Assembly: GCA_903832105.1 (NCBI GenBank)
Contig: CAILAO010000667.1
Span: 1 to 44,968, forward strand
Length of the DNA: 44,968 nt
Reading direction: 5' to 3'
DNA from: an uncultured Pseudomonadota bacterium
GTDB lineage: Bacteria; Bdellovibrionota_B; Oligoflexia; Oligoflexales; CAILAO01
This document shows, piece by piece, positions 1 to 44,968 of the stretch. Within the stretch, counting starts at the first letter, position 1. Each line of letters starts with the position of its first letter. The position numbers and the translations under genes were made by a program. The notes below the pieces were generated by a model. That model ran no database searches. It had not been told where the DNA came from and worked only from the letters and a program-made list of their open reading frames with translations.

Positions 1-36
1 ATTAAAAGAATTAATTAAAAAATTAATTACCCAGCA

Positions 37-61
37 TACCCAGTTCTGGGTACTATTTTTT
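37..61 (+). terminator. candidate rho-independent terminator of a gene upstream of the window
   Basis: TACCCA(37-42)-GTTC-TGGGTA(47-52) hairpin followed by CTATTTTTT. Confidence 0.4.
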
Positions 62-323
62 GTACTGTCTTGGATTTCTTCAATGATTAGAGCGGAATAA
101 CGATTCAATAAGACTACCGTTACCTCCACTCCAGCAAGTTCCTGATTTAATTAAGTTCAGAACCATCCCAGCATTTCGGACACAGAGTTACCTCCATCAA
201 AAATACGTCGTTGAAGGCCTTTCTACAAGGCAAATTGCTGCTGAGAATTTTACCTCCAAAGAGGTCATCCGAACTCAGCTGATTAGGTTCAACATCCCTC
301 TTCGTGAACCGCACAAGACGGGT

Positions 324-605
324 GTGAGAAACGCCTCTGCAAGGTTCGGTACACGTCGGAAGCACGGTAAGCTTATTGAGAACATGGTCGAAGCGCGTGT
401 TGTCAAAGCTATGGTTGACATGCACAACCAGGGCATGTCGCTTAGGCAGATCGGGGCTTTCTTGACTCAGGTGGGGGTGCCGACTAAGAAGATGGGCATG
501 GGGTGGCATCCAGAGACGGTGCGGAGAATTCTTGAAATAGTTCGTGGCTCAAAGAAAGAGAGCATCACTAGCGAACTTGTCGAAGTTTCTCGCAACATGA
601 AGTAG
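324..605 (+). CDS. double-HTH DNA-binding protein resembling the recombinase-domain HTH of large serine recombinases; possibly a gene remnant
   Basis: Frame is open from 87 but has no ATG before GTG 324. The upstream in-frame part reads LHQKYVVEGLSTRQIAAENFTSKEVIRTQL (HTH-like). The ORF reads EARVVKAMVDMHNQGMSLRQIGAFLTQVGVPTKKMGMGWHPETVRRIL, the pattern of the serine-recombinase recombinase domain. No catalytic domain is present. Confidence 0.4.
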   Translation: MRNASARFGTRRKHGKLIENMVEARVVKAMVDMHNQGMSLRQIGAFLTQVGVPTKKMGMGWHPETVRRILEIVRGSKKESITSELVEVSRNMK

Positions 606-865
606 GAAATCTTGACGGAATTTTTATGGCCACCAAGATGAATTATTAATCAATTCAAGATCGGAGTTAAAGACATCTATCACCGTTGGCAGCATTGGGC
701 GAAATTCTAGCTATTAGCCAAATCGAAAACAGCCTTGCAACTTGCAACTTGGGGGCCGACCACCTCCAAGTTTCATCAACGCAGTGCTGTCATCGAAATG
801 CGTTTGTTATTAGCCTCGTGGTTCATCTGTTACCGCCATCTTGGCAAAAGTAGTGCATTTTCAAG

Positions 866-3800
866 TTACATTTTTGCGGAGAGACATGCGGCAAGCGGAT
901 TTTGATCCCGTGAAATGGAAGCTGCCCTGTAGTCGTTATCGGTCAAAGGGGCTCCCCGGACTGTAAGTAACCATGCTTCCAAATATGGATCTCCCCAAGT
1001 AAGAAGACGGACACCTTCTTTGCCTGGTCGTTTCGTCCCATCGATATCTTCTGTTGGACCAGAGGGTGGGTGGCGATCTGCCAGTTCTCCGTTAAACGTG
1101 GCCAGTATTTCTTCAGACGAATTGACCCCCAAATGCTGAGGAGCATGTATCCAAGTGATTGATAGGCAGCCAAGTGTTCCGTCAGTCGTCTGTGCAAAGT
1201 CAGCATCAGGTTCAGGGACTTGACGGATCGTCATTCCCTGTGTGGGATGCTGAAGACACCAATATGCAAGTTGCTCTTGAGATGTATCAGATCGCGCTCC
1301 ACTTTGTATTGCCTCAAGGTCGAACTGCCCTGCTAACCCTTGAATTGCATCGGCAAGAGCTGGATTGGACTGATTTCCTGATTTTTCAAGCTGTTGGATA
1401 GCCTCTTCTCTTTCGATTTCACCTTGTGCAAGTTTTCTAAAAATCCTCGGCATTTCAGCCAAAATAGGCTGGAGCGGTCCGACGACATTTTCAAACACAC
1501 CGATGCGGTCCTTTAAGGCGAAGTAGGTATCTTCCTCGATAGTACCCCTGAAATACAGATTCGATACGAGCACGAATTTCGCATTTTGCCCTATCCGGTC
1601 GATCCTACCGATCCTTTGCTCGACACGCATGGGGTTCCAGGGTAGATCGAAGTTAATCAGAGCTGAGAATTCCTGTAGGTTAAGACCCTCTGAGGCTGCA
1701 TCGGTTCCTAATAGAATATCAATTGCTCGGGGATGGTTGCTTTTACAACGTCTTTTTACCTCAGCCTTGTCAACAATTTTCCAGGTATTGGATTGCGTGT
1801 CCCAGACTTCACCCCCTCTTCCAGAATAGCAAGCGATCTTATTGCCAAATCGCGCAACTAACTTATCGCGAATGAAATCCAACGTATCGAGATATTGGGT
1901 AAAGACGATTACTCGTAGGTTCTGTTGCCGTAAGCTCAAGAGCTTGTTTCTGAATTCAAGGAATTTACTTTCATCACCGAGGTGTGAAAGCTGATCAATG
2001 TAGTCCTGTAAATATATCCTTTCTGCTTCGAGTTTCGCCCGTGATTTTGGATCTTGGTAAAGTTGTCTTAATCGAGCTACTTCTTGATCAACAACTGCGG
2101 GAAAGTCAACACTGTCGTCATCATCTTCACCCTCTCCTAAGGCTCTTCTCTGTTTATCTTCTATTTCTTGTTCCAGGTCATTTTGAATAGCGAAAATCAG
2201 ATCGCGTCGGCGTTCAAGACTTTTTCGAAACGCGGCGAATGAACTCGCAAGTCTTTTACGGAATACTGCCATCAAAAAACCGACACCGCTGCGCTGACTT
2301 GGTGCAAGGTCGGCGAGGCGATAAAATCTGGAACAAAGTTCGTCAATACGTCGGTACAACGCTTCTTCAGCGGGAGACTTGAAGTCAACTGGAATGTCTT
2401 CGGGTTTTCGCTCCGCCAACCCAGCCCGAAGTAACCCCTTGCTTTTGTATGCTTTCAAGGTTTCGCGAGTATGTCGAAACATGTAAACCGCAAGAGGAGT
2501 TTGGCGTGCGATGTAGGGCGTCATGGCCTCAGCCTGTTCGCTAGTCAAATTCCGAAGTGACAGCGCGAGTGCAGGGCTTCGATTGTTAAGGTTTTGGAGC
2601 AACGCCGTCCAATTTAAGTTTGTCCAGCAGCTAGAAGGTTGTTGGGGCGGCAAAGCTGGAGCTCCCATTTTCACTGCAACACGGGTCATATCAATAACTG
2701 AGGATCTATCATTTACTGATGATGAGAAAATGCGCAGATTTTCAAAAAAGTTTTCGAAATCTCGCAATGATTGCCATGGACCCCATTTTGGATCATTCAA
2801 GCCCACTAAATCCAGCAAATCATGGACCTCATGTGAGGAAAGTTGCATTGGTGTAGCTGTAAGCAACCAAAGGCATTCATATAGTCGGCGATGTTTCAGC
2901 CCTTGAAGCAAACGAAGAAACTGATTCGGTTCATTTTGGCTGAATACTTGCCTTCTTGCTGCATGTGCTTCGTCGACGAGCACCGCATCCCACTTTGGTG
3001 CGCTGAATACCGCCTGCAATCGGTCTTGTCTTGCTATGAGGTGCCTGCTCACTATAATCAAGCCATCTTCAGCCCATGGATTGGATGTCCTTCGAGTTCG
3101 TCCTCCAACGTCCTCCAGAAGCAGACCATCGTAATACCAAGCAGTCAGAGCAAACTTTTCTCGAAGTTCCTCCATCCATTGGCGAATCAGGTTTTTTGGC
3201 GCAATCAATAAGACCCGCTGCAATTTCCCAGAAAGGATCAACGAACGCAGGACTAAACCACCTTCAATCGTCTTTCCTAGGCCAACTTCATCACAAAATA
3301 AGTAAGATCGAGGGAAGTTCTTGACCGCTAACCGACGGATTTTTGCTTGATGTGGAAACGGTTCGAATGGGTGTCCATCCACCCAAATTGGATTAAGAAT
3401 GTGCGACTCGCCATTTGACCTCTTGGGAGCGTCGATCAGCCATTGAGCGCAAATCCTGACATACTGGTCAATTGTTGGTGTTGTTGCGCCTTCACGGCTC
3501 AAGGGCTCGGTTGGGACGCCATCGGGCCGTTCAAACGCTCTTAAATGATCCTTTACAGCTTTCGGCAAGGGTAAAACTAATAAGCCGGCGTCATCGCCGT
3601 TCCAGATTTGTTCAAATCTCTCAATCGAGACCTGGATATCTTCCCGGTCAAGTTCATGAAACCAGCTTCGTTTGACCGAAAACTCTTCGCGATTTCTTGT
3701 CCAAGCGGCACTCGTTTCGTTTACAGACCCACTGAATTCGATGATGTTTCCATCGCTGTCGTAAAGGACGCCGACTTTGGGGTGAAATAAAGCACCTCCC

Positions 3801-4297
3801 TGACCTGGATAGCAAGGACGACCGGACATATCTAAGGGCAGTGCAATACGTACATCGAGAAGCCCGGTTGCAACCATCCATGCAAGGGCCCCGAGTCTGT
3901 CCCTGGCAATTGGATCCGCTTCTGGACTCCACCCTTTTGGCAGCCCTAGCCGAATGCAGTCAATATCCGACAAATTTAGGCGAGAAATTGCTGTGGTCTC
4001 GAGAGATTGTTCAAGTGCTTTTCTACCTTTTTGATATGCCTCTATATCTTCATTCGACCAAGTCGTACCCGTGATTAACCTCATTGGTGGGATCGACTGT
4101 TGTGGCAATTCCCGAACATTACTGATGAAGGCAGAAAGGCCGGTCGCAATTTGGATGAAAATGGTGGAATCAAAATAACCCGCCTGGCGATCATAGCGAA
4201 CTGCTTTACTGAGTATGGGTAAATAAAAATCGTTGACCAACATCCCGGCCTGGCCAGCATAATTGCGTTTAATATTAGTTAGGGAAGTGAAACTCAA
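866..4297 (-). CDS. PLD(HKD)-nuclease / SNF2-family helicase fusion protein
   Basis: 1143-aa ORF. N-terminal HxK motif FHPKVGVL...GSVNET. SNF2 motifs DEVGLGKT (I), VLVDEAH (II), LLTATPMQ (III) and GLNLQ..FDLPWNP..QRIGRIDRIGQ (V/VI). TTG start lies 6 nt after GGGAG and 3 nt after the upstream stop. Confidence 0.9.
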   Translation of the reverse strand: MSFTSLTNIKRNYAGQAGMLVNDFYLPILSKAVRYDRQAGYFDSTIFIQIATGLSAFISNVRELPQQSIPPMRLITGTTWSNEDIEAYQKGRKALEQSLETTAISRLNLSDIDCIRLGLPKGWSPEADPIARDRLGALAWMVATGLLDVRIALPLDMSGRPCYPGQGGALFHPKVGVLYDSDGNIIEFSGSVNETSAAWTRNREEFSVKRSWFHELDREDIQVSIERFEQIWNGDDAGLLVLPLPKAVKDHLRAFERPDGVPTEPLSREGATTPTIDQYVRICAQWLIDAPKRSNGESHILNPIWVDGHPFEPFPHQAKIRRLAVKNFPRSYLFCDEVGLGKTIEGGLVLRSLILSGKLQRVLLIAPKNLIRQWMEELREKFALTAWYYDGLLLEDVGGRTRRTSNPWAEDGLIIVSRHLIARQDRLQAVFSAPKWDAVLVDEAHAARRQVFSQNEPNQFLRLLQGLKHRRLYECLWLLTATPMQLSSHEVHDLLDLVGLNDPKWGPWQSLRDFENFFENLRIFSSSVNDRSSVIDMTRVAVKMGAPALPPQQPSSCWTNLNWTALLQNLNNRSPALALSLRNLTSEQAEAMTPYIARQTPLAVYMFRHTRETLKAYKSKGLLRAGLAERKPEDIPVDFKSPAEEALYRRIDELCSRFYRLADLAPSQRSGVGFLMAVFRKRLASSFAAFRKSLERRRDLIFAIQNDLEQEIEDKQRRALGEGEDDDDSVDFPAVVDQEVARLRQLYQDPKSRAKLEAERIYLQDYIDQLSHLGDESKFLEFRNKLLSLRQQNLRVIVFTQYLDTLDFIRDKLVARFGNKIACYSGRGGEVWDTQSNTWKIVDKAEVKRRCKSNHPRAIDILLGTDAASEGLNLQEFSALINFDLPWNPMRVEQRIGRIDRIGQNAKFVLVSNLYFRGTIEEDTYFALKDRIGVFENVVGPLQPILAEMPRIFRKLAQGEIEREEAIQQLEKSGNQSNPALADAIQGLAGQFDLEAIQSGARSDTSQEQLAYWCLQHPTQGMTIRQVPEPDADFAQTTDGTLGCLSITWIHAPQHLGVNSSEEILATFNGELADRHPPSGPTEDIDGTKRPGKEGVRLLTWGDPYLEAWLLTVRGAPLTDNDYRAASISRDQNPLAACLSAKM

Positions 4298-4300
4298 TTG

Positions 4301-7300
4301 CTACTCCCGCCAATCTCGGATCGCCAAGTCCCAGGCTCTTTTTGCAGCTACTATACATTTTTTCCATTCGTCTGCATCAGGCCGACGGTCAAATGCGGTT
4401 TGCAAAAGGTGCAGTGTGACTGCATACGCTCCTTTGAATTCGGTTGATGACCCATACTGACTTTCACGCATCCATTTTTTAAGTGGTTCGACCCCACTTT
4501 CTTGATTATCGGTCCCAGCCATAATTGAAATGGCATTCCAAACTGCGGCGCCCACGAAGTTGGCAAATTTTCTCTCAGTCCAATCACTCCCTCCTCTAGA
4601 GTTGCGCCCTCTGATACTTTCTCCAGATAACTGGCGAGAAAGGAGGTTCAGATCGACAGCAATTGGTGATTTCAGTGTAAAAATATCGGATTCAGTTTTG
4701 ACAAGATGCATTGATTTAAAGGCGTCTGGTTCGATGTTTAGGGACTTTGAGAGTTTCCGCACATCATCACTGTCAGCGACTTCACCTTGGAATGTATCCA
4801 ACCACAGCCACAATGCCTGTGTATTTCGATCAACGGTATCCGCTGTAAACTCACCATCAATATCTCCTGCTTTATTGCTAATCTCCTGTAGAATTTGATC
4901 GAGGCGAAACTTCGCAACCGCTCCGTATGCTTCTTCGAGTGCTTCCGTCAGGTCGAGCGTGTCACCACGTAAATTGGTGATCGGCCAATGCCGTCCAACC
5001 TCACCCAAAGCAGGTCCAAGAGCTGACAAATATAGATCAGTACCGAAGATCCCTTGACTCTGGAATTGGCTAGCCGCATTTCGTGCAACTTCTGCAACTT
5101 TTCTGCGTACGCGGTCCCAATTCCCCGTGACCTGGGAAGTCTGCTCGCGTGGAATACAAAGCAGCAATACTGTACTTCTCGCTGCGTCCAATCCACGAAC
5201 ATTCAAGCTGCTTTCAGCTTCAGTATGGACCGGAATCGAAGTCTTAATATCGAAACCTGCCTCAATAAGTGCACGACCCAAGGCTCTCCAAGCTTTGGTC
5301 ATTTTGTGATTGAACATCACGACCATTCGACCTGCTGGATGGAGAAGTATGCGAGCGCGGCGGAATACAGCGGCCATCTTCGATTCGTAAAATTGCTCTG
5401 CTCGTTCTGCTGCTGTCAATGGCTTTGGTCCAGCTGCTGTAGCTGCGAGTTTTTTACGATCCGAGATGGTTAATTTTTTGCCATTTTCCGACTTTGTATT
5501 GGCAAGTTTTTCATATTCTGCTGAGTACAGGGTGTTCCAGTCAGCTAAAGATTTATCTGCGTCAGCCTTCCAACGAACATTATTAGCGACTGCTTCGCGA
5601 TTTGTTTCGGCGAGTTCCTCTCTAAAAAACTCCTCAAGTCCAGGAAAATCATGTAATGCGCGCTTTAACCACACATAGAAGAAATTCGACAATTCTGAAT
5701 ACTGGATATTGTTATAATAAGGGGGATCTACGCAGATTAGATGGACTGTACCTGGGGCGGGAGTTTCTAATTGGCTGGCATCGTTGTTGGTGATTACCGG
5801 GACAATCACCTCGGGGCGGATAGTGTGCTTTGCGCCGCCCTCAGATGTTTTGGTTTCAATGGTACTGTCATCTTCGAGATCAGAATCTATTTCTTCGCTC
5901 TGCTCGGTTTCGTCGTCCTCAACTCCATCACTAGAGTCGTCGTCGCCGCCTCCAAGAGTCACATGCTCACCGTGGATCAAACCTGCAATCTGGGTGTACG
6001 CGCCAATTACCTGTGAAGCTCCCCACATCACAGTCTCTCGTGCACCTTCGAATTCGCAAAATGCCGGTCTGAATGCGAAATCGTGACGAGAAAACGTTTG
6101 AGTCACGGTTTTTCTACCATAGTGCCAAAATGTGTTTACACTATTGTAATTAACGACCTTGCTAACGATGAAGGCAAGGTACACTGATACAGCTTCGGCC
6201 TCATCAGGAGGCAATTCCTCACGAGCCTGCTGAGATGCCTTTCTTACTTCGTCGAGCACGGTCACAGCCACTAGCAGCTGACGGGGAAGAAAAAAATCTC
6301 TCCACCTGGACATCCCATACTCTCGAGGTCTTTTGTCCTCCATGATCTCTGGTACATTTTCCGAAGGAATTAGATCAGCCCAACGCGCTTCGTTTGCGGT
6401 CAACTCTTTTTCGGCTGCTCGGACAGCAGCTATGTCGGCCTCAGTTGGTACGCGGAATCTCCACATGAAACGGGTCTTTATCGATCCGTCCCTATAAGTC
6501 AGTTTTACTGGTACCTGAGAACAGACAGCATACATCTGTGCAGGAAGCCCACCTGGGGTCGCCTGCGCTGTTCGCTTTACGATGGATTCATCGACGACTT
6601 GCGCGCATCGTGGGCAGGTCGCATGACCGCCTTTAAAAGTCGGTGTGTTCCGCGGGTGCCAAGCATCTGATCCAAGGCTTGGCCATTTGCAATCCTTCCA
6701 TTCATCGACACCTACAATTTTGAATGTGCAGTCATTCCCTTGTTCTTTTGTAGGTACCTCTGGGAAAGCTGCCACTGATGCGGCAGGCTTCCCCTTTTTG
6801 GTGACAATGTGGAAATTTGTGCTGAGGGGGATATTGAGCGCACACCTCGTGCAAGGGACAGTGCGGCACCATAGCATTGCTTGTATTCGTTCGCTTCCTC
6901 CAGCTTCATGATTGGCAATGCTTTTGGAGTCAAAATGCTTCAATGCCTCTGATTTTGTCGAAGGCCACCAAGCGTCGCCTGCAAGACGAAAAAAGAAACT
7001 TTGCAATCTCGTCTCCACACCTGATGCCACGTATTGGCAGTATTTGGCAATTTTCCCTACCAATTCAGTGCAATGGCGGGCCGGGTATTCCAAAGTGGCT
7101 TTTTCTACGATTGCGGCAACAGGGTTAAGATCATTCGCATAGACTTTTAGGCCGTGACGAATTCCTTCCAAGGGAATGGCACCGCCGCCAGCCATAAAAT
7201 CGAGCATCACAACTGGCTGATCTTCTGGCAGCCGCAATAGTGACCTTGACTCATGAAGCAGGTGTTCTATTAAAGAGGAAGTCGGCGAAACTGTAAATGC

Positions 7301-7786
7301 AGGAGAGTGATTGTAAGCCCACCCGGCAGGGAGATGGATTGGTTTGTTTCCAATCAAATAGTTTTTCGATTCGGCAATCCGTCGGTAAGCAGCATCAGTA
7401 TCAGCATGAATACCAAGCGAACGCAACAAATCTCTGTGGGTTTTAGTTAGTGTTGTTGGATTGACTTCGGAAAGTAATTTTTGGAAAAAATCCCTGTGCT
7501 GTCGGAATTTATCGGGTAAATTCTCCAAATCTGTCAGACTCGGTTCTTGGAGTGCAGGAGGTAGCAGATCATCCGGTATTTTGAAGTCATGCGGTAGCAG
7601 CGCAGACAGAATTCCCACTCTGCATACCGTCGGTGGACGCCGTGCCCACCAAATGTGTAATCTGTTCTGAGGTGGTCGCTGCCGTGCGTTGTTATCCCTT
7701 TGACATTCTGCTGAAAGCGATGAGCACGGAAGTCCTGCTTCCATCAGAGATGGTTTTGTCTTTACAAAGTTTTGGCTCAAAATCAA
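4301..7786 (-). CDS. DUF1156-type amino (N6-A/N4-C) DNA methyltransferase-like protein
   Basis: 1161-aa ORF. LHIWWARRPP signature near the N-terminus, SAM-binding-like MLDFMAGGGAIPLEG..ANDLNP, catalytic ICVDPPYYN. ATGA overlap with the upstream gene. Confidence 0.85.
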   Translation of the reverse strand: MILSQNFVKTKPSLMEAGLPCSSLSAECQRDNNARQRPPQNRLHIWWARRPPTVCRVGILSALLPHDFKIPDDLLPPALQEPSLTDLENLPDKFRQHRDFFQKLLSEVNPTTLTKTHRDLLRSLGIHADTDAAYRRIAESKNYLIGNKPIHLPAGWAYNHSPAFTVSPTSSLIEHLLHESRSLLRLPEDQPVVMLDFMAGGGAIPLEGIRHGLKVYANDLNPVAAIVEKATLEYPARHCTELVGKIAKYCQYVASGVETRLQSFFFRLAGDAWWPSTKSEALKHFDSKSIANHEAGGSERIQAMLWCRTVPCTRCALNIPLSTNFHIVTKKGKPAASVAAFPEVPTKEQGNDCTFKIVGVDEWKDCKWPSLGSDAWHPRNTPTFKGGHATCPRCAQVVDESIVKRTAQATPGGLPAQMYAVCSQVPVKLTYRDGSIKTRFMWRFRVPTEADIAAVRAAEKELTANEARWADLIPSENVPEIMEDKRPREYGMSRWRDFFLPRQLLVAVTVLDEVRKASQQAREELPPDEAEAVSVYLAFIVSKVVNYNSVNTFWHYGRKTVTQTFSRHDFAFRPAFCEFEGARETVMWGASQVIGAYTQIAGLIHGEHVTLGGGDDDSSDGVEDDETEQSEEIDSDLEDDSTIETKTSEGGAKHTIRPEVIVPVITNNDASQLETPAPGTVHLICVDPPYYNNIQYSELSNFFYVWLKRALHDFPGLEEFFREELAETNREAVANNVRWKADADKSLADWNTLYSAEYEKLANTKSENGKKLTISDRKKLAATAAGPKPLTAAERAEQFYESKMAAVFRRARILLHPAGRMVVMFNHKMTKAWRALGRALIEAGFDIKTSIPVHTEAESSLNVRGLDAARSTVLLLCIPREQTSQVTGNWDRVRRKVAEVARNAASQFQSQGIFGTDLYLSALGPALGEVGRHWPITNLRGDTLDLTEALEEAYGAVAKFRLDQILQEISNKAGDIDGEFTADTVDRNTQALWLWLDTFQGEVADSDDVRKLSKSLNIEPDAFKSMHLVKTESDIFTLKSPIAVDLNLLSRQLSGESIRGRNSRGGSDWTERKFANFVGAAVWNAISIMAGTDNQESGVEPLKKWMRESQYGSSTEFKGAYAVTLHLLQTAFDRRPDADEWKKCIVAAKRAWDLAIRDWRE

Positions 7787-8397
7787 TCCTCGATAGAATC
7801 ATTAAACAAGGGAGCATTGTTCTCGTGTTTGAAGAGGACCTGCTGTACCTGTTCATTAGGTAGTTTTCGTTTCGGCCCTTCGATTGTCGGTTTCCGATCA
7901 ACCAGTCCTTTCGATGGAGATCCCTCATCGAGTTCCGCGAACCTTTCATCGGTTTGCTCAAAAGTGAGCAGAGTGCGAAATGCCGCCCTTGCAGCTTGTT
8001 GTCGATAACCATAAAAACACATGGTAAACCAATAAAGCACGACCTCATCTGGCAGTTCCAAAAGTCCCGACTTGAACATGGTTCTTTGAGGGGTTTTCAA
8101 CAGATACCTGGCTGATACAATCGCTAGGGCTAGCTTCATCCCTACGGCATTGGGAACCCAGTTTTCTGAGTCTGGCTTTAGAATGATCGGTATTACATTT
8201 TCCTTACTGCGAGCCTTAGAGTTAATCAACTCGACAATCGACTTAAGCGTGTCAATTGAATCGCTAGAATTGGCAGATCCCAAAACTATTGCGGCTGCCT
8301 TTGTGGTCATACGATCGGACAAGTTGGGATGCATCTGGATCTCCCAAACCTGACCTTTTTTTGTGTTTGCTTGTATCGATAAACAAAATTTCTCCAT
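7783..8397 (-). CDS. small protein in the position occupied by DUF3780 in DUF499/DUF1156 loci (assigned by synteny only)
   Basis: 204-aa ORF overlapping the upstream stop by 1 nt and the downstream start by 4 nt. No motif recognised. Confidence 0.55.
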   Translation of the reverse strand: MEKFCLSIQANTKKGQVWEIQMHPNLSDRMTTKAAAIVLGSANSSDSIDTLKSIVELINSKARSKENVIPIILKPDSENWVPNAVGMKLALAIVSARYLLKTPQRTMFKSGLLELPDEVVLYWFTMCFYGYRQQAARAAFRTLLTFEQTDERFAELDEGSPSKGLVDRKPTIEGPKRKLPNEQVQQVLFKHENNAPLFNDSIED

Positions 8398-11300
8398 CAG
8401 TTTTTGCTCCTATTGCGTCGCCTTGCTGGTACCAAGCGGACTGCGATTTGGCCCTGATCTGCATTCATTAGTGAAGTCCTGAATCCCTCTAAATGTTGAT
8501 CCGACAATTTTGGCGGGTCGTCAAACTTAAGGGTTGCAGTGATTGATACTTGCAATTCACCACTTGAGAATGACCAAATTGGAGCCATCAGCGTTTGTAT
8601 GTTTTCAAATTTACCTTCATACATGAGATTTATGGACTCATCCTTTTCACCGGTGTTTCTTCGGCCCTGCGCAGAAAGGGTAGAGTGAATTAAAGCGTTT
8701 TTAGGACGGTCTGCCCATGCAGCCCGTAGAGTATTATCGAAACTCTCTCTGTCCGAGACGCTAATAGTCAATTCAGCGACCCGAATGTCAGGCGACGGTG
8801 CAAGTGCCTCCCAGACTTCAGTCAGTGCCAAGCGGGGAGTATTCACTCGTTCTATGGGTTGAGGTCCGAACCCTGGTCTCAGCGGTGCGAGATTCTCTAT
8901 TAGCTTTTCCGAAGCGCTCTCAACTAGATGATATTCGCCAGCAGGATCAAACCTGACATGGTGAACATCAGCGTCTGTGTAAAACTCCCCTTCATCATTT
9001 TTTTTCCACAGGAACCACACCCGCTCACGGATACCTTCTTTGATGATTTCCTCGAGATCAAATCTCGTGAGGCTCCGCCAAATGTTCCGAGCGTTTCTTT
9101 CAACGTCCTCCATATTCATGCTGAGTGATCCAGCACTCCAACAACGAGCTTTTACATTAATAGCGGTCTGAAGAACAGATGGAGCGTCTGAAATGTCAGG
9201 GCCTGACCTGCGAGGGTAAATCCCCTTTTCTATAGCGGGCTGATACAACCACAGCTCTATAGAGTCGTCGAATCGCGGTTGTGAAGGCCATTCGTTCAAT
9301 TCCTGGGATCCGACCGCAATATTCAGTCCTTTTTGAAAAAGTATCCAACGATTTTCACGGACACCTTCCTGCATCGCGCGCCACAATACAGGGCGGTCTG
9401 GCAGCACTGGGAATAGAGGGCTCTGTTTTGCGGCATCCAACAGCTTCAAAGTCGACACGGTCGGTTTGTGTAAAGTGCCTTCTCTAGGCCAAAGATTATC
9501 TGAGATGTCACTGGTTTTCACAGTTGATACTGGCCGTATATTCTCCCGTATTGCAGCGGCAACATCGTACAAAAAAGTGGTATCGCTCAGTGTTGGGTTG
9601 AGTTCAGCGCTGTTTACGCGTGTGTAGAGTTTCTTCTCCTGTTTATCGTAATAGCTCCACAATGGGTCGGGATTGGTTGCCAATCCAGCCAGAAATGTGG
9701 GCAGGATGTCAGTTTGTTTGAGGACAATGGGAAGGTCTGGCTCTCTGCGCAATCGATCCCATACGTCTGCCGTAGAAATATGGGTTTCTGCCTCAGACCA
9801 CAGAGGGGGTCTTTTAATAATCTCTGCTGCTAACACCAGAGGTTGTGCTGGTGTCGACTCTGGGACAAGTTTCCCATTGTTTCGAAGGCACTGGAGAAGT
9901 GGAGCTTCGGCGGCAGCTCTCCGTGCAGTCCTACGTAAAGAATCCGGACCTTCAGGAACTTCGCCAAAATCAACCCGGTAGCATTCTAAAACGCTTGCTG
10001 GCGTTGAAGAAAAAAGCGATTCGTTTTCCGAGCTGCCGGCACGAGGGCACGCCAGGACTCGGTATGACTCTAGAATTCTGCTTCTGACGTTCACTTCGTG
10101 AATTCCAATGTTTTCCTTCACCTTTATCAAATCATCTTCAAGGGCCATAAATTCAGCGGGGACTCCGGAGACATTGTCGCGTGCCTTTTTCTTCATTTCG
10201 GCAAAATTCACGTTTTCAGTCGTAGCAACATTCTTTTGTTCTTGGATTATGTCCTCCTGAACGTGTTGCCATGCCATGACTGATCGGACTGCTTCTTTCA
10301 ACCCTTCGGTTTTTGTGCCTTCAGCCAGAAGGAAAAGCAGATTGTTGCGATAGATTCTCGGCTCAGAAGATGAACCTCGATTATTGAAAAGAGTTCTAAC
10401 AAAATTCAAGCGCTCAGAGGCTCCTGGCGCGACTGCTCCGACTTCCTTGTCGAAGTGGATGATGGCCAGCCTTAAGTGATCCGAATGGTCGGGAATGGCT
10501 GTCTGGTCAGAGGGAAATGGAATTATTTTAAATACGTTGAAGTTGCTGAAAATTTCTTTGATCCAATCTTCAAGGACACTCTTTACTTCGGCGGGGCGCT
10601 GTCTCAGATCGACGAGACGCTCTTGGAATCGCTTATTCACTGATGCTCTGGTTCGGAAAAGATAGTGAGACCCTTCTTTGCGCATATACCATGCATGTTT
10701 TTCAGTCTCCTCAAGTGCTTTTGGAACGTAGCTCAAGTCAACATCAGGCCGACCGACCGATAATGCGACTTCCGGGGAGGTAATTCCCTTCGATCCATCT
10801 GGCAGGCTATGAAGAAAAGTCACTAATGCTGATTCGGAGGCGGCTTTCCATGGCCAGCTAGTTTCTACATTCATGGAGTGTGTCGTTGCGCTGATACTAA
10901 CAACATCTGCCTCAAGTCCTCTTTCAAAACTCATTCGACCGAGGCGGCTAAGAATCTCGTCTCTAATTTCATTGCGAGTTAAGTCAACATGAAATGGATG
11001 GAGCATAAGCGTGTTGGGAATTGAGATTCTGTTTGCCCATACATACCTGATGAGTTTTGCTACTAATCGCAGAGCACCTCTAGTCGCCTGAAAATCAGGG
11101 ATATCCCCGAGTCGCTCAGCGAAAAGGCTGACCAGTTCTGGATGGAACGGATAGCAGGACTGAATTTGTTCACGATAATTTGGTTCGAAGGCTCGTCCAT
11201 CGATTATTGCCCCAGCATTTCTCTGCTTCTCGTAATACTCTGAATATAATTCGGCGACTTTTGGAGCATCTGCTGTCGAATATGAATCAAAGAGTCTCTT

Positions 11301-12209
11301 GCCAAGGACTGCGCCACGCTCATTGGCTTGAGTAGGAGTCAGATTTTTGACCTGACGACCAGAAATCAAACCGACTTCGTTTACTGATTCCATGACACTT
11401 GAGATGTATTGTTTTAACTCACCCGTTAACCTTCGGTTCGCGTCCTGTTCAGATGGCAATGTAAGGATGACGACAGTTTTGGGTCGTTGTGCCGCTATAC
11501 TGAAAAGTAACTGCAGAAATGTTGGAAATTGGCTGTTGACATGCGCTCGCGGATGATCGTCTTTAAGGGCTAAAGCGCGGGCCATGTAGAGCACTAACTC
11601 GTCAATAAGGATAAGAAGTGGTGCCTCCCCTAGAGATTTGGCAAAGTTTTCTCTCCCAGGCGCTATACCTTGCTCATCGTTGATTCTGATCAGTTCATAT
11701 CCCTTAATACCTCCAGCAAGTGCAGAGATTTGCCCCCACGGCGTGTATACCTTTAAGTTTGCGTCTTCAATGACATGATTTGTCCCGCTCAGCGGATCGG
11801 AGTCCTCACCAACGAAGGCTGCTATCTTGACTGTTCCCGCATCAGGGAACTGCGAAATATTAAAATCTCTTAGACAATGACTAAGCCGCGATCCTTCTCT
11901 TGCTGCATGCACGGCAGCAATTAAACTGTGCGTTTTGCCACCACCAAATCCGGTTTCTAAAAGAAACACGGGCGTGCCACCATCCTTTCCTGCCAAACGC
12001 TCAGTCACATCTTTGATTAATTGTTTAAGGTTCGCAGTCGGATAGGTGCCTCGGAAAAAACGTTCTGGGTTAAGATAATCCTGATGAGTGCCAGCGCGAG
12101 AAATGATAACGTCCCAAAGGTCTGCGGCGAAGATTGCGTCGGGTAACTCCCCCGCTAACACCTCTGGACGAGGTACGCATGTCTCAAAGATTGAGGGTAC
12201 CTTACTCAT
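8397..12209 (-). CDS. large P-loop ATPase, DUF499-like
   Basis: Walker A GFGGGKTHS and Walker B LLILIDELV. The ORF is open to 12326, but ATG 12209 (MSKVPSIF) overlaps the stop of the upstream HTH gene as ATGAGTAA. Confidence 0.8.
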   Translation of the reverse strand: MSKVPSIFETCVPRPEVLAGELPDAIFAADLWDVIISRAGTHQDYLNPERFFRGTYPTANLKQLIKDVTERLAGKDGGTPVFLLETGFGGGKTHSLIAAVHAAREGSRLSHCLRDFNISQFPDAGTVKIAAFVGEDSDPLSGTNHVIEDANLKVYTPWGQISALAGGIKGYELIRINDEQGIAPGRENFAKSLGEAPLLILIDELVLYMARALALKDDHPRAHVNSQFPTFLQLLFSIAAQRPKTVVILTLPSEQDANRRLTGELKQYISSVMESVNEVGLISGRQVKNLTPTQANERGAVLGKRLFDSYSTADAPKVAELYSEYYEKQRNAGAIIDGRAFEPNYREQIQSCYPFHPELVSLFAERLGDIPDFQATRGALRLVAKLIRYVWANRISIPNTLMLHPFHVDLTRNEIRDEILSRLGRMSFERGLEADVVSISATTHSMNVETSWPWKAASESALVTFLHSLPDGSKGITSPEVALSVGRPDVDLSYVPKALEETEKHAWYMRKEGSHYLFRTRASVNKRFQERLVDLRQRPAEVKSVLEDWIKEIFSNFNVFKIIPFPSDQTAIPDHSDHLRLAIIHFDKEVGAVAPGASERLNFVRTLFNNRGSSSEPRIYRNNLLFLLAEGTKTEGLKEAVRSVMAWQHVQEDIIQEQKNVATTENVNFAEMKKKARDNVSGVPAEFMALEDDLIKVKENIGIHEVNVRSRILESYRVLACPRAGSSENESLFSSTPASVLECYRVDFGEVPEGPDSLRRTARRAAAEAPLLQCLRNNGKLVPESTPAQPLVLAAEIIKRPPLWSEAETHISTADVWDRLRREPDLPIVLKQTDILPTFLAGLATNPDPLWSYYDKQEKKLYTRVNSAELNPTLSDTTFLYDVAAAIRENIRPVSTVKTSDISDNLWPREGTLHKPTVSTLKLLDAAKQSPLFPVLPDRPVLWRAMQEGVRENRWILFQKGLNIAVGSQELNEWPSQPRFDDSIELWLYQPAIEKGIYPRRSGPDISDAPSVLQTAINVKARCWSAGSLSMNMEDVERNARNIWRSLTRFDLEEIIKEGIRERVWFLWKKNDEGEFYTDADVHHVRFDPAGEYHLVESASEKLIENLAPLRPGFGPQPIERVNTPRLALTEVWEALAPSPDIRVAELTISVSDRESFDNTLRAAWADRPKNALIHSTLSAQGRRNTGEKDESINLMYEGKFENIQTLMAPIWSFSSGELQVSITATLKFDDPPKLSDQHLEGFRTSLMNADQGQIAVRLVPARRRNRSKN

Positions 12210-12426
12210 CCTGGGATCCTCCATGCAACCCACGCACAGTTCCGTATTTTTTGGATTCGATCCATTGCGCCAGATCAGTGCGAATAAAGCGCCATTGTCC
12301 TCGTACTTTGAAAGCGGGGATTTCACCTCCCTGCACCATCGTATAAACGGTTTTTTCGACCACTCTAAGCATCGCCGCTACCTCTGGCACTGTGAGGATC
12401 TCGGGCTGGATCCAGGTATTTGACAC
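12202..12426 (-). CDS. excisionase/MerR-type HTH DNA-binding protein
   Basis: ILTVPEVAAMLRVVEKTVYTMVQGGEIPAFKVRGQWRFIRTDLAQWI matches the excisionase-family HTH pattern. GTG 12426 is preceded by GGAAGGA. The ORF is formally open to ATG 12513. Confidence 0.7.
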   Translation of the reverse strand: MSNTWIQPEILTVPEVAAMLRVVEKTVYTMVQGGEIPAFKVRGQWRFIRTDLAQWIESKKYGTVRGLHGGSQDE

Positions 12427-12695
12427 TTTGGATTTCCTTCCATTATTTTCTAAAGGATTCCAAAGTATCAACTTTGATGAACTACGCCAAGAAAAATGCA
12501 TAAAAATTGCCAACTTTCAACATATTCCTTGTTACACAAAGGTCTCACCTCAAGGGTGGTTTGATCAAAAAATAGGCAGCTATGCCATTTGGTGCGTTTT
12601 TTCTGAAATGAACCCAAAAACTGTCAGGCTTAAGAAATGCTTCCGCAAGATCCGAGGACACTGTTGAAGTGGTTTTGCAATCAAATCCCGATAAA

Positions 12696-13493
12696 TTAGT
12701 ACCTGAGTAATGGACCGTTTTTGATCCACAGCAGAGTTAACCCCAACTCAATTTGCGGGAAATACCTTGCTTCTTCGAGCAGTGTTTCTTCCTGCAGATA
12801 ACGAGGCAGATCTTCAATCCAACAATTAGCATCGACGGAAGTCATATAATTCGCGGTTTTCTGACCATGCGATGATCTATAGGCTTCGCTGAACTGGTCG
12901 AGTGTTCCAGAGGAAATCCAATAATTCAGCTCAGAAAATGCTTTCGATTTTAAAGAATACTCCGTTTTGTTTTTTGAAAAGAAAACCAAGGCACATGCTT
13001 CATCAGTGGTATCTATATATCGTCTTGCTGCAGCGGAAAGAGAAACAGAAAATTCGGATGCCAGATTTTCGACTTCAGCCATCGAGGGTTTTCTCCGAAT
13101 TGCTTCTGGCCGAAATAACATGTCTGGCATTAGAAGTTCGGCTGCAAATTCATTAGCCTCTATTTCGAGATGATGTCCGCTGACCGTGGACCAACGAATC
13201 ATATCCTTTTTATCGCAGTAGAATGAGTTTCTTTGCTCTTTGTGCATCTCAAAATGACCGAGTTCATGCGCTATAGAAAATCGTTGCCGGGTAACATAAG
13301 GTTCATGAGAATTGATCGTAATAATCCCGCGCCCGTTGAATACTAAAAGCATAGCCTCCGATGTCCTTTGAGGTGCATAACGGACTCTAGCTCCCCGGTG
13401 TGCGCAAATAGCTTCGAGCTCAAGAAGGATTTCCTTCGAATCCAAAGAAAGATCTCTAATCAAATGCTGAGCCTTGACTTTGCCTAACGTCAT
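12696..13493 (-). CDS. ImmA/IrrE-family (CapP-like) zinc metallopeptidase
   Basis: HEXXH motif in FSIAHELGHFEMH, followed by about 120 aa of C-terminal domain as in IrrE/CapP. ATGA overlap with the upstream gene. Confidence 0.85.
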   Translation of the reverse strand: MTLGKVKAQHLIRDLSLDSKEILLELEAICAHRGARVRYAPQRTSEAMLLVFNGRGIITINSHEPYVTRQRFSIAHELGHFEMHKEQRNSFYCDKKDMIRWSTVSGHHLEIEANEFAAELLMPDMLFRPEAIRRKPSMAEVENLASEFSVSLSAAARRYIDTTDEACALVFFSKNKTEYSLKSKAFSELNYWISSGTLDQFSEAYRSSHGQKTANYMTSVDANCWIEDLPRYLQEETLLEEARYFPQIELGLTLLWIKNGPLLRY

Positions 13494-13906
13494 TTTTTTT
13501 CCGCAGGTAATATTCCTAAAATTTCACAATTCTCCAAAAAAGTGCGAATTTCATCCTCTGTCAACGTATCGCCTTTCTTGTTTCTATTGAAACACAATGC
13601 TTGTTGTTGCAGATCTGGACCGAGTGCACCACTCATCAATTTGTCAAAGAACTCGATTGGATTGGCAATAACACCATGTTTCTGCGACTTAAATGATTCC
13701 GCGACAATTTTGGCTGGCTTCAACCATGAATGTTTCAGCTCCTCACGTTCTGCATCAATCAGCTTGGTTACGCGATTGATCAAACGGTCGAGGTTGATGC
13801 CCTCTCTCTGAAAAACCTCCCGAAAAGCCTCTGTATCTGGATTCTCATGATCAAGGAGAATACCTAGCAACAACCTATGAATCTTATCGTTGCTGTTCCT
13901 ACTCAT
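13490..13906 (-). CDS. hypothetical 138-aa protein with no HTH recognised; partner of the peptidase
   Basis: ORF overlaps the upstream stop by 8 nt (ATGAGTAG) and the downstream start by 4 nt. Confidence 0.7.
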   Translation of the reverse strand: MSRNSNDKIHRLLLGILLDHENPDTEAFREVFQREGINLDRLINRVTKLIDAEREELKHSWLKPAKIVAESFKSQKHGVIANPIEFFDKLMSGALGPDLQQQALCFNRNKKGDTLTEDEIRTFLENCEILGILPAEKK

Positions 13907-14576
13907 TGAGTTCTCCTCCGATATTCAAGGTTTCCAAGATTCTACGAGCTTTTCTTGCAATCCTCCGGCGGGTGTTTCTAACTGCTGTTGGGGTTGAATC
14001 AGAAATCGCCGCGACAGAAATATTTGAAATTTTTTTATCAGTTTCTGCAAGTTCTTCCATTGCCAACAAGCAGAGAGTCTCTTCGCCGTCTGGTTCACAA
14101 GATTTATGCAATTTTTCAAGAAAAGTCCGAGAATACTCCTGCTGTTGGGATGCAATCTCCGCAGCTATCAGATTTGTCTCTGGGTCATCATCTCCTGGTA
14201 AGTCATTTATAACGCCTTCACCATTTTCAATTTGCTGTTTGGTGTCATAACGGTTTCTTCTGTGAGCCGCAGAGTAGACGAGATTGTAAACATCACTGTC
14301 GATAACATTCTTCAAGAATGCGTCCAGATCATCGCATGAGGGGTCCCAATGACGGTATCCAGAGCCTTCGATTCCGGCTTTAATACCAGCGAGTGTTTTT
14401 TCTATAGCACCACCAACAACATCTTCGATTTCCAATCCTTTGGGCAAACTCTCTGGCACACGCCAATAGTAAGATCTAACGCAACTCTGCGCATAGATGA
14501 GCAAATTACCCGTAAGCAATTTCCAATCAGCATCCAAGAATGCCGACAATTTCGAATTTTGCTTTGAATCGTCCAA
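13899..14576 (-). CDS. sigma-70/ECF-like protein (region 2-like and region 4-like segments)
   Basis: LEIEDVVGGAIEKTL...LDAFLKNVIDSDVYNLVYSAAHRRNRY is region-2-like. ISDSTPTAVRNTRRRIARKARRILETL is a region-4-like HTH. TTG start lies 9 nt after GAGG. Confidence 0.55.
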   Translation of the reverse strand: MDDSKQNSKLSAFLDADWKLLTGNLLIYAQSCVRSYYWRVPESLPKGLEIEDVVGGAIEKTLAGIKAGIEGSGYRHWDPSCDDLDAFLKNVIDSDVYNLVYSAAHRRNRYDTKQQIENGEGVINDLPGDDDPETNLIAAEIASQQQEYSRTFLEKLHKSCEPDGEETLCLLAMEELAETDKKISNISVAAISDSTPTAVRNTRRRIARKARRILETLNIGGELNE

Positions 14577-14845
14577 TCAGGTTAACCTCGCTACTAATGT
14601 TGACTGCTCAACAGACCCCCTTTTTGACCATCGCACCGCAAAAAAAATATTTGGCATACAACATAAATAAAAACGGGAAGTTAAAAAAATTTTCCATCGA
14701 AAACGGTCAAAATGATCCATTCCTCAGCAGCACTTAATGAGAGCACATTGGCATCCGTTAATCACCTAATTTTTTCGGGAGAAACGTCAGGTTCTTAGCA
14801 AACAATAATGGTTCGCAAAAACAGCTACTTATCAATGGAGGAAAC

Positions 14846-15982
14846 ATGTCAATCTCGTACGTTTCAGACACAACGAAGTTTATTCTTTGGGGAAAAGCGG
14901 CTGGCCGATGCGAATACTGCAACCGCCCAATTTACTTTGATAATTTGACAAAATGCGAATTCAATACCGCCTATATTGCGCACATAATTGCATCTAGAGT
15001 TGACGGACCGAGAGGGCATCCAACCGAGTCCGAGCGCTTGCGTGGTGACATATCCAACCTGATGCTGCTTTGTGATACGCATCATCGTCTGATTGATAAA
15101 GATGATGTGGAGGGGCATCCTGTGGACCTTCTGCGGGACATGAAGAAGAAACATGAAGAGCGAGTTTTCCTGCAAACCAACGTTTCCAACAAACAAAGCC
15201 ATGTAATTCTTTACGGCGAAAAAGTCGGATACAATAACTCCAACCTCACCTGGGAAAATGCGTTTGAGGCGATGACTCCAGAAAAGTACCCAGCTGAGAA
15301 ACAACCGATTATACTTGGGATCAGGAATAGCGCTCTGTGTGACGACGATCCAGAATATTGGGAGAAAGAGCGCAGAAACTTGAATCTGAACTTTGATCGG
15401 CTGGTGCGCCGCCAAGTTGAGGATGGACATATTGACCATGTCTCAGTTTTTGCGATTGCCCCTCAGCCTCTTCTTATTGAACTAGGGCGTTTAATCTCAG
15501 ATATTAGACCTGCGGAAGTGTACCAACTACAACGAGAACCAACCACATGGCGATGGCAGAATCATCCTGAAGTCAGCTTCCGACTGATACCGCCCGTCAA
15601 GGATCATGACGTTGTTGCCCTGAACATTTCACTGAGCGCAACGGTATCCGACGACAGAATATTCAATGTCTTAGGACCAAAATTGTCTATCTGGACACTT
15701 ACAATAGATTCACCGCACAACGACTTCTTGAAAACAAAAGAATCTTTATGCGGTTTTCGAAAATGCATGCGCACGGCATTCGATAAAATCAAAGCCAAAC
15801 ACGGGCACAACACTGTCCTGCATGTGTTTCCAGCAATGCCTGTGTCTGCGGCAGTCGAATTTGGCAGAGTTTGGCAGCCAAAAGCTGACATGGAAATGGT
15901 CATTTATGATGAGAATCGTAAAATCGGGGGATTTGTGGAAGCCTTCACGCTTCGCGGTCATGATTTTTTGCGCAAGGAGTGA
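14846..15982 (+). CDS. cap5: CBASS effector, HNH endonuclease fused to a SAVED-like sensor (Cap5-like)
   Basis: N-terminal HNH motifs CEYC..AHIIASRVDGPRGH..NLMLLCDTHHRLID, then about 270 aa of C-terminal domain. Lies directly upstream of a CD-NTase. GGAGGA RBS. Confidence 0.75.
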   Translation: MSISYVSDTTKFILWGKAAGRCEYCNRPIYFDNLTKCEFNTAYIAHIIASRVDGPRGHPTESERLRGDISNLMLLCDTHHRLIDKDDVEGHPVDLLRDMKKKHEERVFLQTNVSNKQSHVILYGEKVGYNNSNLTWENAFEAMTPEKYPAEKQPIILGIRNSALCDDDPEYWEKERRNLNLNFDRLVRRQVEDGHIDHVSVFAIAPQPLLIELGRLISDIRPAEVYQLQREPTTWRWQNHPEVSFRLIPPVKDHDVVALNISLSATVSDDRIFNVLGPKLSIWTLTIDSPHNDFLKTKESLCGFRKCMRTAFDKIKAKHGHNTVLHVFPAMPVSAAVEFGRVWQPKADMEMVIYDENRKIGGFVEAFTLRGHDFLRKE

Positions 15983-15988
15983 AAACAC

Positions 15989-17110
15989 ATGTATAAGCTA
16001 ACATCTGAGAACCTGGGACGCCTCTTGAATGAGCTGTACGAACATCTTGACATTCCACCAGAGAAACTGTTGCTTGCAAAAGAAAAATACATACATCTTG
16101 GGCAGTGGTTAAATCAAGATGCCGCTACAAATTTCAGAAATAGTTCTGAACTATATCTGCAGGGCTCAGCACTTCTAGGGACAGGAATACTCCCGATAAA
16201 ATTTGGAGACGAATTCGATTTAGACCTTGTCTATCGACGTGATATTCAAAAAGAATCAATCACTCAGACCGACTTAAAAAGGCAGGTTGGCGACCAGTTG
16301 GGGAGATATGTAAGCTACCTCTGTAATTCCAAGGATCTTGATATTCCCACCTTGGAGGAGGGCAAGCGATGTTGGACTCTTCGATATTCTGGGCGGTTTC
16401 ATATGGACATTTTGCCTGCGCTTCCTGATCCAGCATCTGAGTCTTTAATAAAACCCACAGACGGCATTTTGATCACAGACAAAGATCTTTCAAAGTGGCA
16501 ATTTAGCAATCCAAAAGGATACCACGTTTGGTTTCGTCAATCGATGATACACACATTGAATGAAAAGAGGTTGGCGTTGGCGAAATCGGCTAACGTTTCT
16601 GTGGAGGCAATCCCTGAGGATACTGTCAAAACAACCTTACAGAAAGCGATTCAAATCTTGAAACGTCATCGGGATTCGTGTTTCGAGGGAAACCCCAAGA
16701 ATAAGCCGGCTTCTACAATAATTAATACTCTTGCTGCCCTTGCATACAATAACAATGACGACATTGTTAATGATCTTCACCACATTGTGAATAACATGGC
16801 AAAGCATATCGAGACTCGAGGAAATGAATTATGGGTTCCAAATCCGATAAATCATAAGGAGAACTTTGCCGACCGATGGAGAGATAACAAGGAAAAGGCA
16901 GATGAATTTTTCCGATGGTTAGATTTGGCGCACGATACGTTTTCGATGCTGGCGATTGAAAATAACGAAAACAGTATTGCAAATCTGCTGTCGAAATCTT
17001 TCCGTATCGAAGGTGCTGAAAAGATTGCGAAATCGGCATATACACGTGCCGCGTTGGCAGCAGCAGCCAGCACGGTCACAAAAAAAACAGATCCGTGGAG
17101 TCGATCATAA
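15989..17110 (+). CDS. cGAS/DncV-like nucleotidyltransferase (CD-NTase)
   Basis: LQGSALLGTG...GDEFDLDLV (GS + DxD) and RFHMDILPA (third acidic residue). AAGGAG RBS. Confidence 0.85.
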   Translation: MYKLTSENLGRLLNELYEHLDIPPEKLLLAKEKYIHLGQWLNQDAATNFRNSSELYLQGSALLGTGILPIKFGDEFDLDLVYRRDIQKESITQTDLKRQVGDQLGRYVSYLCNSKDLDIPTLEEGKRCWTLRYSGRFHMDILPALPDPASESLIKPTDGILITDKDLSKWQFSNPKGYHVWFRQSMIHTLNEKRLALAKSANVSVEAIPEDTVKTTLQKAIQILKRHRDSCFEGNPKNKPASTIINTLAALAYNNNDDIVNDLHHIVNNMAKHIETRGNELWVPNPINHKENFADRWRDNKEKADEFFRWLDLAHDTFSMLAIENNENSIANLLSKSFRIEGAEKIAKSAYTRAALAAAASTVTKKTDPWSRS

Positions 17111-17111
17111 C

Positions 17112-17765
17112 GTGATTTTTGCATCTTCACATTTAAAAGATATTGAGTCAGCAATCAAACCATACCCTGCGTTGAGATTGATCAGTAATGGTTTTCCAGA
17201 AATAGTCGGCACCTGGCATGTGCAACACCAAGGCGAGATCTTGGTGAGCTACGAGATAAGGATAACCTTTGACGCAGAATATCCTCATTCGCTTCCAAAA
17301 GTTTACGAGGTATCAGGCAAGATAGCACGATCTCCCGATATGCACCTCAATCCTCCGGATTGGCATGCTTGCCTTTTCGTTTCGCATCAGCGTTGGGAGA
17401 TTTGGCCTATCGGTTCACCGTTTGGATATTTTCTGGATCTTCCGGTTCATAATTTTTTCTTGGGCCAAGCTCATTATGCGGCAATCGGTTATTGGCCGGA
17501 TCATAGAGAAAGGAGTCACGGTGACTGCGGGATAATCGAATATTATCGAGAAAAATTTAACTGCCTTGATCCAAATGTGATCCTAAATCTCTTGACTTCT
17601 CAGATTCCTGACAAGATACCTCGTCAACGCAGATGCCTATGTGACAAACAGAAGCGTCTTAAGTACTGTCATGGCCCAGTTGCAAAATTGATTCAGAAAA
17701 ACCAAGAACCTGTTTTGTTGCGGCAAGCGATAGAAATATTTCGACAACAAGCAGCCAAAAAATAA
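17112..17765 (+). CDS. prokaryotic E2-like (UBC-fold) protein with a SEC-C-like Cys/His tail; type II-short CBASS accessory protein
   Basis: EYPHSLPKVYE...MHLNPPDWHACLF resembles the E2 HPN..C active-site motif. C-terminal CLCDKQKRLKYCHG. GTG 17112 sits 2 nt after the CD-NTase stop. The ORF extension back to 16956 overlaps the CD-NTase gene. Confidence 0.7.
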   Translation: MIFASSHLKDIESAIKPYPALRLISNGFPEIVGTWHVQHQGEILVSYEIRITFDAEYPHSLPKVYEVSGKIARSPDMHLNPPDWHACLFVSHQRWEIWPIGSPFGYFLDLPVHNFFLGQAHYAAIGYWPDHRERSHGDCGIIEYYREKFNCLDPNVILNLLTSQIPDKIPRQRRCLCDKQKRLKYCHGPVAKLIQKNQEPVLLRQAIEIFRQQAAKK

Positions 17766-17929
17766 CCGCCTTTATTTCCGAAAAGTCATCTTCCCATCTT
17801 CGAGTTGAAAATTGTATGCACACTTGTCAAGGCGCCACAGCAAAAGCGGGCAGCTTTCACGAATTCTTCGACATAAACAGTTGCTTCTTGTGAGGCACCG
17901 CCATACGCAAAAACCGATTCCCGTCGCGA

Positions 17930-18739
17930 GTGATGGGAGGTGTCACGCTGCGCCACGTGGTGCCGGACGCTGCCATCGCAGACCCAGACCGATACCACGG
18001 AACCATTGATGACGAAACACGTTTGCTGTACGTCGCGGTGACTCGATCACAGAAATACCTGTACGCCACATTCGCGCCAGTGGATGGCGACCAACAGCAA
18101 CGACGCCGATCAGACTTCTTTGACCACATTGCTGCGCAGCAGTGGGTTTCGACAAACTCGGAATCGATAACGGCTGACAGACTGGAGCCGCAACCCATAC
18201 CGCAAACCCCGCAAGTGAGTTTGTCGTTCTCCGAGATGAAGTACTATTTCGAGTGTCCCTACCAGTTCAAACTTCGATTCCTTTACGGCTTCAACGCACC
18301 GATCCACGAGGCGCTCGGATACGGGAAGGGGCTGCACGACGCGCTGGCCGGAATCCACAAACGGGCACTTGAAAATGATGTCTTAGGCAGAGACTCTGCT
18401 GCGGCACTCATGGATCGCCATCTTAACGTACCTTTCGCATATGCGACTTTGCGCGATCAGCTGCGTAACTCTGGCATCAAGGCGATCGAGCGGTACTTTG
18501 ACGCGCATGGCAAGGAGATAGCCAACACAGAATTCTCGGAAAAGCAGATCATGGTGCACGTTGGGCCTGGGATCACTGTTGAAGGTCGCATCGACCTGAT
18601 CCGTCGCCTGGACACCGGTGAAGTGGCTATCGTCGATTTCGAGTCGTCGGACCGGGCTCAGGCCGAGGACGTCACCCGCGATCAACTCCACAATGGTTTT
18701 TGTGAAATGATAGGTTTTGCCGAAAGACACATGCCATGA
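17930..18739 (+). pseudogene. truncated UvrD/PcrA-like helicase C-terminus plus PD-(D/E)XK (Cas4/AddB-type) nuclease domain
   Basis: ETRLLYVAVTRSQKYL (helicase motif VI), LSFSEMKYYFECPYQFKLRFLYGF and GRIDLIRRL..VAIVDFES (nuclease motifs, with E where Lys is expected). There is no helicase core upstream (stop at 17891). Homology is lost after QLH at about 18700. The segment is visibly more GC-rich than its flanks. Confidence 0.7.
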
Positions 18740-19153
18740 TTATCGGACAACCGAATCTTGGCTCGTCGTATATGTCAATTCCGGCCATGGGTGCCATTAG
18801 GAATAAAACAAAGTACGCAAATTTATGTCACTGGGATTAAGCGGTAACAGATATGCAGCTTCTGTCAGAAGACGCTTGGCGGTGGTAATTTACTTTTTGG
18901 CTACTATGTAGACGTTCGAGCTTGTGCACATCACCCATGGTGTATGGTCGGTTTGAAGACACGGCATTTTCCAAAAAATCGAGCATAAATTCTCAGAAAC
19001 TGTCGTATCATGATAGCTGGACCACCAACCCCGCGACTTTTTCTGCACCAGGGATCGTCTATGTTATTATCAAACATCGTTATTGTTCTTTGTGATCGAT
19101 GGATGTGATAATAGAGGTTTAATTAGGGTACGGACGGCAAATATTGTGAACTT

Positions 19154-20482
19154 ATGAAGAAACGCCACTTTCCTAGCTCCATTGAATCAAAGCTTTCGCA
19201 AGATGAACGGGAGCTTTCCGCTATTGGGGCTTTTTTCGGTTTTGACTGGTTAGAAAAAGACCTCGATACTCCGGTTCACCGCCTTTGGTCCGATCTCTCA
19301 ACAATTGCGAGCAATGAACTCTATATTTACGATCAGAGCATCAGAGCGTTGAAGGTTCTTCCGAAACCGTGGGTCAGAGAGAGATGCTCTCACATTCAAG
19401 GGGAAAAGCAATCCCGCGCAATCGCTGGAGTGTTGCACGAGCTGATTGTCGCCGGAATGTTTTCGGCTGGCGGGCACACAGTAAAACTGCCGTCCAAAAA
19501 GCAACCTGTATATGATATCGAGATTGTGGGTAAGAACGAGCATATTTCTCGCATCAGCTGTAAGTATGTTGGCGCGAAGACCAGCGAAGTTAGGTTCCAT
19601 GAGGTGATCGAGGATGTTACAAAACAACTTGTCAAGAAGATGCTGCCTGCCTTCCCGTTAAACATGATGTTGCATATTGAAAGTCGCAACTATGAAGCCG
19701 TTGCAGCTTCCGTTGTCCGGGCTTTTGATGAAGCATACAGAAAACACCGGGGTGCACAGGCACCACTGATGTTCGGTTTGACCGATGAACCGAAATATCT
19801 GTTCACACTCACACGTTTGGGAGAGTATCAAGGTCTTAGGTTCAGCAGCATTTCTCCATCCTATTCTCTTATCGCCTGCTATCCGATTCATCCAAATGAG
19901 CAACGCAAGTTCGAGGAATGTGTCGAAAAGGCCGCTGAAGACTTTCAGAAAGTCCCAGCGCAGAACTCATCGAATTTAATTTCAGTGCTCGTAAACGTCT
20001 CTATCGACCTTAAGCGGGCACGCGAATGGATCGAATTGCAGTTTGCAAGCGGAAATCTCTCTTCCATTGATGGGATCTTTGTTCTGCGAATGCAACCCAT
20101 TCAGGAGAAAATTGCCGAAGATAGCTGTACAAACATCGTTTGTACAGAATTCCTTTTCATCGGGAATCACCCTGATGAAGATTATGCCACCTTTGTCACC
20201 AAAAGGTTTGGGAAGCCTCTCACCATGGTTGTTCCGTTAGGAGCGGTCTCCGAATCAGAAACCGATACAAAGATGTGCTTTAACGGACAGGAGTTTGATC
20301 TTCGTGGCAACTATGTGCACTTCGGTGGCGAGCATTTTATTGAAGGCAAGAACGACGTAATAATGTCCTTTCCCAACCTACCAAATATTGCTGTCGCATT
20401 CGACATTGATCCGATGAACAACGGAAACTTGGTGCGCATCACCCCTATTGATAAAAACCGTTCTTACTTTCTGTTGATCTAG
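19154..20482 (+). CDS. hypothetical 442-aa protein, possible PD-(D/E)XK-like N-terminal region
   Basis: Long isolated ORF flanked by about 400 bp of non-coding DNA on each side. LHELIVAG...PVYDIEIVG...RISCKY fits an E..D..xK nuclease-fold spacing only weakly. Confidence 0.7.
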   Translation: MKKRHFPSSIESKLSQDERELSAIGAFFGFDWLEKDLDTPVHRLWSDLSTIASNELYIYDQSIRALKVLPKPWVRERCSHIQGEKQSRAIAGVLHELIVAGMFSAGGHTVKLPSKKQPVYDIEIVGKNEHISRISCKYVGAKTSEVRFHEVIEDVTKQLVKKMLPAFPLNMMLHIESRNYEAVAASVVRAFDEAYRKHRGAQAPLMFGLTDEPKYLFTLTRLGEYQGLRFSSISPSYSLIACYPIHPNEQRKFEECVEKAAEDFQKVPAQNSSNLISVLVNVSIDLKRAREWIELQFASGNLSSIDGIFVLRMQPIQEKIAEDSCTNIVCTEFLFIGNHPDEDYATFVTKRFGKPLTMVVPLGAVSESETDTKMCFNGQEFDLRGNYVHFGGEHFIEGKNDVIMSFPNLPNIAVAFDIDPMNNGNLVRITPIDKNRSYFLLI

Positions 20483-20877
20483 ACCCAGGTAACCCCAAAT
20501 ATGCCGGAAAAACAAAGTGCCGCCTGCTACCGCTTGTTTGGTGATGTTGGGAGTTATCTTCAATCCTCATGCTGCTGTGTGGTTGTCGACAGTGTGGTGC
20601 CATAAAAACCCGTAAACCATCAACTGAAATTGAAAAACTCGACCATCGTAATCATTGGGAGCTACGATCGCAGCCTCTAAATACAAATAGTTATGAGTTC
20701 TTGAGAAAGAGATCTTCCTCTTCTCGATTCCAATTGCAATGACCTAATCAATATTTTGGTATTGATCAGAAACTAAACCCCATCATTGTTTTTGGCTTGC
20801 GGTCGGTTTGGTTGACTCAAATTGTTTTCGGTTTTACTATCGAGTCATATACCCTTTTGCGGTTGGGGGAAAATTCA

Positions 20878-21372
20878 ATGAGAATCAAAACCAAATCCAA
20901 AAGGCTTATCACGGCTCTGAACTACGTCCTGAAGAAAATCCCAAAGAAGGATCGATGTACTTTGCTTGAAAACCTTTTTCGAGTGATATCTCGGAATAGT
21001 TTGCGGACGCCCGGAGATACTCTCGGTTCTGTTAATATCTGCCAAACATCGGCTGAATTCAGGCCCTTTTTAAAGCTTGATTGCGATAGGCGGCAGCTCT
21101 TGGGGCAGATACTCTTCTACAAAGATGTGTTCAGGTTATTCAGCGACAAAGCACTGATAGGCATTGTAGCACACGAGTTTGCCCACGCTCTTCGGGCTTT
21201 TCGGATAGGCGGAAATTGGTACGATGAGATGCAAAAGAGATGGCGACGTGAAGAAAAGTACGCGAATAAAATTGCTGCAACCTGGGGTTTTAGCTCAAAC
21301 ATCAAGGCAATGGAGCGGGAAAGAAAAGAGATTGTGGACCCGTATTTTACTTTTCGAAGAAATGGTCGGTAG
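20878..21372 (+). CDS. small HExxH zinc-metallopeptidase-like protein
   Basis: IGIVAHEFAHALRAF motif. ATG 20878 is preceded by GGGGG. The ORF is open from TTG 20797. Confidence 0.6.
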   Translation: MRIKTKSKRLITALNYVLKKIPKKDRCTLLENLFRVISRNSLRTPGDTLGSVNICQTSAEFRPFLKLDCDRRQLLGQILFYKDVFRLFSDKALIGIVAHEFAHALRAFRIGGNWYDEMQKRWRREEKYANKIAATWGFSSNIKAMERERKEIVDPYFTFRRNGR

Positions 21373-21430
21373 CCTTCCTTCTATTTGAAGATCGGGAAGT
21401 TTTTGTCGCTTATGAAAGGAGGTTAGATTT

Positions 21431-22120
21431 TTGGAACAAAAAGCAATATATCGCAAGGCAGTGAAGCGTTTCGTATTTGTTTGCCTGCTCACTACATGCG
21501 CCCTATTTGGATCGGCGGGCACAATTCTTTGGTGGCGAGGGTGGTTGTTTCTTGCAGTGAACATGACTGTGGTCGGACTTTTAACTGGGGTTCTTTTCAA
21601 AAAGTCACCAGAACTTTTGCGCGAGCGACTGACAGCAAGAAAAAAAGCAAAGCCTTGGGACAGGCTCATCGTATTATTCCTCGCGATGGTTTTTCCTCTG
21701 ATCATGATAATTCTTGCCGGTCTTGATAGACGATACGGTTGGACCACAGGAGTTCCCACGTTTTTATCCGAGGTTGCTTTATTTGTGATGATAGCAGCCA
21801 ATGCGTTCACGGCATGGGCGATGAAATCAAATCCATTTTTCTCAAGCCACGTTCGGATCCAAGAAGATCGTGGCCATATAGTGGTGAGTCAAGGGCCGTA
21901 TAAGCTAGTCCGCCATCCTGGGTACAGTGGCATGATTATTTTCAATCTTGCCGCGCCCGTTCTCTTGGGTTCTTTCCCAGCACTCGGGATTGGCCTGGTG
22001 ATCTGCCTTCTTTTTGTGACCAGAACCTTCTTAGAAGACCGGACGCTGCACAAGGAGCTGGCGGGTTACGCCGCCTATGCCAGGAAAACTAGGTTCCGCC
22101 TTGTGCCGTTTGTTTGGTAA
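21431..22120 (+). CDS. isoprenylcysteine carboxyl methyltransferase (ICMT/PEMT) family membrane protein
   Basis: Multiple hydrophobic segments. VSQGPYKLVRHPGYSG...FLEDRTLHKELAGYAAYARKTRFRLVPFVW. TTG start lies 8 nt after AAGGAGG. Confidence 0.8.
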   Translation: MEQKAIYRKAVKRFVFVCLLTTCALFGSAGTILWWRGWLFLAVNMTVVGLLTGVLFKKSPELLRERLTARKKAKPWDRLIVLFLAMVFPLIMIILAGLDRRYGWTTGVPTFLSEVALFVMIAANAFTAWAMKSNPFFSSHVRIQEDRGHIVVSQGPYKLVRHPGYSGMIIFNLAAPVLLGSFPALGIGLVICLLFVTRTFLEDRTLHKELAGYAAYARKTRFRLVPFVW

Positions 22121-22125
22121 TGGAA

Positions 22126-22326
22126 TTAGGTTGGTTTTTTCCAGGTTCCATTTTGAATGGCTTCATCACGCCATTTTCTTAGCATTTGAAACACCTCAAC
22201 AACTTGTTTGAACTCTTCATCTGTCAGATCCTTTTTGGAGAGTTCTGGTAGTGCAGTAGATGATTCGTCTTGAAACGTGCCTCCCTTAAAACCGTTTTCA
22301 AGATCATTTGCCATGTTTTTTTCCAT
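22126..22326 (-). CDS. hypothetical small acidic protein
   Basis: 66-aa ORF 6 nt downstream of the DnaB-like gene. Confidence 0.5.
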   Translation of the reverse strand: MEKNMANDLENGFKGGTFQDESSTALPELSKKDLTDEEFKQVVEVFQMLRKWRDEAIQNGTWKKPT

Positions 22327-22332
22327 GAGCTA

Positions 22333-23151
22333 TTAAGATTCCATATCGGAAAATGACAGGGTATTAGCGTCAAAGTGTGTTTTAACGCTGCCCAACGGAC
22401 CTTTTCTATTTTTTTCGACAACGATCTCAGTGTTAGTCCCGGGCGTTGAGCCTGAATCAATGTTTTCAATGCGATGGATACGCAAAACTACGTCGGCAAC
22501 CTCAACAATAGATTTGGCTACGGCTTCTTCAGGCGTCTTTGTGATTTGCGACAAAAGCATGACCGGCAACTCAAGCGCCGCAGCCATCGCTTTCAGTTCT
22601 TTGGCTATATCACCGAAGTCACAAGACTCACCCTCAGATTTCATGAGTTGGAGGTAATCGACGACAACAAGTTCGAGCCCTTGAGCCTGTTTCAGCTTTT
22701 CACATGTAGTCGCCAGGTCTCGCACAGAAATTGACCCCTCTTCGATCATGAACCTTGACCCAAGAGCACCGACACTTCGAATAGCATGATCCATTCGATA
22801 TTGTTCCCTTGGCGTAAGGTTGTTCTTTCGAAGTTTCAAATAATCCACACCTGACTCTGCGGCAATGATTCGAATGAATAACTGCGCCGCTGGCATCTCC
22901 AGTGAAAAGAAAGCAACTTTGGATCCGGCTTTTGCCGCTTCAAGTGCGAACTTTGTCGCTAGGGCGGTTTTCCCAACAGCTGGCCTTGATCCTAGAATGA
23001 TCAGATCTCCTTTTTGCCACCCACCAACGATTTTATCAATGTCGAAAAGACCTGAAGGCACCACACACTTATGATCTTGCGATAGGCCACCTGACCACAA
23101 GGCATCGTTCGCCAAAGACGCAGCGTTTTTGCCCAATTCAAATTTTTCCAT
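22333..23151 (-). CDS. DnaB-C-terminal-domain (RecA-fold) helicase-like ATPase lacking the DnaB N-terminal domain
   Basis: Walker A GSRPAVGKTALA, FFSLEMPAAQL and Walker B LVVVDYLQLM. Confidence 0.8.
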   Translation of the reverse strand: MEKFELGKNAASLANDALWSGGLSQDHKCVVPSGLFDIDKIVGGWQKGDLIILGSRPAVGKTALATKFALEAAKAGSKVAFFSLEMPAAQLFIRIIAAESGVDYLKLRKNNLTPREQYRMDHAIRSVGALGSRFMIEEGSISVRDLATTCEKLKQAQGLELVVVDYLQLMKSEGESCDFGDIAKELKAMAAALELPVMLLSQITKTPEEAVAKSIVEVADVVLRIHRIENIDSGSTPGTNTEIVVEKNRKGPLGSVKTHFDANTLSFSDMES

Positions 23152-23298
23152 AGCACCACCTCGTTCAAAAAATTGCCATCAGCGCGACTTCATAACCCTT
23201 TGGAAAAGCGGTGGCAAGCCTTTTTTAGCTTGAGAGCTAAAAAAGAAATTTCGAAAACAATTTCGGTATAAGTAACATTCAAATTCAACTGAAACACG

Positions 23299-24249
23299 TT
23301 AAGCAGCCTTATCGTGTGGTTGATCGTATTTTCGTTTGAGCCATAAATCCTGATAAATCCGTCGAGCGGCCCAACCAATATCGTGTATATATACGCCATT
23401 AACACTTGCGCCAACTACACCTCCAATCGCGGGAATAGCCTGCAATGCTTTTCGTTTTGTGAGATTGATCCCTAACTTTTGCGCAAGATTTTTGACAGCT
23501 AATATTGCACCCTCTTTACTCGTTAATGCCTTTTGAAAACCTTTTTCCGCAACGTCTGTAGCTATTTTTTGGACGCCTTTTTCCGCAACGTCTGTAGCTA
23601 TTTTTTGAACGCCTTTTTCCGCAACGTCTGTAGCTATTTTTTCGATCCCTTTTTTTGCAAGCTCGTTGGCGACTTTTGCGTGCATACTTTTCCAAGTGGC
23701 CTTGGCTAAGGTGACCTTGAGTGCCTGCAATGTCGCCAGCGCCACGGATTTTTCTTCAATGGAATTAGCTCCTGCTGCAGCAAGAATACTAAAAATAATT
23801 TGTCGTTCTTCAGGAGTTTTGCATTCAAAGCCATAACATAAACCAATTTTATGAATTGTCCTCATAGCAAATGTAATAATTGTTGGGATATCGACCACCA
23901 TCCCCGGAAGTCCAAAAAAACCAGTAACGCCACCTTCAGCTACGGCAAGCCCAATCGCCCAGTTGTGAACTGAATTTGAAATACGATCTAATGTTTCAAG
24001 ATTGCAGGATTCTAACTGATCCAGAGATTGCACGGAAGCCTCTTTAAGGATATCTGCAGTATCCGACAGTTTCTCACCAATCCAATTAGATCCCATTAGA
24101 GCGCCTTGAATGGCTTTATTTGGGATTACAAGAGACACTAACCATATAACAGGTTTAAGAGCAAATTCAACATATCGTGAGATAACCCAAGGTTCTTGCT
24201 TTTTCCACTGTTCAATTTGCGTGTGTTGCTCTTGTTCATACTTTTCCAT
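23299..24249 (-). CDS. EcsC-family-like protein with internal 12-aa tandem repeats
   Basis: C-terminal AIPAIGGVVGASVNGVYIHDIGWAARRIY resembles EcsC. ATG 24249 (MEKYEQ) lies 9 nt after AGGAGG. The ORF is open to 24297. Confidence 0.55.
   Translation of the reverse strand: MEKYEQEQHTQIEQWKKQEPWVISRYVEFALKPVIWLVSLVIPNKAIQGALMGSNWIGEKLSDTADILKEASVQSLDQLESCNLETLDRISNSVHNWAIGLAVAEGGVTGFFGLPGMVVDIPTIITFAMRTIHKIGLCYGFECKTPEERQIIFSILAAAGANSIEEKSVALATLQALKVTLAKATWKSMHAKVANELAKKGIEKIATDVAEKGVQKIATDVAEKGVQKIATDVAEKGFQKALTSKEGAILAVKNLAQKLGINLTKRKALQAIPAIGGVVGASVNGVYIHDIGWAARRIYQDLWLKRKYDQPHDKAA
23541..23648. repeat. three tandem 36-bp repeats inside the EcsC-like gene
   Basis: CCTTTTTCCGCAACGTCTGTAGCTATTTTTT(GGACG/GAACG/CGATC) x3, encoding KIATDVAEKGVQ x3, followed by a degenerate fourth unit. 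Confidence 0.9.
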
Positions 24250-24273
24250 AGCAGATTTCCTCCTGTTGATAGT

Positions 24274-24306
24274 AAAAAAAAAACGGCCCCCAACCATGGT
24301 GGCCGC
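24274..24306 (-). terminator. rho-independent terminator or attenuator between the 98-aa gene and the EcsC-like gene
   Basis: On the minus strand, a GC stem CGGCC..GGCCG is followed by T10. It ends about 10 nt before the AGGAGG RBS of the next gene. Confidence 0.55.
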
Positions 24307-24314
24307 AATAAAGG

Positions 24315-24611
24315 TTAATCCAAAAATTTTCCGCCATGTTTGATGATAATTTCTTCTAAATCAGCAAAAATATTTTTACGAAAGGCACGGTGGGCAAAAG
24401 CAACATTTTCTTTTTCCAATTCAAATGCTGATCCGCCTGATACCCGGTTCTCGACAAAAATGAAGCTGGACGTTCCTAATTTGGTGACCTTGATTAGAAT
24501 CTTTTCCGCATCCTCCTCAATGTTTACGGCATTATGAAGGCCCTTGCTTTCAATCGCTTCAATGAATAGTTCCAATACTTTTTTGCGTTCCAAAGGAAGA
24601 AAAAATCTCAA
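24315..24611 (-). CDS. hypothetical protein
   Basis: 98-aa ORF with a 4-nt overlap with the upstream ORF. Confidence 0.6.
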   Translation of the reverse strand: MRFFLPLERKKVLELFIEAIESKGLHNAVNIEEDAEKILIKVTKLGTSSFIFVENRVSGGSAFELEKENVAFAHRAFRKNIFADLEEIIIKHGGKFLD

Positions 24612-24883
24612 GCCTTAGCCCTCCCCATAAATTGTTGTCTGAAACTTTTGACCATTGCATCTCCTGATATTTCCTTTTCCATCAGTTCAAAAATTTCTCT
24701 TGGAATTTCGACAGTTTCGCCACCGACGTTTATGAACAAAAGACTTTCTCCGTTGCGGAGGAGGTTTCTTTCCCATAGAGGGGGAACATCGAATGTGTGT
24801 TCTGTCTTCTGGCTGCCTTCATACACATGAAGAGTGTACTGCCAGAGGGCGAGATTGAGGCTGAGTTTGATGATAATTTCCAT
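24608..24883 (-). CDS. hypothetical protein
   Basis: 91-aa ORF 8 nt downstream of the lipoprotein gene. Confidence 0.6.
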   Translation of the reverse strand: MEIIIKLSLNLALWQYTLHVYEGSQKTEHTFDVPPLWERNLLRNGESLLFINVGGETVEIPREIFELMEKEISGDAMVKSFRQQFMGRAKA

Positions 24884-24890
24884 GGTGCTC

Positions 24891-26651
24891 CTACTTTACG
24901 CAAATGGTGCCTGGTGTCGCAGAGCTGCTGTCAACATCGGACGTTAAACCGGTATCCACCAATCTAATCATCCACCGGCCAGTTGACCCCGACGTTCCGC
25001 TCCAGTAGCCAATGTTCCCGTCAACAATCAAACCAGTCGTGCCATTTGAGATGCCTTGAATATAAGCTCTTTGAAGCTCCTCTTTCTCGGCAAGTCGCCA
25101 TCCAGACACCGCATTAACAACCAATCCGGTGCAATAACTATTGGCATTTGCCCAGGTCTTTTGACCACCACTTTTTGTCCAAATAAGGCCGCTAATGCGG
25201 TCTTTTATCATGCAGTCTGCGGGATAAACCGAACATGTCGTGCTGCCGCTATGAGTAATATCTTGGTAGCTTTCGCCATAACATTTGTCAGCAGCGGGCG
25301 CTACACCACTTCGATTTCTACATTTCATATTTGCCTGACCAGTTGTTGTTCCCACAACCACGTCCTTTCTAACGTCCCAGGGATCTGGAGCATCTGTGCT
25401 GAGCGTTCCAGTCAAACCAAAAATTGCGACACCGCTTTTGATGTTTTCCTCAACAATTGTTGCAGAGCCGCCTCTTTGATATCGATTTCCAGCCGCATCG
25501 AACCATTCGAAGTCGGAAGCACTTTTAATTTTGGCGTCAAAAGTGGCGAGATCAAGATCGGCTGTGCCTGTCGCGCCAATGAGAAGCGCCGAGGATGATG
25601 GATAGATGCCCGTTACTCCGGCGACAATGGCGTCTTTCTTTATGTTGGATGCAACCAGATTTGTGAAGCTTGCGGATCGAAATGCTGCAGTGGTTATACA
25701 ACCCTGTTGATTGTTATCGGTGCAGTTTGTATGGGACTCTTGAATCACATTCCCTGAAATTCCCGCGATGGCGACTCCGGTTTTTACATTTCCTGGCACC
25801 AGATTTGATATATCCGCAGCCTTAAACGTTGCGGTAGTTATGCAGCCTTGCTGACCATTATCATTGCAGTTGGTGTGAGATTCTGGGGTGATGTTACCGC
25901 TCACTCCCGCAATCTCCACTCCACTTTTGATATTGGAGGCGGATAGATTTGTTAAATTTGCAGACTTGTAAGTGGTGTTGGTTAAGCAATTGGTTTGACT
26001 ATTATCTGAACAGCTTGGATAGCTCGCATAATTTCCAGTCACTCCCGCGATTATAGTGCCGCTTTTAATATTTTCAGGTAGCAAGTTTGATATGTCGGCG
26101 GATCTGTAATTCTCCGTTGTGACGCAGTTTAATAGGCCATTGTTCAAGCATTTGCCGTATGGACCCGCATAGGTTCCAGTAACTCCAGCTGTTGTCACAC
26201 CAAGAGCAATCTTGCTGGGAACTAGACTAGTCGTACTTACTGCAACATATTTGCCACCGACAGAACAGTTAACTTGCCCCTCCGTTATACAGGGAATATT
26301 TACCGTATCTTGATATGTTCCGGTTATACCCGAGATAATAATTCCCACCTTAATATTTTGCGGAAGCAAATCTTTTAAGTCTGGTTGTTGCAATGGTTCC
26401 GGCATTTGACCTTCGCCTATAGAACCGTCGCATTTCATAAATTTAACACCAACCAAAACTTTTGAAAGATCGGGATCCGCGCAATCAGGATCAGTCAATT
26501 TTGCTGCCTTATCGCTAGTGATGGCATCGTTTGGATCCTTTTTCGAATTTTTGTCTGTGTCTGTATTTGTCGTTTGATCCTGCGGAACTTGGTTTTGAAG
26601 GCCGCAGCCGAACACGAGCAAAAAAACCACTGCTATTAGAATATGTTTCAT
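24891..26651 (-). CDS. repeat-rich lipoprotein with a C-terminal DUF1566 (Lcl C-terminal-like) domain
   Basis: MKHILIAVVFLLVFGC lipobox. About seven 48-aa repeats (NL.p.NIKsGv.IAGvtGn...C.dn.q.C). C-terminal RISGLIWTK..TWANANSYC..VSGWRLAEKEEL. ATG 26651 lies 9 nt after GAGGAGG. Confidence 0.8.
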   Translation of the reverse strand: MKHILIAVVFLLVFGCGLQNQVPQDQTTNTDTDKNSKKDPNDAITSDKAAKLTDPDCADPDLSKVLVGVKFMKCDGSIGEGQMPEPLQQPDLKDLLPQNIKVGIIISGITGTYQDTVNIPCITEGQVNCSVGGKYVAVSTTSLVPSKIALGVTTAGVTGTYAGPYGKCLNNGLLNCVTTENYRSADISNLLPENIKSGTIIAGVTGNYASYPSCSDNSQTNCLTNTTYKSANLTNLSASNIKSGVEIAGVSGNITPESHTNCNDNGQQGCITTATFKAADISNLVPGNVKTGVAIAGISGNVIQESHTNCTDNNQQGCITTAAFRSASFTNLVASNIKKDAIVAGVTGIYPSSSALLIGATGTADLDLATFDAKIKSASDFEWFDAAGNRYQRGGSATIVEENIKSGVAIFGLTGTLSTDAPDPWDVRKDVVVGTTTGQANMKCRNRSGVAPAADKCYGESYQDITHSGSTTCSVYPADCMIKDRISGLIWTKSGGQKTWANANSYCTGLVVNAVSGWRLAEKEELQRAYIQGISNGTTGLIVDGNIGYWSGTSGSTGRWMIRLVDTGLTSDVDSSSATPGTICVK

Positions 26652-26684
26652 GTGTGTATTCCTCCTCACAAATAATTTGGTGGC

Positions 26685-27344
26685 TTAATGTCCTTGCATC
26701 ATTGCGCGTATTTCAAAAGCATCATCAAGACTGTTTTCGCCCTTACGTGTTTCGACCCAAGTGCCATTACTGGTAAAGTGGCCTTGCGCTTTGAAACGTT
26801 CGCCCGGTAATCCGGCATTGCGCCTGGCGATGCCCATCCGGCGTTCGCAGCGTTCTCGGGAGTCTTTAGTAGCAGAAATCATCTTACGGAGTGTGGTGGT
26901 GAGTTTCTTTTCAGCTTTATATTGCTCATCGAAGAAGCTTTTTTTTACGACCTTGATTTCGCCGTTCACCAGACCAAGTTCTTCCTTGATTTCGACAATG
27001 TCCTTAAAACTGTCAACTTCCTTGTATTCTGGGAGTTCGCCATTTCCACCGAGTCTTGGATCGCTGATGTCAGCACGACATTGTTTTAGGACATAAGCTT
27101 CATGGGCATAATCAGCTTGAAGACGCTCGTTAAGGCTCTGTTGGACAAGCAGTTCGTCGGTAGCAAGGCTTTCTTCTTGAACCAGGATTTGGTTCTTGTC
27201 ATTCAGGCCGACCACCGCATCGCCAACTTTCCCCTTGGTGGCTTTGAGGTCAGCATCAATGTCAAATGCAACATGATCCCTTGTTGCACAACCAACGGTG
27301 AAAAAAGAAGTTAGAATAAAAATCATTGTTAAATGTCTTTTCAT
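26685..27344 (-). CDS. lipoprotein, unknown function
   Basis: MKRHLTMIFILTSFFTVGC lipobox. ATG 27344 follows AAAGGGG. Confidence 0.75.
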   Translation of the reverse strand: MKRHLTMIFILTSFFTVGCATRDHVAFDIDADLKATKGKVGDAVVGLNDKNQILVQEESLATDELLVQQSLNERLQADYAHEAYVLKQCRADISDPRLGGNGELPEYKEVDSFKDIVEIKEELGLVNGEIKVVKKSFFDEQYKAEKKLTTTLRKMISATKDSRERCERRMGIARRNAGLPGERFKAQGHFTSNGTWVETRKGENSLDDAFEIRAMMQGH

Positions 27345-27355
27345 AAAAACCCCTT

Positions 27356-27667
27356 TCAATGTGATTCTTCCGAAGCATTTGGCCGGTAATCATTCCGCAT
27401 TGGAAAGTGGCTTGCTTCGGTTTTAGGTTGCTCTTGTACTTTCTTTGGTTCAGGACATCCCATGGCTTCACGCTCTCTTCGGTAATATTCATCAGGATTA
27501 CTCATAGCCATGTTCATTTCCAGACCATCATAAATAAGCTCTGCTGGGCTGCTAGATCCGATAGGCAAAACAATCTTGAAGCAATCTTCGTTGCACCCCA
27601 ATCCCTTAGGACACTTTGTCGTTTGGCAGCCAAGGAGCATCAAAATTATCGCCAACAATATTTTCAT
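27356..27667 (-). CDS. small lipoprotein, unknown function
   Basis: MKILLAIILMLLGC lipobox starting at ATG 27667. The ORF is open to 27727. Confidence 0.65.
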   Translation of the reverse strand: MKILLAIILMLLGCQTTKCPKGLGCNEDCFKIVLPIGSSSPAELIYDGLEMNMAMSNPDEYYRREREAMGCPEPKKVQEQPKTEASHFPMRNDYRPNASEESH

Positions 27668-27677
27668 GTTTTCCTTT

Positions 27678-28001
27678 CTATTTTTTGTTTTTATCCGAAA
27701 TGTCTTTTTCGATAAGTGGCACGGCACGCTTTACATCGACCAAAAGCCAGCCCTGAAAAACCCGTTCGAGAGGCAACTCCTCCAATGTGGCGGGTCCTTT
27801 GTCGTTTTCACCAAAAGTTAAGTAGTCCAAGCTCACATTGAAATACTTCGCGACTTTTTTTAGGTCATCGAGAGACCGTGGACTTGCTCCAGCGAGCCAC
27901 GTTCGTATCGATGACGCTGGAATTTGCGTGTCATCCGCGAGTTTTTTCACGGTCATTTTTTTCTGTTTCAATAGATCTGCTAAAATTTTCTTTAATTCCA
28001 T
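27678..28001 (-). CDS. XRE-family HTH transcriptional regulator
   Basis: MTVKKLADDTQIPASSIRTWLAGASPRSLDDLKKVAKYFNVSLDYLTFG. It is the first gene of a leftward cluster. Confidence 0.8.
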   Translation of the reverse strand: MELKKILADLLKQKKMTVKKLADDTQIPASSIRTWLAGASPRSLDDLKKVAKYFNVSLDYLTFGENDKGPATLEELPLERVFQGWLLVDVKRAVPLIEKDISDKNKK

Positions 28002-28070
28002 ATATACTCCGAACGGTCGGTCTTCGACCCAGTGTCACTAATCGGATATAAAAAGAAGCCCTTTGAATAA

Positions 28071-28224
28071 AATCGTTAATACGTTCCGTGAATCGTGATT
28101 ACGTTCGCGCATGGCTTTCTGGAAGTCTTGATGGGTCACTAGTGAGAGTTGATTGAGATCAGCAAAGGCGAGTCAAAAAAACTGAAGCGCGTAATTACGT
28201 TTGGCTATCATATTTTACGTTTTA
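28071..28224. promoter_or_regulatory. candidate operator array upstream of the XRE gene
   Basis: AATCGTTAATACGTTC (28071-28086) and AATCGTGATTACGTTC (28091-28106) are direct repeats 20 bp apart. Two further TTACGTTT copies lie at about 28195 and 28215. Confidence 0.4.
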
Positions 28225-28343
28225 GTTAGCTTGACGCGATAGGAGGCGTGAAAATGGCGTGAGTCTGAGGGACTCAAATCATCATCGAATCAAGATCTTT
28301 CCTCTGAAGGGTTTGCCCTCCTCCGTGAGGGCAGGACGGGTGG

Positions 28344-28553
28344 TTAGATAACCTTCTTCAGATGAACTACTTCCCCCACGGGTTTCCCAAATATCGTTCC
28401 TGCACTCATTGAGAAAAGTCGTTGCCCCGCGGCAAAGCAAACGCCATTGAAAATTGCTACTGCAGCGAGCTTGCCGAAATTTGATAATGTCTCAGTCCAA
28501 TCTCGCTTGTCTTCTCTATTGCGCTGTGGTTGTTGACGAGCTGTTTCTGTCAT
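28344..28553 (-). CDS. small hypothetical protein with one hydrophobic segment
   Basis: 69-aa ORF with an AAAGGA RBS 7 nt upstream. Confidence 0.45.
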   Translation of the reverse strand: MTETARQQPQRNREDKRDWTETLSNFGKLAAVAIFNGVCFAAGQRLFSMSAGTIFGKPVGEVVHLKKVI

Positions 28554-28702
28554 TTGTTTGTCCTTTCAATAAAAAATGTTTGAGATAAAAACCAAGATTC
28601 CAATTTACTTACTTATACCAACAAAATCAGTACGTTATATGGCATAAGAAACTTGATAGATTTGTATATCAAGAACAGTAATTCTAAGGAGGAATTTCAA
28701 AA

Positions 28703-28912
28703 ATGAGGAAAATTAGTGAGCTTACACTCCCTGAAAGGCTTGTGGTTCTGGGAAATGCAGGAATCGCCGTGTCTACAATGCTTGTGAGCATTGGGGTTTT
28801 GTTGAGCATGGCTGCCGCCGGAACCCTTCCAAATGAGGTCGTCCCGCCAATAGCCGTTCCGCAGAGGAACCAAACAAACCCCAATAACGCTCGCGCGTAT
28901 TTTAACGATTAG
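28703..28912 (+). CDS. small membrane protein
   Basis: 69-aa ORF, strong AAGGAGG RBS, one clear TM segment. Confidence 0.6.
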   Translation: MRKISELTLPERLVVLGNAGIAVSTMLVSIGVLLSMAAAGTLPNEVVPPIAVPQRNQTNPNNARAYFND

Positions 28913-28934
28913 GTTTAACGATCAGGAGAACGTC

Positions 28935-29276
28935 ATGTTTGAAAACAAAGAAATTATCCACCGAAAATACCAAATTATTATGAGCGAAATTGAGCAAAAA
29001 TATGAGCTAGCGCCAGTACCTGAATCCGCGATGCATTTTTACCGGTTGGTTTCATTGGTTTACCACGGCAAATTACGGATCTATTTTGATCTGTATGGAT
29101 GGCTTCAAATCAGCCCAGCTCTGGCTGAAATGGGATCGCGAGATGTGCTAGGTCGAGGTCTTTCCCTGTTTGAAAAAGACACCATAAATTTATTGAATGA
29201 ACGTTGCGCCGAAAAAGAACGCCAGAAGGCAATTCCGCTTCTCACCGAACGATGCGGGGGAGGGAAGTCGTTATGA
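28935..29276 (+). CDS. hypothetical protein
   Basis: 113-aa ORF, AGGAG RBS, ATGA overlap with the next gene. Confidence 0.65.
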   Translation: MFENKEIIHRKYQIIMSEIEQKYELAPVPESAMHFYRLVSLVYHGKLRIYFDLYGWLQISPALAEMGSRDVLGRGLSLFEKDTINLLNERCAEKERQKAIPLLTERCGGGKSL

Positions 29277-29584
29277 ATGCTATTGCCGAAACTAATGACC
29301 GTCTGAGAAAAAATATCCCATTGATCTGGCCGCCACATAGACTCGTGTTGACGCGCCGGGTGGCCTCGATGCCGGAAGATCTTCTCAAACGTGTCTTCGA
29401 GGCCGTGAGAGCGTTCGACAACTTCAACCGCGATAACGACCCATATCACGAGCACGATTGTGGAATCGTTGATGTCGACGGCGACAGGTTCATTTGGAAG
29501 TTTAACTACTACGATGACGACTTCGAGTTTTTTCGGGAGAACGGTAACCGGGTGTTAACGATCATGCACGCGTCAGAGTACTGA
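29273..29584 (+). CDS. DUF3768-like protein (family common on plasmids and integrative elements)
   Basis: NRDNDPYHEHDCGIVDV..FIWKFNYYDDD...RVLTIMHASEY matches the remembered DUF3768 pattern. ATG 29273 follows a GGGAGGGAAG RBS. Confidence 0.65.
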   Translation: MNAIAETNDRLRKNIPLIWPPHRLVLTRRVASMPEDLLKRVFEAVRAFDNFNRDNDPYHEHDCGIVDVDGDRFIWKFNYYDDDFEFFRENGNRVLTIMHASEY

Positions 29585-29655
29585 TTTTATAGAACAAAAA
29601 TGGTTGCGATAACATATCTTAGGCTAACCAATCATGACAAAAATGAGGTGTTATA

Positions 29656-30594
29656 ATGGAAAATCTGCCGCAAAAAGTGGATAAATTTGGTTCGGATAAG
29701 GTTTTCCCAGTGCTTCTTGCCCGATACTTTCGGGAGGAGATCGCGGGAAAATCGCCGCTCACCATCAAGGCAAAGAAAGACGACTTAAAGAAATTTTTGA
29801 TATTTTACCAAGCTATGAACGGTCACCTTCGCGCAGATGAATGGATGGTGAGAGACACGAGACTTTTCTTGGACGAGCTTCAAAAGCAGAGTTACAGCCC
29901 TGCTACGATCAATCGCGTTCTTGCTACGCTCAAGAGTTTTGGTTCTTGGCTTCGAGAAGTTGACGTACTCAGAGTCCTCCCTTGCAAGGGTATAACTGAA
30001 CTTCATCTTGAGCCATTACCACCCAAAGCGATTCGGGATATCGAGTTTCATAGGCTCAACAAGTCTGCTGATGTTCTGGTCAATGGTGGCAGTGCAAAGT
30101 ACTCGCAGGATTTTCGAAACAAAGTCATGTTGGCGACCCTTGATGCCAGCGGACTCAGGGTATCCGAGCTTCTCAATTTGAAGTCAGACCAGCTGCAAGG
30201 CAAGAAGCTGGTGAACGTTCGCTGCAAGGGCGGCCATGTCCGAGATGTTCTTATTAGGCAGGACGTAGCTGAAATGATACGTGAATATGTTGAGCAACAA
30301 CGAGTGGCAGGCTCATCGTTTCTTTTTACAAACCGCTACGGTGGGCAGATCAGCAGGAATGGCGTTGCAAATGCCTTCGACAAAATCGCAGGCTACGCCA
30401 ACGCATCCTTGCCTATTGACCAACACATTAACTTAACTCCGCATCTGCTTCGGCACCGGCATGGATTCAAATGCCGAGAGGCCAAGGATCCGGTCTTTGC
30501 GGCCAAGAGGCTTGGACATAGGAGTTTAACGTATGTGGAGCGCTATTCAAAAATGAATGACGGTGAGGAAAGTGTGGTTCTCGAAAAAGTCTAG
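29656..30594 (+). CDS. tyrosine recombinase/integrase (XerC/D-like)
   Basis: SAM-like N-terminal domain, GLRVSELLNL (Arg), HLLRHRHGF (HxxR), LGHRSLTYVERY (His and Tyr). Confidence 0.9.
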   Translation: MENLPQKVDKFGSDKVFPVLLARYFREEIAGKSPLTIKAKKDDLKKFLIFYQAMNGHLRADEWMVRDTRLFLDELQKQSYSPATINRVLATLKSFGSWLREVDVLRVLPCKGITELHLEPLPPKAIRDIEFHRLNKSADVLVNGGSAKYSQDFRNKVMLATLDASGLRVSELLNLKSDQLQGKKLVNVRCKGGHVRDVLIRQDVAEMIREYVEQQRVAGSSFLFTNRYGGQISRNGVANAFDKIAGYANASLPIDQHINLTPHLLRHRHGFKCREAKDPVFAAKRLGHRSLTYVERYSKMNDGEESVVLEKV

Positions 30595-30604
30595 CAGAAC
30601 GGGA

Positions 30605-30622
30605 CGGCTGATTTCTCAGCCG
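30605..30622 (+). terminator. hairpin downstream of the integrase gene
   Basis: CGGCTGA-TTTC-TCAGCCG 11 nt after the stop. Only a weak T-rich tail follows. Confidence 0.35.
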
Positions 30623-30926
30623 CCACTTCTTTCGGCTGGCCCCGAAACTAATCAAAATCATTCCTTCCGTAATTTCGGGTTGGGCGATATCGATATTCTC
30701 GCGATCGCAAAAATCTCTTGTATCTTCGTGGGTTACTCTTTCAAAGCGAACATCTTCCCTCAACAGTTTCTGTTTTTCGAGGTCGAAAATTCTCGCTCCA
30801 GATCCCCAAAAGTCAGATCACAGTGGCTTCGGAATAGCCAGATGGAGTCATGCGGGTTGTTGCTACGAGACTCTTCTTTTTAGGCCTCATCATTGTCATC
30901 GAGCCCTTTTGTGGTCCGAAGAATAA

Positions 30927-31610
30927 TCAATCCTCATCATGATCGAAGACTTGTCGCGGGTTCGCAGAAAGCCAGTAGCCCCCTTTCTCATTATGAAAAC
31001 TGAATTTATCTGCGCTCGGGAACTTCTCCGCTATCTTGGAATGAAGTTCATATAGCATAAGATCCCAGTAGTAATTTCTATCGAGTTTTTCTTTCATTGG
31101 GATTCTGGAAAAAACCAGCAGCACACTAGGAAAATCATCAGACAGACCCATATAATTGGAGACACGAAGCAACGTATGACCGTTTAATGCCGCTGTAACT
31201 GCTTTTTGAAAACAGTAAATGCTAATTGCTTCACCATCATATCCAAAACGACTGTCCGTTAATTCATGCAAAAATTTATGTTGCTTTGGCAGATGTCCAA
31301 ACCTCAATGTCTCATTCATCTCTAGATAGATGCGATTCATTCCGTGTGTTCCAATCTCATACTCTGGCCTCCATGCAATGTGATCCTTTGTTAGTGGACC
31401 AAACGACCATCCAGGATATGATCTTCTCCAGGAACGATAGGTTTCGAATGATGGATACATTTCATCCAGAAAGCAACAATCATCTCCCGTACAAGTTATT
31501 GGAGCGGAGCCACCGTACAGGTCTTTAAGGAAATCAAGATAATGGCCTAAATCAACCTCCTCGCTTGTTTTAGCGACCATCGCACGATTTGAATCATAAA
31601 CATTTTTCAT
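30927..31610 (-). CDS. hypothetical protein
   Basis: 227-aa ORF, no motif recognised. Confidence 0.7.
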   Translation of the reverse strand: MKNVYDSNRAMVAKTSEEVDLGHYLDFLKDLYGGSAPITCTGDDCCFLDEMYPSFETYRSWRRSYPGWSFGPLTKDHIAWRPEYEIGTHGMNRIYLEMNETLRFGHLPKQHKFLHELTDSRFGYDGEAISIYCFQKAVTAALNGHTLLRVSNYMGLSDDFPSVLLVFSRIPMKEKLDRNYYWDLMLYELHSKIAEKFPSADKFSFHNEKGGYWLSANPRQVFDHDED

Positions 31611-31677
31611 AAAACCTCCTCAAAAAAAACTAACGTACCAAACCATGAACCATTCAAAGTTTAGCCCGTCAGATCAC

Positions 31678-31924
31678 TCGAAAGCGTCAGGAAAATGCGC
31701 ACAAATCTGAATTTGCACTGTCAGTCGGGTTTGATATCCGCAACTGACACCTTTTAAAATCACTGATCTTGCACTCATAGAGACCTCGATCCTGAATTCC
31801 TGATTCAAATCATCCACATCGAAAGCGTCAGGTTAAGCCGCACATTCCCTACATCTCCTTATATAGGATGTGCGGGTTTTCCTGACGGTCCCAGAAAAAA
31901 CTTAGCGTCAGGTTAAGCCGCACA
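31678..31924. repeat. iteron-like direct repeats plus a long imperfect hairpin; candidate replication origin or protein-binding array
   Basis: TCGAAAGCGTCAGGAAAATGCGCACA (31678-31703), TCGAAAGCGTCAGGTTAAGCCGCACA (31819-31844) and AGCGTCAGGTTAAGCCGCACA (31904-31924). Hairpin arms are CGTCAGGTTAAGCCGCACAT (31826-31845) and ATGTGCGGGTTTTCCTGACG (31868-31887). Confidence 0.6.
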
Positions 31925-31940
31925 ATTCTCCGACAGACTT

Positions 31941-34322
31941 TTACGACTCCATACGAACATAAACAATCTTCCGGCCTCGGCGCTCCGGACGAAGGTATTT
32001 CTTCGATACAAGCCAATTGAGAAAAGAGTTCCAACTGGGCCTCTCCCCCCTACGGTCCTCCGTCCTGTCGATGTAACCCCTCTCACCGATACAGGAGTCG
32101 ACGTGACTCAACCTGGACTCGGCAGCATCAGATCGACCATGCCAGCCCACCAGAAGGGGATTTAGGCTGTCTGGTTGGGGTGGGGGCGGGATTTCAATCT
32201 GGTCGCCCCTCAAGAACGTCGTTATTCCATGTGAAAGCGCCGCAAGTTGATACTCGAGCGAATTAGCTCGATTGACCGCGTTGGGTACGTCTTTTTCGAA
32301 TGCTCTGATCAGCTCCTGCGTGGTCACAATCTGATTTTGGAGGAACGATGGAAAGGCGAGTGGGTGAAGGTTCCCTGCATATAGACACACTGTGAGTTCG
32401 GCATCTCGCGGAGCCCTCATTAGAGCCTGAACCAAGGCCCGTGTTTGTTCATAAGAAATTAGGTCCCAGATCGTTAAATTGGGGTATTTTTTTCTCGCTT
32501 CAAGAAAAAGGGTGATTTGGTTGTCCCAATTGGCAATCCCATTTCCGATTACGGTACAGACGTTGAAGTGCCTCCTATTAAGTCCCCGTGACCATGCGCT
32601 GCGCACTTTGTCGATCGAAAGCAGCGCTGACCTACACCCAGAATCCGCTTCACGTGCACTGTCGAGATCGAGTTCAACGTAGTCTTTTTTCCGGTTTTCA
32701 ATTCTGAAAGTGGATCTCATCTTGCTATCACCACATACTAACCCAAAAAACGCATTGGCTTGTTTGGTATTGGTTGCGAAGTGAAGAAGCGTAATATCGG
32801 GAATTTTTGCTTGGATTAACCCATACAACTTAGCAGCAGCCCATGGAGGCAACTCTTTTGGTTCTGGTTCTTCGGGGCTCCAATGGTTGTGAACGACGAT
32901 CATTCCGCTCCGGTGAAAGGGAACTTGAATATTTGTGAGCGTGAATTCGGATTCATCGGCCAACAATGACGCACCGATCATCCTGGCGGAAAGAAGGGTT
33001 CCAGAAAATGCCTTGCAGTTTCTTTCGTGTAGGTACGCCTTGACGCGATCGTAGTGATGCGTGTTCAAATAGCGAAGCTTTAATCCACAGCGATCATAGC
33101 CACCCCGGCCGTTTTGAAGAGGATATTTTTGTGGAACAAGGTTCATCTCACCTGGCGCGTTCTGAACAAAATCAACGAAGGCAAGAAAAGCATTTAGCCC
33201 CGAAATATCTGCGGGCTTGTCTGGATCGCTCCAAAGACCTTGTTTGAGCGAACGCATGCGCATTTTGTCATCATTGAATTCCGACATATCACCCAAAGAA
33301 GTGTACCCTTGTTTCGTCACAGGCTCAGTCTTTATGGGATACGCGAACTGCGCACCTTCATCATGGTGAGGTTCCATGATCTCAATGGCAGTGGCTTCAT
33401 TCGCATTTTCAAGGGATCTTAAGTAGTCGAGTGTGGTCTGGCCCTCAATATATTCAGGAAGTATCGAGATGACGCGATTCAACACCTGGCGAATATTATC
33501 GAAATGAAAAAGATCACATATGTACCCCCTGCGTACAGCCGTTTCAACGTTGGTTATCGCAACGCTGAGAAGCTCAAAGAGGTTTTTCTTGTTTGAAATC
33601 CCCCCGAAGTCCTCTATCCGGCCGGAGTAAGGATGAAATTTGTGGCTGCAACTATCGGAAAGGTGTGGATGACAATCCTTGCACGCTCCACCACATTCAT
33701 CTCGAATCGTGGACGTTTTGCATTTTCTAGGCTCCATTAATACGAGAGCCCGATTGCTGTTGTTTGAAATGCCATCAATCAGCGCATCCATCTCATCGAT
33801 GTAGACGTGATCGACTTTGATCTGCTCCAGGATGTCAAGCGCTGGATAGCTTGAGAAATAGGCATGGCATGCGACCACAACCCTCGGATGCTCGGCGAAA
33901 GCAAGGATGCGGCTCAACATCGTTGGACAGATTTCGAATTGGGATGACAGCTCTTGTAGGAGGGCGAGATCAACGATCTTTCCATTTACAAGATCATAGA
34001 GTTCTTCCCCAAGTTTGCGTGGCTTTCCTTCCCCTTCCGATGAAAGGAGGGCTAACGCCTTTTTTTGGTAGGCACATCGTGAGCACTGTGCCCTATTTGC
34101 TTCTTTGATGCATGTTTCCTTACGCTTCCCTGTAAGCTGGACGATGTATCCTTCCTCAAAAGGGTTCTTCCGCGCCATGGTTATGGCCTCAGTGCCCGCA
34201 GCATGTGTTGGCACGACATTAAGCACGGATCTGCCCTCATTCAGTTTTTCTATCGATTTGGCTGCCATTTGATAAGTCTTGCCGGCTGCAAGCGGGGCAT
34301 TTGCAAATTTAATCATTGTCAA
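31941..34322 (-). CDS. XPD/Rad3/DinG-like SF2 helicase with a putative 4Fe-4S cluster domain
   Basis: Walker A APLAAGKTY. Cys cluster ETC..QCSRC...EICP between motifs I and II. VVVACHAYFSS, YIDEMDAL (DExD-like) and motif VI-like QALMRAPRD. Confidence 0.7.
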   Translation of the reverse strand: MTMIKFANAPLAAGKTYQMAAKSIEKLNEGRSVLNVVPTHAAGTEAITMARKNPFEEGYIVQLTGKRKETCIKEANRAQCSRCAYQKKALALLSSEGEGKPRKLGEELYDLVNGKIVDLALLQELSSQFEICPTMLSRILAFAEHPRVVVACHAYFSSYPALDILEQIKVDHVYIDEMDALIDGISNNSNRALVLMEPRKCKTSTIRDECGGACKDCHPHLSDSCSHKFHPYSGRIEDFGGISNKKNLFELLSVAITNVETAVRRGYICDLFHFDNIRQVLNRVISILPEYIEGQTTLDYLRSLENANEATAIEIMEPHHDEGAQFAYPIKTEPVTKQGYTSLGDMSEFNDDKMRMRSLKQGLWSDPDKPADISGLNAFLAFVDFVQNAPGEMNLVPQKYPLQNGRGGYDRCGLKLRYLNTHHYDRVKAYLHERNCKAFSGTLLSARMIGASLLADESEFTLTNIQVPFHRSGMIVVHNHWSPEEPEPKELPPWAAAKLYGLIQAKIPDITLLHFATNTKQANAFFGLVCGDSKMRSTFRIENRKKDYVELDLDSAREADSGCRSALLSIDKVRSAWSRGLNRRHFNVCTVIGNGIANWDNQITLFLEARKKYPNLTIWDLISYEQTRALVQALMRAPRDAELTVCLYAGNLHPLAFPSFLQNQIVTTQELIRAFEKDVPNAVNRANSLEYQLAALSHGITTFLRGDQIEIPPPPQPDSLNPLLVGWHGRSDAAESRLSHVDSCIGERGYIDRTEDRRGERPSWNSFLNWLVSKKYLRPERRGRKIVYVRMES

Positions 34323-37300
34323 AAAACTCCTTTAATAAACTTCGCGACAGCTCCTGAAACTCTTCGAATGTGGGTGCTTTTTCACCAAGAATTCGAGGGG
34401 TGGTTCTCCTTTCGATATCCCGCCTGTAACAACGGCTATGATCGCAGACCATCGACATCTCGGCACGATCACATCCACAATCAGAAAAAAGTGATGTCTT
34501 GAACTTTTCGTTTAGGCGATAGCCACAGTGATCCCCTGCGGGGTTTGGGTGGCATTCAAGAACACCATAACGATGCGGATCCTCAAAGAGCAGGAATAGC
34601 TGACAGACATGATCTTCCGAAAGGCCAGCGCGGCTTGCTTCATAGATGAGCTTACACCGTCCGCTAAAACCGATGCTTTCCCCCTTGGAAACTAGCTCGG
34701 AGAGATTCTTGAGGCAGGGCGCGATCTTTTTTGTACGAGACAGAAAACCCTCAATCTGAGAATTGATGTCCTTTTGGCGATTGGTGGATCGCCGATATTC
34801 CTGGAAACGAGTTTCTCCCGTGACAGCTTTGAACACCTGGCGCGAAACCTTGGTGAACTCGTGGGGTGGATATGGCAACATGAAGCGGCTTTTGACGTCA
34901 GGACTTTCTTGCGGAGGAAGATCTTGCAAGCGTCTCGTAAGGCCTTCGAGATCCTCGTGTTCAGGTGGGATTTCCACCATCATTCCGCCGCCAGGGTAAA
35001 AGCTATGCGGAATCCTTATGATTTGAGTGGTGTCAAAAATTGTTTGATCAATCCTAGCGGCAAGATCTTCTGGGACCTTGGTTTTGAGATGACGCATTAA
35101 GGCTGCGTATTTTTCGGGCAGGCATAATATTGGTTCCGGCACGAAGTAATGGCCTGAAACCCTGAGGTAGAATGACTTTCCTCCATTAAAGTACAATTTT
35201 ATCTCGTTTTTTGGTATCTGGAAGTCCTGAACCAAGACCCGTTTGATGTGCTTCAAAACTTCATACGCCTTTGTTGTTTTTTGTTCGTCATCAAAGGTTC
35301 CCTCGCCCTCAACCCAGAAGTCGCCATACTTTTTGAGGTTTTTTAAGATTGAGTTCCTAGCCTTGGATGGTCTGTCCCGACACAGGAAGCCATAAACTGA
35401 AAAATAGACGTCAGTCTCGCGGTGCTTTTGGAGGAAGTCTTGCAAGGCGTCATAGTCGTCGACCTGAACGAAGACATTTCGCTGGACCAATGCATCGAGT
35501 TCACCTTTTTTGGCGCGCTTCACGTTTGCTGCCAGGTTGATCCAAAGGCCAGGGGATTTCTGATCTACAGAAGAACTGGTAAGCACTGTTTCCGAGAAAT
35601 CGGAGTCGTTAATGAGGCGTGTGAAGGCATCTTCCGTGAATGCAGGTCGAAAGACGGAGAGCTTTTTCTTCAAGGATGAAAGGTAATAATCGATGTCATA
35701 GTCATCTGCGGAAAATGAGTTGATATGAGCATAACCGTTGTTTGACTTGAAATACTGCACTACAGATAACGCTGGCGCATCCACGAAACCCGCTTGTAGC
35801 ATAACTTCGAAGTGGCAGACTTTGGACTTTGTTTGTTCGATATAGGACTTCATCGACTGTCCCATTTTTTTCTTAGTAACAAGGTCTTCCGCGTTGCACC
35901 GTTGCTCGACGATCTGCCGCCTGGTCTCTTGGATTCTCCGGTGAATTTCTTTGGTGTTGTCTTTCAATAGACTGTACAGGACATCTCGCATGAGTGTTCT
36001 GAAGAGGGGTTCCATACCTCTGCTTTTAAGGGCGGCACCGACAATATGAACTCCGTGTTCGGTGAGAATGGCGTAGGTCTTCTTCGCTAATACGACAACC
36101 GAATCCCATGGTTTTTCCGAATCCGCGGTAACCTTGACACCGGGAAATATGGAAAGTGTGTTGTTAATTTTATCTGCGAAGGCACGAGGGGTCACCTGCT
36201 CCGGCAACACACAAATGACACCGTCGGTATCAACTTCAAGAGGCTTGCCGCCTTGCTCAAGAATGCATTCGATAATTTTCGAAAGAATTTCTCGTCCTCG
36301 TTTGGTGATAGCGGCAGCCCCTTTTGGATTGTTGAAGAGCCCGCGTTCGTTAGCGAGGTAGCCAAAAAGGCTGTTAATCAGGATCTTCAGGGCGGATTCT
36401 ATTGCTTTTGATTCGGGATTGGTCTGTCCGATGGCCTTGTGCTTAAGTCGAAGTTTAGTCCAATTTTCTGTCAAAATCAGGAAGATTCCCAAAGGATCGG
36501 TGTGGGGACAAATCGAATCCATCATGATAATGGAGGGGTACATCGAACTGACGTCAATTTTACAGCAGTGTCGAAAAAAGCCTTTGTGATAAACCTCAAC
36601 GGTAGCGCCTTCAAAGGGTTCCGTGGATTGGGGCTTTGGAACGCTATGATTCTGTCGAAAGTAGGCGCGAATAATGGTGAGCTCGATCGGCTTTGTGGAT
36701 CCTGTCGTGCAAACTTTGGAGAATTGGATTGGCACCATCTGAGAAAGCATGAACTTGTCACGATGTAGCTTTCGAGAAAGCGCTTCGACTTCCGCCACGT
36801 CATCCAGAGCATATTCGGCCACCTCATCTGGATTAACCATATATGTTTCGTAGATTTTATCCCCGTCGATGTACTTTCTTCCGTCTCGGGCCAAACCAAA
36901 AAACTTGGCGACATACTTCAACCCGTGTTCTCCTAGTTCACGCTTGACAGCGTCGTATCGTTTCACGGCATGCAGTGTATCTACGATTTCACGCCCATGG
37001 AGGCAATAACGTGTGAATGATTCGGCCGTTTCCCCGATCTTTAGGGAGTCTTTGTAACTAAAAAATCCTTTGCCGTCGCGTCCCCAGGTGATGGGGATTT
37101 GGTGGATTTGATGTCTTTTGATCAGAAAGGGAATGTCAAAGCCAAAAATGTTGTGGTTTTCGATGATGTCGGGATCCAAACTCCGAATGACTGCGTTCAA
37201 TTCCTCAAGTAGTTTGGCCTCATCGAGGCCATGGATAACCTTTTTTAACCCTTCGGATGTTGATATTGCAACAAGGAAAACGCGCTCGTGATCGCTGTTG

Positions 37301-37857
37301 AAGCCGGTGGTTTCAATATCAATCTGAAGCCGAAGAACATCCTCGAATTTCATGTTTTTGTAGAAGGTAACGCCTTGGCTGATTTGAAACTGCTCAGTGT
37401 TGTTTAGCGAGATAATCTCGGTGATTTCCCGGACTGATGGAGCGGTTTTGCCGGTAACCGCCTCGTAGGCTGACCTAGCAGATTCTTCAAACGCCTCTTT
37501 GTCAAAAATCTCAGCTCGGTAGCGGTAATGAAGATTGCCTTTGAGGTTAATGAGTTTGCAACCCTTGAGTTTCACGGCAATCGCTTTATTGCTGATGAGA
37601 GCCCAAGGGGTGAATGTCATTCGTTCCTTGATGACCTTGTCGTCTATGCGCCTGAATACAGTTGCACGGCCATTTGAAGAGGCTTGCAATCCAACGATGT
37701 TGGTCAGGCGGCTATGACCGAAAAGAATTTCTTCGGTTGATGGATCATACCAGGTGCTAGGCCGGTTTGGTTCTTCGACATACCCAGCTAAGCACGGTTT
37801 AGATGTACTCAGCGATGGGTGTTCAGCGACCCGAATTTTGGTGGTTTCGGTCTCCAT
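34309..37857 (-). CDS. family B DNA polymerase (exonuclease-proficient) with a ~440-aa C-terminal primase-like and Cys-rich extension
   Basis: ExoI LQIDIETTGF, ExoII NIFGFDIPFL, ExoIII YALDDV. Motif A DVSSMYPSIIM, motif B KILINSLFGY, motif C EVDTDGV, KxY AKKTYA. The C-terminal part has FWVEGEG, LYFNGGKSFYLRVS, IIRIPHSFYPGGG and a CxnHC..CGC..C..C cluster. Confidence 0.9.
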   Translation of the reverse strand: METETTKIRVAEHPSLSTSKPCLAGYVEEPNRPSTWYDPSTEEILFGHSRLTNIVGLQASSNGRATVFRRIDDKVIKERMTFTPWALISNKAIAVKLKGCKLINLKGNLHYRYRAEIFDKEAFEESARSAYEAVTGKTAPSVREITEIISLNNTEQFQISQGVTFYKNMKFEDVLRLQIDIETTGFNSDHERVFLVAISTSEGLKKVIHGLDEAKLLEELNAVIRSLDPDIIENHNIFGFDIPFLIKRHQIHQIPITWGRDGKGFFSYKDSLKIGETAESFTRYCLHGREIVDTLHAVKRYDAVKRELGEHGLKYVAKFFGLARDGRKYIDGDKIYETYMVNPDEVAEYALDDVAEVEALSRKLHRDKFMLSQMVPIQFSKVCTTGSTKPIELTIIRAYFRQNHSVPKPQSTEPFEGATVEVYHKGFFRHCCKIDVSSMYPSIIMMDSICPHTDPLGIFLILTENWTKLRLKHKAIGQTNPESKAIESALKILINSLFGYLANERGLFNNPKGAAAITKRGREILSKIIECILEQGGKPLEVDTDGVICVLPEQVTPRAFADKINNTLSIFPGVKVTADSEKPWDSVVVLAKKTYAILTEHGVHIVGAALKSRGMEPLFRTLMRDVLYSLLKDNTKEIHRRIQETRRQIVEQRCNAEDLVTKKKMGQSMKSYIEQTKSKVCHFEVMLQAGFVDAPALSVVQYFKSNNGYAHINSFSADDYDIDYYLSSLKKKLSVFRPAFTEDAFTRLINDSDFSETVLTSSSVDQKSPGLWINLAANVKRAKKGELDALVQRNVFVQVDDYDALQDFLQKHRETDVYFSVYGFLCRDRPSKARNSILKNLKKYGDFWVEGEGTFDDEQKTTKAYEVLKHIKRVLVQDFQIPKNEIKLYFNGGKSFYLRVSGHYFVPEPILCLPEKYAALMRHLKTKVPEDLAARIDQTIFDTTQIIRIPHSFYPGGGMMVEIPPEHEDLEGLTRRLQDLPPQESPDVKSRFMLPYPPHEFTKVSRQVFKAVTGETRFQEYRRSTNRQKDINSQIEGFLSRTKKIAPCLKNLSELVSKGESIGFSGRCKLIYEASRAGLSEDHVCQLFLLFEDPHRYGVLECHPNPAGDHCGYRLNEKFKTSLFSDCGCDRAEMSMVCDHSRCYRRDIERRTTPRILGEKAPTFEEFQELSRSLLKEFFDND

Positions 37858-38086
37858 CGTTCCCTATTCCCTCGAACGCCTTGTCAATGGCGCCCTGCAG
37901 TCCCCGTTCCCCTAAAATCGTCAATAGTTGTGTTCTGATAAACGGCCACTGACTCGAATTGCCGAAGACACCTTCAACAAGCGCAAGAATTTTTCTTCTC
38001 GCTATCGCGACATCTCGCAACGCGGCGTCTTTCGAAGCTATTGGGCTTCGATGGTTGTCCTCTTCGATGAGGCATGCTCCAGTCAA
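37823..38086 (-). CDS. hypothetical protein
   Basis: 87-aa ORF overlapping the PolB start by 35 nt. Confidence 0.4.
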   Translation of the reverse strand: MTGACLIEEDNHRSPIASKDAALRDVAIARRKILALVEGVFGNSSQWPFIRTQLLTILGERGLQGAIDKAFEGIGNDGDRNHQNSGR

Positions 38087-38090
38087 TCGG

Positions 38091-38330
38091 TCACCTCTGT
38101 TTCTCTTTTGGATAAGATTCCGGCAGAAAATCTTTGCGAGAAGTTCGCAGAACCTTCTCGAGACTAACGATCATCTCCTCGGTCAGACGCTTTCGTCCCA
38201 TCAAAATTAACGACAGCTCGTCGTCTCGAAGACCGAGCAATTTAGCGGCAACATACTGACGGCCAAAACGTTCCAGAATTTTAATTTTTAGTTTGAAGAG
38301 CGGCGAATAACTCACTGCAATTTCCTCCAT
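38091..38330 (-). CDS. small XRE/Cro-like HTH regulator
   Basis: ILERFGRQYVAAKLLGLRDDELSLILMGRKRLTEEM. It is the first gene of the leftward PolB operon. Confidence 0.6.
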   Translation of the reverse strand: MEEIAVSYSPLFKLKIKILERFGRQYVAAKLLGLRDDELSLILMGRKRLTEEMIVSLEKVLRTSRKDFLPESYPKEKQR

Positions 38331-38366
38331 TCTTTAAAGCATAAAAAACTTTTTGTAGTTTTGCTT

Positions 38367-38403
38367 GGACAGAAGGTGCGCTTGTTTGTTAGCTTCTTTG
38401 TCC
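38367..38403. promoter_or_regulatory. imperfect inverted repeat in the divergent promoter region
   Basis: GGACAGAAG (38367-38375) and CTTCTTTGTCC (38393-38403), lying between the HTH gene and the 275-aa gene. Confidence 0.3.
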
Positions 38404-38419
38404 AGGAAGAGGAGTTTTT

Positions 38420-39247
38420 ATGGGTGATATTGATCTATTGAAGAGAATTTTGAGTAACCCTAGAGCGCAAGGGAGAAAAGCAATCGAGCTTTCCTTGAAA
38501 TCTGGAAGAGAAGATGCTGCTAATGAATTCATGGATAATTTGCGGACCGATTTTTACAAAATATTTCATAACAGATTGAACATTCCTGAGTATGCGGATA
38601 GCCGTGCGGATCTTTTTCGTGCCATGAATTCGTTTTTCAAAAAGACAGTTTTGAATGCAGATTTTGCTGATCTAGTTGGAAAAATTTTTCCTGGGTACAA
38701 GCTGGTAAATCTGGGTCTTAAGCTAGAGTCTAAAGAGGCAACAAATCAAACGTTTGGCGAGTTTCGAAAAGCGCATCCCAAACTATGGGAACGGGCCCAA
38801 ACGAGGTTTCACGGTGAGAAGCCAGTGAGCGATGATGATTTTATTCGCAAGCCGCGTCCTTCACCGCTATGGTTTGAATACGAAAACATCATGTCGGAAA
38901 AAATTCCCCGTAGCGGTTTGTCTTCCGGTGAGGTGCTCGCATTATACCTGCTTCATCTCAATAGTGTCCTTGTCGGTCATTTTAGTTTTGGTAACACAAG
39001 AAAAGAGAAGAGACCTCCTGTTCGTTTCAGACTAAGTACGGTGGCAGGGATCTTCCTTGAACTTTACGAAGAGATGCTGCATCAAGACAAATCATTTTTT
39101 CTCACCTGCTGGAATCCAAGAGAAGAAGCGATCGATGGCGTCGATCACGTGCAAAGCATCGTGAAACAAATTGAGAGAAGCAAGACAAAGAGATCTTTCA
39201 GAAGATTGGCTAATGCATGGCAGTTTCCCCTCGATATTATTGATTAA
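38420..39247 (+). CDS. hypothetical protein
   Basis: 275-aa ORF, GGAAGAGGAG RBS. Confidence 0.7.
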   Translation: MGDIDLLKRILSNPRAQGRKAIELSLKSGREDAANEFMDNLRTDFYKIFHNRLNIPEYADSRADLFRAMNSFFKKTVLNADFADLVGKIFPGYKLVNLGLKLESKEATNQTFGEFRKAHPKLWERAQTRFHGEKPVSDDDFIRKPRPSPLWFEYENIMSEKIPRSGLSSGEVLALYLLHLNSVLVGHFSFGNTRKEKRPPVRFRLSTVAGIFLELYEEMLHQDKSFFLTCWNPREEAIDGVDHVQSIVKQIERSKTKRSFRRLANAWQFPLDIID

Positions 39248-39415
39248 ATTCCTAATTGTCGGACAAAAATAAAACGCAAATTTCATATCGTCTGTCCACC
39301 ACAAAAAAATGTTTTTGATGTAGTGTTTCGCTGAGTGGTCTGCTGGGACGAGAATTTGGTCTCTCGTTAAAGACTTACACGTTGCCATGGCGGAACACGG
39401 TCAGGAAAAGTGCTT

Positions 39416-39443
39416 GCTAGCTTCAGAAGCTGGCATGGTTTTT
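39416..39443 (+). terminator. candidate terminator hairpin with a T-run
   Basis: GCTAGCT-TCAGA-AGCTGGC followed by ATGGTTTTT. Confidence 0.35.
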
Positions 39444-39559
39444 GGGTTGGAAAGATACGCCTTGTAGGTGCGGGTGCATATTAGTCGTTCATGTTTCTAT
39501 GTATAGAACCTGCGTCTATAAACACGTACCGGCCGAGCCGGTGTTTCAGGAGGAATGAT

Positions 39560-39802
39560 ATGGACTACAAACCAGGTGATGATCTTTTAGCACTAGCTTC
39601 AAGTGCACAAATGGACACCGTCCGTACGCGTGACCCAAAGCAATGGGCGGGTCTGATGGCTGTAATTTGCTTGGCGGCCAATGCATTTGAAGGCGCACAA
39701 AACATTGAGGACTTGGCTTTGGGACTAATGGAAAATGAATACGATTTGGAAGAATTGGCGGAGAAAAAACTACAGGCTTGCAGGAGGGAGACCAGTCTAT
39801 GA
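39560..39802 (+). CDS. hypothetical small protein
   Basis: ATG 39560 lies 6 nt after AGGAGG. The ORF is open from 39491. Confidence 0.65.
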   Translation: MDYKPGDDLLALASSAQMDTVRTRDPKQWAGLMAVICLAANAFEGAQNIEDLALGLMENEYDLEELAEKKLQACRRETSL

Positions 39803-40011
39803 AAGTTAATGCATCAGGCACTTTGTTATTAACAGAGGACGAGATTCGCGAAGAAATGGATCGCCAGTACAACATTGATGAAACATTAAAAATGTACCGT
39901 GAAGAACACGTTTCGGAATCCGATTATGAATTCTTCAGACCTATCATCAAAACGAAGGAGAGATGGCTGTTCGAAGAATATCCTTCTGAAGATTATTGGT
40001 GGAAAGAATGA
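39799..40011 (+). CDS. hypothetical small acidic protein
   Basis: ATG 39799 overlaps the upstream stop (ATGA) and follows AGGAGGGAG. 19 of 70 residues are D/E. Confidence 0.65.
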   Translation: MKVNASGTLLLTEDEIREEMDRQYNIDETLKMYREEHVSESDYEFFRPIIKTKERWLFEEYPSEDYWWKE

Positions 40012-40058
40012 CATGAGCACCAACGGTTAACAAATTTCCTGTTTAAGAAAGCGACGGC

Positions 40059-40622
40059 ATGACACTGAATGGAGAGAAATGTAGTTTGCATAGGCGGGAA
40101 CCGCATCAACGCTGCTCCCGTCGCGTCAAACCCCTAGAGCGGAGATGGAGGATCACCGAGAATGCCGTGTATTTTGCAGGTTGGGGCCTCTTGGAATATG
40201 AGAAAGACGCTGCTGATAAAGTAATTGGCGTGCATCTTGGTCGTGGCGCTCCGGTAGATCTCCTACAACAGTGTTATCGAAAGCTAACGTGCTCATTGTG
40301 CAAGCGGGAGTTGTGGGCCGACGAGTTTCATATTAAACGTCGAGGTCTGGCTCTCGAAGGCCCCTTCGCCAAATTTTGGCCTCGCCGAGAAAGCCGCTGC
40401 ATCGAGTGTGAGAGGAAGGTCAAAAAGGCTCAACATAGACACCGCAAAGCCAAAAGACTCCTTCAACAAAAGCAGTCACCGCGTCCGCGTCAGTTGCGAA
40501 TTGTAGATCCAAGAAAAATGTTGGTAAAAGAACTCCGATGGCAGAGTTCAGACGAAGTAGCCTTCGATCTGAAGCGATTGTTAACAGATTTTGCAGCGGA
40601 GGTTTTTCTCGATGAGACTTAA
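40059..40622 (+). CDS. basic Cys-containing protein, translationally coupled to the serine recombinase
   Basis: 187-aa ORF with CSLCKRE...RCIECERKVKKAQHRHRKAKR. Its stop overlaps the recombinase start (ATGAGACTTAA). The start codon is uncertain. Confidence 0.5.
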   Translation: MTLNGEKCSLHRREPHQRCSRRVKPLERRWRITENAVYFAGWGLLEYEKDAADKVIGVHLGRGAPVDLLQQCYRKLTCSLCKRELWADEFHIKRRGLALEGPFAKFWPRRESRCIECERKVKKAQHRHRKAKRLLQQKQSPRPRQLRIVDPRKMLVKELRWQSSDEVAFDLKRLLTDFAAEVFLDET

Positions 40623-42297
40623 AAAGGGAGACTGGCTCCGTGTTTGGGCTTTGGCTCGTGTATCAACCACCGCACAAGCCAACGTCGAACACGGGAGCCT
40701 TGAACAACAAAAAAACATGATGAAAAGGTGGGCGCAGGAACAAACTAACAAGACCGGAACTACGTTTGACTTGAGAGACGAACACATAATTGAAGAAGAT
40801 ATTAGCGGGCGTGCATCTTCTGTTCACAAGCGAACCGGGCTTAATTCTATTCGTCGCGCCATCCGTCAAGGCGAATGCGATGTGCTGGTGATCGAGAAAA
40901 TCGATAGATTAGCTCGAGACCAAAACCTTGCGCGCACTATACTTCAGGAAGCAGCTGACCACGGTGTACTGGTTTATGAAATCGAGTCAGGACTCATCGA
41001 TATGCGAGACAGGGGTTCGCGTCTTGGCTTTAACATCAAAAACATGATGGCCGAAGAATACAGCCTTGACCTCGAGGAAAAAATCACCAAAAAGCTCCGT
41101 GAAGCCATGGTGAATAATGGGAAGGGCGTATCGACATGTGCAGTGCTCGGTCTCGACCCTCATCCGGTTCGCGCTGGTTTTTACGTGAAAGTTCCCGAGG
41201 AAATCGTGGTTGTCCAAGACATCTATGAGCAGTTTTGCATACTGAGATCCTACACGGCATTGGCGGAATATTGCAGTCAAAAGGGTTACCGCTCTAAGCC
41301 GAGAATCATCAAAGAAAAAATCGTGCGTGGTGAGAGGGTGGCGGCACGCAAAGTTGGCGGAGAGACGATGTGTCCGAAGTATCTTCGTGCTCTTCTCACA
41401 AACCCAAAGCTCCATGGTGGCTCATCTTTCAAAGACACGTGGAACCAATTTCCGCAGCTTCAAGACGAGGACCAAAACGTACGTTGGGAATATGCTCATG
41501 GTCCAGTTATTGACAAGGCACTTTGTGATCGAGTTATGACGACCATCAGGGAGATTGAGGGTCAAAGACTTCGAATTAGCGAAAGCCGAGGTGTTTATCT
41601 TTTGTCCGGTGTTCTGGTGGACGCCAACGGCAACAAATTCTATGGGTCGCGCGCAAAAGCGGGGCAATTTCATTATTATGTTTGTGGTAAGACAGGGGCA
41701 CGTTTACCAGCTGACTTGATGGACGACGTGGTTATCAAGCGAGTGAAGGAATACCTTCAAAGCAGCGACCTAATGCGAGGTATTTTGGAGACAGCTCTGA
41801 AACACCAGAATGTCGGTTTGCCTGCGATCGATGCTGAGATGGCGAAGATTAAGGGGCGGATCAAGAACCTTGAAGATGTGGTAGAGCGTTTTTCAACTTC
41901 ACTGCGTGAGTCAGCTTTGTCTGGTGTCGCCAATATTCCAGAAGTCTGTGCCGCCCTTCTTGGCGAAAAAAAGAAAGCTCAAGCAGACCTTGCCGCCGAG
42001 CAGGCAAAACTTGATGACTTTGCTCGGAGGCGGGAGCGGATCAAGAACCAACAAGCCGGTCGGACGATAGAAACCTACCTTCAACAAGCCCTCGCAAAGT
42101 TCGACGAGAAATCCGACCTGATGAAAAAGCGCATCGTTCAGGCGATCGTGCCGCAAGTCATTGTAAAATCAGAAGAAGAAATTGTTTTGATGATAAATCC
42201 AGAGCCTTCCGATGTTTGTCACATTGGAGGTAAAGAAGTTGTTTTAAAGGAAGAAGAGCGGGATGGACGGGACTTGAACCCGCGGCCTCCGGCGTGA
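40612..42297 (+). CDS. large serine recombinase
   Basis: RVWALARVSTTAQ (catalytic Ser), DVLVIEKIDRLARD, recombinase domain and C-terminal coiled-coil region. ATG 40612 (MRLKKG). Confidence 0.9.
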   Translation: MRLKKGDWLRVWALARVSTTAQANVEHGSLEQQKNMMKRWAQEQTNKTGTTFDLRDEHIIEEDISGRASSVHKRTGLNSIRRAIRQGECDVLVIEKIDRLARDQNLARTILQEAADHGVLVYEIESGLIDMRDRGSRLGFNIKNMMAEEYSLDLEEKITKKLREAMVNNGKGVSTCAVLGLDPHPVRAGFYVKVPEEIVVVQDIYEQFCILRSYTALAEYCSQKGYRSKPRIIKEKIVRGERVAARKVGGETMCPKYLRALLTNPKLHGGSSFKDTWNQFPQLQDEDQNVRWEYAHGPVIDKALCDRVMTTIREIEGQRLRISESRGVYLLSGVLVDANGNKFYGSRAKAGQFHYYVCGKTGARLPADLMDDVVIKRVKEYLQSSDLMRGILETALKHQNVGLPAIDAEMAKIKGRIKNLEDVVERFSTSLRESALSGVANIPEVCAALLGEKKKAQADLAAEQAKLDDFARRRERIKNQQAGRTIETYLQQALAKFDEKSDLMKKRIVQAIVPQVIVKSEEEIVLMINPEPSDVCHIGGKEVVLKEEERDGRDLNPRPPA

Positions 42298-42306
42298 CAG
42301 GCCGGA
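42260..42306 (-). pseudogene. 3'-terminal 47-nt fragment of tRNA-Asp(GUC); putative att core
   Basis: The minus strand reads CCGGC-CTGTCAC-GCCGG (anticodon arm, GTC), AGGCC (variable), GCGGG-TTCAAGT-CCCGT (T arm), CCATCCC (acceptor 3' strand). No matching D arm or 5' acceptor strand (GGGATGG) lies to the right. Confidence 0.75.
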
Positions 42307-42780
42307 GGTTAGAACTAACACACCAGTATATGACTAAATTGATGTAATGAAGTCAATAGGTTTGTTAGAAAACCCTGTTTAATTCCTTCGAAGAGTGGAA
42401 AAATTCGGATAAGTCTGAATAAATAAAGATCTGCTCTTCAGACCGGAATTCATCTGCCTTCGAAAATCCGTTCAAACATAAGTTATCGAGACGTTTTAAT
42501 TCGTAGTGGCATCTTGATATATATTTTTAATATGTTGTTTTGATTGGTTTTTTATGAGTTACGACATCATGTCGCAAGGTTTGCGACACAGATTTACTTT
42601 CTGTGGGTAGGATTTGAAATGATTTTTGATTTAATTAATTAATTTTGAAATTTGTTTCAAATGAATACGGAACTTGTTTTCAATATGCCCTCTCAGCCTC
42701 CTTTCTAGTAAGAAGCTTCATGAAAGCCCTCGGTAACCTTTGACAAAAAACCGCAGCAATTCCAGTAACGGTCGAAAAAT

Positions 42781-43115
42781 GTGACGCTAATAGCAAACTT
42801 CAAGTTGAGAAGGGCATTTTCGCACAAGCATCTGTCACTGAAAGATCCCAACAACCCCAATGGCGATCTTATCTATATACCGAAATCCCCGTGGTCAGAT
42901 GGTACTCAAGCAATTCTCCTGACCAAAATGGATTTCATAGAAAAACTCGCTGCGGTGGAAAGATCAATCCTGCAAACTGCACGTCCTACACGTCGCCGCC
43001 AGCCATCATGACCATGCTGAGGCTCCTAGGAATCCGGTATCATGGTCCCCCCATTAGGCCGGCGCGACGACAGGGTGATTATCCGGATATTGATCAGATG
43101 CCCGCCTACGACTAG
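42781..43115 (+). pseudogene. possible frameshifted remnant of an IS91/Y2-type transposase C-terminus
   Basis: GDLIYIPKSPWSDGTQAILLTKMDFIEKL in one frame and LLGIRYHG in another are reminiscent of the V.F.Y...L...EFI.R and IR.YG blocks. Very weak. Confidence 0.2.
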
Positions 43116-43361
43116 TCAACAATAGCCACTCCTAGCCTAATACCTAAAAAAGTTGAAAAAGCTGATTCTTACTGCACACCAACAAAAATCAAAGAAAAAA
43201 CAAGCATCCGCAGTCAAAATTGACTCCGAAGTGTCCCGGGTTATGAGCCTAAACGGCGTTTTGTTGCAATAAGCCTCCTATTAATAGAAGTTAGAAAAAG
43301 GGATTCTCTTGCTCCGATGTCTTTAAAAGAGTTAAGAATAACTAAGTAGAAAGGTGATTAT

Positions 43362-43913
43362 ATGAACTTTGACAATTTATCACAAGAATTTCAGCATGCT
43401 TTTAAAAAACTCAACGAATGGCTCAAGAAAAATAATATGTCAATGCAGATTCTCATGGGTGGTGCAAGCGCTATGCGTATCGCAGGCATTATCTCCAGAG
43501 ACAGCAAAGACATCGACTCATTTATAGCAATATGTAGTTCTATTAAAGAAAGAATAAAAGAAATCTCCGAGGAACTTGGCTTAGATTATGATTGGCTTAA
43601 CGATCAAGCAAGCGCTATCCCTCTTCCTGACGGAGCGGAGGGTCGATGCCAAGAATTAGAAACACCATTAACAAATATTAAAATAAGTATTTTGTCTCGA
43701 AAAGATATGATAATTCTCAAAATTAACGCTGCTGTAACAAGAGGCGAACAAAGAGATATAGATGATCTTTTGATTGCAAAACCAACAAAAACTGAATTCG
43801 ATGCAGCCGTATCCTACATCAAAACTAAACAGCGCCCTGACGATCTTCAGTTCCAAGAATACCAAGATCAAGACATAGAAACCCTAAAAAAAGGCCTATT
43901 TAGAAATGAATAA
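43362..43913 (+). CDS. minimal nucleotidyltransferase-fold protein (MNT/AbiEii-like GG..DID motif)
   Basis: ILMGGASAMRIAGIISRDSKDIDSF. AAAGGTG RBS. Confidence 0.55.
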   Translation: MNFDNLSQEFQHAFKKLNEWLKKNNMSMQILMGGASAMRIAGIISRDSKDIDSFIAICSSIKERIKEISEELGLDYDWLNDQASAIPLPDGAEGRCQELETPLTNIKISILSRKDMIILKINAAVTRGEQRDIDDLLIAKPTKTEFDAAVSYIKTKQRPDDLQFQEYQDQDIETLKKGLFRNE

Positions 43914-44394
43914 TATAGTTTTGAATTACAAAAATTGGGGAAAAGAAGAAAGCGAAAAAATCGGTTTCGGACTCGCGAAAAAAATTGGAATTATGTCCGG
44001 CGGAGATATTGACTCAACCCAATTCAGTGGGTCAGATGAAGAATTAATAATTATCTTGCTCATTCTCTCAAGAAGATCCGGGAGACTATTTGAAGCGTGT
44101 AGAAATTTATTAACCTCCAAACCTATGCTCTTTAAAAAAGCTATGGAATTAGCGATAAAACTCTCTCCAAATAATGAAGAATACGCAATTGCAGCAATTG
44201 CCTTAGCCTCTTTTTCAATAAATCAAAATTATGCTTCAATTCTGAAGCCGCTTAACTCGGAAATATTGTTTTTCTACGAATCTCCTTTATTAAGATCAAT
44301 GAAAATTGAACCACTTCCGCTTTCATTTGGACTTAAAATCCCTGTCATTGCTCAAAGACCTCGAAAATTTATTCGTTATTTAGGGCGTGATTAA
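43906..44394 (+). CDS. hypothetical protein, partner of the nucleotidyltransferase
   Basis: 162-aa ORF overlapping the upstream gene by 8 nt (ATGAATAA). It contains no His, so it is not a canonical HEPN Rx4-6H protein. Confidence 0.55.
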   Translation: MNNIVLNYKNWGKEESEKIGFGLAKKIGIMSGGDIDSTQFSGSDEELIIILLILSRRSGRLFEACRNLLTSKPMLFKKAMELAIKLSPNNEEYAIAAIALASFSINQNYASILKPLNSEILFFYESPLLRSMKIEPLPLSFGLKIPVIAQRPRKFIRYLGRD

Positions 44395-44793
44395 TGGCGA
44401 GATATGAATGAATCGTGCATACATCTTCCCGCATTCAGAAATTTTTCGTCTTTTTCGTGATTTTGTTCGAGATCGTTCCAACACGAAAAAACTAGAAGAC
44501 CTGGACGCTACATGTGAAACATTTAGGAACAGCTTGTATGAATTAATTGGTGGGGAATAACTCAAACTATTAAGGGAAGATGAATCACGGTTTTTCGATT
44601 TTGTAGACAAAAGTTACACCATTTCGCTGGAGAATTTTGAACTTCGCTATATGCGTATGAGCAGGGTTAATATGCAAAAAATAGTTCGCGTTGGTAAAAA
44701 ACTCTTTGCCGATACGCCCACTTTTTAGTGATATGAGCGAGTCCAGTATTGCCCTTCAAAAATTCAAAACCAAAACTGGTCCACTTGCCCTTT

Positions 44794-44968
44794 TTATTGA
44801 ATACTCAAGGCAAAACCATTCGTCGTATAAGCGTTGCCCCAACCGTCCGTCAAATTAAGATTGAAGGTAGCACTGCCCACGGGCGCCGATGGGGAGATAG
44901 TGAGTGTGAGATAGTAATAGTAGCTACTGGAACAATAACCCGGGCTGTAGCCACCGCAAGCTTCAGCA
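44794..44968 (-). CDS. C-terminal end of a protein whose gene continues beyond the window
   Basis: Open minus-strand frame to the window edge, ending ...NLTDGWGNAYTTNGFALSIQ then TAA (44794-44796). Confidence 0.4.
   Translation of the reverse strand, partial: AEACGGYSPGYCSSSYYYYLTLTISPSAPVGSATFNLNLTDGWGNAYTTNGFALSIQ

Follow-up and report, generated by a model that had tools for sequence, protein, structure and literature searches.

A predicted anti-phage operon of the Hma/BREX-related type 2/MANTIS family with DUF7680 as its small subunit in an uncultured bacterium

Organization of the operon

The window analyzed here comprises 44,968 nucleotides of contig CAILAO010000667.1 from an uncultured Pseudomonadota bacterium. 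Between positions 866 and 12426 it carries five tightly coupled minus-strand genes. Their products are an HTH_17 protein, an AAA+ ATPase of the DUF499 family, a small protein of 204 aa, a DPPY methyltransferase with a DUF1156 region, and a helicase that combines HKD (PLD) and SNF2 domains (Table 1). All five open reading frames are present where an earlier note had placed them from the sequence, and the junctions it described were confirmed by direct reading in all but one case: the last 8 nt of the HTH gene overlap the ATPase start (ATGAGTAA, 12202-12209), the TGA of the DUF499 gene and the ATG of the small-protein gene have a single base in common (8397), and CAA alone separates the methyltransferase TAG from the SNF2 start codon, TTG 4297 (+3). 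At the small-protein stop/methyltransferase start (7783-7786) the sequence reads TTGA and not ATGA as previously given, and the methyltransferase start is therefore either TTG 7786 or TTG 7780; the latter is the start called in identical ENA contigs. Independent gene calls on identical contigs agree with the 74-aa HTH (GTG 12426) and the 1270-aa ATPase (ATG 12209), and in an alignment the N termini of SNF2 homologues coincide with the residue encoded by TTG 4297. The interpretation of these genes as one coupled operon is supported, and the arrangement is far beyond chance: three of the open reading frames are longer than 1100 codons, and synteny of the four-gene core extends to ~20 loci from several phyla. 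The domains had also been assigned correctly (excisionase-type HTH, DUF499 ATPase, DUF1156 DPPY methyltransferase, HKD-SNF2 fusion), with both DUF families recovered in Pfam profile searches, and the catalytic motifs are intact (Walker A/B, FxGxG and DPPY, GxGKT and DEAH, HxK...GSxN).

The operon lies in a defense island beside a CBASS operon. The contig itself resembles a mobile genetic element, encoding a tyrosine integrase, a large serine recombinase, a family-B DNA polymerase, and a DnaB-like helicase, and related loci occur on plasmids and beside integrases.

Table 1. Coordinates of the operon genes and the upstream repeat
Feature	Position	Strand	Basis
N-terminal HKD (PLD-family) nuclease domain fused to Swi2/Snf2 helicase, 1143 aa, MtsD-like effector	866..4297	-	Pfam SNF2-rel 3.7e-17, Helicase_C 1e-15
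DUF1156 N6-adenine DNA methyltransferase (predicted), 1161 aa, MtsC/HmaB-like	4301..7786	-	Pfam DUF1156 4.7e-12
DUF7680 protein, 204 aa, in MtsB (DUF3780) position	7783..8397	-	Pfam DUF7680 3.3e-5, 24.5 bits (cutoff 24)
DUF499 ORC/Cdc6-type AAA+ ATPase, 1270 aa, MtsA/HmaC/BrxC-like	8397..12209	-	Pfam DUF499 1e-24
HTH_17 excisionase-type, MAD1-like DNA-binding protein, 74 aa	12202..12426	-	Pfam HTH_17 1.7e-17
Inverted repeat, 20-nt arms (16/20 complementary), 12-nt spacer	12420..12471	.	Repeat search

ATPase, methyltransferase, and helicase-nuclease

The ATPase has the Walker A motif GFGGGKTHS and the Walker B motif LLILIDE (LLILIDELV in the translation). It matches the PADLOC models HmaC (6e-80) and DUF499 (2.6e-37) as well as NCBIfam DUF499_antiphage (2e-51; 175 bits, cutoff 1200). 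Over its full length it shares 48 to 63% identity with its counterparts in the DUF7680-type loci L003-L027, and its top HSPs score 216 to 243 bits against Type-1 ATPases versus 114 bits against canonical MANTIS MtsA.

The methyltransferase consists of an N-terminal DUF1156 region (LHIWWARRPP), motif I (FMAGGG), a target recognition domain (TRD) insert bearing a CxxC...CxxC zinc ribbon, motif IV (DPPY, at residue 687), and a long C-terminal domain; the order of motif I, TRD, and motif IV agrees with the group-alpha layout of MtsC (bioRxiv 10.64898/2026.09.23.753747). Here too HmaB (1.2e-51) and DUF1156_MTase (3.7e-25) are matched in PADLOC and DUF1156_antiphage in NCBIfam (8.6e-39; 133 bits, cutoff 1000).

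The helicase carries GLGKT and DEAH motifs along with a lone N-terminal HKD motif (HPKVG...GSVNET), and with one such motif per chain an active site needs a dimer. The HKD histidine, lysine, and GSxNE residues are invariant in a 17-sequence alignment that includes the canonical Acinetobacter baumannii protein, itself a match to PLDc_2 at 7.6e-13. NCBIfam phospholipD_antiphage aligns over residues 12-948 (6.7e-91; 306 bits, cutoff 1100), and PADLOC matches include DrmD as the top match of the helicase core (2e-59), PbeA (1e-57), PLD_Helicase (6e-56), and HmaA (3.2e-55). The nearest solved helicase core is that of RapA (1.6e-29), and neither DUF3883 nor NOV_C was matched in a Pfam profile search.

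A DUF7680 protein in the MtsB position

DUF7680 is the only Pfam family that the 204-aa protein matches above cutoff; DUF3780 is unmatched up to E=10. Of its 53 homologues, 2 are named DUF7680 by NCBI, and a DUF7680 profile search of 1.84 billion representatives returned just 94 clusters (all 10 that were scanned against Pfam are DUF7680). Aligned by hhalign, the two families gave probabilities of 0.2% (DUF7680 alignment versus one DUF3780 protein) and 0.7% (versus the DUF3780 alignment). The earlier note had missed that this protein is DUF7680 and not DUF3780/MtsB, the defining small protein of the characterized system.

In the 204-aa protein a disordered tail comes after an alpha+beta domain (residues 1-150); its AlphaFold2 model (pLDDT 78.8) has the element order b-b-b-a-b-a-a-a-a and no fold match in the PDB. 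DUF3780 has a matching order, b-b-b-a-(b)-a-a-a-a plus a disordered tail, in a model of low confidence (pLDDT 50.9), and the DUF7680 order also fits the four strands and five helices described for DUF3780 (PMC12839542). Both families occupy the same operon slot and are of similar size (~200 aa). ASCH-DUF7680 fusions sit in that slot as well, and ASCH fusions are known for DUF3780 too (PMC12839542). DUF7680 relatives are basic (median pI 10.3), and the MtsB surface is strongly positive (bioRxiv 10.64898/2026.09.23.753747); the copy in this operon has a pI of 7.7 and lacks the basic tail of its relatives. From its position and these parallels, we propose that DUF7680 stands in functionally for the methylation co-activator MtsB.

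The gene order DUF499, DUF7680, DUF1156, HKD-SNF2 recurs on one strand in ~20 loci from at least six phyla; these loci come from Planctomycetota, Myxococcota, Nitrospinota, Chloroflexota, Desulfobacterota, Pseudomonadota, and Cyanobacteriota. Throughout these ~20 loci the DUF7680 gene has the DUF499 gene on one side and the DUF1156 gene on the other; wherever the flanking sequence is long enough, across several phyla and two divergent ATPase clades, it comes immediately after the DUF499 gene, usually with an overlap or a gap of only a few bases. Additional genes separate DUF7680 from the methyltransferase, or the methyltransferase from the helicase, in L005, L007, L012, L016, L017, L020, and L034. 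A Gemmata MAG (L030) has a DUF7680-like gene without a DUF499 gene, adjoining a DUF4942 gene.

Upstream regulator and candidate operator

The 74-aa HTH protein matches NCBIfam antiphage_MADS1 (2e-20) at 72.8 bits, just under the cutoff of 80. Upstream of the other related loci, tblastn found no significant homologue; the sole exception is a marginal HTH_17 open reading frame in Pyxidicoccus (L004:5982-6170, 4e-5, under cutoff). We regard the protein as a putative transcriptional regulator of the operon that replaces the Arc/CopG repressor MtsR of some MANTIS operons. Just upstream, an imperfect inverted repeat, whose complementarity was reached in only 1 of 300 shuffles, extends to the HTH GTG start and spans sigma-70-like -35 (TTGATA) and -10 (AATAAT) elements; this promoter-like site (12471-12442, minus strand) matches at 10 of 12 positions. 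The repeat is a candidate operator and promoter of the operon. Its position, together with the parallels to other systems, suggests that the HTH protein, whose gene is coupled in translation to that of the ATPase, is probably a repressor of its own operon and acts there.

Relationship to known defense systems

DUF499-centered systems have been described as the BREX-related (BR) family (PMC12839542), in which DUF3780 is present as a stand-alone protein within the locus in 98% of type-2 taxa. Their four-gene form with an HKD helicase, Gao_RL (also Gao_29), has been renamed MANTIS and dissected biochemically and structurally: MtsA loads the methyltransferase MtsC, and MtsB activates the ATP-dependent methylation of one strand at a 6-bp site that is asymmetric (hemimethylation); methylation requires MtsA, MtsB, and MtsC, while restriction, which extends to plasmids and is favored by unmodified sites in inverted orientation, requires all four proteins; MtsD forms a dimer that has one PLD site; and DNA cleavage has not yet been reconstituted in vitro (bioRxiv 10.64898/2026.09.23.753747).

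Our operon shares with MANTIS an ATPase, a ~200-aa small protein, a DUF1156 group-alpha methyltransferase with a central TRD, and an HKD-Snf2 protein, in the same order and on one strand; the order in A. baumannii pSSMA17_1, which carries the canonical NCBIfam "anti-phage" set, is DUF499, DUF3780, DUF1156, PLD-helicase. As in BR type 2, an HKD endoDNase takes the place of TUDOR at the helicase N terminus. All three large proteins are matched by the NCBIfam models built for the canonical proteins, the HKD residues are conserved, and a small DNA-binding regulator lies upstream (MtsR is optional in MANTIS). There are also differences. DUF7680 has no detectable sequence similarity to DUF3780/MtsB, and the upstream regulator belongs to the HTH_17/MAD1-like type and not to Arc/CopG. 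The large proteins are 25 to 31% identical to their MANTIS counterparts over partial lengths, fall far under the equivalog cutoffs of NCBIfam NF042962-4, and are longer (1270, 1161, and 1143 aa versus 1022, 948, and 905 aa in A. baumannii). In addition, the ATPase and methyltransferase group with Type-1/Hma proteins and not with canonical MANTIS.

Hma (HmaA/HmaB/HmaC; PADLOC models, Payne 2021) is BR type 1 and has the same three core families: Snf2 helicase, DUF1156 methyltransferase, and DUF499 ATPase. Its models are the best PADLOC matches for our ATPase and methyltransferase, and embedded genes are frequent in Hma loci as in the loci related to ours. In contrast to the N-terminal HKD found here, the Type-1 helicase has an N-terminal TUDOR and a C-terminal active PD-(D/E)xK (DUF3883/NOV_C) domain; the Type-1 gene order is helicase, methyltransferase, ATPase (L008, L010), and Type 1 has no conserved small subunit.

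More distant systems share parts of this inventory. Type-3 BREX (BrxC, PglXI, BrxHII, PglZ, BrxA, BrxF) has a homologous ATPase, N6-methyltransferase, and Snf2 helicase (PMC12839542), and PADLOC matches of the operon to BrxC are weak and to PglXI and BrxHI/BrxHII moderate. However, PglZ, BrxA, and BrxB/BrxF are absent (none of the five operon products matches the PglZ or BrxB/BrxF models, and the flanking genes belong to the CBASS operon), and an HKD nuclease is instead fused to the helicase. DISARM (DrmA, DrmB, DrmC, DrmD, DrmMI) follows the same overall logic with a Snf2 helicase, PLD nuclease, and adenine methyltransferase, but its PLD protein stands alone as DrmC, whereas here PLD is helicase-fused and accompanied by a DUF1156-type methyltransferase and a DUF499 ATPase. 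The DrmA and DrmB core is absent: no DUF1998 protein occurs in the operon or its flanks, and DrmD/DrmA-type helicase-core matches fall only on the SNF2 protein. MADS (mad1-8) is likewise a methylation-based defense, and our HTH protein resembles its MAD1, a dispensable, regulator-like first gene (bioRxiv 10.1101/2023.03.30.534895). MAD2-8 are absent, including MAD6, MAD7, and MAD8, which are mandatory in the published model; PADLOC and NCBIfam mad1/MADS1 matches fall on the HTH only.

Judged from its sequence, then, the operon is a five-gene anti-phage system of an already named family (Hma/BREX-related type 2/MANTIS), as indicated by its matches to PADLOC HmaA (3e-55), HmaB (1e-51), and HmaC (6e-80) and to the NCBIfam "anti-phage-associated" DUF499 (2e-51), DUF1156 (9e-39), and PLD (7e-91) models. 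Only two features are unusual: DUF7680 in place of the DUF3780/MtsB small subunit and a different upstream regulator. The earlier note had considered this architecture to be without a described mechanism or name; the MANTIS preprint provides a mechanism (bioRxiv 10.64898/2026.09.23.753747), and the locus largely maps onto that characterized, named system. Its suggestion of a self-marking methylation defense has fared better, and such logic is now demonstrated for MANTIS, the closest characterized system.

Proposed mechanism and alternatives

The operon has the four-gene BR type 2/MANTIS (Gao_RL) organization, and we consider it likely (probability of roughly 0.7) that it acts by MANTIS-like self-marking restriction, with DUF7680 in the role of MtsB. 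By analogy with MANTIS, the DUF499 AAA+ ATPase would load the methyltransferase at a short recognition sequence that is asymmetric, where DUF7680 would license N6-adenine methylation of one strand, so that host sites would be marked as self, and the complex would afterwards be recycled through ATP hydrolysis. When incoming DNA is unmodified, this recognition complex would recruit or activate the HKD-SNF2 dimer, which would translocate along DNA at the expense of ATP and cut it by a single PLD site at the dimer interface. We would expect the most efficient cutting between two sites in inverted orientation.

The operon might instead work like a Type-1 BR/Hma system, with a helicase-nuclease that senses some feature of the phage and acts against it largely on its own. 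We think this improbable, if the most serious of the competing explanations. PADLOC Hma models do outscore the Gao_RL-type models for both ATPase and methyltransferase, and these two proteins are nearer to Type-1 proteins of Thermus and Rhodobacter than to canonical MANTIS. In the one Type-1/Hma system put to the test, that of Halomonas meridiana, HmaA was sufficient for protection against T4, and phage from an HmaB-expressing host behaved no differently, so that no methylation effect was seen (PMC11232893). The helicase here, however, has the type-2 N-terminal HKD domain and not the C-terminal nuclease of HmaA, the translational coupling and strictly conserved order of the four genes argue for joint function, and restriction by MANTIS depends on its complete protein set. 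T4 DNA is hypermodified, and so in our view the Halomonas methylation test is not decisive.

It is less probable still that the DUF7680 gene is an embedded passenger, that is, an independent small defense or anti-defense gene or a modified-DNA reader, and not a core subunit. Embedded genes occur in 62 to 66% of Hma loci, several relatives of our operon hold extra genes downstream of DUF7680, and the Gemmata gene lacks a DUF499 partner. Against this, embedded cargo varies and lies downstream of DUF7680, whereas DUF7680 itself, in all loci with sufficient flanks, is directly behind the DUF499 gene, a fixed position that is the behavior of MtsB/DUF3780 in type-2 loci (PMC12839542). Finally, the genes for integration and replication on the contig, the plasmid- and integrase-associated relatives, and plasmid restriction by MANTIS would all fit an operon that mainly serves its mobile element, as an addiction or plasmid-exclusion module, rather than phage defense of the native host. 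Such a role is compatible with defense and very unlikely to be the principal one: the adjoining CBASS operon and the experimental anti-phage activity of Gao_RL/MANTIS and HmaA favor defense as the selected function.

Operon structure and profile matches

The five-gene operon is real and intact, and the window is one entire metagenomic contig. Direct reading of the sequence bore out the five minus-strand ORFs and the junctions described in the earlier note, with the exception of one start codon. The HTH stop overlaps the ATPase ATG in ATGAGTAA (12202-12209), base 8397 is common to the ATPase TGA and the small-protein ATG, and CAA lies between the methyltransferase TAG and the helicase TTG start. 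Where the earlier note gave an ATGA overlap between the small-protein stop and the start of the methyltransferase, the sequence reads TTGA. On two identical ENA metagenome contigs, the HTH protein is called at 74 aa (GTG 12426), the ATPase is called at 1270 aa (ATG 12209), and the methyltransferase start is placed at TTG 7780, two codons downstream. The residue aligned with TTG 4297 is where helicase homologues begin. All motifs cited earlier were found, the operon products carrying GFGGGKTHS, LLILIDELV, LHIWWARRPP, DPPY, GLGKT, and DEAH, and the helicase has a single HKD motif (HPKVG...GSVNET).

Features of the five-gene operon, the adjoining CBASS operon, and the remainder of the contig
Product	Coordinates	Strand	Profile match or remark
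HKD-SNF2 helicase	866-4297	-	Pfam SNF2-rel, 3.7e-17; Helicase_C, 1e-15
Methyltransferase	4301-7786	-	Pfam DUF1156, 4.7e-12
Small protein, 204 aa	7783-8397	-	Pfam DUF7680, 3.3e-5 (borderline: 24.5 bits, cutoff 24)
ATPase	8397-12326 (longest ORF)	-	Pfam DUF499, 1e-24
HTH protein	12202-12513 (longest ORF)	-	Pfam HTH_17, 1.7e-17
CapP, M78 peptidase	12696-13493	-	PADLOC, 1.2e-55
Coupled ORF	13490-13906	-	No family match; upstream of CapP
Coupled ORF	13899-14576	-	No family match; upstream of CapP
SAVED-HNH effector	14846-15982	divergent from CapP	CBASS operon
CD-NTase	15989-17110	divergent from CapP	CBASS operon
E2-like gene	16956-17765	divergent from CapP	CBASS operon
DnaB-like helicase	22333-23151	-	DnaB_C
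EcsC-family protein	23299-24297	-	
Tyrosine integrase	29656-30594	+	
793-aa ORF	31941-34322	-	No family match; overlaps DNA polymerase gene
Family-B DNA polymerase, 1182 aa	34309-37857	-	
Large serine recombinase	40591-42297	+	

Profile searches matched DUF499 and DUF1156 in Pfam, as the earlier note had anticipated. In the PADLOC search that it suggested, the three large proteins match the Hma models (HmaC, 6e-80; HmaB, 1.2e-51; HmaA, 3.2e-55) and the generic DUF499, DUF1156_MTase, and PLD_Helicase models, and the small protein has no match among PADLOC models. The large proteins also match NCBIfam "anti-phage-associated" models (DUF499_antiphage, 2e-51; DUF1156_antiphage, 9e-39; phospholipD_antiphage, 7e-91, covering helicase residues 12-948), all three scoring far under the equivalog cutoffs. 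PDB sequence searches with the methyltransferase and the ATPase returned nothing useful, and a plasmid megablast with the whole locus as query returned no near-identical record.

Placement among BREX-related systems

The helicase-methylase-ATPase triad was named Hma by Payne et al. 2021, who described 1,638 loci in 26 phyla. HmaA of Halomonas meridiana, a Snf2 helicase with a C-terminal PD-(D/E)xK nickase, protects against T4, and HmaB and HmaC are annotated as DUF1156 and DUF499, respectively (Liu et al. 2024, PMC11232893). Type 2 of the BREX-related (BR) family is defined by a helicase with an N-terminal HKD endoDNase and a stand-alone DUF3780 gene, the latter found in 98% of 1,120 type-2 taxa (PMC12839542). 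In a preprint of 24 September 2026, Shaw et al. renamed Gao_RL, or BR type 2, as MANTIS: MtsA (DUF499) loads the DUF1156 methyltransferase MtsC, activation of methylation needs the small dimeric protein MtsB, and methylation falls on one strand of an asymmetric 6-bp site. Restriction requires all four proteins and both ATPase activities and works best with inverted unmodified sites; MtsD forms a SauUSI-like dimer that has a single PLD active site and for which in vitro cleavage was not reconstituted, and some operons include an Arc/CopG repressor, MtsR (bioRxiv 10.64898/2026.09.23.753747). With this mechanism published, the earlier statement that none had been described is out of date. Across the BR/Hma family, reported in >3,500 taxa, a mechanism has only recently been worked out, for a single Pseudomonas system. 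An FnIII-FnIII-RRM module has been described for half of the type-2 ATPases, and the extra 250 aa of the window ATPase (within residues 830-1270) may correspond to it.

The locus is a member of the broad Hma/BR family and most probably works like MANTIS. The canonical MANTIS locus on Acinetobacter baumannii plasmid pSSMA17_1 has the same order (DUF499, DUF3780, DUF1156, PLD-helicase), with DUF3780 in the second slot where the window has DUF7680. The helicases of the Pyxidicoccus and Nostoc relatives are included in a published general BR helicase alignment (PMC12839542). The earlier note allowed that the operon might map onto a named system, at the expense of its own proposal; this is largely the case (Hma/BR/MANTIS), and what is missing for type-2/MANTIS membership is the defining DUF3780 subunit and equivalog-level similarity. 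The helicase also matches PADLOC DrmD, PbeA, and BrxH, but the partner genes that DISARM, Pbe, or BREX would call for are missing, and we rejected these readings. In MADS (bioRxiv 10.1101/2023.03.30.534895) the first gene, MAD1, is dispensable and regulator-like, and the 74-aa HTH_17 protein resembles it, scoring 72.8 bits against NCBIfam MADS1 (cutoff, 80); as this is the only resemblance to MADS, membership in that system was likewise rejected.

By sequence similarity, the ATPase and the methyltransferase are closer to Type-1 proteins than to those of canonical MANTIS. DUF7680-type ATPases score 176 to 283 bits (top HSP) against Type-1 ATPases of Thermus and Rhodobacter and only 106 to 131 bits against canonical MtsA, which falls outside the DUF7680-type/Type-1 group in a neighbour-joining tree of the N-terminal 520 residues. 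The window methyltransferase aligns with Type-1 proteins over ~1,000 residues (1e-19 and 2e-15) and with canonical MtsC over ~310 residues (1e-9). The locus therefore joins a Type-1-like ATPase-methyltransferase pair to an HKD helicase like that of type 2, and its small subunit is a different one. We tentatively propose, at a little short of an even chance, that DUF499/DUF7680/DUF1156/HKD-SNF2 loci form a distinct, undescribed BR lineage ("type 2b") in which MtsB has been replaced by DUF7680, whether as a homologue that has diverged to an extreme degree or as an analogue of independent origin.

Conservation of the four-gene order

The order DUF499, DUF7680, DUF1156, HKD-SNF2 on one strand recurs in Tautonia and Pyxidicoccus, on plasmids of Nostoc, Aminobacter, Pseudanabaena, Sinorhizobium, and Leptolyngbya (whose small proteins match Pfam DUF7680 at 1e-44 to 1e-48), and in at least 13 more genome loci from Planctomycetota, Nitrospinota, Chloroflexota, Desulfobacterota, and Beta- and Gammaproteobacteria, where the large proteins share 48 to 66% identity with those of the window over their full length. 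The H, K, and GSxNE residues of the HKD motif do not vary among the window, its relatives, and the canonical protein. In the related loci the DUF7680 gene always lies immediately 3' of the ATPase gene, and embedded cargo, where found (L005, L007, L012, L016, L017, L020, and L034), is variable and downstream of DUF7680 (toxin-antitoxin pairs, GmrSD, and others). The Nostoc locus carries VapBC between the methyltransferase and the helicase, those of Pseudanabaena and Leptolyngbya carry MazF/RHH and several other genes, L034 has an embedded GmrSD_N gene, and L016, L017, and L020 have inserts of 1.8 to 4 kb. Such cargo fits the "guilt-by-embedding" pattern described for Hma.

DUF7680 can also occur outside BR loci: a Gemmata sp. 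MAG (L030, 7067-8507) has a DUF7680-like gene (Pfam, 1.2e-7) followed directly by a DUF4942 gene, and genes for DUF499, DUF1156, and SNF2 are all absent from the vicinity. In the related locus of Cognatazoarcus halotolerans (L022), the DUF499 gene is directly preceded by a 59-aa ORF (6034-6213) that matches positions 1 to 26 of the BrxC-type profile DUF6079 (1.7e-7) and may be a remnant or mis-split ATPase N terminus.

DUF7680 as a proposed counterpart of MtsB

MtsB has been called unique to MANTIS and essential for methylation, with an enigmatic mode of action (bioRxiv 10.64898/2026.09.23.753747). The window and ~20 relatives place a second small-protein family, DUF7680, in the MtsB slot beside the ATPase. 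In its best reading, to which we assign a probability of about 0.6, DUF7680 is a functional substitute for MtsB. Its slot and size equal those of MtsB. In its AlphaFold2 (AF2) model (pLDDT, 78.8), three strands at the N terminus are followed by a long helix, a fourth strand, and four further helices, and the tail is disordered; this order agrees with DUF3780 as described in print, a four-stranded sheet plus five helices (PMC12839542), and with a low-confidence DUF3780 AF2 model, whose poor quality (pLDDT, 50.9) limits the fold comparison to secondary-structure order. DUF7680 relatives are strongly basic (median pI, 10.3), and the MtsB surface is strongly positive (bioRxiv 10.64898/2026.09.23.753747). 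All 21 aligned relatives (among proteins P0003-P0049) are basic, at pI 9.8 to 11.1, most with a K/R-rich C-terminal tail (KKRTxSSR); the window protein is the outlier of its clade, with a pI of 7.7 and an acidic tail. Three independent ASCH-DUF7680 fusions occupy the DUF7680 slot, paralleling the ASCH/PUA-DUF3780 fusions reported in type 2 (PMC12839542).

Counted against equivalence with MtsB is the absence of sequence similarity. The 204-aa protein gave no DUF3780 match even at E values up to 10, and hhalign, given a 22-sequence alignment of its homologues, returned probabilities of 0.2% for the A. baumannii DUF3780 protein and 0.7% for a 17-sequence DUF3780 alignment; the sole segment that it aligned is an LF motif located in the disordered tail of each family. 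When the DUF7680 model was compared with the PDB by Foldseek, no match fell below E=0.1, and the MtsB crystal structure was absent among the matches; the likeness is one of secondary-structure order only.

The window protein has 53 homologues (90% clustering), those of Tautonia rosea and Pyxidicoccus caerfyrddinensis being named "DUF7680 family" by NCBI, and a DUF7680 profile search of 1.84 billion representatives found only 94 clusters; 10 of these were scanned against Pfam, and all 10 contain DUF7680. The literature searched does not mention DUF7680. In both family alignments the DUF7680 and DUF3780 tails are disordered and mostly basic and have a conserved L-F-(D/E) motif, which may be a short docking motif. 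DUF3780 proteins P0054-P0173, from Gammaproteobacteria, Bacillota, and Desulfobacterota, are 73 to 90% identical to the Acinetobacter query; such conservation, unusually high for a defence protein, implies recent wide horizontal spread or strong constraint.

In all other respects the locus is a typical representative, on a mobile element, of a defence family already known; what makes it valuable is DUF7680, a natural alternative to MtsB, rather than the architecture as such. DUF7680 provides a natural point of comparison when the small subunit's role is dissected, and its presence suggests that a type-2 definition requiring DUF3780 may miss a lineage. If the proposed lineage is real, comparing DUF7680 with MtsB would reveal which small-subunit features are needed for ATPase-driven methyltransferase loading, candidates being dimerisation, a basic surface, the LF-containing tail, and ASCH reader fusions.

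Regulation and contig context

The HTH gene appears to be a local feature. Among 19 related loci no significant upstream HTH homologue was found, only Pyxidicoccus having a marginal upstream HTH_17 ORF (4e-5); in other relatives this position holds a WYL protein or an RHH-looking ORF. In the window, a sigma-70-like promoter (12471-12442, minus strand; 10/12 positions matching) lies inside an inverted repeat with 20-nt arms (12420-12439 and 12452-12471; 16/20 complementary, a value reached by only 1 of 300 shuffles) and a 12-nt spacer. Since this repeat (12420-12471) covers the promoter-like -35/-10 elements and reaches the HTH GTG start, we infer that it is a plausible candidate operator.

A CBASS operon (12696-17765) adjoins the five-gene operon on its upstream side. 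Given the XRE-M78 fusion found upstream in the canonical A. baumannii locus, its M78 peptidase was considered as a regulator of the five-gene operon, a reading rejected because the peptidase is CapP of the divergently transcribed CBASS operon. One of the two coupled ORFs upstream of CapP may be a CapH-like partner. Just past the CBASS genes, a 269-aa ORF (17930-18739) matches PD-(D/E)XK (9.6e-13) and, over a short stretch, UvrD_C_2; its product may be an accessory nuclease or a helicase-nuclease that has been truncated.

The gene content suggests that the 45-kb contig is a mobile element with a defence island, and no tRNA genes marking an integration site were found in the window. The polymerase and recombinases of the MGE-like 22333-42297 backbone are together reminiscent of self-synthesising elements such as pipolins.

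What the first reader, a model, noticed from the sequence alone, without database searches (positions are those of the whole stretch)
12696..14576. Sigma-like protein, 138-aa unknown and ImmA/IrrE (CapP-like) peptidase wedged between two immune operons: a possible protease-gated sigma switch
Seen: three minus-strand ORFs overlap by 8 nt (ATGAGTAG, 13899-13906) and 4 nt (ATGA, 13490-13493). The last has HELGH plus an IrrE-like C-terminal domain. The first has sigma-70 region-2-like (EIEDVVGGAIEKT...FLKNVIDSDVYNLVYSAAHRRNRY) and region-4-like (TPTAVRNTRRRIARKARRIL) segments. The middle protein has no recognisable HTH. The trio starts 269 bp divergent from cap5 and ends 182 bp upstream of, and co-directional with, the HTH-DUF499 operon. 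Its first junction uses the same ATGAGTA(A/G) overlap design as the HTH/ATPase junction at 12202-12209. Established: ImmA/IrrE peptidases normally cleave a partner XRE-type repressor (ImmR, DdrO). The CapH/CapP repressor-protease pair, encoded divergently from CBASS operons, induces them after DNA damage. Inference: here the repressor slot is filled by a sigma/anti-sigma-like pair. Proteolysis could therefore release a dedicated sigma factor that switches on one or both flanking defence operons. I am not aware of such a three-gene module being described.
Basis: partly seen in the sequence, partly recalled or inferred. Interest (0 to 1): 0.8.

Follow-up and report, generated by a model that had tools for sequence, protein, structure and literature searches.

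The report
Sigma-factor version of CapH/CapP immune switch
Next to a CBASS anti-phage operon sits a conserved three-gene regulator (a sigma-factor-like protein, a small partner that keeps only the protease-cleavable tail of the known repressor CapH, and the DNA-damage-sensing protease CapP), which probably switches immunity genes on by releasing a dedicated sigma factor rather than by removing a repressor.

Summary
Three tightly overlapping minus-strand genes lie 269 bp divergent from cap5.

- **Peptidase (265 aa):** a full-length CapP. It hits the PADLOC capP model at 1.2e-55 and PDB 7T5T at 6e-16, and it keeps the HExxH motif and the cysteine switch.
- **225-aa protein:** a sigma-70-family protein with two domains, like an ECF sigma. 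The AlphaFold model has pLDDT 88 and nearly all top Foldseek hits are sigma factors. Some homologues hit Pfam Sigma70_r2/r4.
- **138-aa protein:** it has no HTH. Its C-terminus matches the CapH C-terminal domain, including the near-invariant Arg of the CapP cleavage site (F|R in CapH, N107|R108 here).

The trio is conserved in order and coupling in about 75 of 85 CapP-anchored loci from many phyla. Four of four loci sampled from the sigma side also carry it.

The conserved neighbours are divergent immune operons (Bub-type ubiquitin-like operons and CBASS). The downstream genes are not conserved.

A nested palindrome lies between the trio and the immune operon. It reads as back-to-back promoters. 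Sigma-less loci with canonical CapH lack it.

The anti-sigma role and the cleavage are inferred, not shown.

Lau et al. 2022 noted in one sentence that 24 CBASS systems have a sigma gene beside capH and capP. The module is therefore not unseen, but its logic is undescribed. Verdict: a new variant of a known kind.

The parts
13899..14576 (-). 225-aa sigma-70-family protein with two domains (ECF-like): a sigma2-like domain at about residues 1-107, a disordered linker at 108-131, and a sigma4-like domain at 132-216.
   Evidence: phmmer against 1.84 G representatives found 99 homologues. Of 51 homologues scanned, 8 hit Pfam Sigma70_r2 (best 2.6e-6), 6 hit r4_2 and 5 hit r3. A PDB profile search gave a colinear match to sigma-H 3mzy, E 0.12. 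The AF2 model has pLDDT 88.4. Nearly all of the top 50 Foldseek PDB hits are sigma factors; the best is E 7.6e-4, prob 1.0.
13490..13906 (-). 138-aa all-helical protein. It has a novel N-terminal region (about 1-95) and a CapH-like C-terminal domain (about 97-130). It is the proposed CapP substrate and anti-sigma factor.
   Evidence: None of 45 family members hits a Pfam HTH. The PADLOC capH model hits 20 of 45 members through its C-terminal part. An HMM built only from sigma-linked members finds the CTD of canonical HTH_3 CapH proteins at E 1.4e-3 to 2.8e-2. The AF2 model has 7 helices, pLDDT 75, pTM 0.39. Foldseek found no significant PDB fold match.
13580..13594 (-). C105-F-N-R108-N109. This is the window's version of the family motif [F/Y/H]-R-[N/K] and the predicted CapP cleavage site (N107|R108).
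   Evidence: Translation confirmed. R108 is one of only four positions at 90% or more conservation in the family. In E. coli CapH, CapP cuts F82|R83 in the first CTD helix and the R83A mutant is uncleavable (Lau et al. 2022).
12696..13493 (-). CapP: an ImmA/IrrE-type Zn metallopeptidase with HTH and GAF C-terminal domains. HExxH is at 13254-13268 and the cysteine-switch Cys93 at 13215-13217.
   Evidence: PADLOC capP 1.2e-55 over positions 9-241 of 242. Pfam Peptidase_M78 4.6e-21. PDB 7T5T Thauera CapP E 5.8e-16, aligned over residues 67-257 with HExxH and the switch Cys conserved. C93, H76, E77, H80 and E110 are invariant in the 25 closest homologues.
14592..14669 (.). Nested palindrome, proposed to be a bidirectional promoter. 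Outer arms: GCAGTCAACATTAGTA (14607->14592, minus strand, towards the sigma gene) and GCATACAACATAAATA (14654-14669, plus strand, towards cap5). Inner core: 14621-14644 (TTTTTGCGGTGCGATGGTCAAAAA on the minus strand).
   Evidence: inverted repeat I1; the pattern occurs exactly twice here, plus one 2-mismatch hit elsewhere, against 0.28 expected. The same architecture is seen in 44 of 52 related intergenic regions. It is absent from sigma-less canonical CapH loci.
14846..17765 (+). Divergent CBASS operon, the presumed target: Cap5 HNH-SAVED effector (14846-15982), CD-NTase (15989-17110) and an E2-like protein (within 16956-17765).
   Evidence: Pfam SAVED 1.6e-50. PADLOC Effector 1.1e-148, Cyclase 8.6e-105, E2 3e-48. 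Across loci the conserved neighbours of the trio are divergent upstream immune operons.

Best explanation
This is a sigma-factor variant of the CapH/CapP 'controller of adjacent pathway' module.

Shown:
- The peptidase is a CapP. Characterised CapP homologues are activated by single-stranded DNA produced during DNA damage or infection.
- The 225-aa protein belongs to the sigma-70 family.
- The 138-aa protein has lost the DNA-binding HTH of CapH. It keeps CapH's C-terminal dimerisation and CapP-recognition domain, including the conserved Arg of the cleavage site.
- The three genes are translationally coupled. They are conserved as a unit beside divergent immune operons in many phyla.

Inferred:
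- The N-terminal helical region of the 138-aa protein holds the sigma factor inactive, acting as an anti-sigma.
- When CapP is activated by ssDNA, it cuts the 138-aa protein at N107|R108. This destroys its dimer or its stability and frees the sigma factor.
- The sigma factor then directs RNA polymerase to a back-to-back promoter pair at 14592-14669. One promoter drives cap5/CD-NTase/E2. The other drives the trio itself, giving positive feedback.
- The HTH_17-DUF499 operon downstream is probably not under its control.
For: CapP identity.

Sigma identity: and (the L032 homologue passes the Pfam Sigma70_r2 gathering score).

Middle protein:
- It has no HTH.
- It has a CapH-like CTD, and the cleavage-site Arg is nearly invariant.
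- The CapH facts (cut at F82|R83, R83A uncleavable, CTD as the CapP recognition element) come from the papers read.

Complementary partner architectures among the CapP-anchored loci:
- HTH_3-CTD CapH never occurs with the sigma gene (L073, L075, L077).
- The HTH-less partner occurs with the sigma gene in about 75 of 85 loci.

Four of four sigma homologues sampled independently sit in the same trio.

Gene junctions overlap or are 10 nt or less apart in 49/54 and 62/65 loci.

One natural sigma-middle fusion ORF exists (L053).

Neighbours:
- The nearest upstream gene is divergent in 60 of 73 loci.
- Recurrent neighbour families are upstream and divergent. They are JAB-ThiF/Multi_ubiq/DUF6527/Prok-E2_E (19 loci), CD-NTases, HORMA/TRIP13/NucC and Sa_NUDIX.

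Cis element:
- TTTGCCA and TGGCAAA are enriched 10-16 fold.
- The nested palindrome has clade-specific outer arms followed by AT-rich hexamers. It lies 38-54 nt before the sigma start codon in most loci.
- It is absent from canonical CapH loci.

Precedent for protease -> anti-sigma -> sigma signalling in immunity: CalpL/CalpT/CalpS and DdvA/DdvS.
Against: - No direct or computed evidence shows that the 138-aa protein binds the sigma-like protein.
- The monomer model is only moderate (pTM 0.39). It resembles no known anti-sigma domain.
- The similarity to the CapH CTD is short, about 35-40 residues, and statistically modest (E 1e-3 to 3e-2).
- In the window the P1 residue is Asn, not the usual Phe/Tyr/His.
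- The window protein itself gives no Pfam sigma hit. Foldseek E-values are modest and TM-scores are low (0.25-0.35), as expected for two flexibly linked domains.
- The inner half-sites of the palindrome have a modal 5-nt spacing in 18 of 44 loci. That would also suit a dimeric DNA-binding protein.
- In the window the half-sites are degenerate (CCGCAAA and GGTCAAA). The inner-to-outer spacing differs by about 3-4 nt between the two sides.
- Four loci with an HTH-less partner show no detectable sigma gene.
Confidence: 0.55

Rival explanations
1. Split-repressor model. The sigma-like protein supplies only a DNA-binding HTH (its sigma4 domain). The 138-aa protein supplies CapH-type dimerisation and CapP sensitivity. 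A 2:2 complex sits on the palindrome and represses ordinary housekeeping promoters. CapP cleavage breaks the dimer and de-represses, exactly as in canonical CapH/CapP, with no sigma activity involved.
For: - The inner motif TTTGCCA-N-TGGCAAA is palindromic, with a preferred 5-nt spacing.
- The CapH CTD is a dimerisation domain, and dimerisation is required for DNA binding.
- The window has a weak sigma70-like promoter match overlapping the core: TTGACC-16-AATATT, 9/12.
Against: - The family keeps a complete sigma2-like domain in addition to sigma4. That is unnecessary for a plain repressor.
- Inner spacing varies from 0 to 10 nt, which is unlike the fixed-spacing operators of canonical CapH loci.
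- The outer arms have promoter-like geometry: about 17-19 nt from the inner half-site to an AT-rich hexamer, with a short leader to the start codon.
- The sigma70-type match in the window is within the chance expectation, 3 found against 4.5 expected. The face-to-face reading does not hold in other loci.
Confidence: 0.2
2. The 138-aa protein is a CapP substrate or adaptor but not an anti-sigma. For example, it could be a co-activator or chaperone of the sigma, or CapP could act directly on the sigma-like protein, whose disordered 108-131 linker is a plausible protease target.
For: - No similarity to any known anti-sigma domain.
- The sigma model has a long low-confidence linker.
- The N-terminal motif L-x3-G-x-D-P of the middle family weakly resembles helix-hairpin repeats (CW_7 repeats, 5i8l), whose function here is unknown.
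Against: - The best-conserved element of the middle protein is the CapH-type cleavage motif. This points to it, not the sigma, as the substrate.
- Tight translational coupling of sigma and partner and a fusion ORF are what sigma/anti-sigma pairs typically show.
- The sigma linker is not conserved in sequence.
Confidence: 0.12
3. The trio is an ImmR/ImmA-like switch of a mobile element, or a stand-alone stress regulon. It merely lies between two defence operons and does not regulate them.
For: - ImmA/IrrE peptidases also control prophages and ICEs (introduction).
- In some loci (e.g. L004, L087) no recognisable defence genes flank the trio.
Against: - Recurrent, divergently oriented immune operons lie beside the trio in dozens of unrelated genomes.
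- The conserved intergenic element faces both ways.
- The protein matches the CapP profile over its whole length.
Confidence: 0.05

Closest known systems
CapH + CapP (Lau et al. 2022, EMBO J; bioRxiv 10.1101/2022.04.27.489752; mechanism update 10.64898/2026.05.16.725639)
   Same: - The peptidase is the same: HExxH, cysteine-switch Cys, and HTH+GAF C-terminal part.
- The partner gene sits immediately upstream, often overlapping.
- The partner has a CapH-like C-terminal domain with the x|R cleavage motif.
- The module is placed divergently beside CBASS, Bub and other immune operons.
- Lau et al. list 24 CBASS systems where a sigma-70 gene accompanies capH and capP.
   Different: - The partner has no XRE HTH and therefore cannot be a CapH-type repressor.
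- A third gene encoding a sigma-70-family protein is an obligatory member.
- The cis element is a nested palindrome with promoter-like geometry, not fixed-spacing HTH operators.
- The predicted logic is activation by sigma release, not de-repression.
CalpL-CalpT-CalpS of type III CRISPR (as summarised in bioRxiv 10.1101/2025.07.01.662501)
   Same: - A three-part immune signalling logic: signal-activated protease cleaves an anti-sigma, which releases an ECF-type sigma for a transcriptional response.
   Different: - The protease there is Lon-SAVED activated by cA4, not an M78 metallopeptidase activated by ssDNA.
- CalpT and the 138-aa protein show no detected similarity.
- The genomic context differs: CRISPR ancillary genes versus a CBASS/Bub-adjacent regulator.
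DdvS/DdvA ECF sigma / anti-sigma of Myxococcus xanthus (PMC11506125)
   Same: - A dedicated ECF sigma controls a CBASS-containing defence island.
- An anti-sigma is proposed to be removed by proteolysis.
   Different: - DdvA is a transmembrane protein with a zinc-bound three-helix bundle and a periplasmic CHAT domain.
- Release there is proposed to go via RseP.
- Here all parts are cytoplasmic and the protease is CapP.
IrrE/PprI-DdrO (Deinococcus) and ImmA-ImmR (ICEBs1, phages)
   Same: - The peptidase superfamily is the same.
- Cleavage of a partner near its C-terminal dimerisation region is triggered by DNA damage. ssDNA binding by PprI/IrrE is cited and PMC10904395.
   Different: - Those partners are XRE-type HTH repressors.
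- No sigma factor is involved.

Membership tests
CapP (ImmA/IrrE M78 peptidase of Cap regulators) | Zn-metallopeptidase motif HExxH plus a downstream Glu | tested here: met
   H76-E77-L-G-H80 and E110 are invariant in the 25 closest homologues. They align to the active site of Thauera CapP 7T5T. Pfam Peptidase_M78 4.6e-21.
CapP (ImmA/IrrE M78 peptidase of Cap regulators) | Full-length architecture: peptidase + HTH + GAF-like C-terminal domain | tested here: met
   PADLOC capP model matched over positions 9-241 of 242 at 1.2e-55. The 7T5T alignment spans residues 67-257.
CapP (ImmA/IrrE M78 peptidase of Cap regulators) | Internal cysteine-switch loop (present in about a third of CapPs) | tested here: met
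   C93 lies 17 residues after the first His, as in E. coli CapP (H97, C114). It aligns with the Cys of 7T5T in 'SFQCSDADM' and is invariant in the clade.
CapP (ImmA/IrrE M78 peptidase of Cap regulators) | Activation by single-stranded DNA and cleavage of its partner | not testable with these tools
   Needs biochemistry. Known only for the E. coli and Thauera proteins.
CapH | N-terminal XRE-type helix-turn-helix DNA-binding domain | tested here: not met
   No Pfam HTH family in the window protein or in any of 45 family members. Canonical CapH proteins from sigma-less loci scanned the same way give HTH_3 at about 1e-16.
CapH | C-terminal two-helix dimerisation domain carrying the CapP cleavage site (F82|R83 in E. 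coli) | tested here: inconclusive
   The PADLOC capH model hits 20 of 45 members through profile positions ~37-100. The A5 HMM finds canonical CapH CTDs at E 1.4e-3 to 2.8e-2. The Arg is nearly invariant. The AF2 model shows two C-terminal helices, 97-108 and 117-129. The match is short and the window has Asn at P1. Cleavage was not tested.
CapH | Encoded immediately upstream of capP in the same operon | tested here: met
   4-nt ATGA overlap in the window. The junction is 10 nt or less, or overlapping, in 62 of 65 loci.
Sigma-70 family (group 4 / ECF-like) | Sigma2 domain (regions 2.1-2.4) | tested here: met
   8 of 51 homologues hit Pfam Sigma70_r2, best 2.6e-6. The L032 homologue scores 25.8 bits against a cut-off of 24. 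Foldseek hits to sigma factors cover the full length. The window protein alone gives no Pfam hit.
Sigma-70 family (group 4 / ECF-like) | Sigma4 domain with the region 4.2 HTH | tested here: met
   6 of 51 homologues hit Sigma70_r4_2. The profile aligns colinearly to sigma-H 3mzy, including its region 4. The model has a four-helix C-terminal domain at 132-216.
Sigma-70 family (group 4 / ECF-like) | Binds core RNA polymerase and directs it to a cognate -35/-10 promoter | tested here: inconclusive
   A conserved bipartite, bidirectional motif with promoter-like geometry is found in 44 of 52 loci. No transcription data exist, and a repressor-operator reading is not excluded.
Anti-sigma factors (known classes: ASD/ZAS, NepR, FlgM, CalpT) | Sequence or fold similarity to a known anti-sigma domain | tested here: not met
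   The PDB profile search gives only coiled-coil or designed-protein noise. Foldseek's best E-value is 2.4. One member of 45 hits Pfam AsiA at 0.0068, which is not meaningful.
Anti-sigma factors (known classes: ASD/ZAS, NepR, FlgM, CalpT) | Co-transcribed with, and physically binding, its sigma | tested here: inconclusive
   Co-transcription and translational coupling are met: an 8-nt overlap in the window and 49 of 54 loci. There is one fusion ORF.

The most novel reading that the evidence does not exclude
A widespread activator-type immune regulator found in at least ten phyla. The ssDNA-sensing protease CapP cleaves a CapH-derived anti-sigma in which the HTH has been replaced by a sigma-binding domain. 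This releases a dedicated ECF-like sigma factor of a previously unclassified family. The sigma fires a portable bidirectional promoter that drives both its own operon (positive feedback) and whatever immune operon lies on the other side (CBASS, Bub ubiquitin-like systems and others).
Probability: 0.5. Interest if true: 0.75.

Novelty: new variant of a known kind. Interest (0 to 1): 0.62.

Why it matters
The known regulators encoded beside immune operons (CapW/BrxR, CapH+CapP, CapK+CapS) all work by removing a repressor.

If the sigma-release model holds, this module is a second logic built from the same sensor. It would be positive, amplifiable control by a private sigma factor. That predicts very low basal expression and switch-like induction of toxic abortive-infection systems.

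It would also show how a repressor's protease-sensitive tail was re-used as a degron on an anti-sigma.

It defines a new sigma-factor family and a candidate cognate promoter. These could serve as an orthogonal, DNA-damage-inducible expression part.

It also affects annotation. The 'CapH' of sigma-linked systems is not an HTH repressor. About a quarter of the trios studied here sit beside Bub-type ubiquitin-like operons, whose regulation is of current interest.

Tried and rejected
1. Word-indexed homology searches with the 225-aa and 138-aa proteins returned only themselves. Both families are too divergent for that index. The exhaustive phmmer search and CapP-anchored locus mining were needed.

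2. A genome scan with the single CapP sequence found nothing. It worked with an alignment.

The key interaction therefore remains untested.

4. Foldseek and a PDB profile search of the 138-aa family gave no meaningful hit.

5. Iterative HMM counting of CD-NTases from the window seed found only its own clade, 6 loci. It was replaced by all-vs-all clustering of neighbours plus labelling of representatives.

6. I considered reading the inner half-site TTGCCA as a housekeeping -35 of face-to-face promoters. It fits the window weakly, but no -10 follows at 16-18 nt in the other loci, so it was rejected.

7. I considered a sigma-54-like reading (TGGCA...TTGC). It was rejected because the order and spacing of the elements are wrong.

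8. I considered a terminator or hairpin reading of the palindrome. No terminator-like sites were found and the stems are AT-rich.

9. No sigma-like ORF could be found in L051, L060, L076 or L081 even at E 50. This is unexplained.
Full report
**1. The observation**

The three minus-strand ORFs are as described:
- 13899-14576: 225 aa, TTG start preceded by GAGG.
- 13490-13906: 138 aa.
- 12696-13493: 265 aa.

They overlap by ATGAGTAG and ATGA. Public gene calls on the same metagenomic contigs give identical products. The window is an ENA/Logan metagenome contig and its organism is unknown.

The gap to cap5 is 269 bp. The '182 bp' to the HTH gene depends on the longest ORF. The public 74-aa call starts at GTG 12426 and fits the HTH_17 domain better, which makes that gap 269 nt.

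- Plus strand: a CBASS operon with an HNH-SAVED Cap5 (PADLOC 1.1e-148), a CD-NTase (8.6e-105) and an E2-like protein.
- Downstream on the minus strand: an HTH_17 gene and a DUF499/HmaC-like ATPase (5.7e-80).

**2. The peptidase is CapP**

- It matches the PADLOC capP model end to end at 1.2e-55, and Pfam Peptidase_M78 at 4.6e-21.
- Its only relative with a solved structure is Thauera CapP 7T5T (E 5.8e-16, residues 67-257).
- HExxH (H76, E77, H80) and the cysteine-switch Cys (C93) are aligned with 7T5T. Both are invariant among the 25 closest homologues.
- According to Lau et al. 2022 and Calloji et al. 2026, CapP is activated by ssDNA. It recognises the C-terminal dimerisation domain of CapH and cuts it between F82 and R83.

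**3. The 225-aa protein belongs to the sigma-70 family**

- Alone, it hits nothing in Pfam, NCBIfam, PADLOC or PHROGs. The word-indexed search returned only the protein itself.
- Exhaustive phmmer against 1.84 billion representatives found 99 relatives, 29 of them at 1e-10 or better.
- In an alignment of 51 relatives (A1), 8 members individually hit Sigma70_r2 (best 2.6e-6), 6 hit Sigma70_r4_2 and 5 hit Sigma70_r3. One further homologue passes the Pfam gathering score for r2.
- The family profile aligns colinearly with sigma-H 3mzy.
- The AlphaFold model built on A1 is confident (pLDDT 88.4). It shows two four-helix domains joined by a disordered linker.
- In Foldseek against the PDB, nearly all of the top 50 hits are sigma factors: SigH, sigma32, sigmaS, sigmaA, sigma28 and the ECF sigmas RpoE, SigH and AlgU. 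The best is E 7.6e-4 with probability 1.0.
- TM-scores are low, as expected when two domains are flexibly linked.
- I accept 'sigma-70 family, ECF-like two-domain architecture'. RNAP binding is untested.

**4. The 138-aa protein is a CapH tail on a new head**

- It has no database hit and no HTH. None of 45 family members hits any Pfam HTH family.
- 20 of the 45 hit the PADLOC capH model, through the C-terminal part of that 103-position profile.
- The best-conserved feature of the family is [F/Y/H]-R-[N/K] followed by E..S..DL...L.D...L. The Arg (R108 here) is one of only four positions at 90% or more conservation.
- Among the CapP-anchored loci, three lack a sigma gene: L073, L075 and L077. 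Their partner is a canonical CapH, with HTH_3 at about 1e-16 plus a tail '..AFRDF..LS..D...L'.
- An HMM made only from sigma-linked middle proteins finds exactly that tail at E 1.4e-3 to 2.8e-2.
- The middle protein therefore shares the CapH C-terminal domain, including the position where E. coli CapH is cut and where R83A blocks cutting.
- In the window the motif is C-F-N-R108-N, so P1 is Asn instead of an aromatic residue.
- The AF2 model (35-row alignment A5) is all-helical with 7 helices, pLDDT 75 and pTM 0.39. Its last two helices are at 97-108 and 117-129.
- The model matches no PDB fold significantly, and no anti-sigma domain.

**5. The trio is a conserved unit**

- CapP homologues closest to the window (38-44% identity) sit behind a ~210-225-aa gene and a ~134-146-aa gene with no Pfam hits.
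- A scan of one genome per GTDB species with the CapP alignment gave 80 loci.
- With HMMs of the three families, 75 of 85 loci carry the sigma-like gene and 83 of 85 carry the middle gene. These always lie in the order sigma-middle-CapP on one strand.
- The loci come from MAGs labelled Bdellovibrionota, Chloroflexota, Bacteroidota, Nitrospirota, Acidobacteriota, Myxococcota, Desulfobacterota, Patescibacteria and others.
- Junctions overlap or are 10 nt or less apart in 49/54 (sigma-middle) and 62/65 (middle-CapP) loci.
- Sampling from the sigma side gives the same picture. Four of four homologues, down to E 1e-4, sit in the same arrangement.
- One locus (L053) encodes the sigma and middle domains in a single 366-aa ORF. 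It is a single MAG, so an assembly error is possible.

**6. What the trio is linked to**

- The nearest upstream gene is divergent in 60 of 73 loci.
- Clustering all neighbours shows that the recurrent families are almost exclusively upstream and divergent. Downstream genes are not conserved.
- Labelling cluster representatives gives the following:
  - JAB-ThiF E1, Multi_ubiquitin, DUF6527 and Prok-E2_E, the Bub-type ubiquitination-like operons. The E1 cluster is in 19 loci.
  - Several CD-NTase clades (at least 15 loci).
  - HORMA, TRIP13, NucC, Sa_NUDIX and E2.
- This mirrors the published association of CapH+CapP with CBASS and with 31% of Bub operons.
- For the window, it points to the divergent CBASS operon as the partner, not the HTH_17-DUF499 operon.

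**7. A conserved cis element**

- In 52 intergenic regions between the sigma gene and the divergent operon, TTTGCCA occurs in 16 (1.5 expected). Its complement TGGCAAA occurs in 13 (0.8 expected).
- The two motifs form an inner inverted repeat with variable spacing of 0-10 nt (mode 5). It is flanked on each side, about 12 nt out, by a second pair of inverted arms.
- The outer arms are clade-specific: GCAGCAT in Bacteroidota, CTCGGTAGA in Chloroflexota, GGAGCAT, CGGCAT or CCGGT in others. They run into AT-rich hexamers such as TATATA or TAGAAT.
- 44 of 52 regions fit this nested pattern. The right half-site usually ends 38-54 nt before the sigma start codon.
- Read outward on each strand, this looks like a -35-like [T/C]GG[C/T/A]AA[A/T], roughly 17-19 nt, then a -10-like element. 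That gives two back-to-back promoters.
- A conserved -35 with group-specific -10 elements is the usual pattern among ECF sigma groups. This last point is my own knowledge, not a tool result.
- Sigma-less canonical CapH loci instead show classical repeated fixed-spacing operators, such as TTAACCATTGGTTAA, and no such element.
- In the window the outer arms are GCAGTCAACATTAGTA (14607->14592) and GCATACAACATAAATA (14654-14669). The pattern occurs nowhere else exactly. The inner core is at 14621-14644.
- The window's half-sites are degenerate, and the two sides differ by about 3-4 nt in spacing.
- The region upstream of the HTH_17 gene lacks the motif. It has its own 20-nt inverted repeat at 12420-12471.

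**8. Mechanism**

The best-supported model is described under 'best explanation': ssDNA-activated CapP cleaves the CapH-tailed partner and thereby frees a dedicated sigma for a bidirectional promoter.

- Shown: the identities of CapP and of the sigma family, the CapH-like tail, and the conservation of the trio, its neighbours and the cis element.
- Inferred: binding of the partner to the sigma, cleavage at N107|R108, sigma-dependent transcription, and positive feedback.
- Main rival: a 'split CapH' repressor in which the sigma-like protein only supplies DNA binding. The palindromic inner motif keeps that alive.
- I could not run the decisive complex prediction.

**9. Comparison and novelty**

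- As a family member: the peptidase is a CapP. The 138-aa protein fails the defining HTH test for CapH and should not be filed as CapH, although it shares its tail. The 225-aa protein is a sigma-70-family member of an unnamed subfamily.
- As a mechanism: the closest analogues are CalpL-CalpT-CalpS (protease cleaves anti-sigma, sigma released) and DdvA/DdvS controlling a CBASS-CRISPR island.
- The co-occurrence of a sigma gene with capH and capP was recorded in one sentence and a table column by Lau et al. 2022.
- Searches of the held literature found no analysis of it. That library lacks most subscription-journal papers.
- New as far as I can tell, but computational only: the HTH-less partner, the breadth of the trio, its link to Bub operons and the promoter-like element.
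- I rate this a new variant of a known kind, interest about 0.6.

Noticed in passing
window 14592-14669 (and L001-L084 intergenic regions): A nested palindrome with promoter-like geometry lies between the sigma gene and the divergent immune operon. The inner arms are TTTGCCA/TGGCAAA-type half-sites. The outer arms are clade-specific and followed by AT-rich hexamers. It is found in 44 of 52 related loci and is absent from canonical CapH loci.
   Followed up: yes
window 12420-12471: A 20-nt inverted repeat (80% complementary, 12 nt apart) overlaps the GTG start (12426) of the HTH_17 gene. Two facing sigma70-like promoter matches (10/12 each) lie on it. It is probably the HTH_17 protein's own operator for the DUF499/HmaC-like operon, independent of the trio.
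   Followed up: partly
window 12202-12513: The HTH_17 gene is probably 74 aa (GTG 12426, as in public gene calls) rather than the 103-aa longest ORF. The Pfam domain starts at residue 40 of the long ORF.
   Followed up: yes
L053:4746-5846: A single 366-aa ORF in an Acidoferrales MAG carries the sigma-like domain followed in frame by the middle-protein domain. Its relative L063 has two overlapping genes. This is either a natural fusion or an assembly/frameshift artefact.
   Followed up: partly
L039 (contig JBDGUQ010000080.1, 5.3 kb): A complete sigma-middle-CapP trio lies on a contig binned as Candidatus Aenigmatarchaeota (archaeon). A bacterial-type sigma factor makes no sense in an archaeon, so this is probably a mis-binned bacterial contig.
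   Followed up: no
window 13490-13906, residues ~25-58; family alignment A3/A5: The N-terminal conserved motif E-E-x3-L-x3-G-x-D-P-x3-L of the middle-protein family gives a weak repeated match to the CW_7 repeats of the Cpl-7 cell-wall-binding module (PDB 5i8l, whole-sequence E 2.8e-5 from three weak stretches). It also gives very weak matches to SAP/HeH-like hairpins. The significance is unknown.
   Followed up: no
L051, L060, L076, L081: These loci have an HTH-less middle-type partner plus CapP, but no detectable sigma-like ORF even at E 50. In L076 a 944-aa divergent gene ends about 80 nt upstream, leaving no room for a sigma gene.
   Followed up: partly
L012-L090, upstream divergent genes: The commonest partner of the trio is not CBASS. 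It is a Bub-type ubiquitination-like operon (JAB-ThiF E1, Multi_ubiq, DUF6527, Prok-E2_E). The E1 cluster is present in 19 of about 80 loci.
   Followed up: partly
window 14690-14703 and 14772-14784: Within the presumed long 5' leader of cap5 there is a second small palindrome (TTTTCGATGGAAAA on the minus strand) and a further pair of 13-nt inverted arms. No function has been assigned.
   Followed up: no
window 25637-25652 (- strand): GCATCCAACATAAAGA is a 2-mismatch match to the outer-arm motif, inside or near the ORF 24891-26669. It is probably chance (0.28 such matches expected per window).
   Followed up: no

Follow-up and report, generated by a model that had tools for sequence, protein, structure and literature searches.

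Organisation of the locus

The analysed stretch of 44,968 nucleotides, called the window here, encodes on its reverse strand a polypeptide of 1182 amino acids, followed by a gene for a helicase candidate (Table 1). The larger product begins with a family B DNA polymerase (PolB) module and continues into a tail that splits into two domains, first a catalytic domain belonging to the archaeo-eukaryotic primase (AEP) type and then a helical domain in which four cysteines are invariant. All exonuclease motifs (ExoI QIDIETTG, ExoII NHNIFGFD, ExoIII YALDDV) and polymerase motifs (A DVSSMYPS, B KILINSLFGY, C VDTDG) can be read from the translation of the PolB module, and among structures solved so far it lies nearest to archaeal PolBs, Pol epsilon N and E. 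coli Pol II. Judged by its sequence, this module is an intact polymerase of the proofreading, primer-dependent type.

Table 1. Features of the polymerase-primase gene and the adjoining helicase gene
Feature	Residues or length	Position	Strand	Basis
Whole open reading frame: PolB, AEP primase domain, four-Cys helical domain	1182 aa	34309..37857	-	
PolB module	~1-745	35623..37857	-	Pfam DNA_pol_B_exo1 and DNA_pol_B; PDB phmmer E 1e-24
AEP (PriS-like) catalytic domain	~770-985	34903..35550	-	Foldseek, profile matches, hhalign, NCBIfam PriS
AEP motif I, GDFWVEGEG	845-853	35299..35325	-	alignment
AEP motif II, LYFNGGKSFYLRVS	888-901	35155..35196	-	alignment
AEP motifs III and IV, IDQTIFDTTQIIRIPHSFYPGGG	936-958	34984..35052	-	alignment
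Helical primase accessory domain	~1022-1150	34408..34794	-	profiles, hhalign; AlphaFold pLDDT 84
C-terminal helix (PTFEEFQ...)	invariant F1164, E1166, F1167	34312..34380	-	alignment, AlphaFold model
Gene junction, polymerase-primase / helicase		34309..34332	-	
XPD/DinG-like SF2 helicase candidate	793 aa	31941..34322	-	Pfam DEAD_2, motifs, fused relatives

The helicase candidate contains a Walker A motif (AAGKT), a Walker B motif (DEMD) and four invariant cysteines (C71, C80, C83, C132). Its own match to Pfam DEAD_2 lies under the curated cut-off (E 0.027), and the best relative reaches 4.9e-7. An internal Shine-Dalgarno sequence, AAGGAG (34327-34332), is found within the final codons of the gene for the polymerase-primase, and the helicase start, either TTG at 34320-34322 or ATG at 34314-34316, overlaps the TAA stop of the polymerase (34309-34311).

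Tails of the same kind occur in about 30 metagenomic relatives, and a PolB lies upstream in nearly all of those in which the N-terminus is present; the tail is shared by homologous PolBs. About a dozen of these relatives run on in frame into the helicase as one polypeptide some 2000 residues long, whereas the helicase is a separate open reading frame in the window; in the fused proteins the C-terminal helix is the connector into the helicase. The nearest PolBs devoid of the tail adjoin a VapE-like/DUF5906 gene, which suggests that priming or unwinding can come separately.

The tail adopts a primase fold

The PolB's C-terminal portion had been read as a divergent AEP domain in the initial annotation, and both the structural and the profile comparison proposed there as checks of the fold came out in favour of this reading. 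The AlphaFold model of the tail had a pLDDT of 79.7, and its best 50 Foldseek matches in the PDB were all AEPs (top E 6e-5, probability 1.00), among them the poxvirus D5/E5 primase domain, LigD-Pol, archaeal PriS, human Pri1 and CAPP. In the viral library BFVD the best match had an E-value of 8e-13, and most of the matches with a name were primases of phages and giant viruses. A sequence profile built from the tail found 893 sequences at E <= 1e-3 among 1.84 billion proteins. With hmmsearch, it reached hundreds of phage-type proteins that combine DNA_primase_S with PriCT_1 (E 1e-22 to 1e-13), as identified by Pfam in ten sampled matches (DNA_primase_S in seven, PriCT_1 in eight), and the primase of Bacillus phage 0305phi8-36 is one of the annotated members. 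Since canonical AEP primases are detected at such E-values, the likeness is far above chance. The hhalign comparison of the tail with the phage AEP plus PriCT-1 family gave a probability of 99.9% and an E-value of 9e-33 over 328 columns, which span both domains, with all four cysteines aligned, and the profile of this phage family in turn matches S. solfataricus PriS (E 2e-7). Direct comparisons of the tail with NCBIfam PriS (E 1.3e-4, short of the curated threshold) and with the PHROG 'primase' profile (E 0.0013) point in the same direction.

The opposite view, that the motifs are alike by chance and the tail is an unrelated C-terminal extension of PolB, for instance a metal-binding domain of the CysA/CysB type, could draw on searches with the tail as a single sequence: nothing significant was found in Pfam and the PDB, the Pfam scan of the window's own tail reached no primase model and a word-indexed homology search gave no match. 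However, the hhalign result, the hmmsearch matches to bona fide AEPs and the uniformly AEP matches in Foldseek refute a coincidental likeness, and the tail has four conserved cysteines in the register of PriCT/PriL, not two C4 motifs. The C-terminal domain (CysA/CysB) of eukaryotic and archaeal PolBs, which is helical, has two C4 metal-binding motifs and binds the B subunit, was ruled out on the same count of cysteines. We therefore give this explanation practically no weight. As far as sequence and predicted structure can tell, the roughly 420 residues behind PolB (residues ~760-1182) are a real, unusual primase module, which would provide a priming activity.

The four-cysteine domain

The four invariant cysteines of the helical domain are C1048 (34714-34716, in 'PCLKNL'), C1129 (34471-34473), C1138 (34444-34446) and C1143 (34429-34431), spaced as C-x~81-C-x8-C-x4-C. 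By hhalign, the domain aligned at 94% probability (E 1e-7) with the phage relatives' C-terminal regions; members sampled from these relatives match Pfam PriCT_1. When its profile was compared with PDB sequences, nine of nine matches were to the yeast PriL C-terminal domain (PriL-CTD), all of them weak (E 0.08-0.39). In this alignment C1048 falls on the cysteine of yeast PriL 'PLCIKNL', which is the first 4Fe-4S ligand of yeast Pri2, and the distance of 81 residues between the first and the second cysteine is the same as in yeast PriL. The Pfam model DNA_primase_lrg was matched by one of nine members (E 0.0014). Foldseek of the isolated domain model gave no match at E <= 0.001, and PriL-CTD entries appeared only at E 5-9.

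By its profile matches, the region belongs with the PriCT-1 / PriL-CTD accessory domains of primases, which strengthens the primase reading, and is not the generic Cys/His cluster of the initial annotation. From that earlier description the cysteine-rich stretch itself stands (residues 1102-1145, 34423-34554), whereas CHPNPAGDHCGYR is unconserved in relatives and no histidine is invariant; the invariant C1048 lies outside the extent given there. The four cysteines probably hold a metal centre, which may be a 4Fe-4S cluster or zinc.

An altered active site

The three AEP motif blocks lie within a few bases of the positions first proposed for them (motif II has 35155 as its lower coordinate instead of 35161), and all of them fall into catalytic columns of the profile alignment. 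The replacement of the DxD metal site by ExE also held true, as E850 (35308-35310) and E852 (35302-35304) occupy the two metal-ligand columns and are invariant in the clade. The acidic pair (FWVEGE) is located on a predicted strand. Motif I of AEPs has been defined as hhhDhD/E (PMC5862659); with glutamate at both positions the first-position aspartate is absent, a combination that this definition does not list. A full-text search of the literature found no paper pairing archaeo-eukaryotic primases with ExE and DxD.

In motif II the clade has NGGKSxY where the closest canonical relatives have SGxKGxH, and Y897 (35167-35169) occupies the column of the nucleotide-binding histidine (sxH), so that neither the canonical aspartate pair nor this histidine is conserved, as had been noticed before. 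The position is tyrosine in the core clade and valine, leucine or tryptophan in a divergent branch of proteins of about 1900 residues, so that it no longer has a specific chemical role. The motif II histidine is family-specific and not universal among AEPs (PMC5862659). The third metal-ligand column is filled by D937 (motif III, defined as hD/E; 35047-35049), the invariant aspartate, which is kept in 143 of 143 sequences with a residue there, and the motif IV arginine column, where AEPs have Arg or Lys and for which a role has been described (PMC5862659), by R948 (35014-35016; 142 of 143). Together with Y897, these four residues are invariant in nine aligned tails that share 26-39% identity with the one in the window, and the glutamate pair, D937 and R948 are also kept in nearly all more distant members of the clade.

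Such an altered site might belong to an AEP-derived pseudo-enzyme, which would have kept the fold, lost priming and become a scaffold that ties PolB to DNA or the helicase, in the manner of Pol epsilon's inactivated C-terminal module; primers would then come from the host or another primase. The substitution of both the canonical DxD and the histidine, the drift at the former histidine position, the placement of the tail precisely between PolB and helicase in fused forms and the VapE-like/DUF5906 gene next to the closest tail-less PolBs would all fit. However, the three carboxylates, the motif IV arginine, NG.KS and the four cysteines are invariant or nearly so even in very divergent members, which would be unexpected for a decayed site, and a change from aspartate to glutamate retains metal-binding chemistry. 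The ExE and NGGKS replacements are fixed across the clade, although the former histidine position varies. AEPs that lack the motif II histidine are known to be active, and the PrimHYQ family has tyrosine there (PMC5862659); PolpTN2 has glutamine at this position and is active nonetheless, with a requirement for the motif IV arginine (PMC5862659; PMC3973330). Moreover, two AEP profiles matched no other open reading frame within the window. These observations weaken the option of an inactivated domain, already raised in the initial annotation, and we regard it as unlikely.

Relation to known replication proteins

The closest counterparts of the tail are phage PriS-like primases with PriCT-1, such as ORF181 of Bacillus phage 0305phi8-36 and the primase-MCM protein of Bacillus phage phBC6A51, in which an AEP domain is likewise followed by a helical C...GC...C...C domain, with the DVY strand, the motif III aspartate, the motif IV arginine and the four cysteines in common. 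They differ in having the canonical DxD and SGxKGxH and in being stand-alone (~340 aa) or joined to MCM or DnaB helicases; a PolB fusion was seen in none of those sampled. This kinship also bears on the idea that the AEP domain is catalytic but of the PrimPol type, serving lesion bypass, end-joining or terminal transfer and aiding PolB past obstacles instead of priming replication. Many AEPs of bacteria and mobile elements act in repair or as PrimPols with several functions, LigD-Pol was one of the Foldseek matches and a changed nucleotide preference could explain the altered motif II. The nearest sequence relatives are nevertheless replicative phage primases, often joined to helicases, the PriCT/PriL-like initiation domain is kept and the gene goes together with a helicase and a PolB of the replicative type, all of which makes a PrimPol role improbable.

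Eukaryotic Pol alpha-primase is a complex of four subunits in which Pol alpha is exonuclease-dead. It resembles the protein from the window in combining a family B polymerase with a PriS-type and a PriL-CTD-like cysteine domain; PriS and Pri1 were among the Foldseek matches and PriL-CTD was the sole PDB sequence family found for the cysteine domain, a link that is weak (E 0.08-0.4). In contrast, the window encodes one chain with intact Exo motifs and a minimal PriL-CTD-like domain, and the N-terminal domain of PriL is absent.

A helicase, an AEP primase and a proofreading PolB in one polypeptide are also found in the HelPrimPolB group (named in PMC7544198) and in GP55 of lactococcal phage 1706 (PMC12205980). 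Experiments on GP55, a helicase-AEP-PolB fusion, have demonstrated priming and extension at two distinct active sites (PMC12205980), a precedent for a protein of this kind. However, the order there is Hel-Prim-PolB and here the reverse, PolB-Prim-(Hel), which places the present proteins outside that group. GP55 furthermore has an SF3 helicase instead of an XPD/DinG-like SF2 one, a novel alpha-helical domain without PriL or helix-bundle (PMC12205980) in place of the PriCT-1/PriL-like four-cysteine domain, and AEP motifs A-C reported to be conserved (PMC12205980), unlike the ExE/Tyr site.

An AEP joined to a PriL-like, cysteine-containing domain is further known from PolpTN2 of plasmid pTN2 and the Nanoarchaeum equitans primase, which are devoid of PolB and helicase, belong to other AEP families and have the canonical DxD in motif I. 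No description of a PolB-AEP-four-Cys-(helicase) arrangement was found in the literature.

Proposed function

The product of the larger gene is probably a replicase of a bacterial mobile element with two active sites. The AEP domain would synthesise a short primer from scratch while the helical domain places the initiating nucleotide and the template, a task performed by PriL-CTD and PriCT in other AEP primases. Without leaving the polypeptide, the primer would then reach the active site of PolB, where its extension would be processive and proofread, and the template may be unwound by the XPD/DinG-like helicase, which appears to be translationally coupled here and is fused in frame in the relatives mentioned above. 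As the polymerase-primase gene is followed by the helicase gene, one or two proteins of a mobile element might thus make up a near-complete DNA-copying machine. Functionally, polymerase-primase and helicase would then correspond to Pol alpha-primase and a helicase brought into one chain, a reading that we consider likely.

More tentatively, and with rather more doubt than confidence, the roughly 2000-residue chain of PolB, AEP, metal-cluster domain and XPD/DinG-like SF2 helicase could be a second, independently assembled single-chain replisome of bacterial mobile elements, with ExE/Tyr priming and SF2 as replicative helicase. If so, it would be split into two coupled genes in the window and would prime with an ExE/Tyr AEP active site not described before. 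Its replicative helicase would be a 5'-3' SF2 enzyme of the monomeric type with an Fe-S domain, where hexameric helicases of SF3, SF4 or SF6 usually serve.

Polymerase-primase and conservation of its tail

The analysis shows domain identities, motif correspondence, conservation and fusion pattern for the polymerase-primase ORF, a family B DNA polymerase (PolB) with a C-terminal tail (residues ~760-1182). By Pfam, the exonuclease and polymerase domains lie at residues ~180-680, and no match was found beyond residue ~680. As read from the window translation, the PolB part carries every Exo and Pol motif. The enzymes nearest to it, archaeal PolBs, Pol epsilon N and E. coli Pol II, all depend on a primer. 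The initial annotation had taken the tail for a divergent archaeo-eukaryotic primase (AEP) domain followed by a Cys/His cluster, and the three blocks it quoted were located in the translation nearly exactly where it had placed them.

Homologous PolBs carry the same tail. Eight metagenomic proteins (P0002-P0006, P0011, P0038 and P0051) aligned across it in a full-protein search, a ninth relative (P0012) ended within it, and more than 100 ordinary PolBs of 700-800 residues ended before the tail region. Identity of the relatives' tails to that of the window is only 26-39%. Invariant in the aligned tails are D816, Y818, D846, F847, E850, E852, N891, G892, K894, S895, Y897, D937, R948, P955, P1047-C1048, C1129, C1138, C1143-Y-R, F1164, E1166 and F1167. 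Current labels of the family proteins read only 'DNA polymerase' or 'RNase H-like domain-containing protein', and primase or helicase labels were absent from the source names seen for them. An assembly chimera was ruled out, as the same architecture was found in over 20 clusters, drawn from NCBI, ENA, JGI and Logan.

Coordinates of the polymerase-primase, its motifs and accompanying genes in the window
Feature	Nucleotides	Strand	Residues	Remarks
HmaA-like SNF2 helicase	866-4297	-		PADLOC Hma system
HmaB DUF1156 adenine methylase	4301-7786	-		PADLOC Hma system
204-aa ORF within Hma locus	7783-8397	-		
HmaC DUF499 ATPase	8397-12326	-		PADLOC Hma system
SAVED-HNH endonuclease effector, CBASS-type	14846-15982	+		E 1e-148
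Oligonucleotide cyclase, CBASS-type	15989-17110	+		E 9e-105
DnaB_C-only protein	22333-23151	-	272	Pfam DnaB_C E 2e-54, without N-terminal helicase domain
DUF3768 ORF and tyrosine recombinase (29656-30594)	29204-30594			One side of polymerase-helicase pair
Helicase candidate ORF	31941..34322	-	793	Start within last codons of polymerase gene
Polymerase-primase ORF	34309..37857	-	1182	
Cys-rich stretch	34423-34554	-	1102-1145	
Motif III/IV block IDQTIFDTTQIIRIPHSFYPGGG	34984-35052	-	936-958	
Motif II block LYFNGGKSFYLRVS	35155-35196	-	888-901	
Motif I block GDFWVEGEG	35299-35325	-	845-853	
Large serine recombinase	40591-42297			Other side of polymerase-helicase pair
DUF6036 / AbiEii-like nucleotidyltransferase	43362-43913	+		Pfam E 5e-13

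AEP domain

Sequence profiles and a predicted structure identify residues ~770-985 as an AEP domain. An AlphaFold2 model of the tail was built from a nine-sequence alignment (mean pLDDT 79.7), and the AEP fold was borne out by Foldseek, in which all 50 best PDB matches were AEPs. The top match was the poxvirus D5/E5 primase domain (E 6e-5), and the 50 included M. tuberculosis LigD-Pol, Pyrococcus PriS, human and yeast Pri1, CAPP Prim-Pol, HSV UL52 and ASFV PrimPol. The best BFVD match was a 336-residue phage protein (E 8e-13), and named BFVD matches were mostly primases ('AE_Prim_S_like', Salinibacter phage primase, pithovirus primases, LEF-1 and vaccinia D5).

Searching 1.84 billion representative proteins with the tail profile gave 893 matches at E <= 1e-3. 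Outside the family, most of the 150 matches listed were ~340-residue proteins (E 1e-22 to 1e-13). Pfam found DNA_primase_S in seven and PriCT_1 in eight of ten sampled matches, some of the sampled proteins were fused to MCM or DnaB_C, and annotated matches include the ORF181 primase of Bacillus phage 0305phi8-36 and a phBC6A51 'MCM domain family protein'. Comparison of the tail alignment with 40 such proteins by hhalign reached 99.9% probability (E 9e-33, 328 columns), again in agreement with the assignment. A profile of the ~340-residue relatives matched S. solfataricus PriS (1zt2, E 2e-7) and, in the window, residues 793-1061 of the polymerase-primase (E 3e-23) and no other ORF. The tail itself was matched directly by NCBIfam PriS (E 1.3e-4) and PHROG 'primase' (E 0.0013). 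Chance resemblance of the motifs was ruled out by the hhalign, profile-search and Foldseek matches to AEPs.

Queried with only the tail, a word-indexed homology search found no matches, the window protein itself included; this is a sensitivity artefact, because the exhaustive profile search later found matches. With phmmer against the PDB, the tail gave only a chance match to shikimate kinase (E 1.3), and Pfam on the tail alone gave only a spurious PLU-1 match.

Catalytic motifs and the ExE variant

Motif columns were read from an alignment of 156 matched stretches. The tail residues occupy the canonical columns, and thus the motif assignment proposed earlier proved exact. E850 and E852 stand in the columns of the two Asp of DxD (D/D/H in 93 sequences). 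N891, G892, K894 and S895 fall in the Ser, Gly (invariant), Lys/Arg and Gly columns, respectively, and Y897 in that of the motif II His (His in 108 sequences). D937 occupies the motif III Asp column, kept in 143/143 sequences with a residue here, and R948 an Arg column, kept in 142/143. Lying in an 'R-h-P' strand 11 residues past the motif III Asp, R948 would be the motif IV Arg by its position in the PriS alignment.

ExE plus NG.KS.Y is the fixed variant of the PolB-linked (ExE) clade. A divergent branch of ~1870-2030 residues (P0143, P0144, P0148, P0152, P0158, P0182 and P0264) retains ExE together with the Asp of motif III and the Arg of motif IV, and nearly always the four Cys. Where the core clade has Tyr in place of the motif II His, this branch has Val or Leu; P0146, a further ExE-clade member, has Trp. 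The PolB region of the divergent branch matches the PolB profile over positions ~300-630 only, and its exonuclease part may therefore be degenerate.

Kazlauskas et al. (2018, PMC5862659) define AEP motif I as hhhDhD/E, and the double Glu of the ExE clade lies outside this definition. According to the same work, the motif II His is family-specific: PolpTN2 is biochemically active with Gln and requires the downstream motif IV Arg, which is essential, and the PrimHYQ family has His, Tyr or Gln at the motif II position. A full-text literature search found no paper joining archaeo-eukaryotic primases with ExE and DxD. The main rival explanation, a catalytically dead scaffold, is a less probable alternative; it fits poorly, as every metal-ligand and nucleotide-contact position except the His is strictly conserved. 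As a natural experiment on the true needs of an AEP active site, the fixed ExE/NGGKSxY site tests whether Glu-Glu metal ligands without the motif II His support dinucleotide formation.

Four-Cys accessory domain

Residues ~1022-1150 are, by sequence profiles, a PriCT/PriL-like primase accessory domain. The first Cys/His block of the initial annotation, CHPNPAGDHCGYR, did not hold up, as it is not conserved in the aligned tails; the actual signature is four cysteines, with C1048 (in PCLKNL) 81 residues upstream of the next. A profile of the domain gave nine PDB matches, all to the yeast PriL C-terminal 4Fe-4S domain (E 0.08-0.39), pairing PCLKNL...GR.KL with PLCIKNL...GRQQL, and Pfam DNA_primase_lrg was matched in one of nine family members (E 0.0014). 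In hhalign, the domain reached 94% probability (E 1e-7) with the C-terminal parts of the ~340-residue relatives from phages, sampled members of which match Pfam PriCT_1. These relatives share the pattern PC...GC...C...C, each Cys being 93-99% conserved, and the hhalign comparison over 328 columns aligned all four Cys with those of the tail. Homology between PriCT-1, PriCT-2 and the N-terminal half of the PriL Fe-S domain has been argued for (PMC5862659). A CysA/CysB-type PolB CTD was ruled out by the presence of four conserved Cys only, in PriCT/PriL register. The assignment rests on profiles because Foldseek with the isolated domain model (pLDDT 84) found no significant match, PriL-CTD entries appearing only at E 5-9.

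CHPNPAGDHCGYR (window 34516-34554, residues 1102-1114) lies in a loop between conserved helices of the domain; its two extra Cys and two His are specific to the window protein and missing in most relatives.

Downstream helicase candidate and fused forms

The ATG/TTG start of the helicase candidate overlaps the TAA stop of the polymerase gene, and AAGGAG is found at 34327-34332. The candidate has Walker A and DEMD, and four invariant Cys separate its Walker A and Walker B motifs. Of five helicase members, three match Pfam DEAD_2, which represents the XPD/DinG-type region (best E 4.9e-7), the window candidate itself reaching only E 0.027, and the helicase profile against the PDB gave only a chance match to NADH-quinone oxidoreductase (NuoCD).

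Domain mapping placed a PolB upstream in nearly every ExE-clade protein with its N-terminus present; the exception, the possibly partial P0125 (449 residues), has the tail at its start. About a dozen proteins, 1870-2093 residues long, combine PolB, AEP, four-Cys domain and helicase, in this order, in one chain. The helicase is on a separate gene in the window, P0002-P0004 and P0124, and directly adjoins the polymerase gene in the checked locus L002.

The small ORFs that directly precede the polymerase gene differ from locus to locus among those compared. On contig L008, a 97-aa ORF (5882-6175) with a DnaG-type zinc-ribbon match (PF01807) lies directly upstream of P0005, a 2045-residue fused form; it is unrelated to the small upstream ORFs of the window and of another locus, L009.

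Proposed function and comparison with known systems

The best-supported reading is a polymerase-primase(-helicase), in which the AEP and PriCT/PriL-like domain would synthesise a primer, the covalently attached proofreading PolB would extend it and a coupled or fused XPD/DinG-like helicase would open the duplex. We infer these activities, the metal content, the hand-off and the role of the helicase.

HelPrimPolB proteins are known one-chain helicase-primase-PolB replicases (PMC7544198), of which GP55 of phage 1706 has been biochemically characterised (PMC12205980). Their domain order is opposite to that of the window family, their helicase is SF3 whereas the window family has an XPD/DinG-like candidate, and they have a novel alpha-helical accessory domain without a PriL or helix-bundle domain. 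PolpTN2 and the N. equitans primase (PriS-PriL single chains) lack a PolB, and Pol alpha-primase has the same functional parts but is a multi-subunit complex. Full-text literature searches found no account of a PolB with a C-terminal AEP/PriCT unit, whether or not an XPD-like helicase comes next. Given these differences and this search result, the polymerase-primase is regarded as new in two respects, its fusion architecture and, within the AEP superfamily, its active-site variant. Polymerase-primase(-helicase) fusions would then have at least two origins, from different building blocks, and the window protein resembles a bacterial one-chain counterpart of Pol alpha-primase. By analogy with the proposal for GP55, a compact priming, proofreading-extending and possibly unwinding enzyme could serve primer-free DNA amplification.

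Element context and tail-less relatives

Other genes of the window are in keeping with a mobile element or genomic island: tyrosine and serine recombinases, a DnaB_C-only protein, an Hma defence system and a CBASS operon. On the Pseudobdellovibrionaceae-binned contig L002, the polymerase-helicase pair is likewise found with DUF3768 and a resolvase, and this recurrence suggests a conserved mobile-element backbone around the pair. Terminal direct or inverted repeats are absent from the 44,968-base contig.

The four-gene Hma-matching defence locus spans 866-12326 on the minus strand, and an ORF at 16956-17765 overlaps the CBASS cyclase. The DUF6036 / AbiEii-like protein is probably a toxin-antitoxin or abortive-infection component. 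In PADLOC, the polymerase-primase and helicase match no component model of defence systems.

A genome-contig search with the window protein returned nothing, and a second scan of genome contigs recovered only the contig of P0003 itself, from a Pseudobdellovibrionaceae MAG. No match to the tail turned up in phage records by tblastn, and IMG/VR scans gave nothing; with no close relatives in either search, no result of the analysis ties the element to a virus.

The closest tail-less PolBs, P0009 and P0010, adjoin a VapE-like/DUF5906 gene and an integrase. At their loci (L003-L006), the PolB lies just downstream of a 317-320-aa ORF without a Pfam match and the VapE-like/DUF5906 gene, with the integrase nearby, and two AEP profiles match no ORF there. 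The VapE-like/DUF5906 region may provide this PolB lineage with a different module for priming or helicase function.
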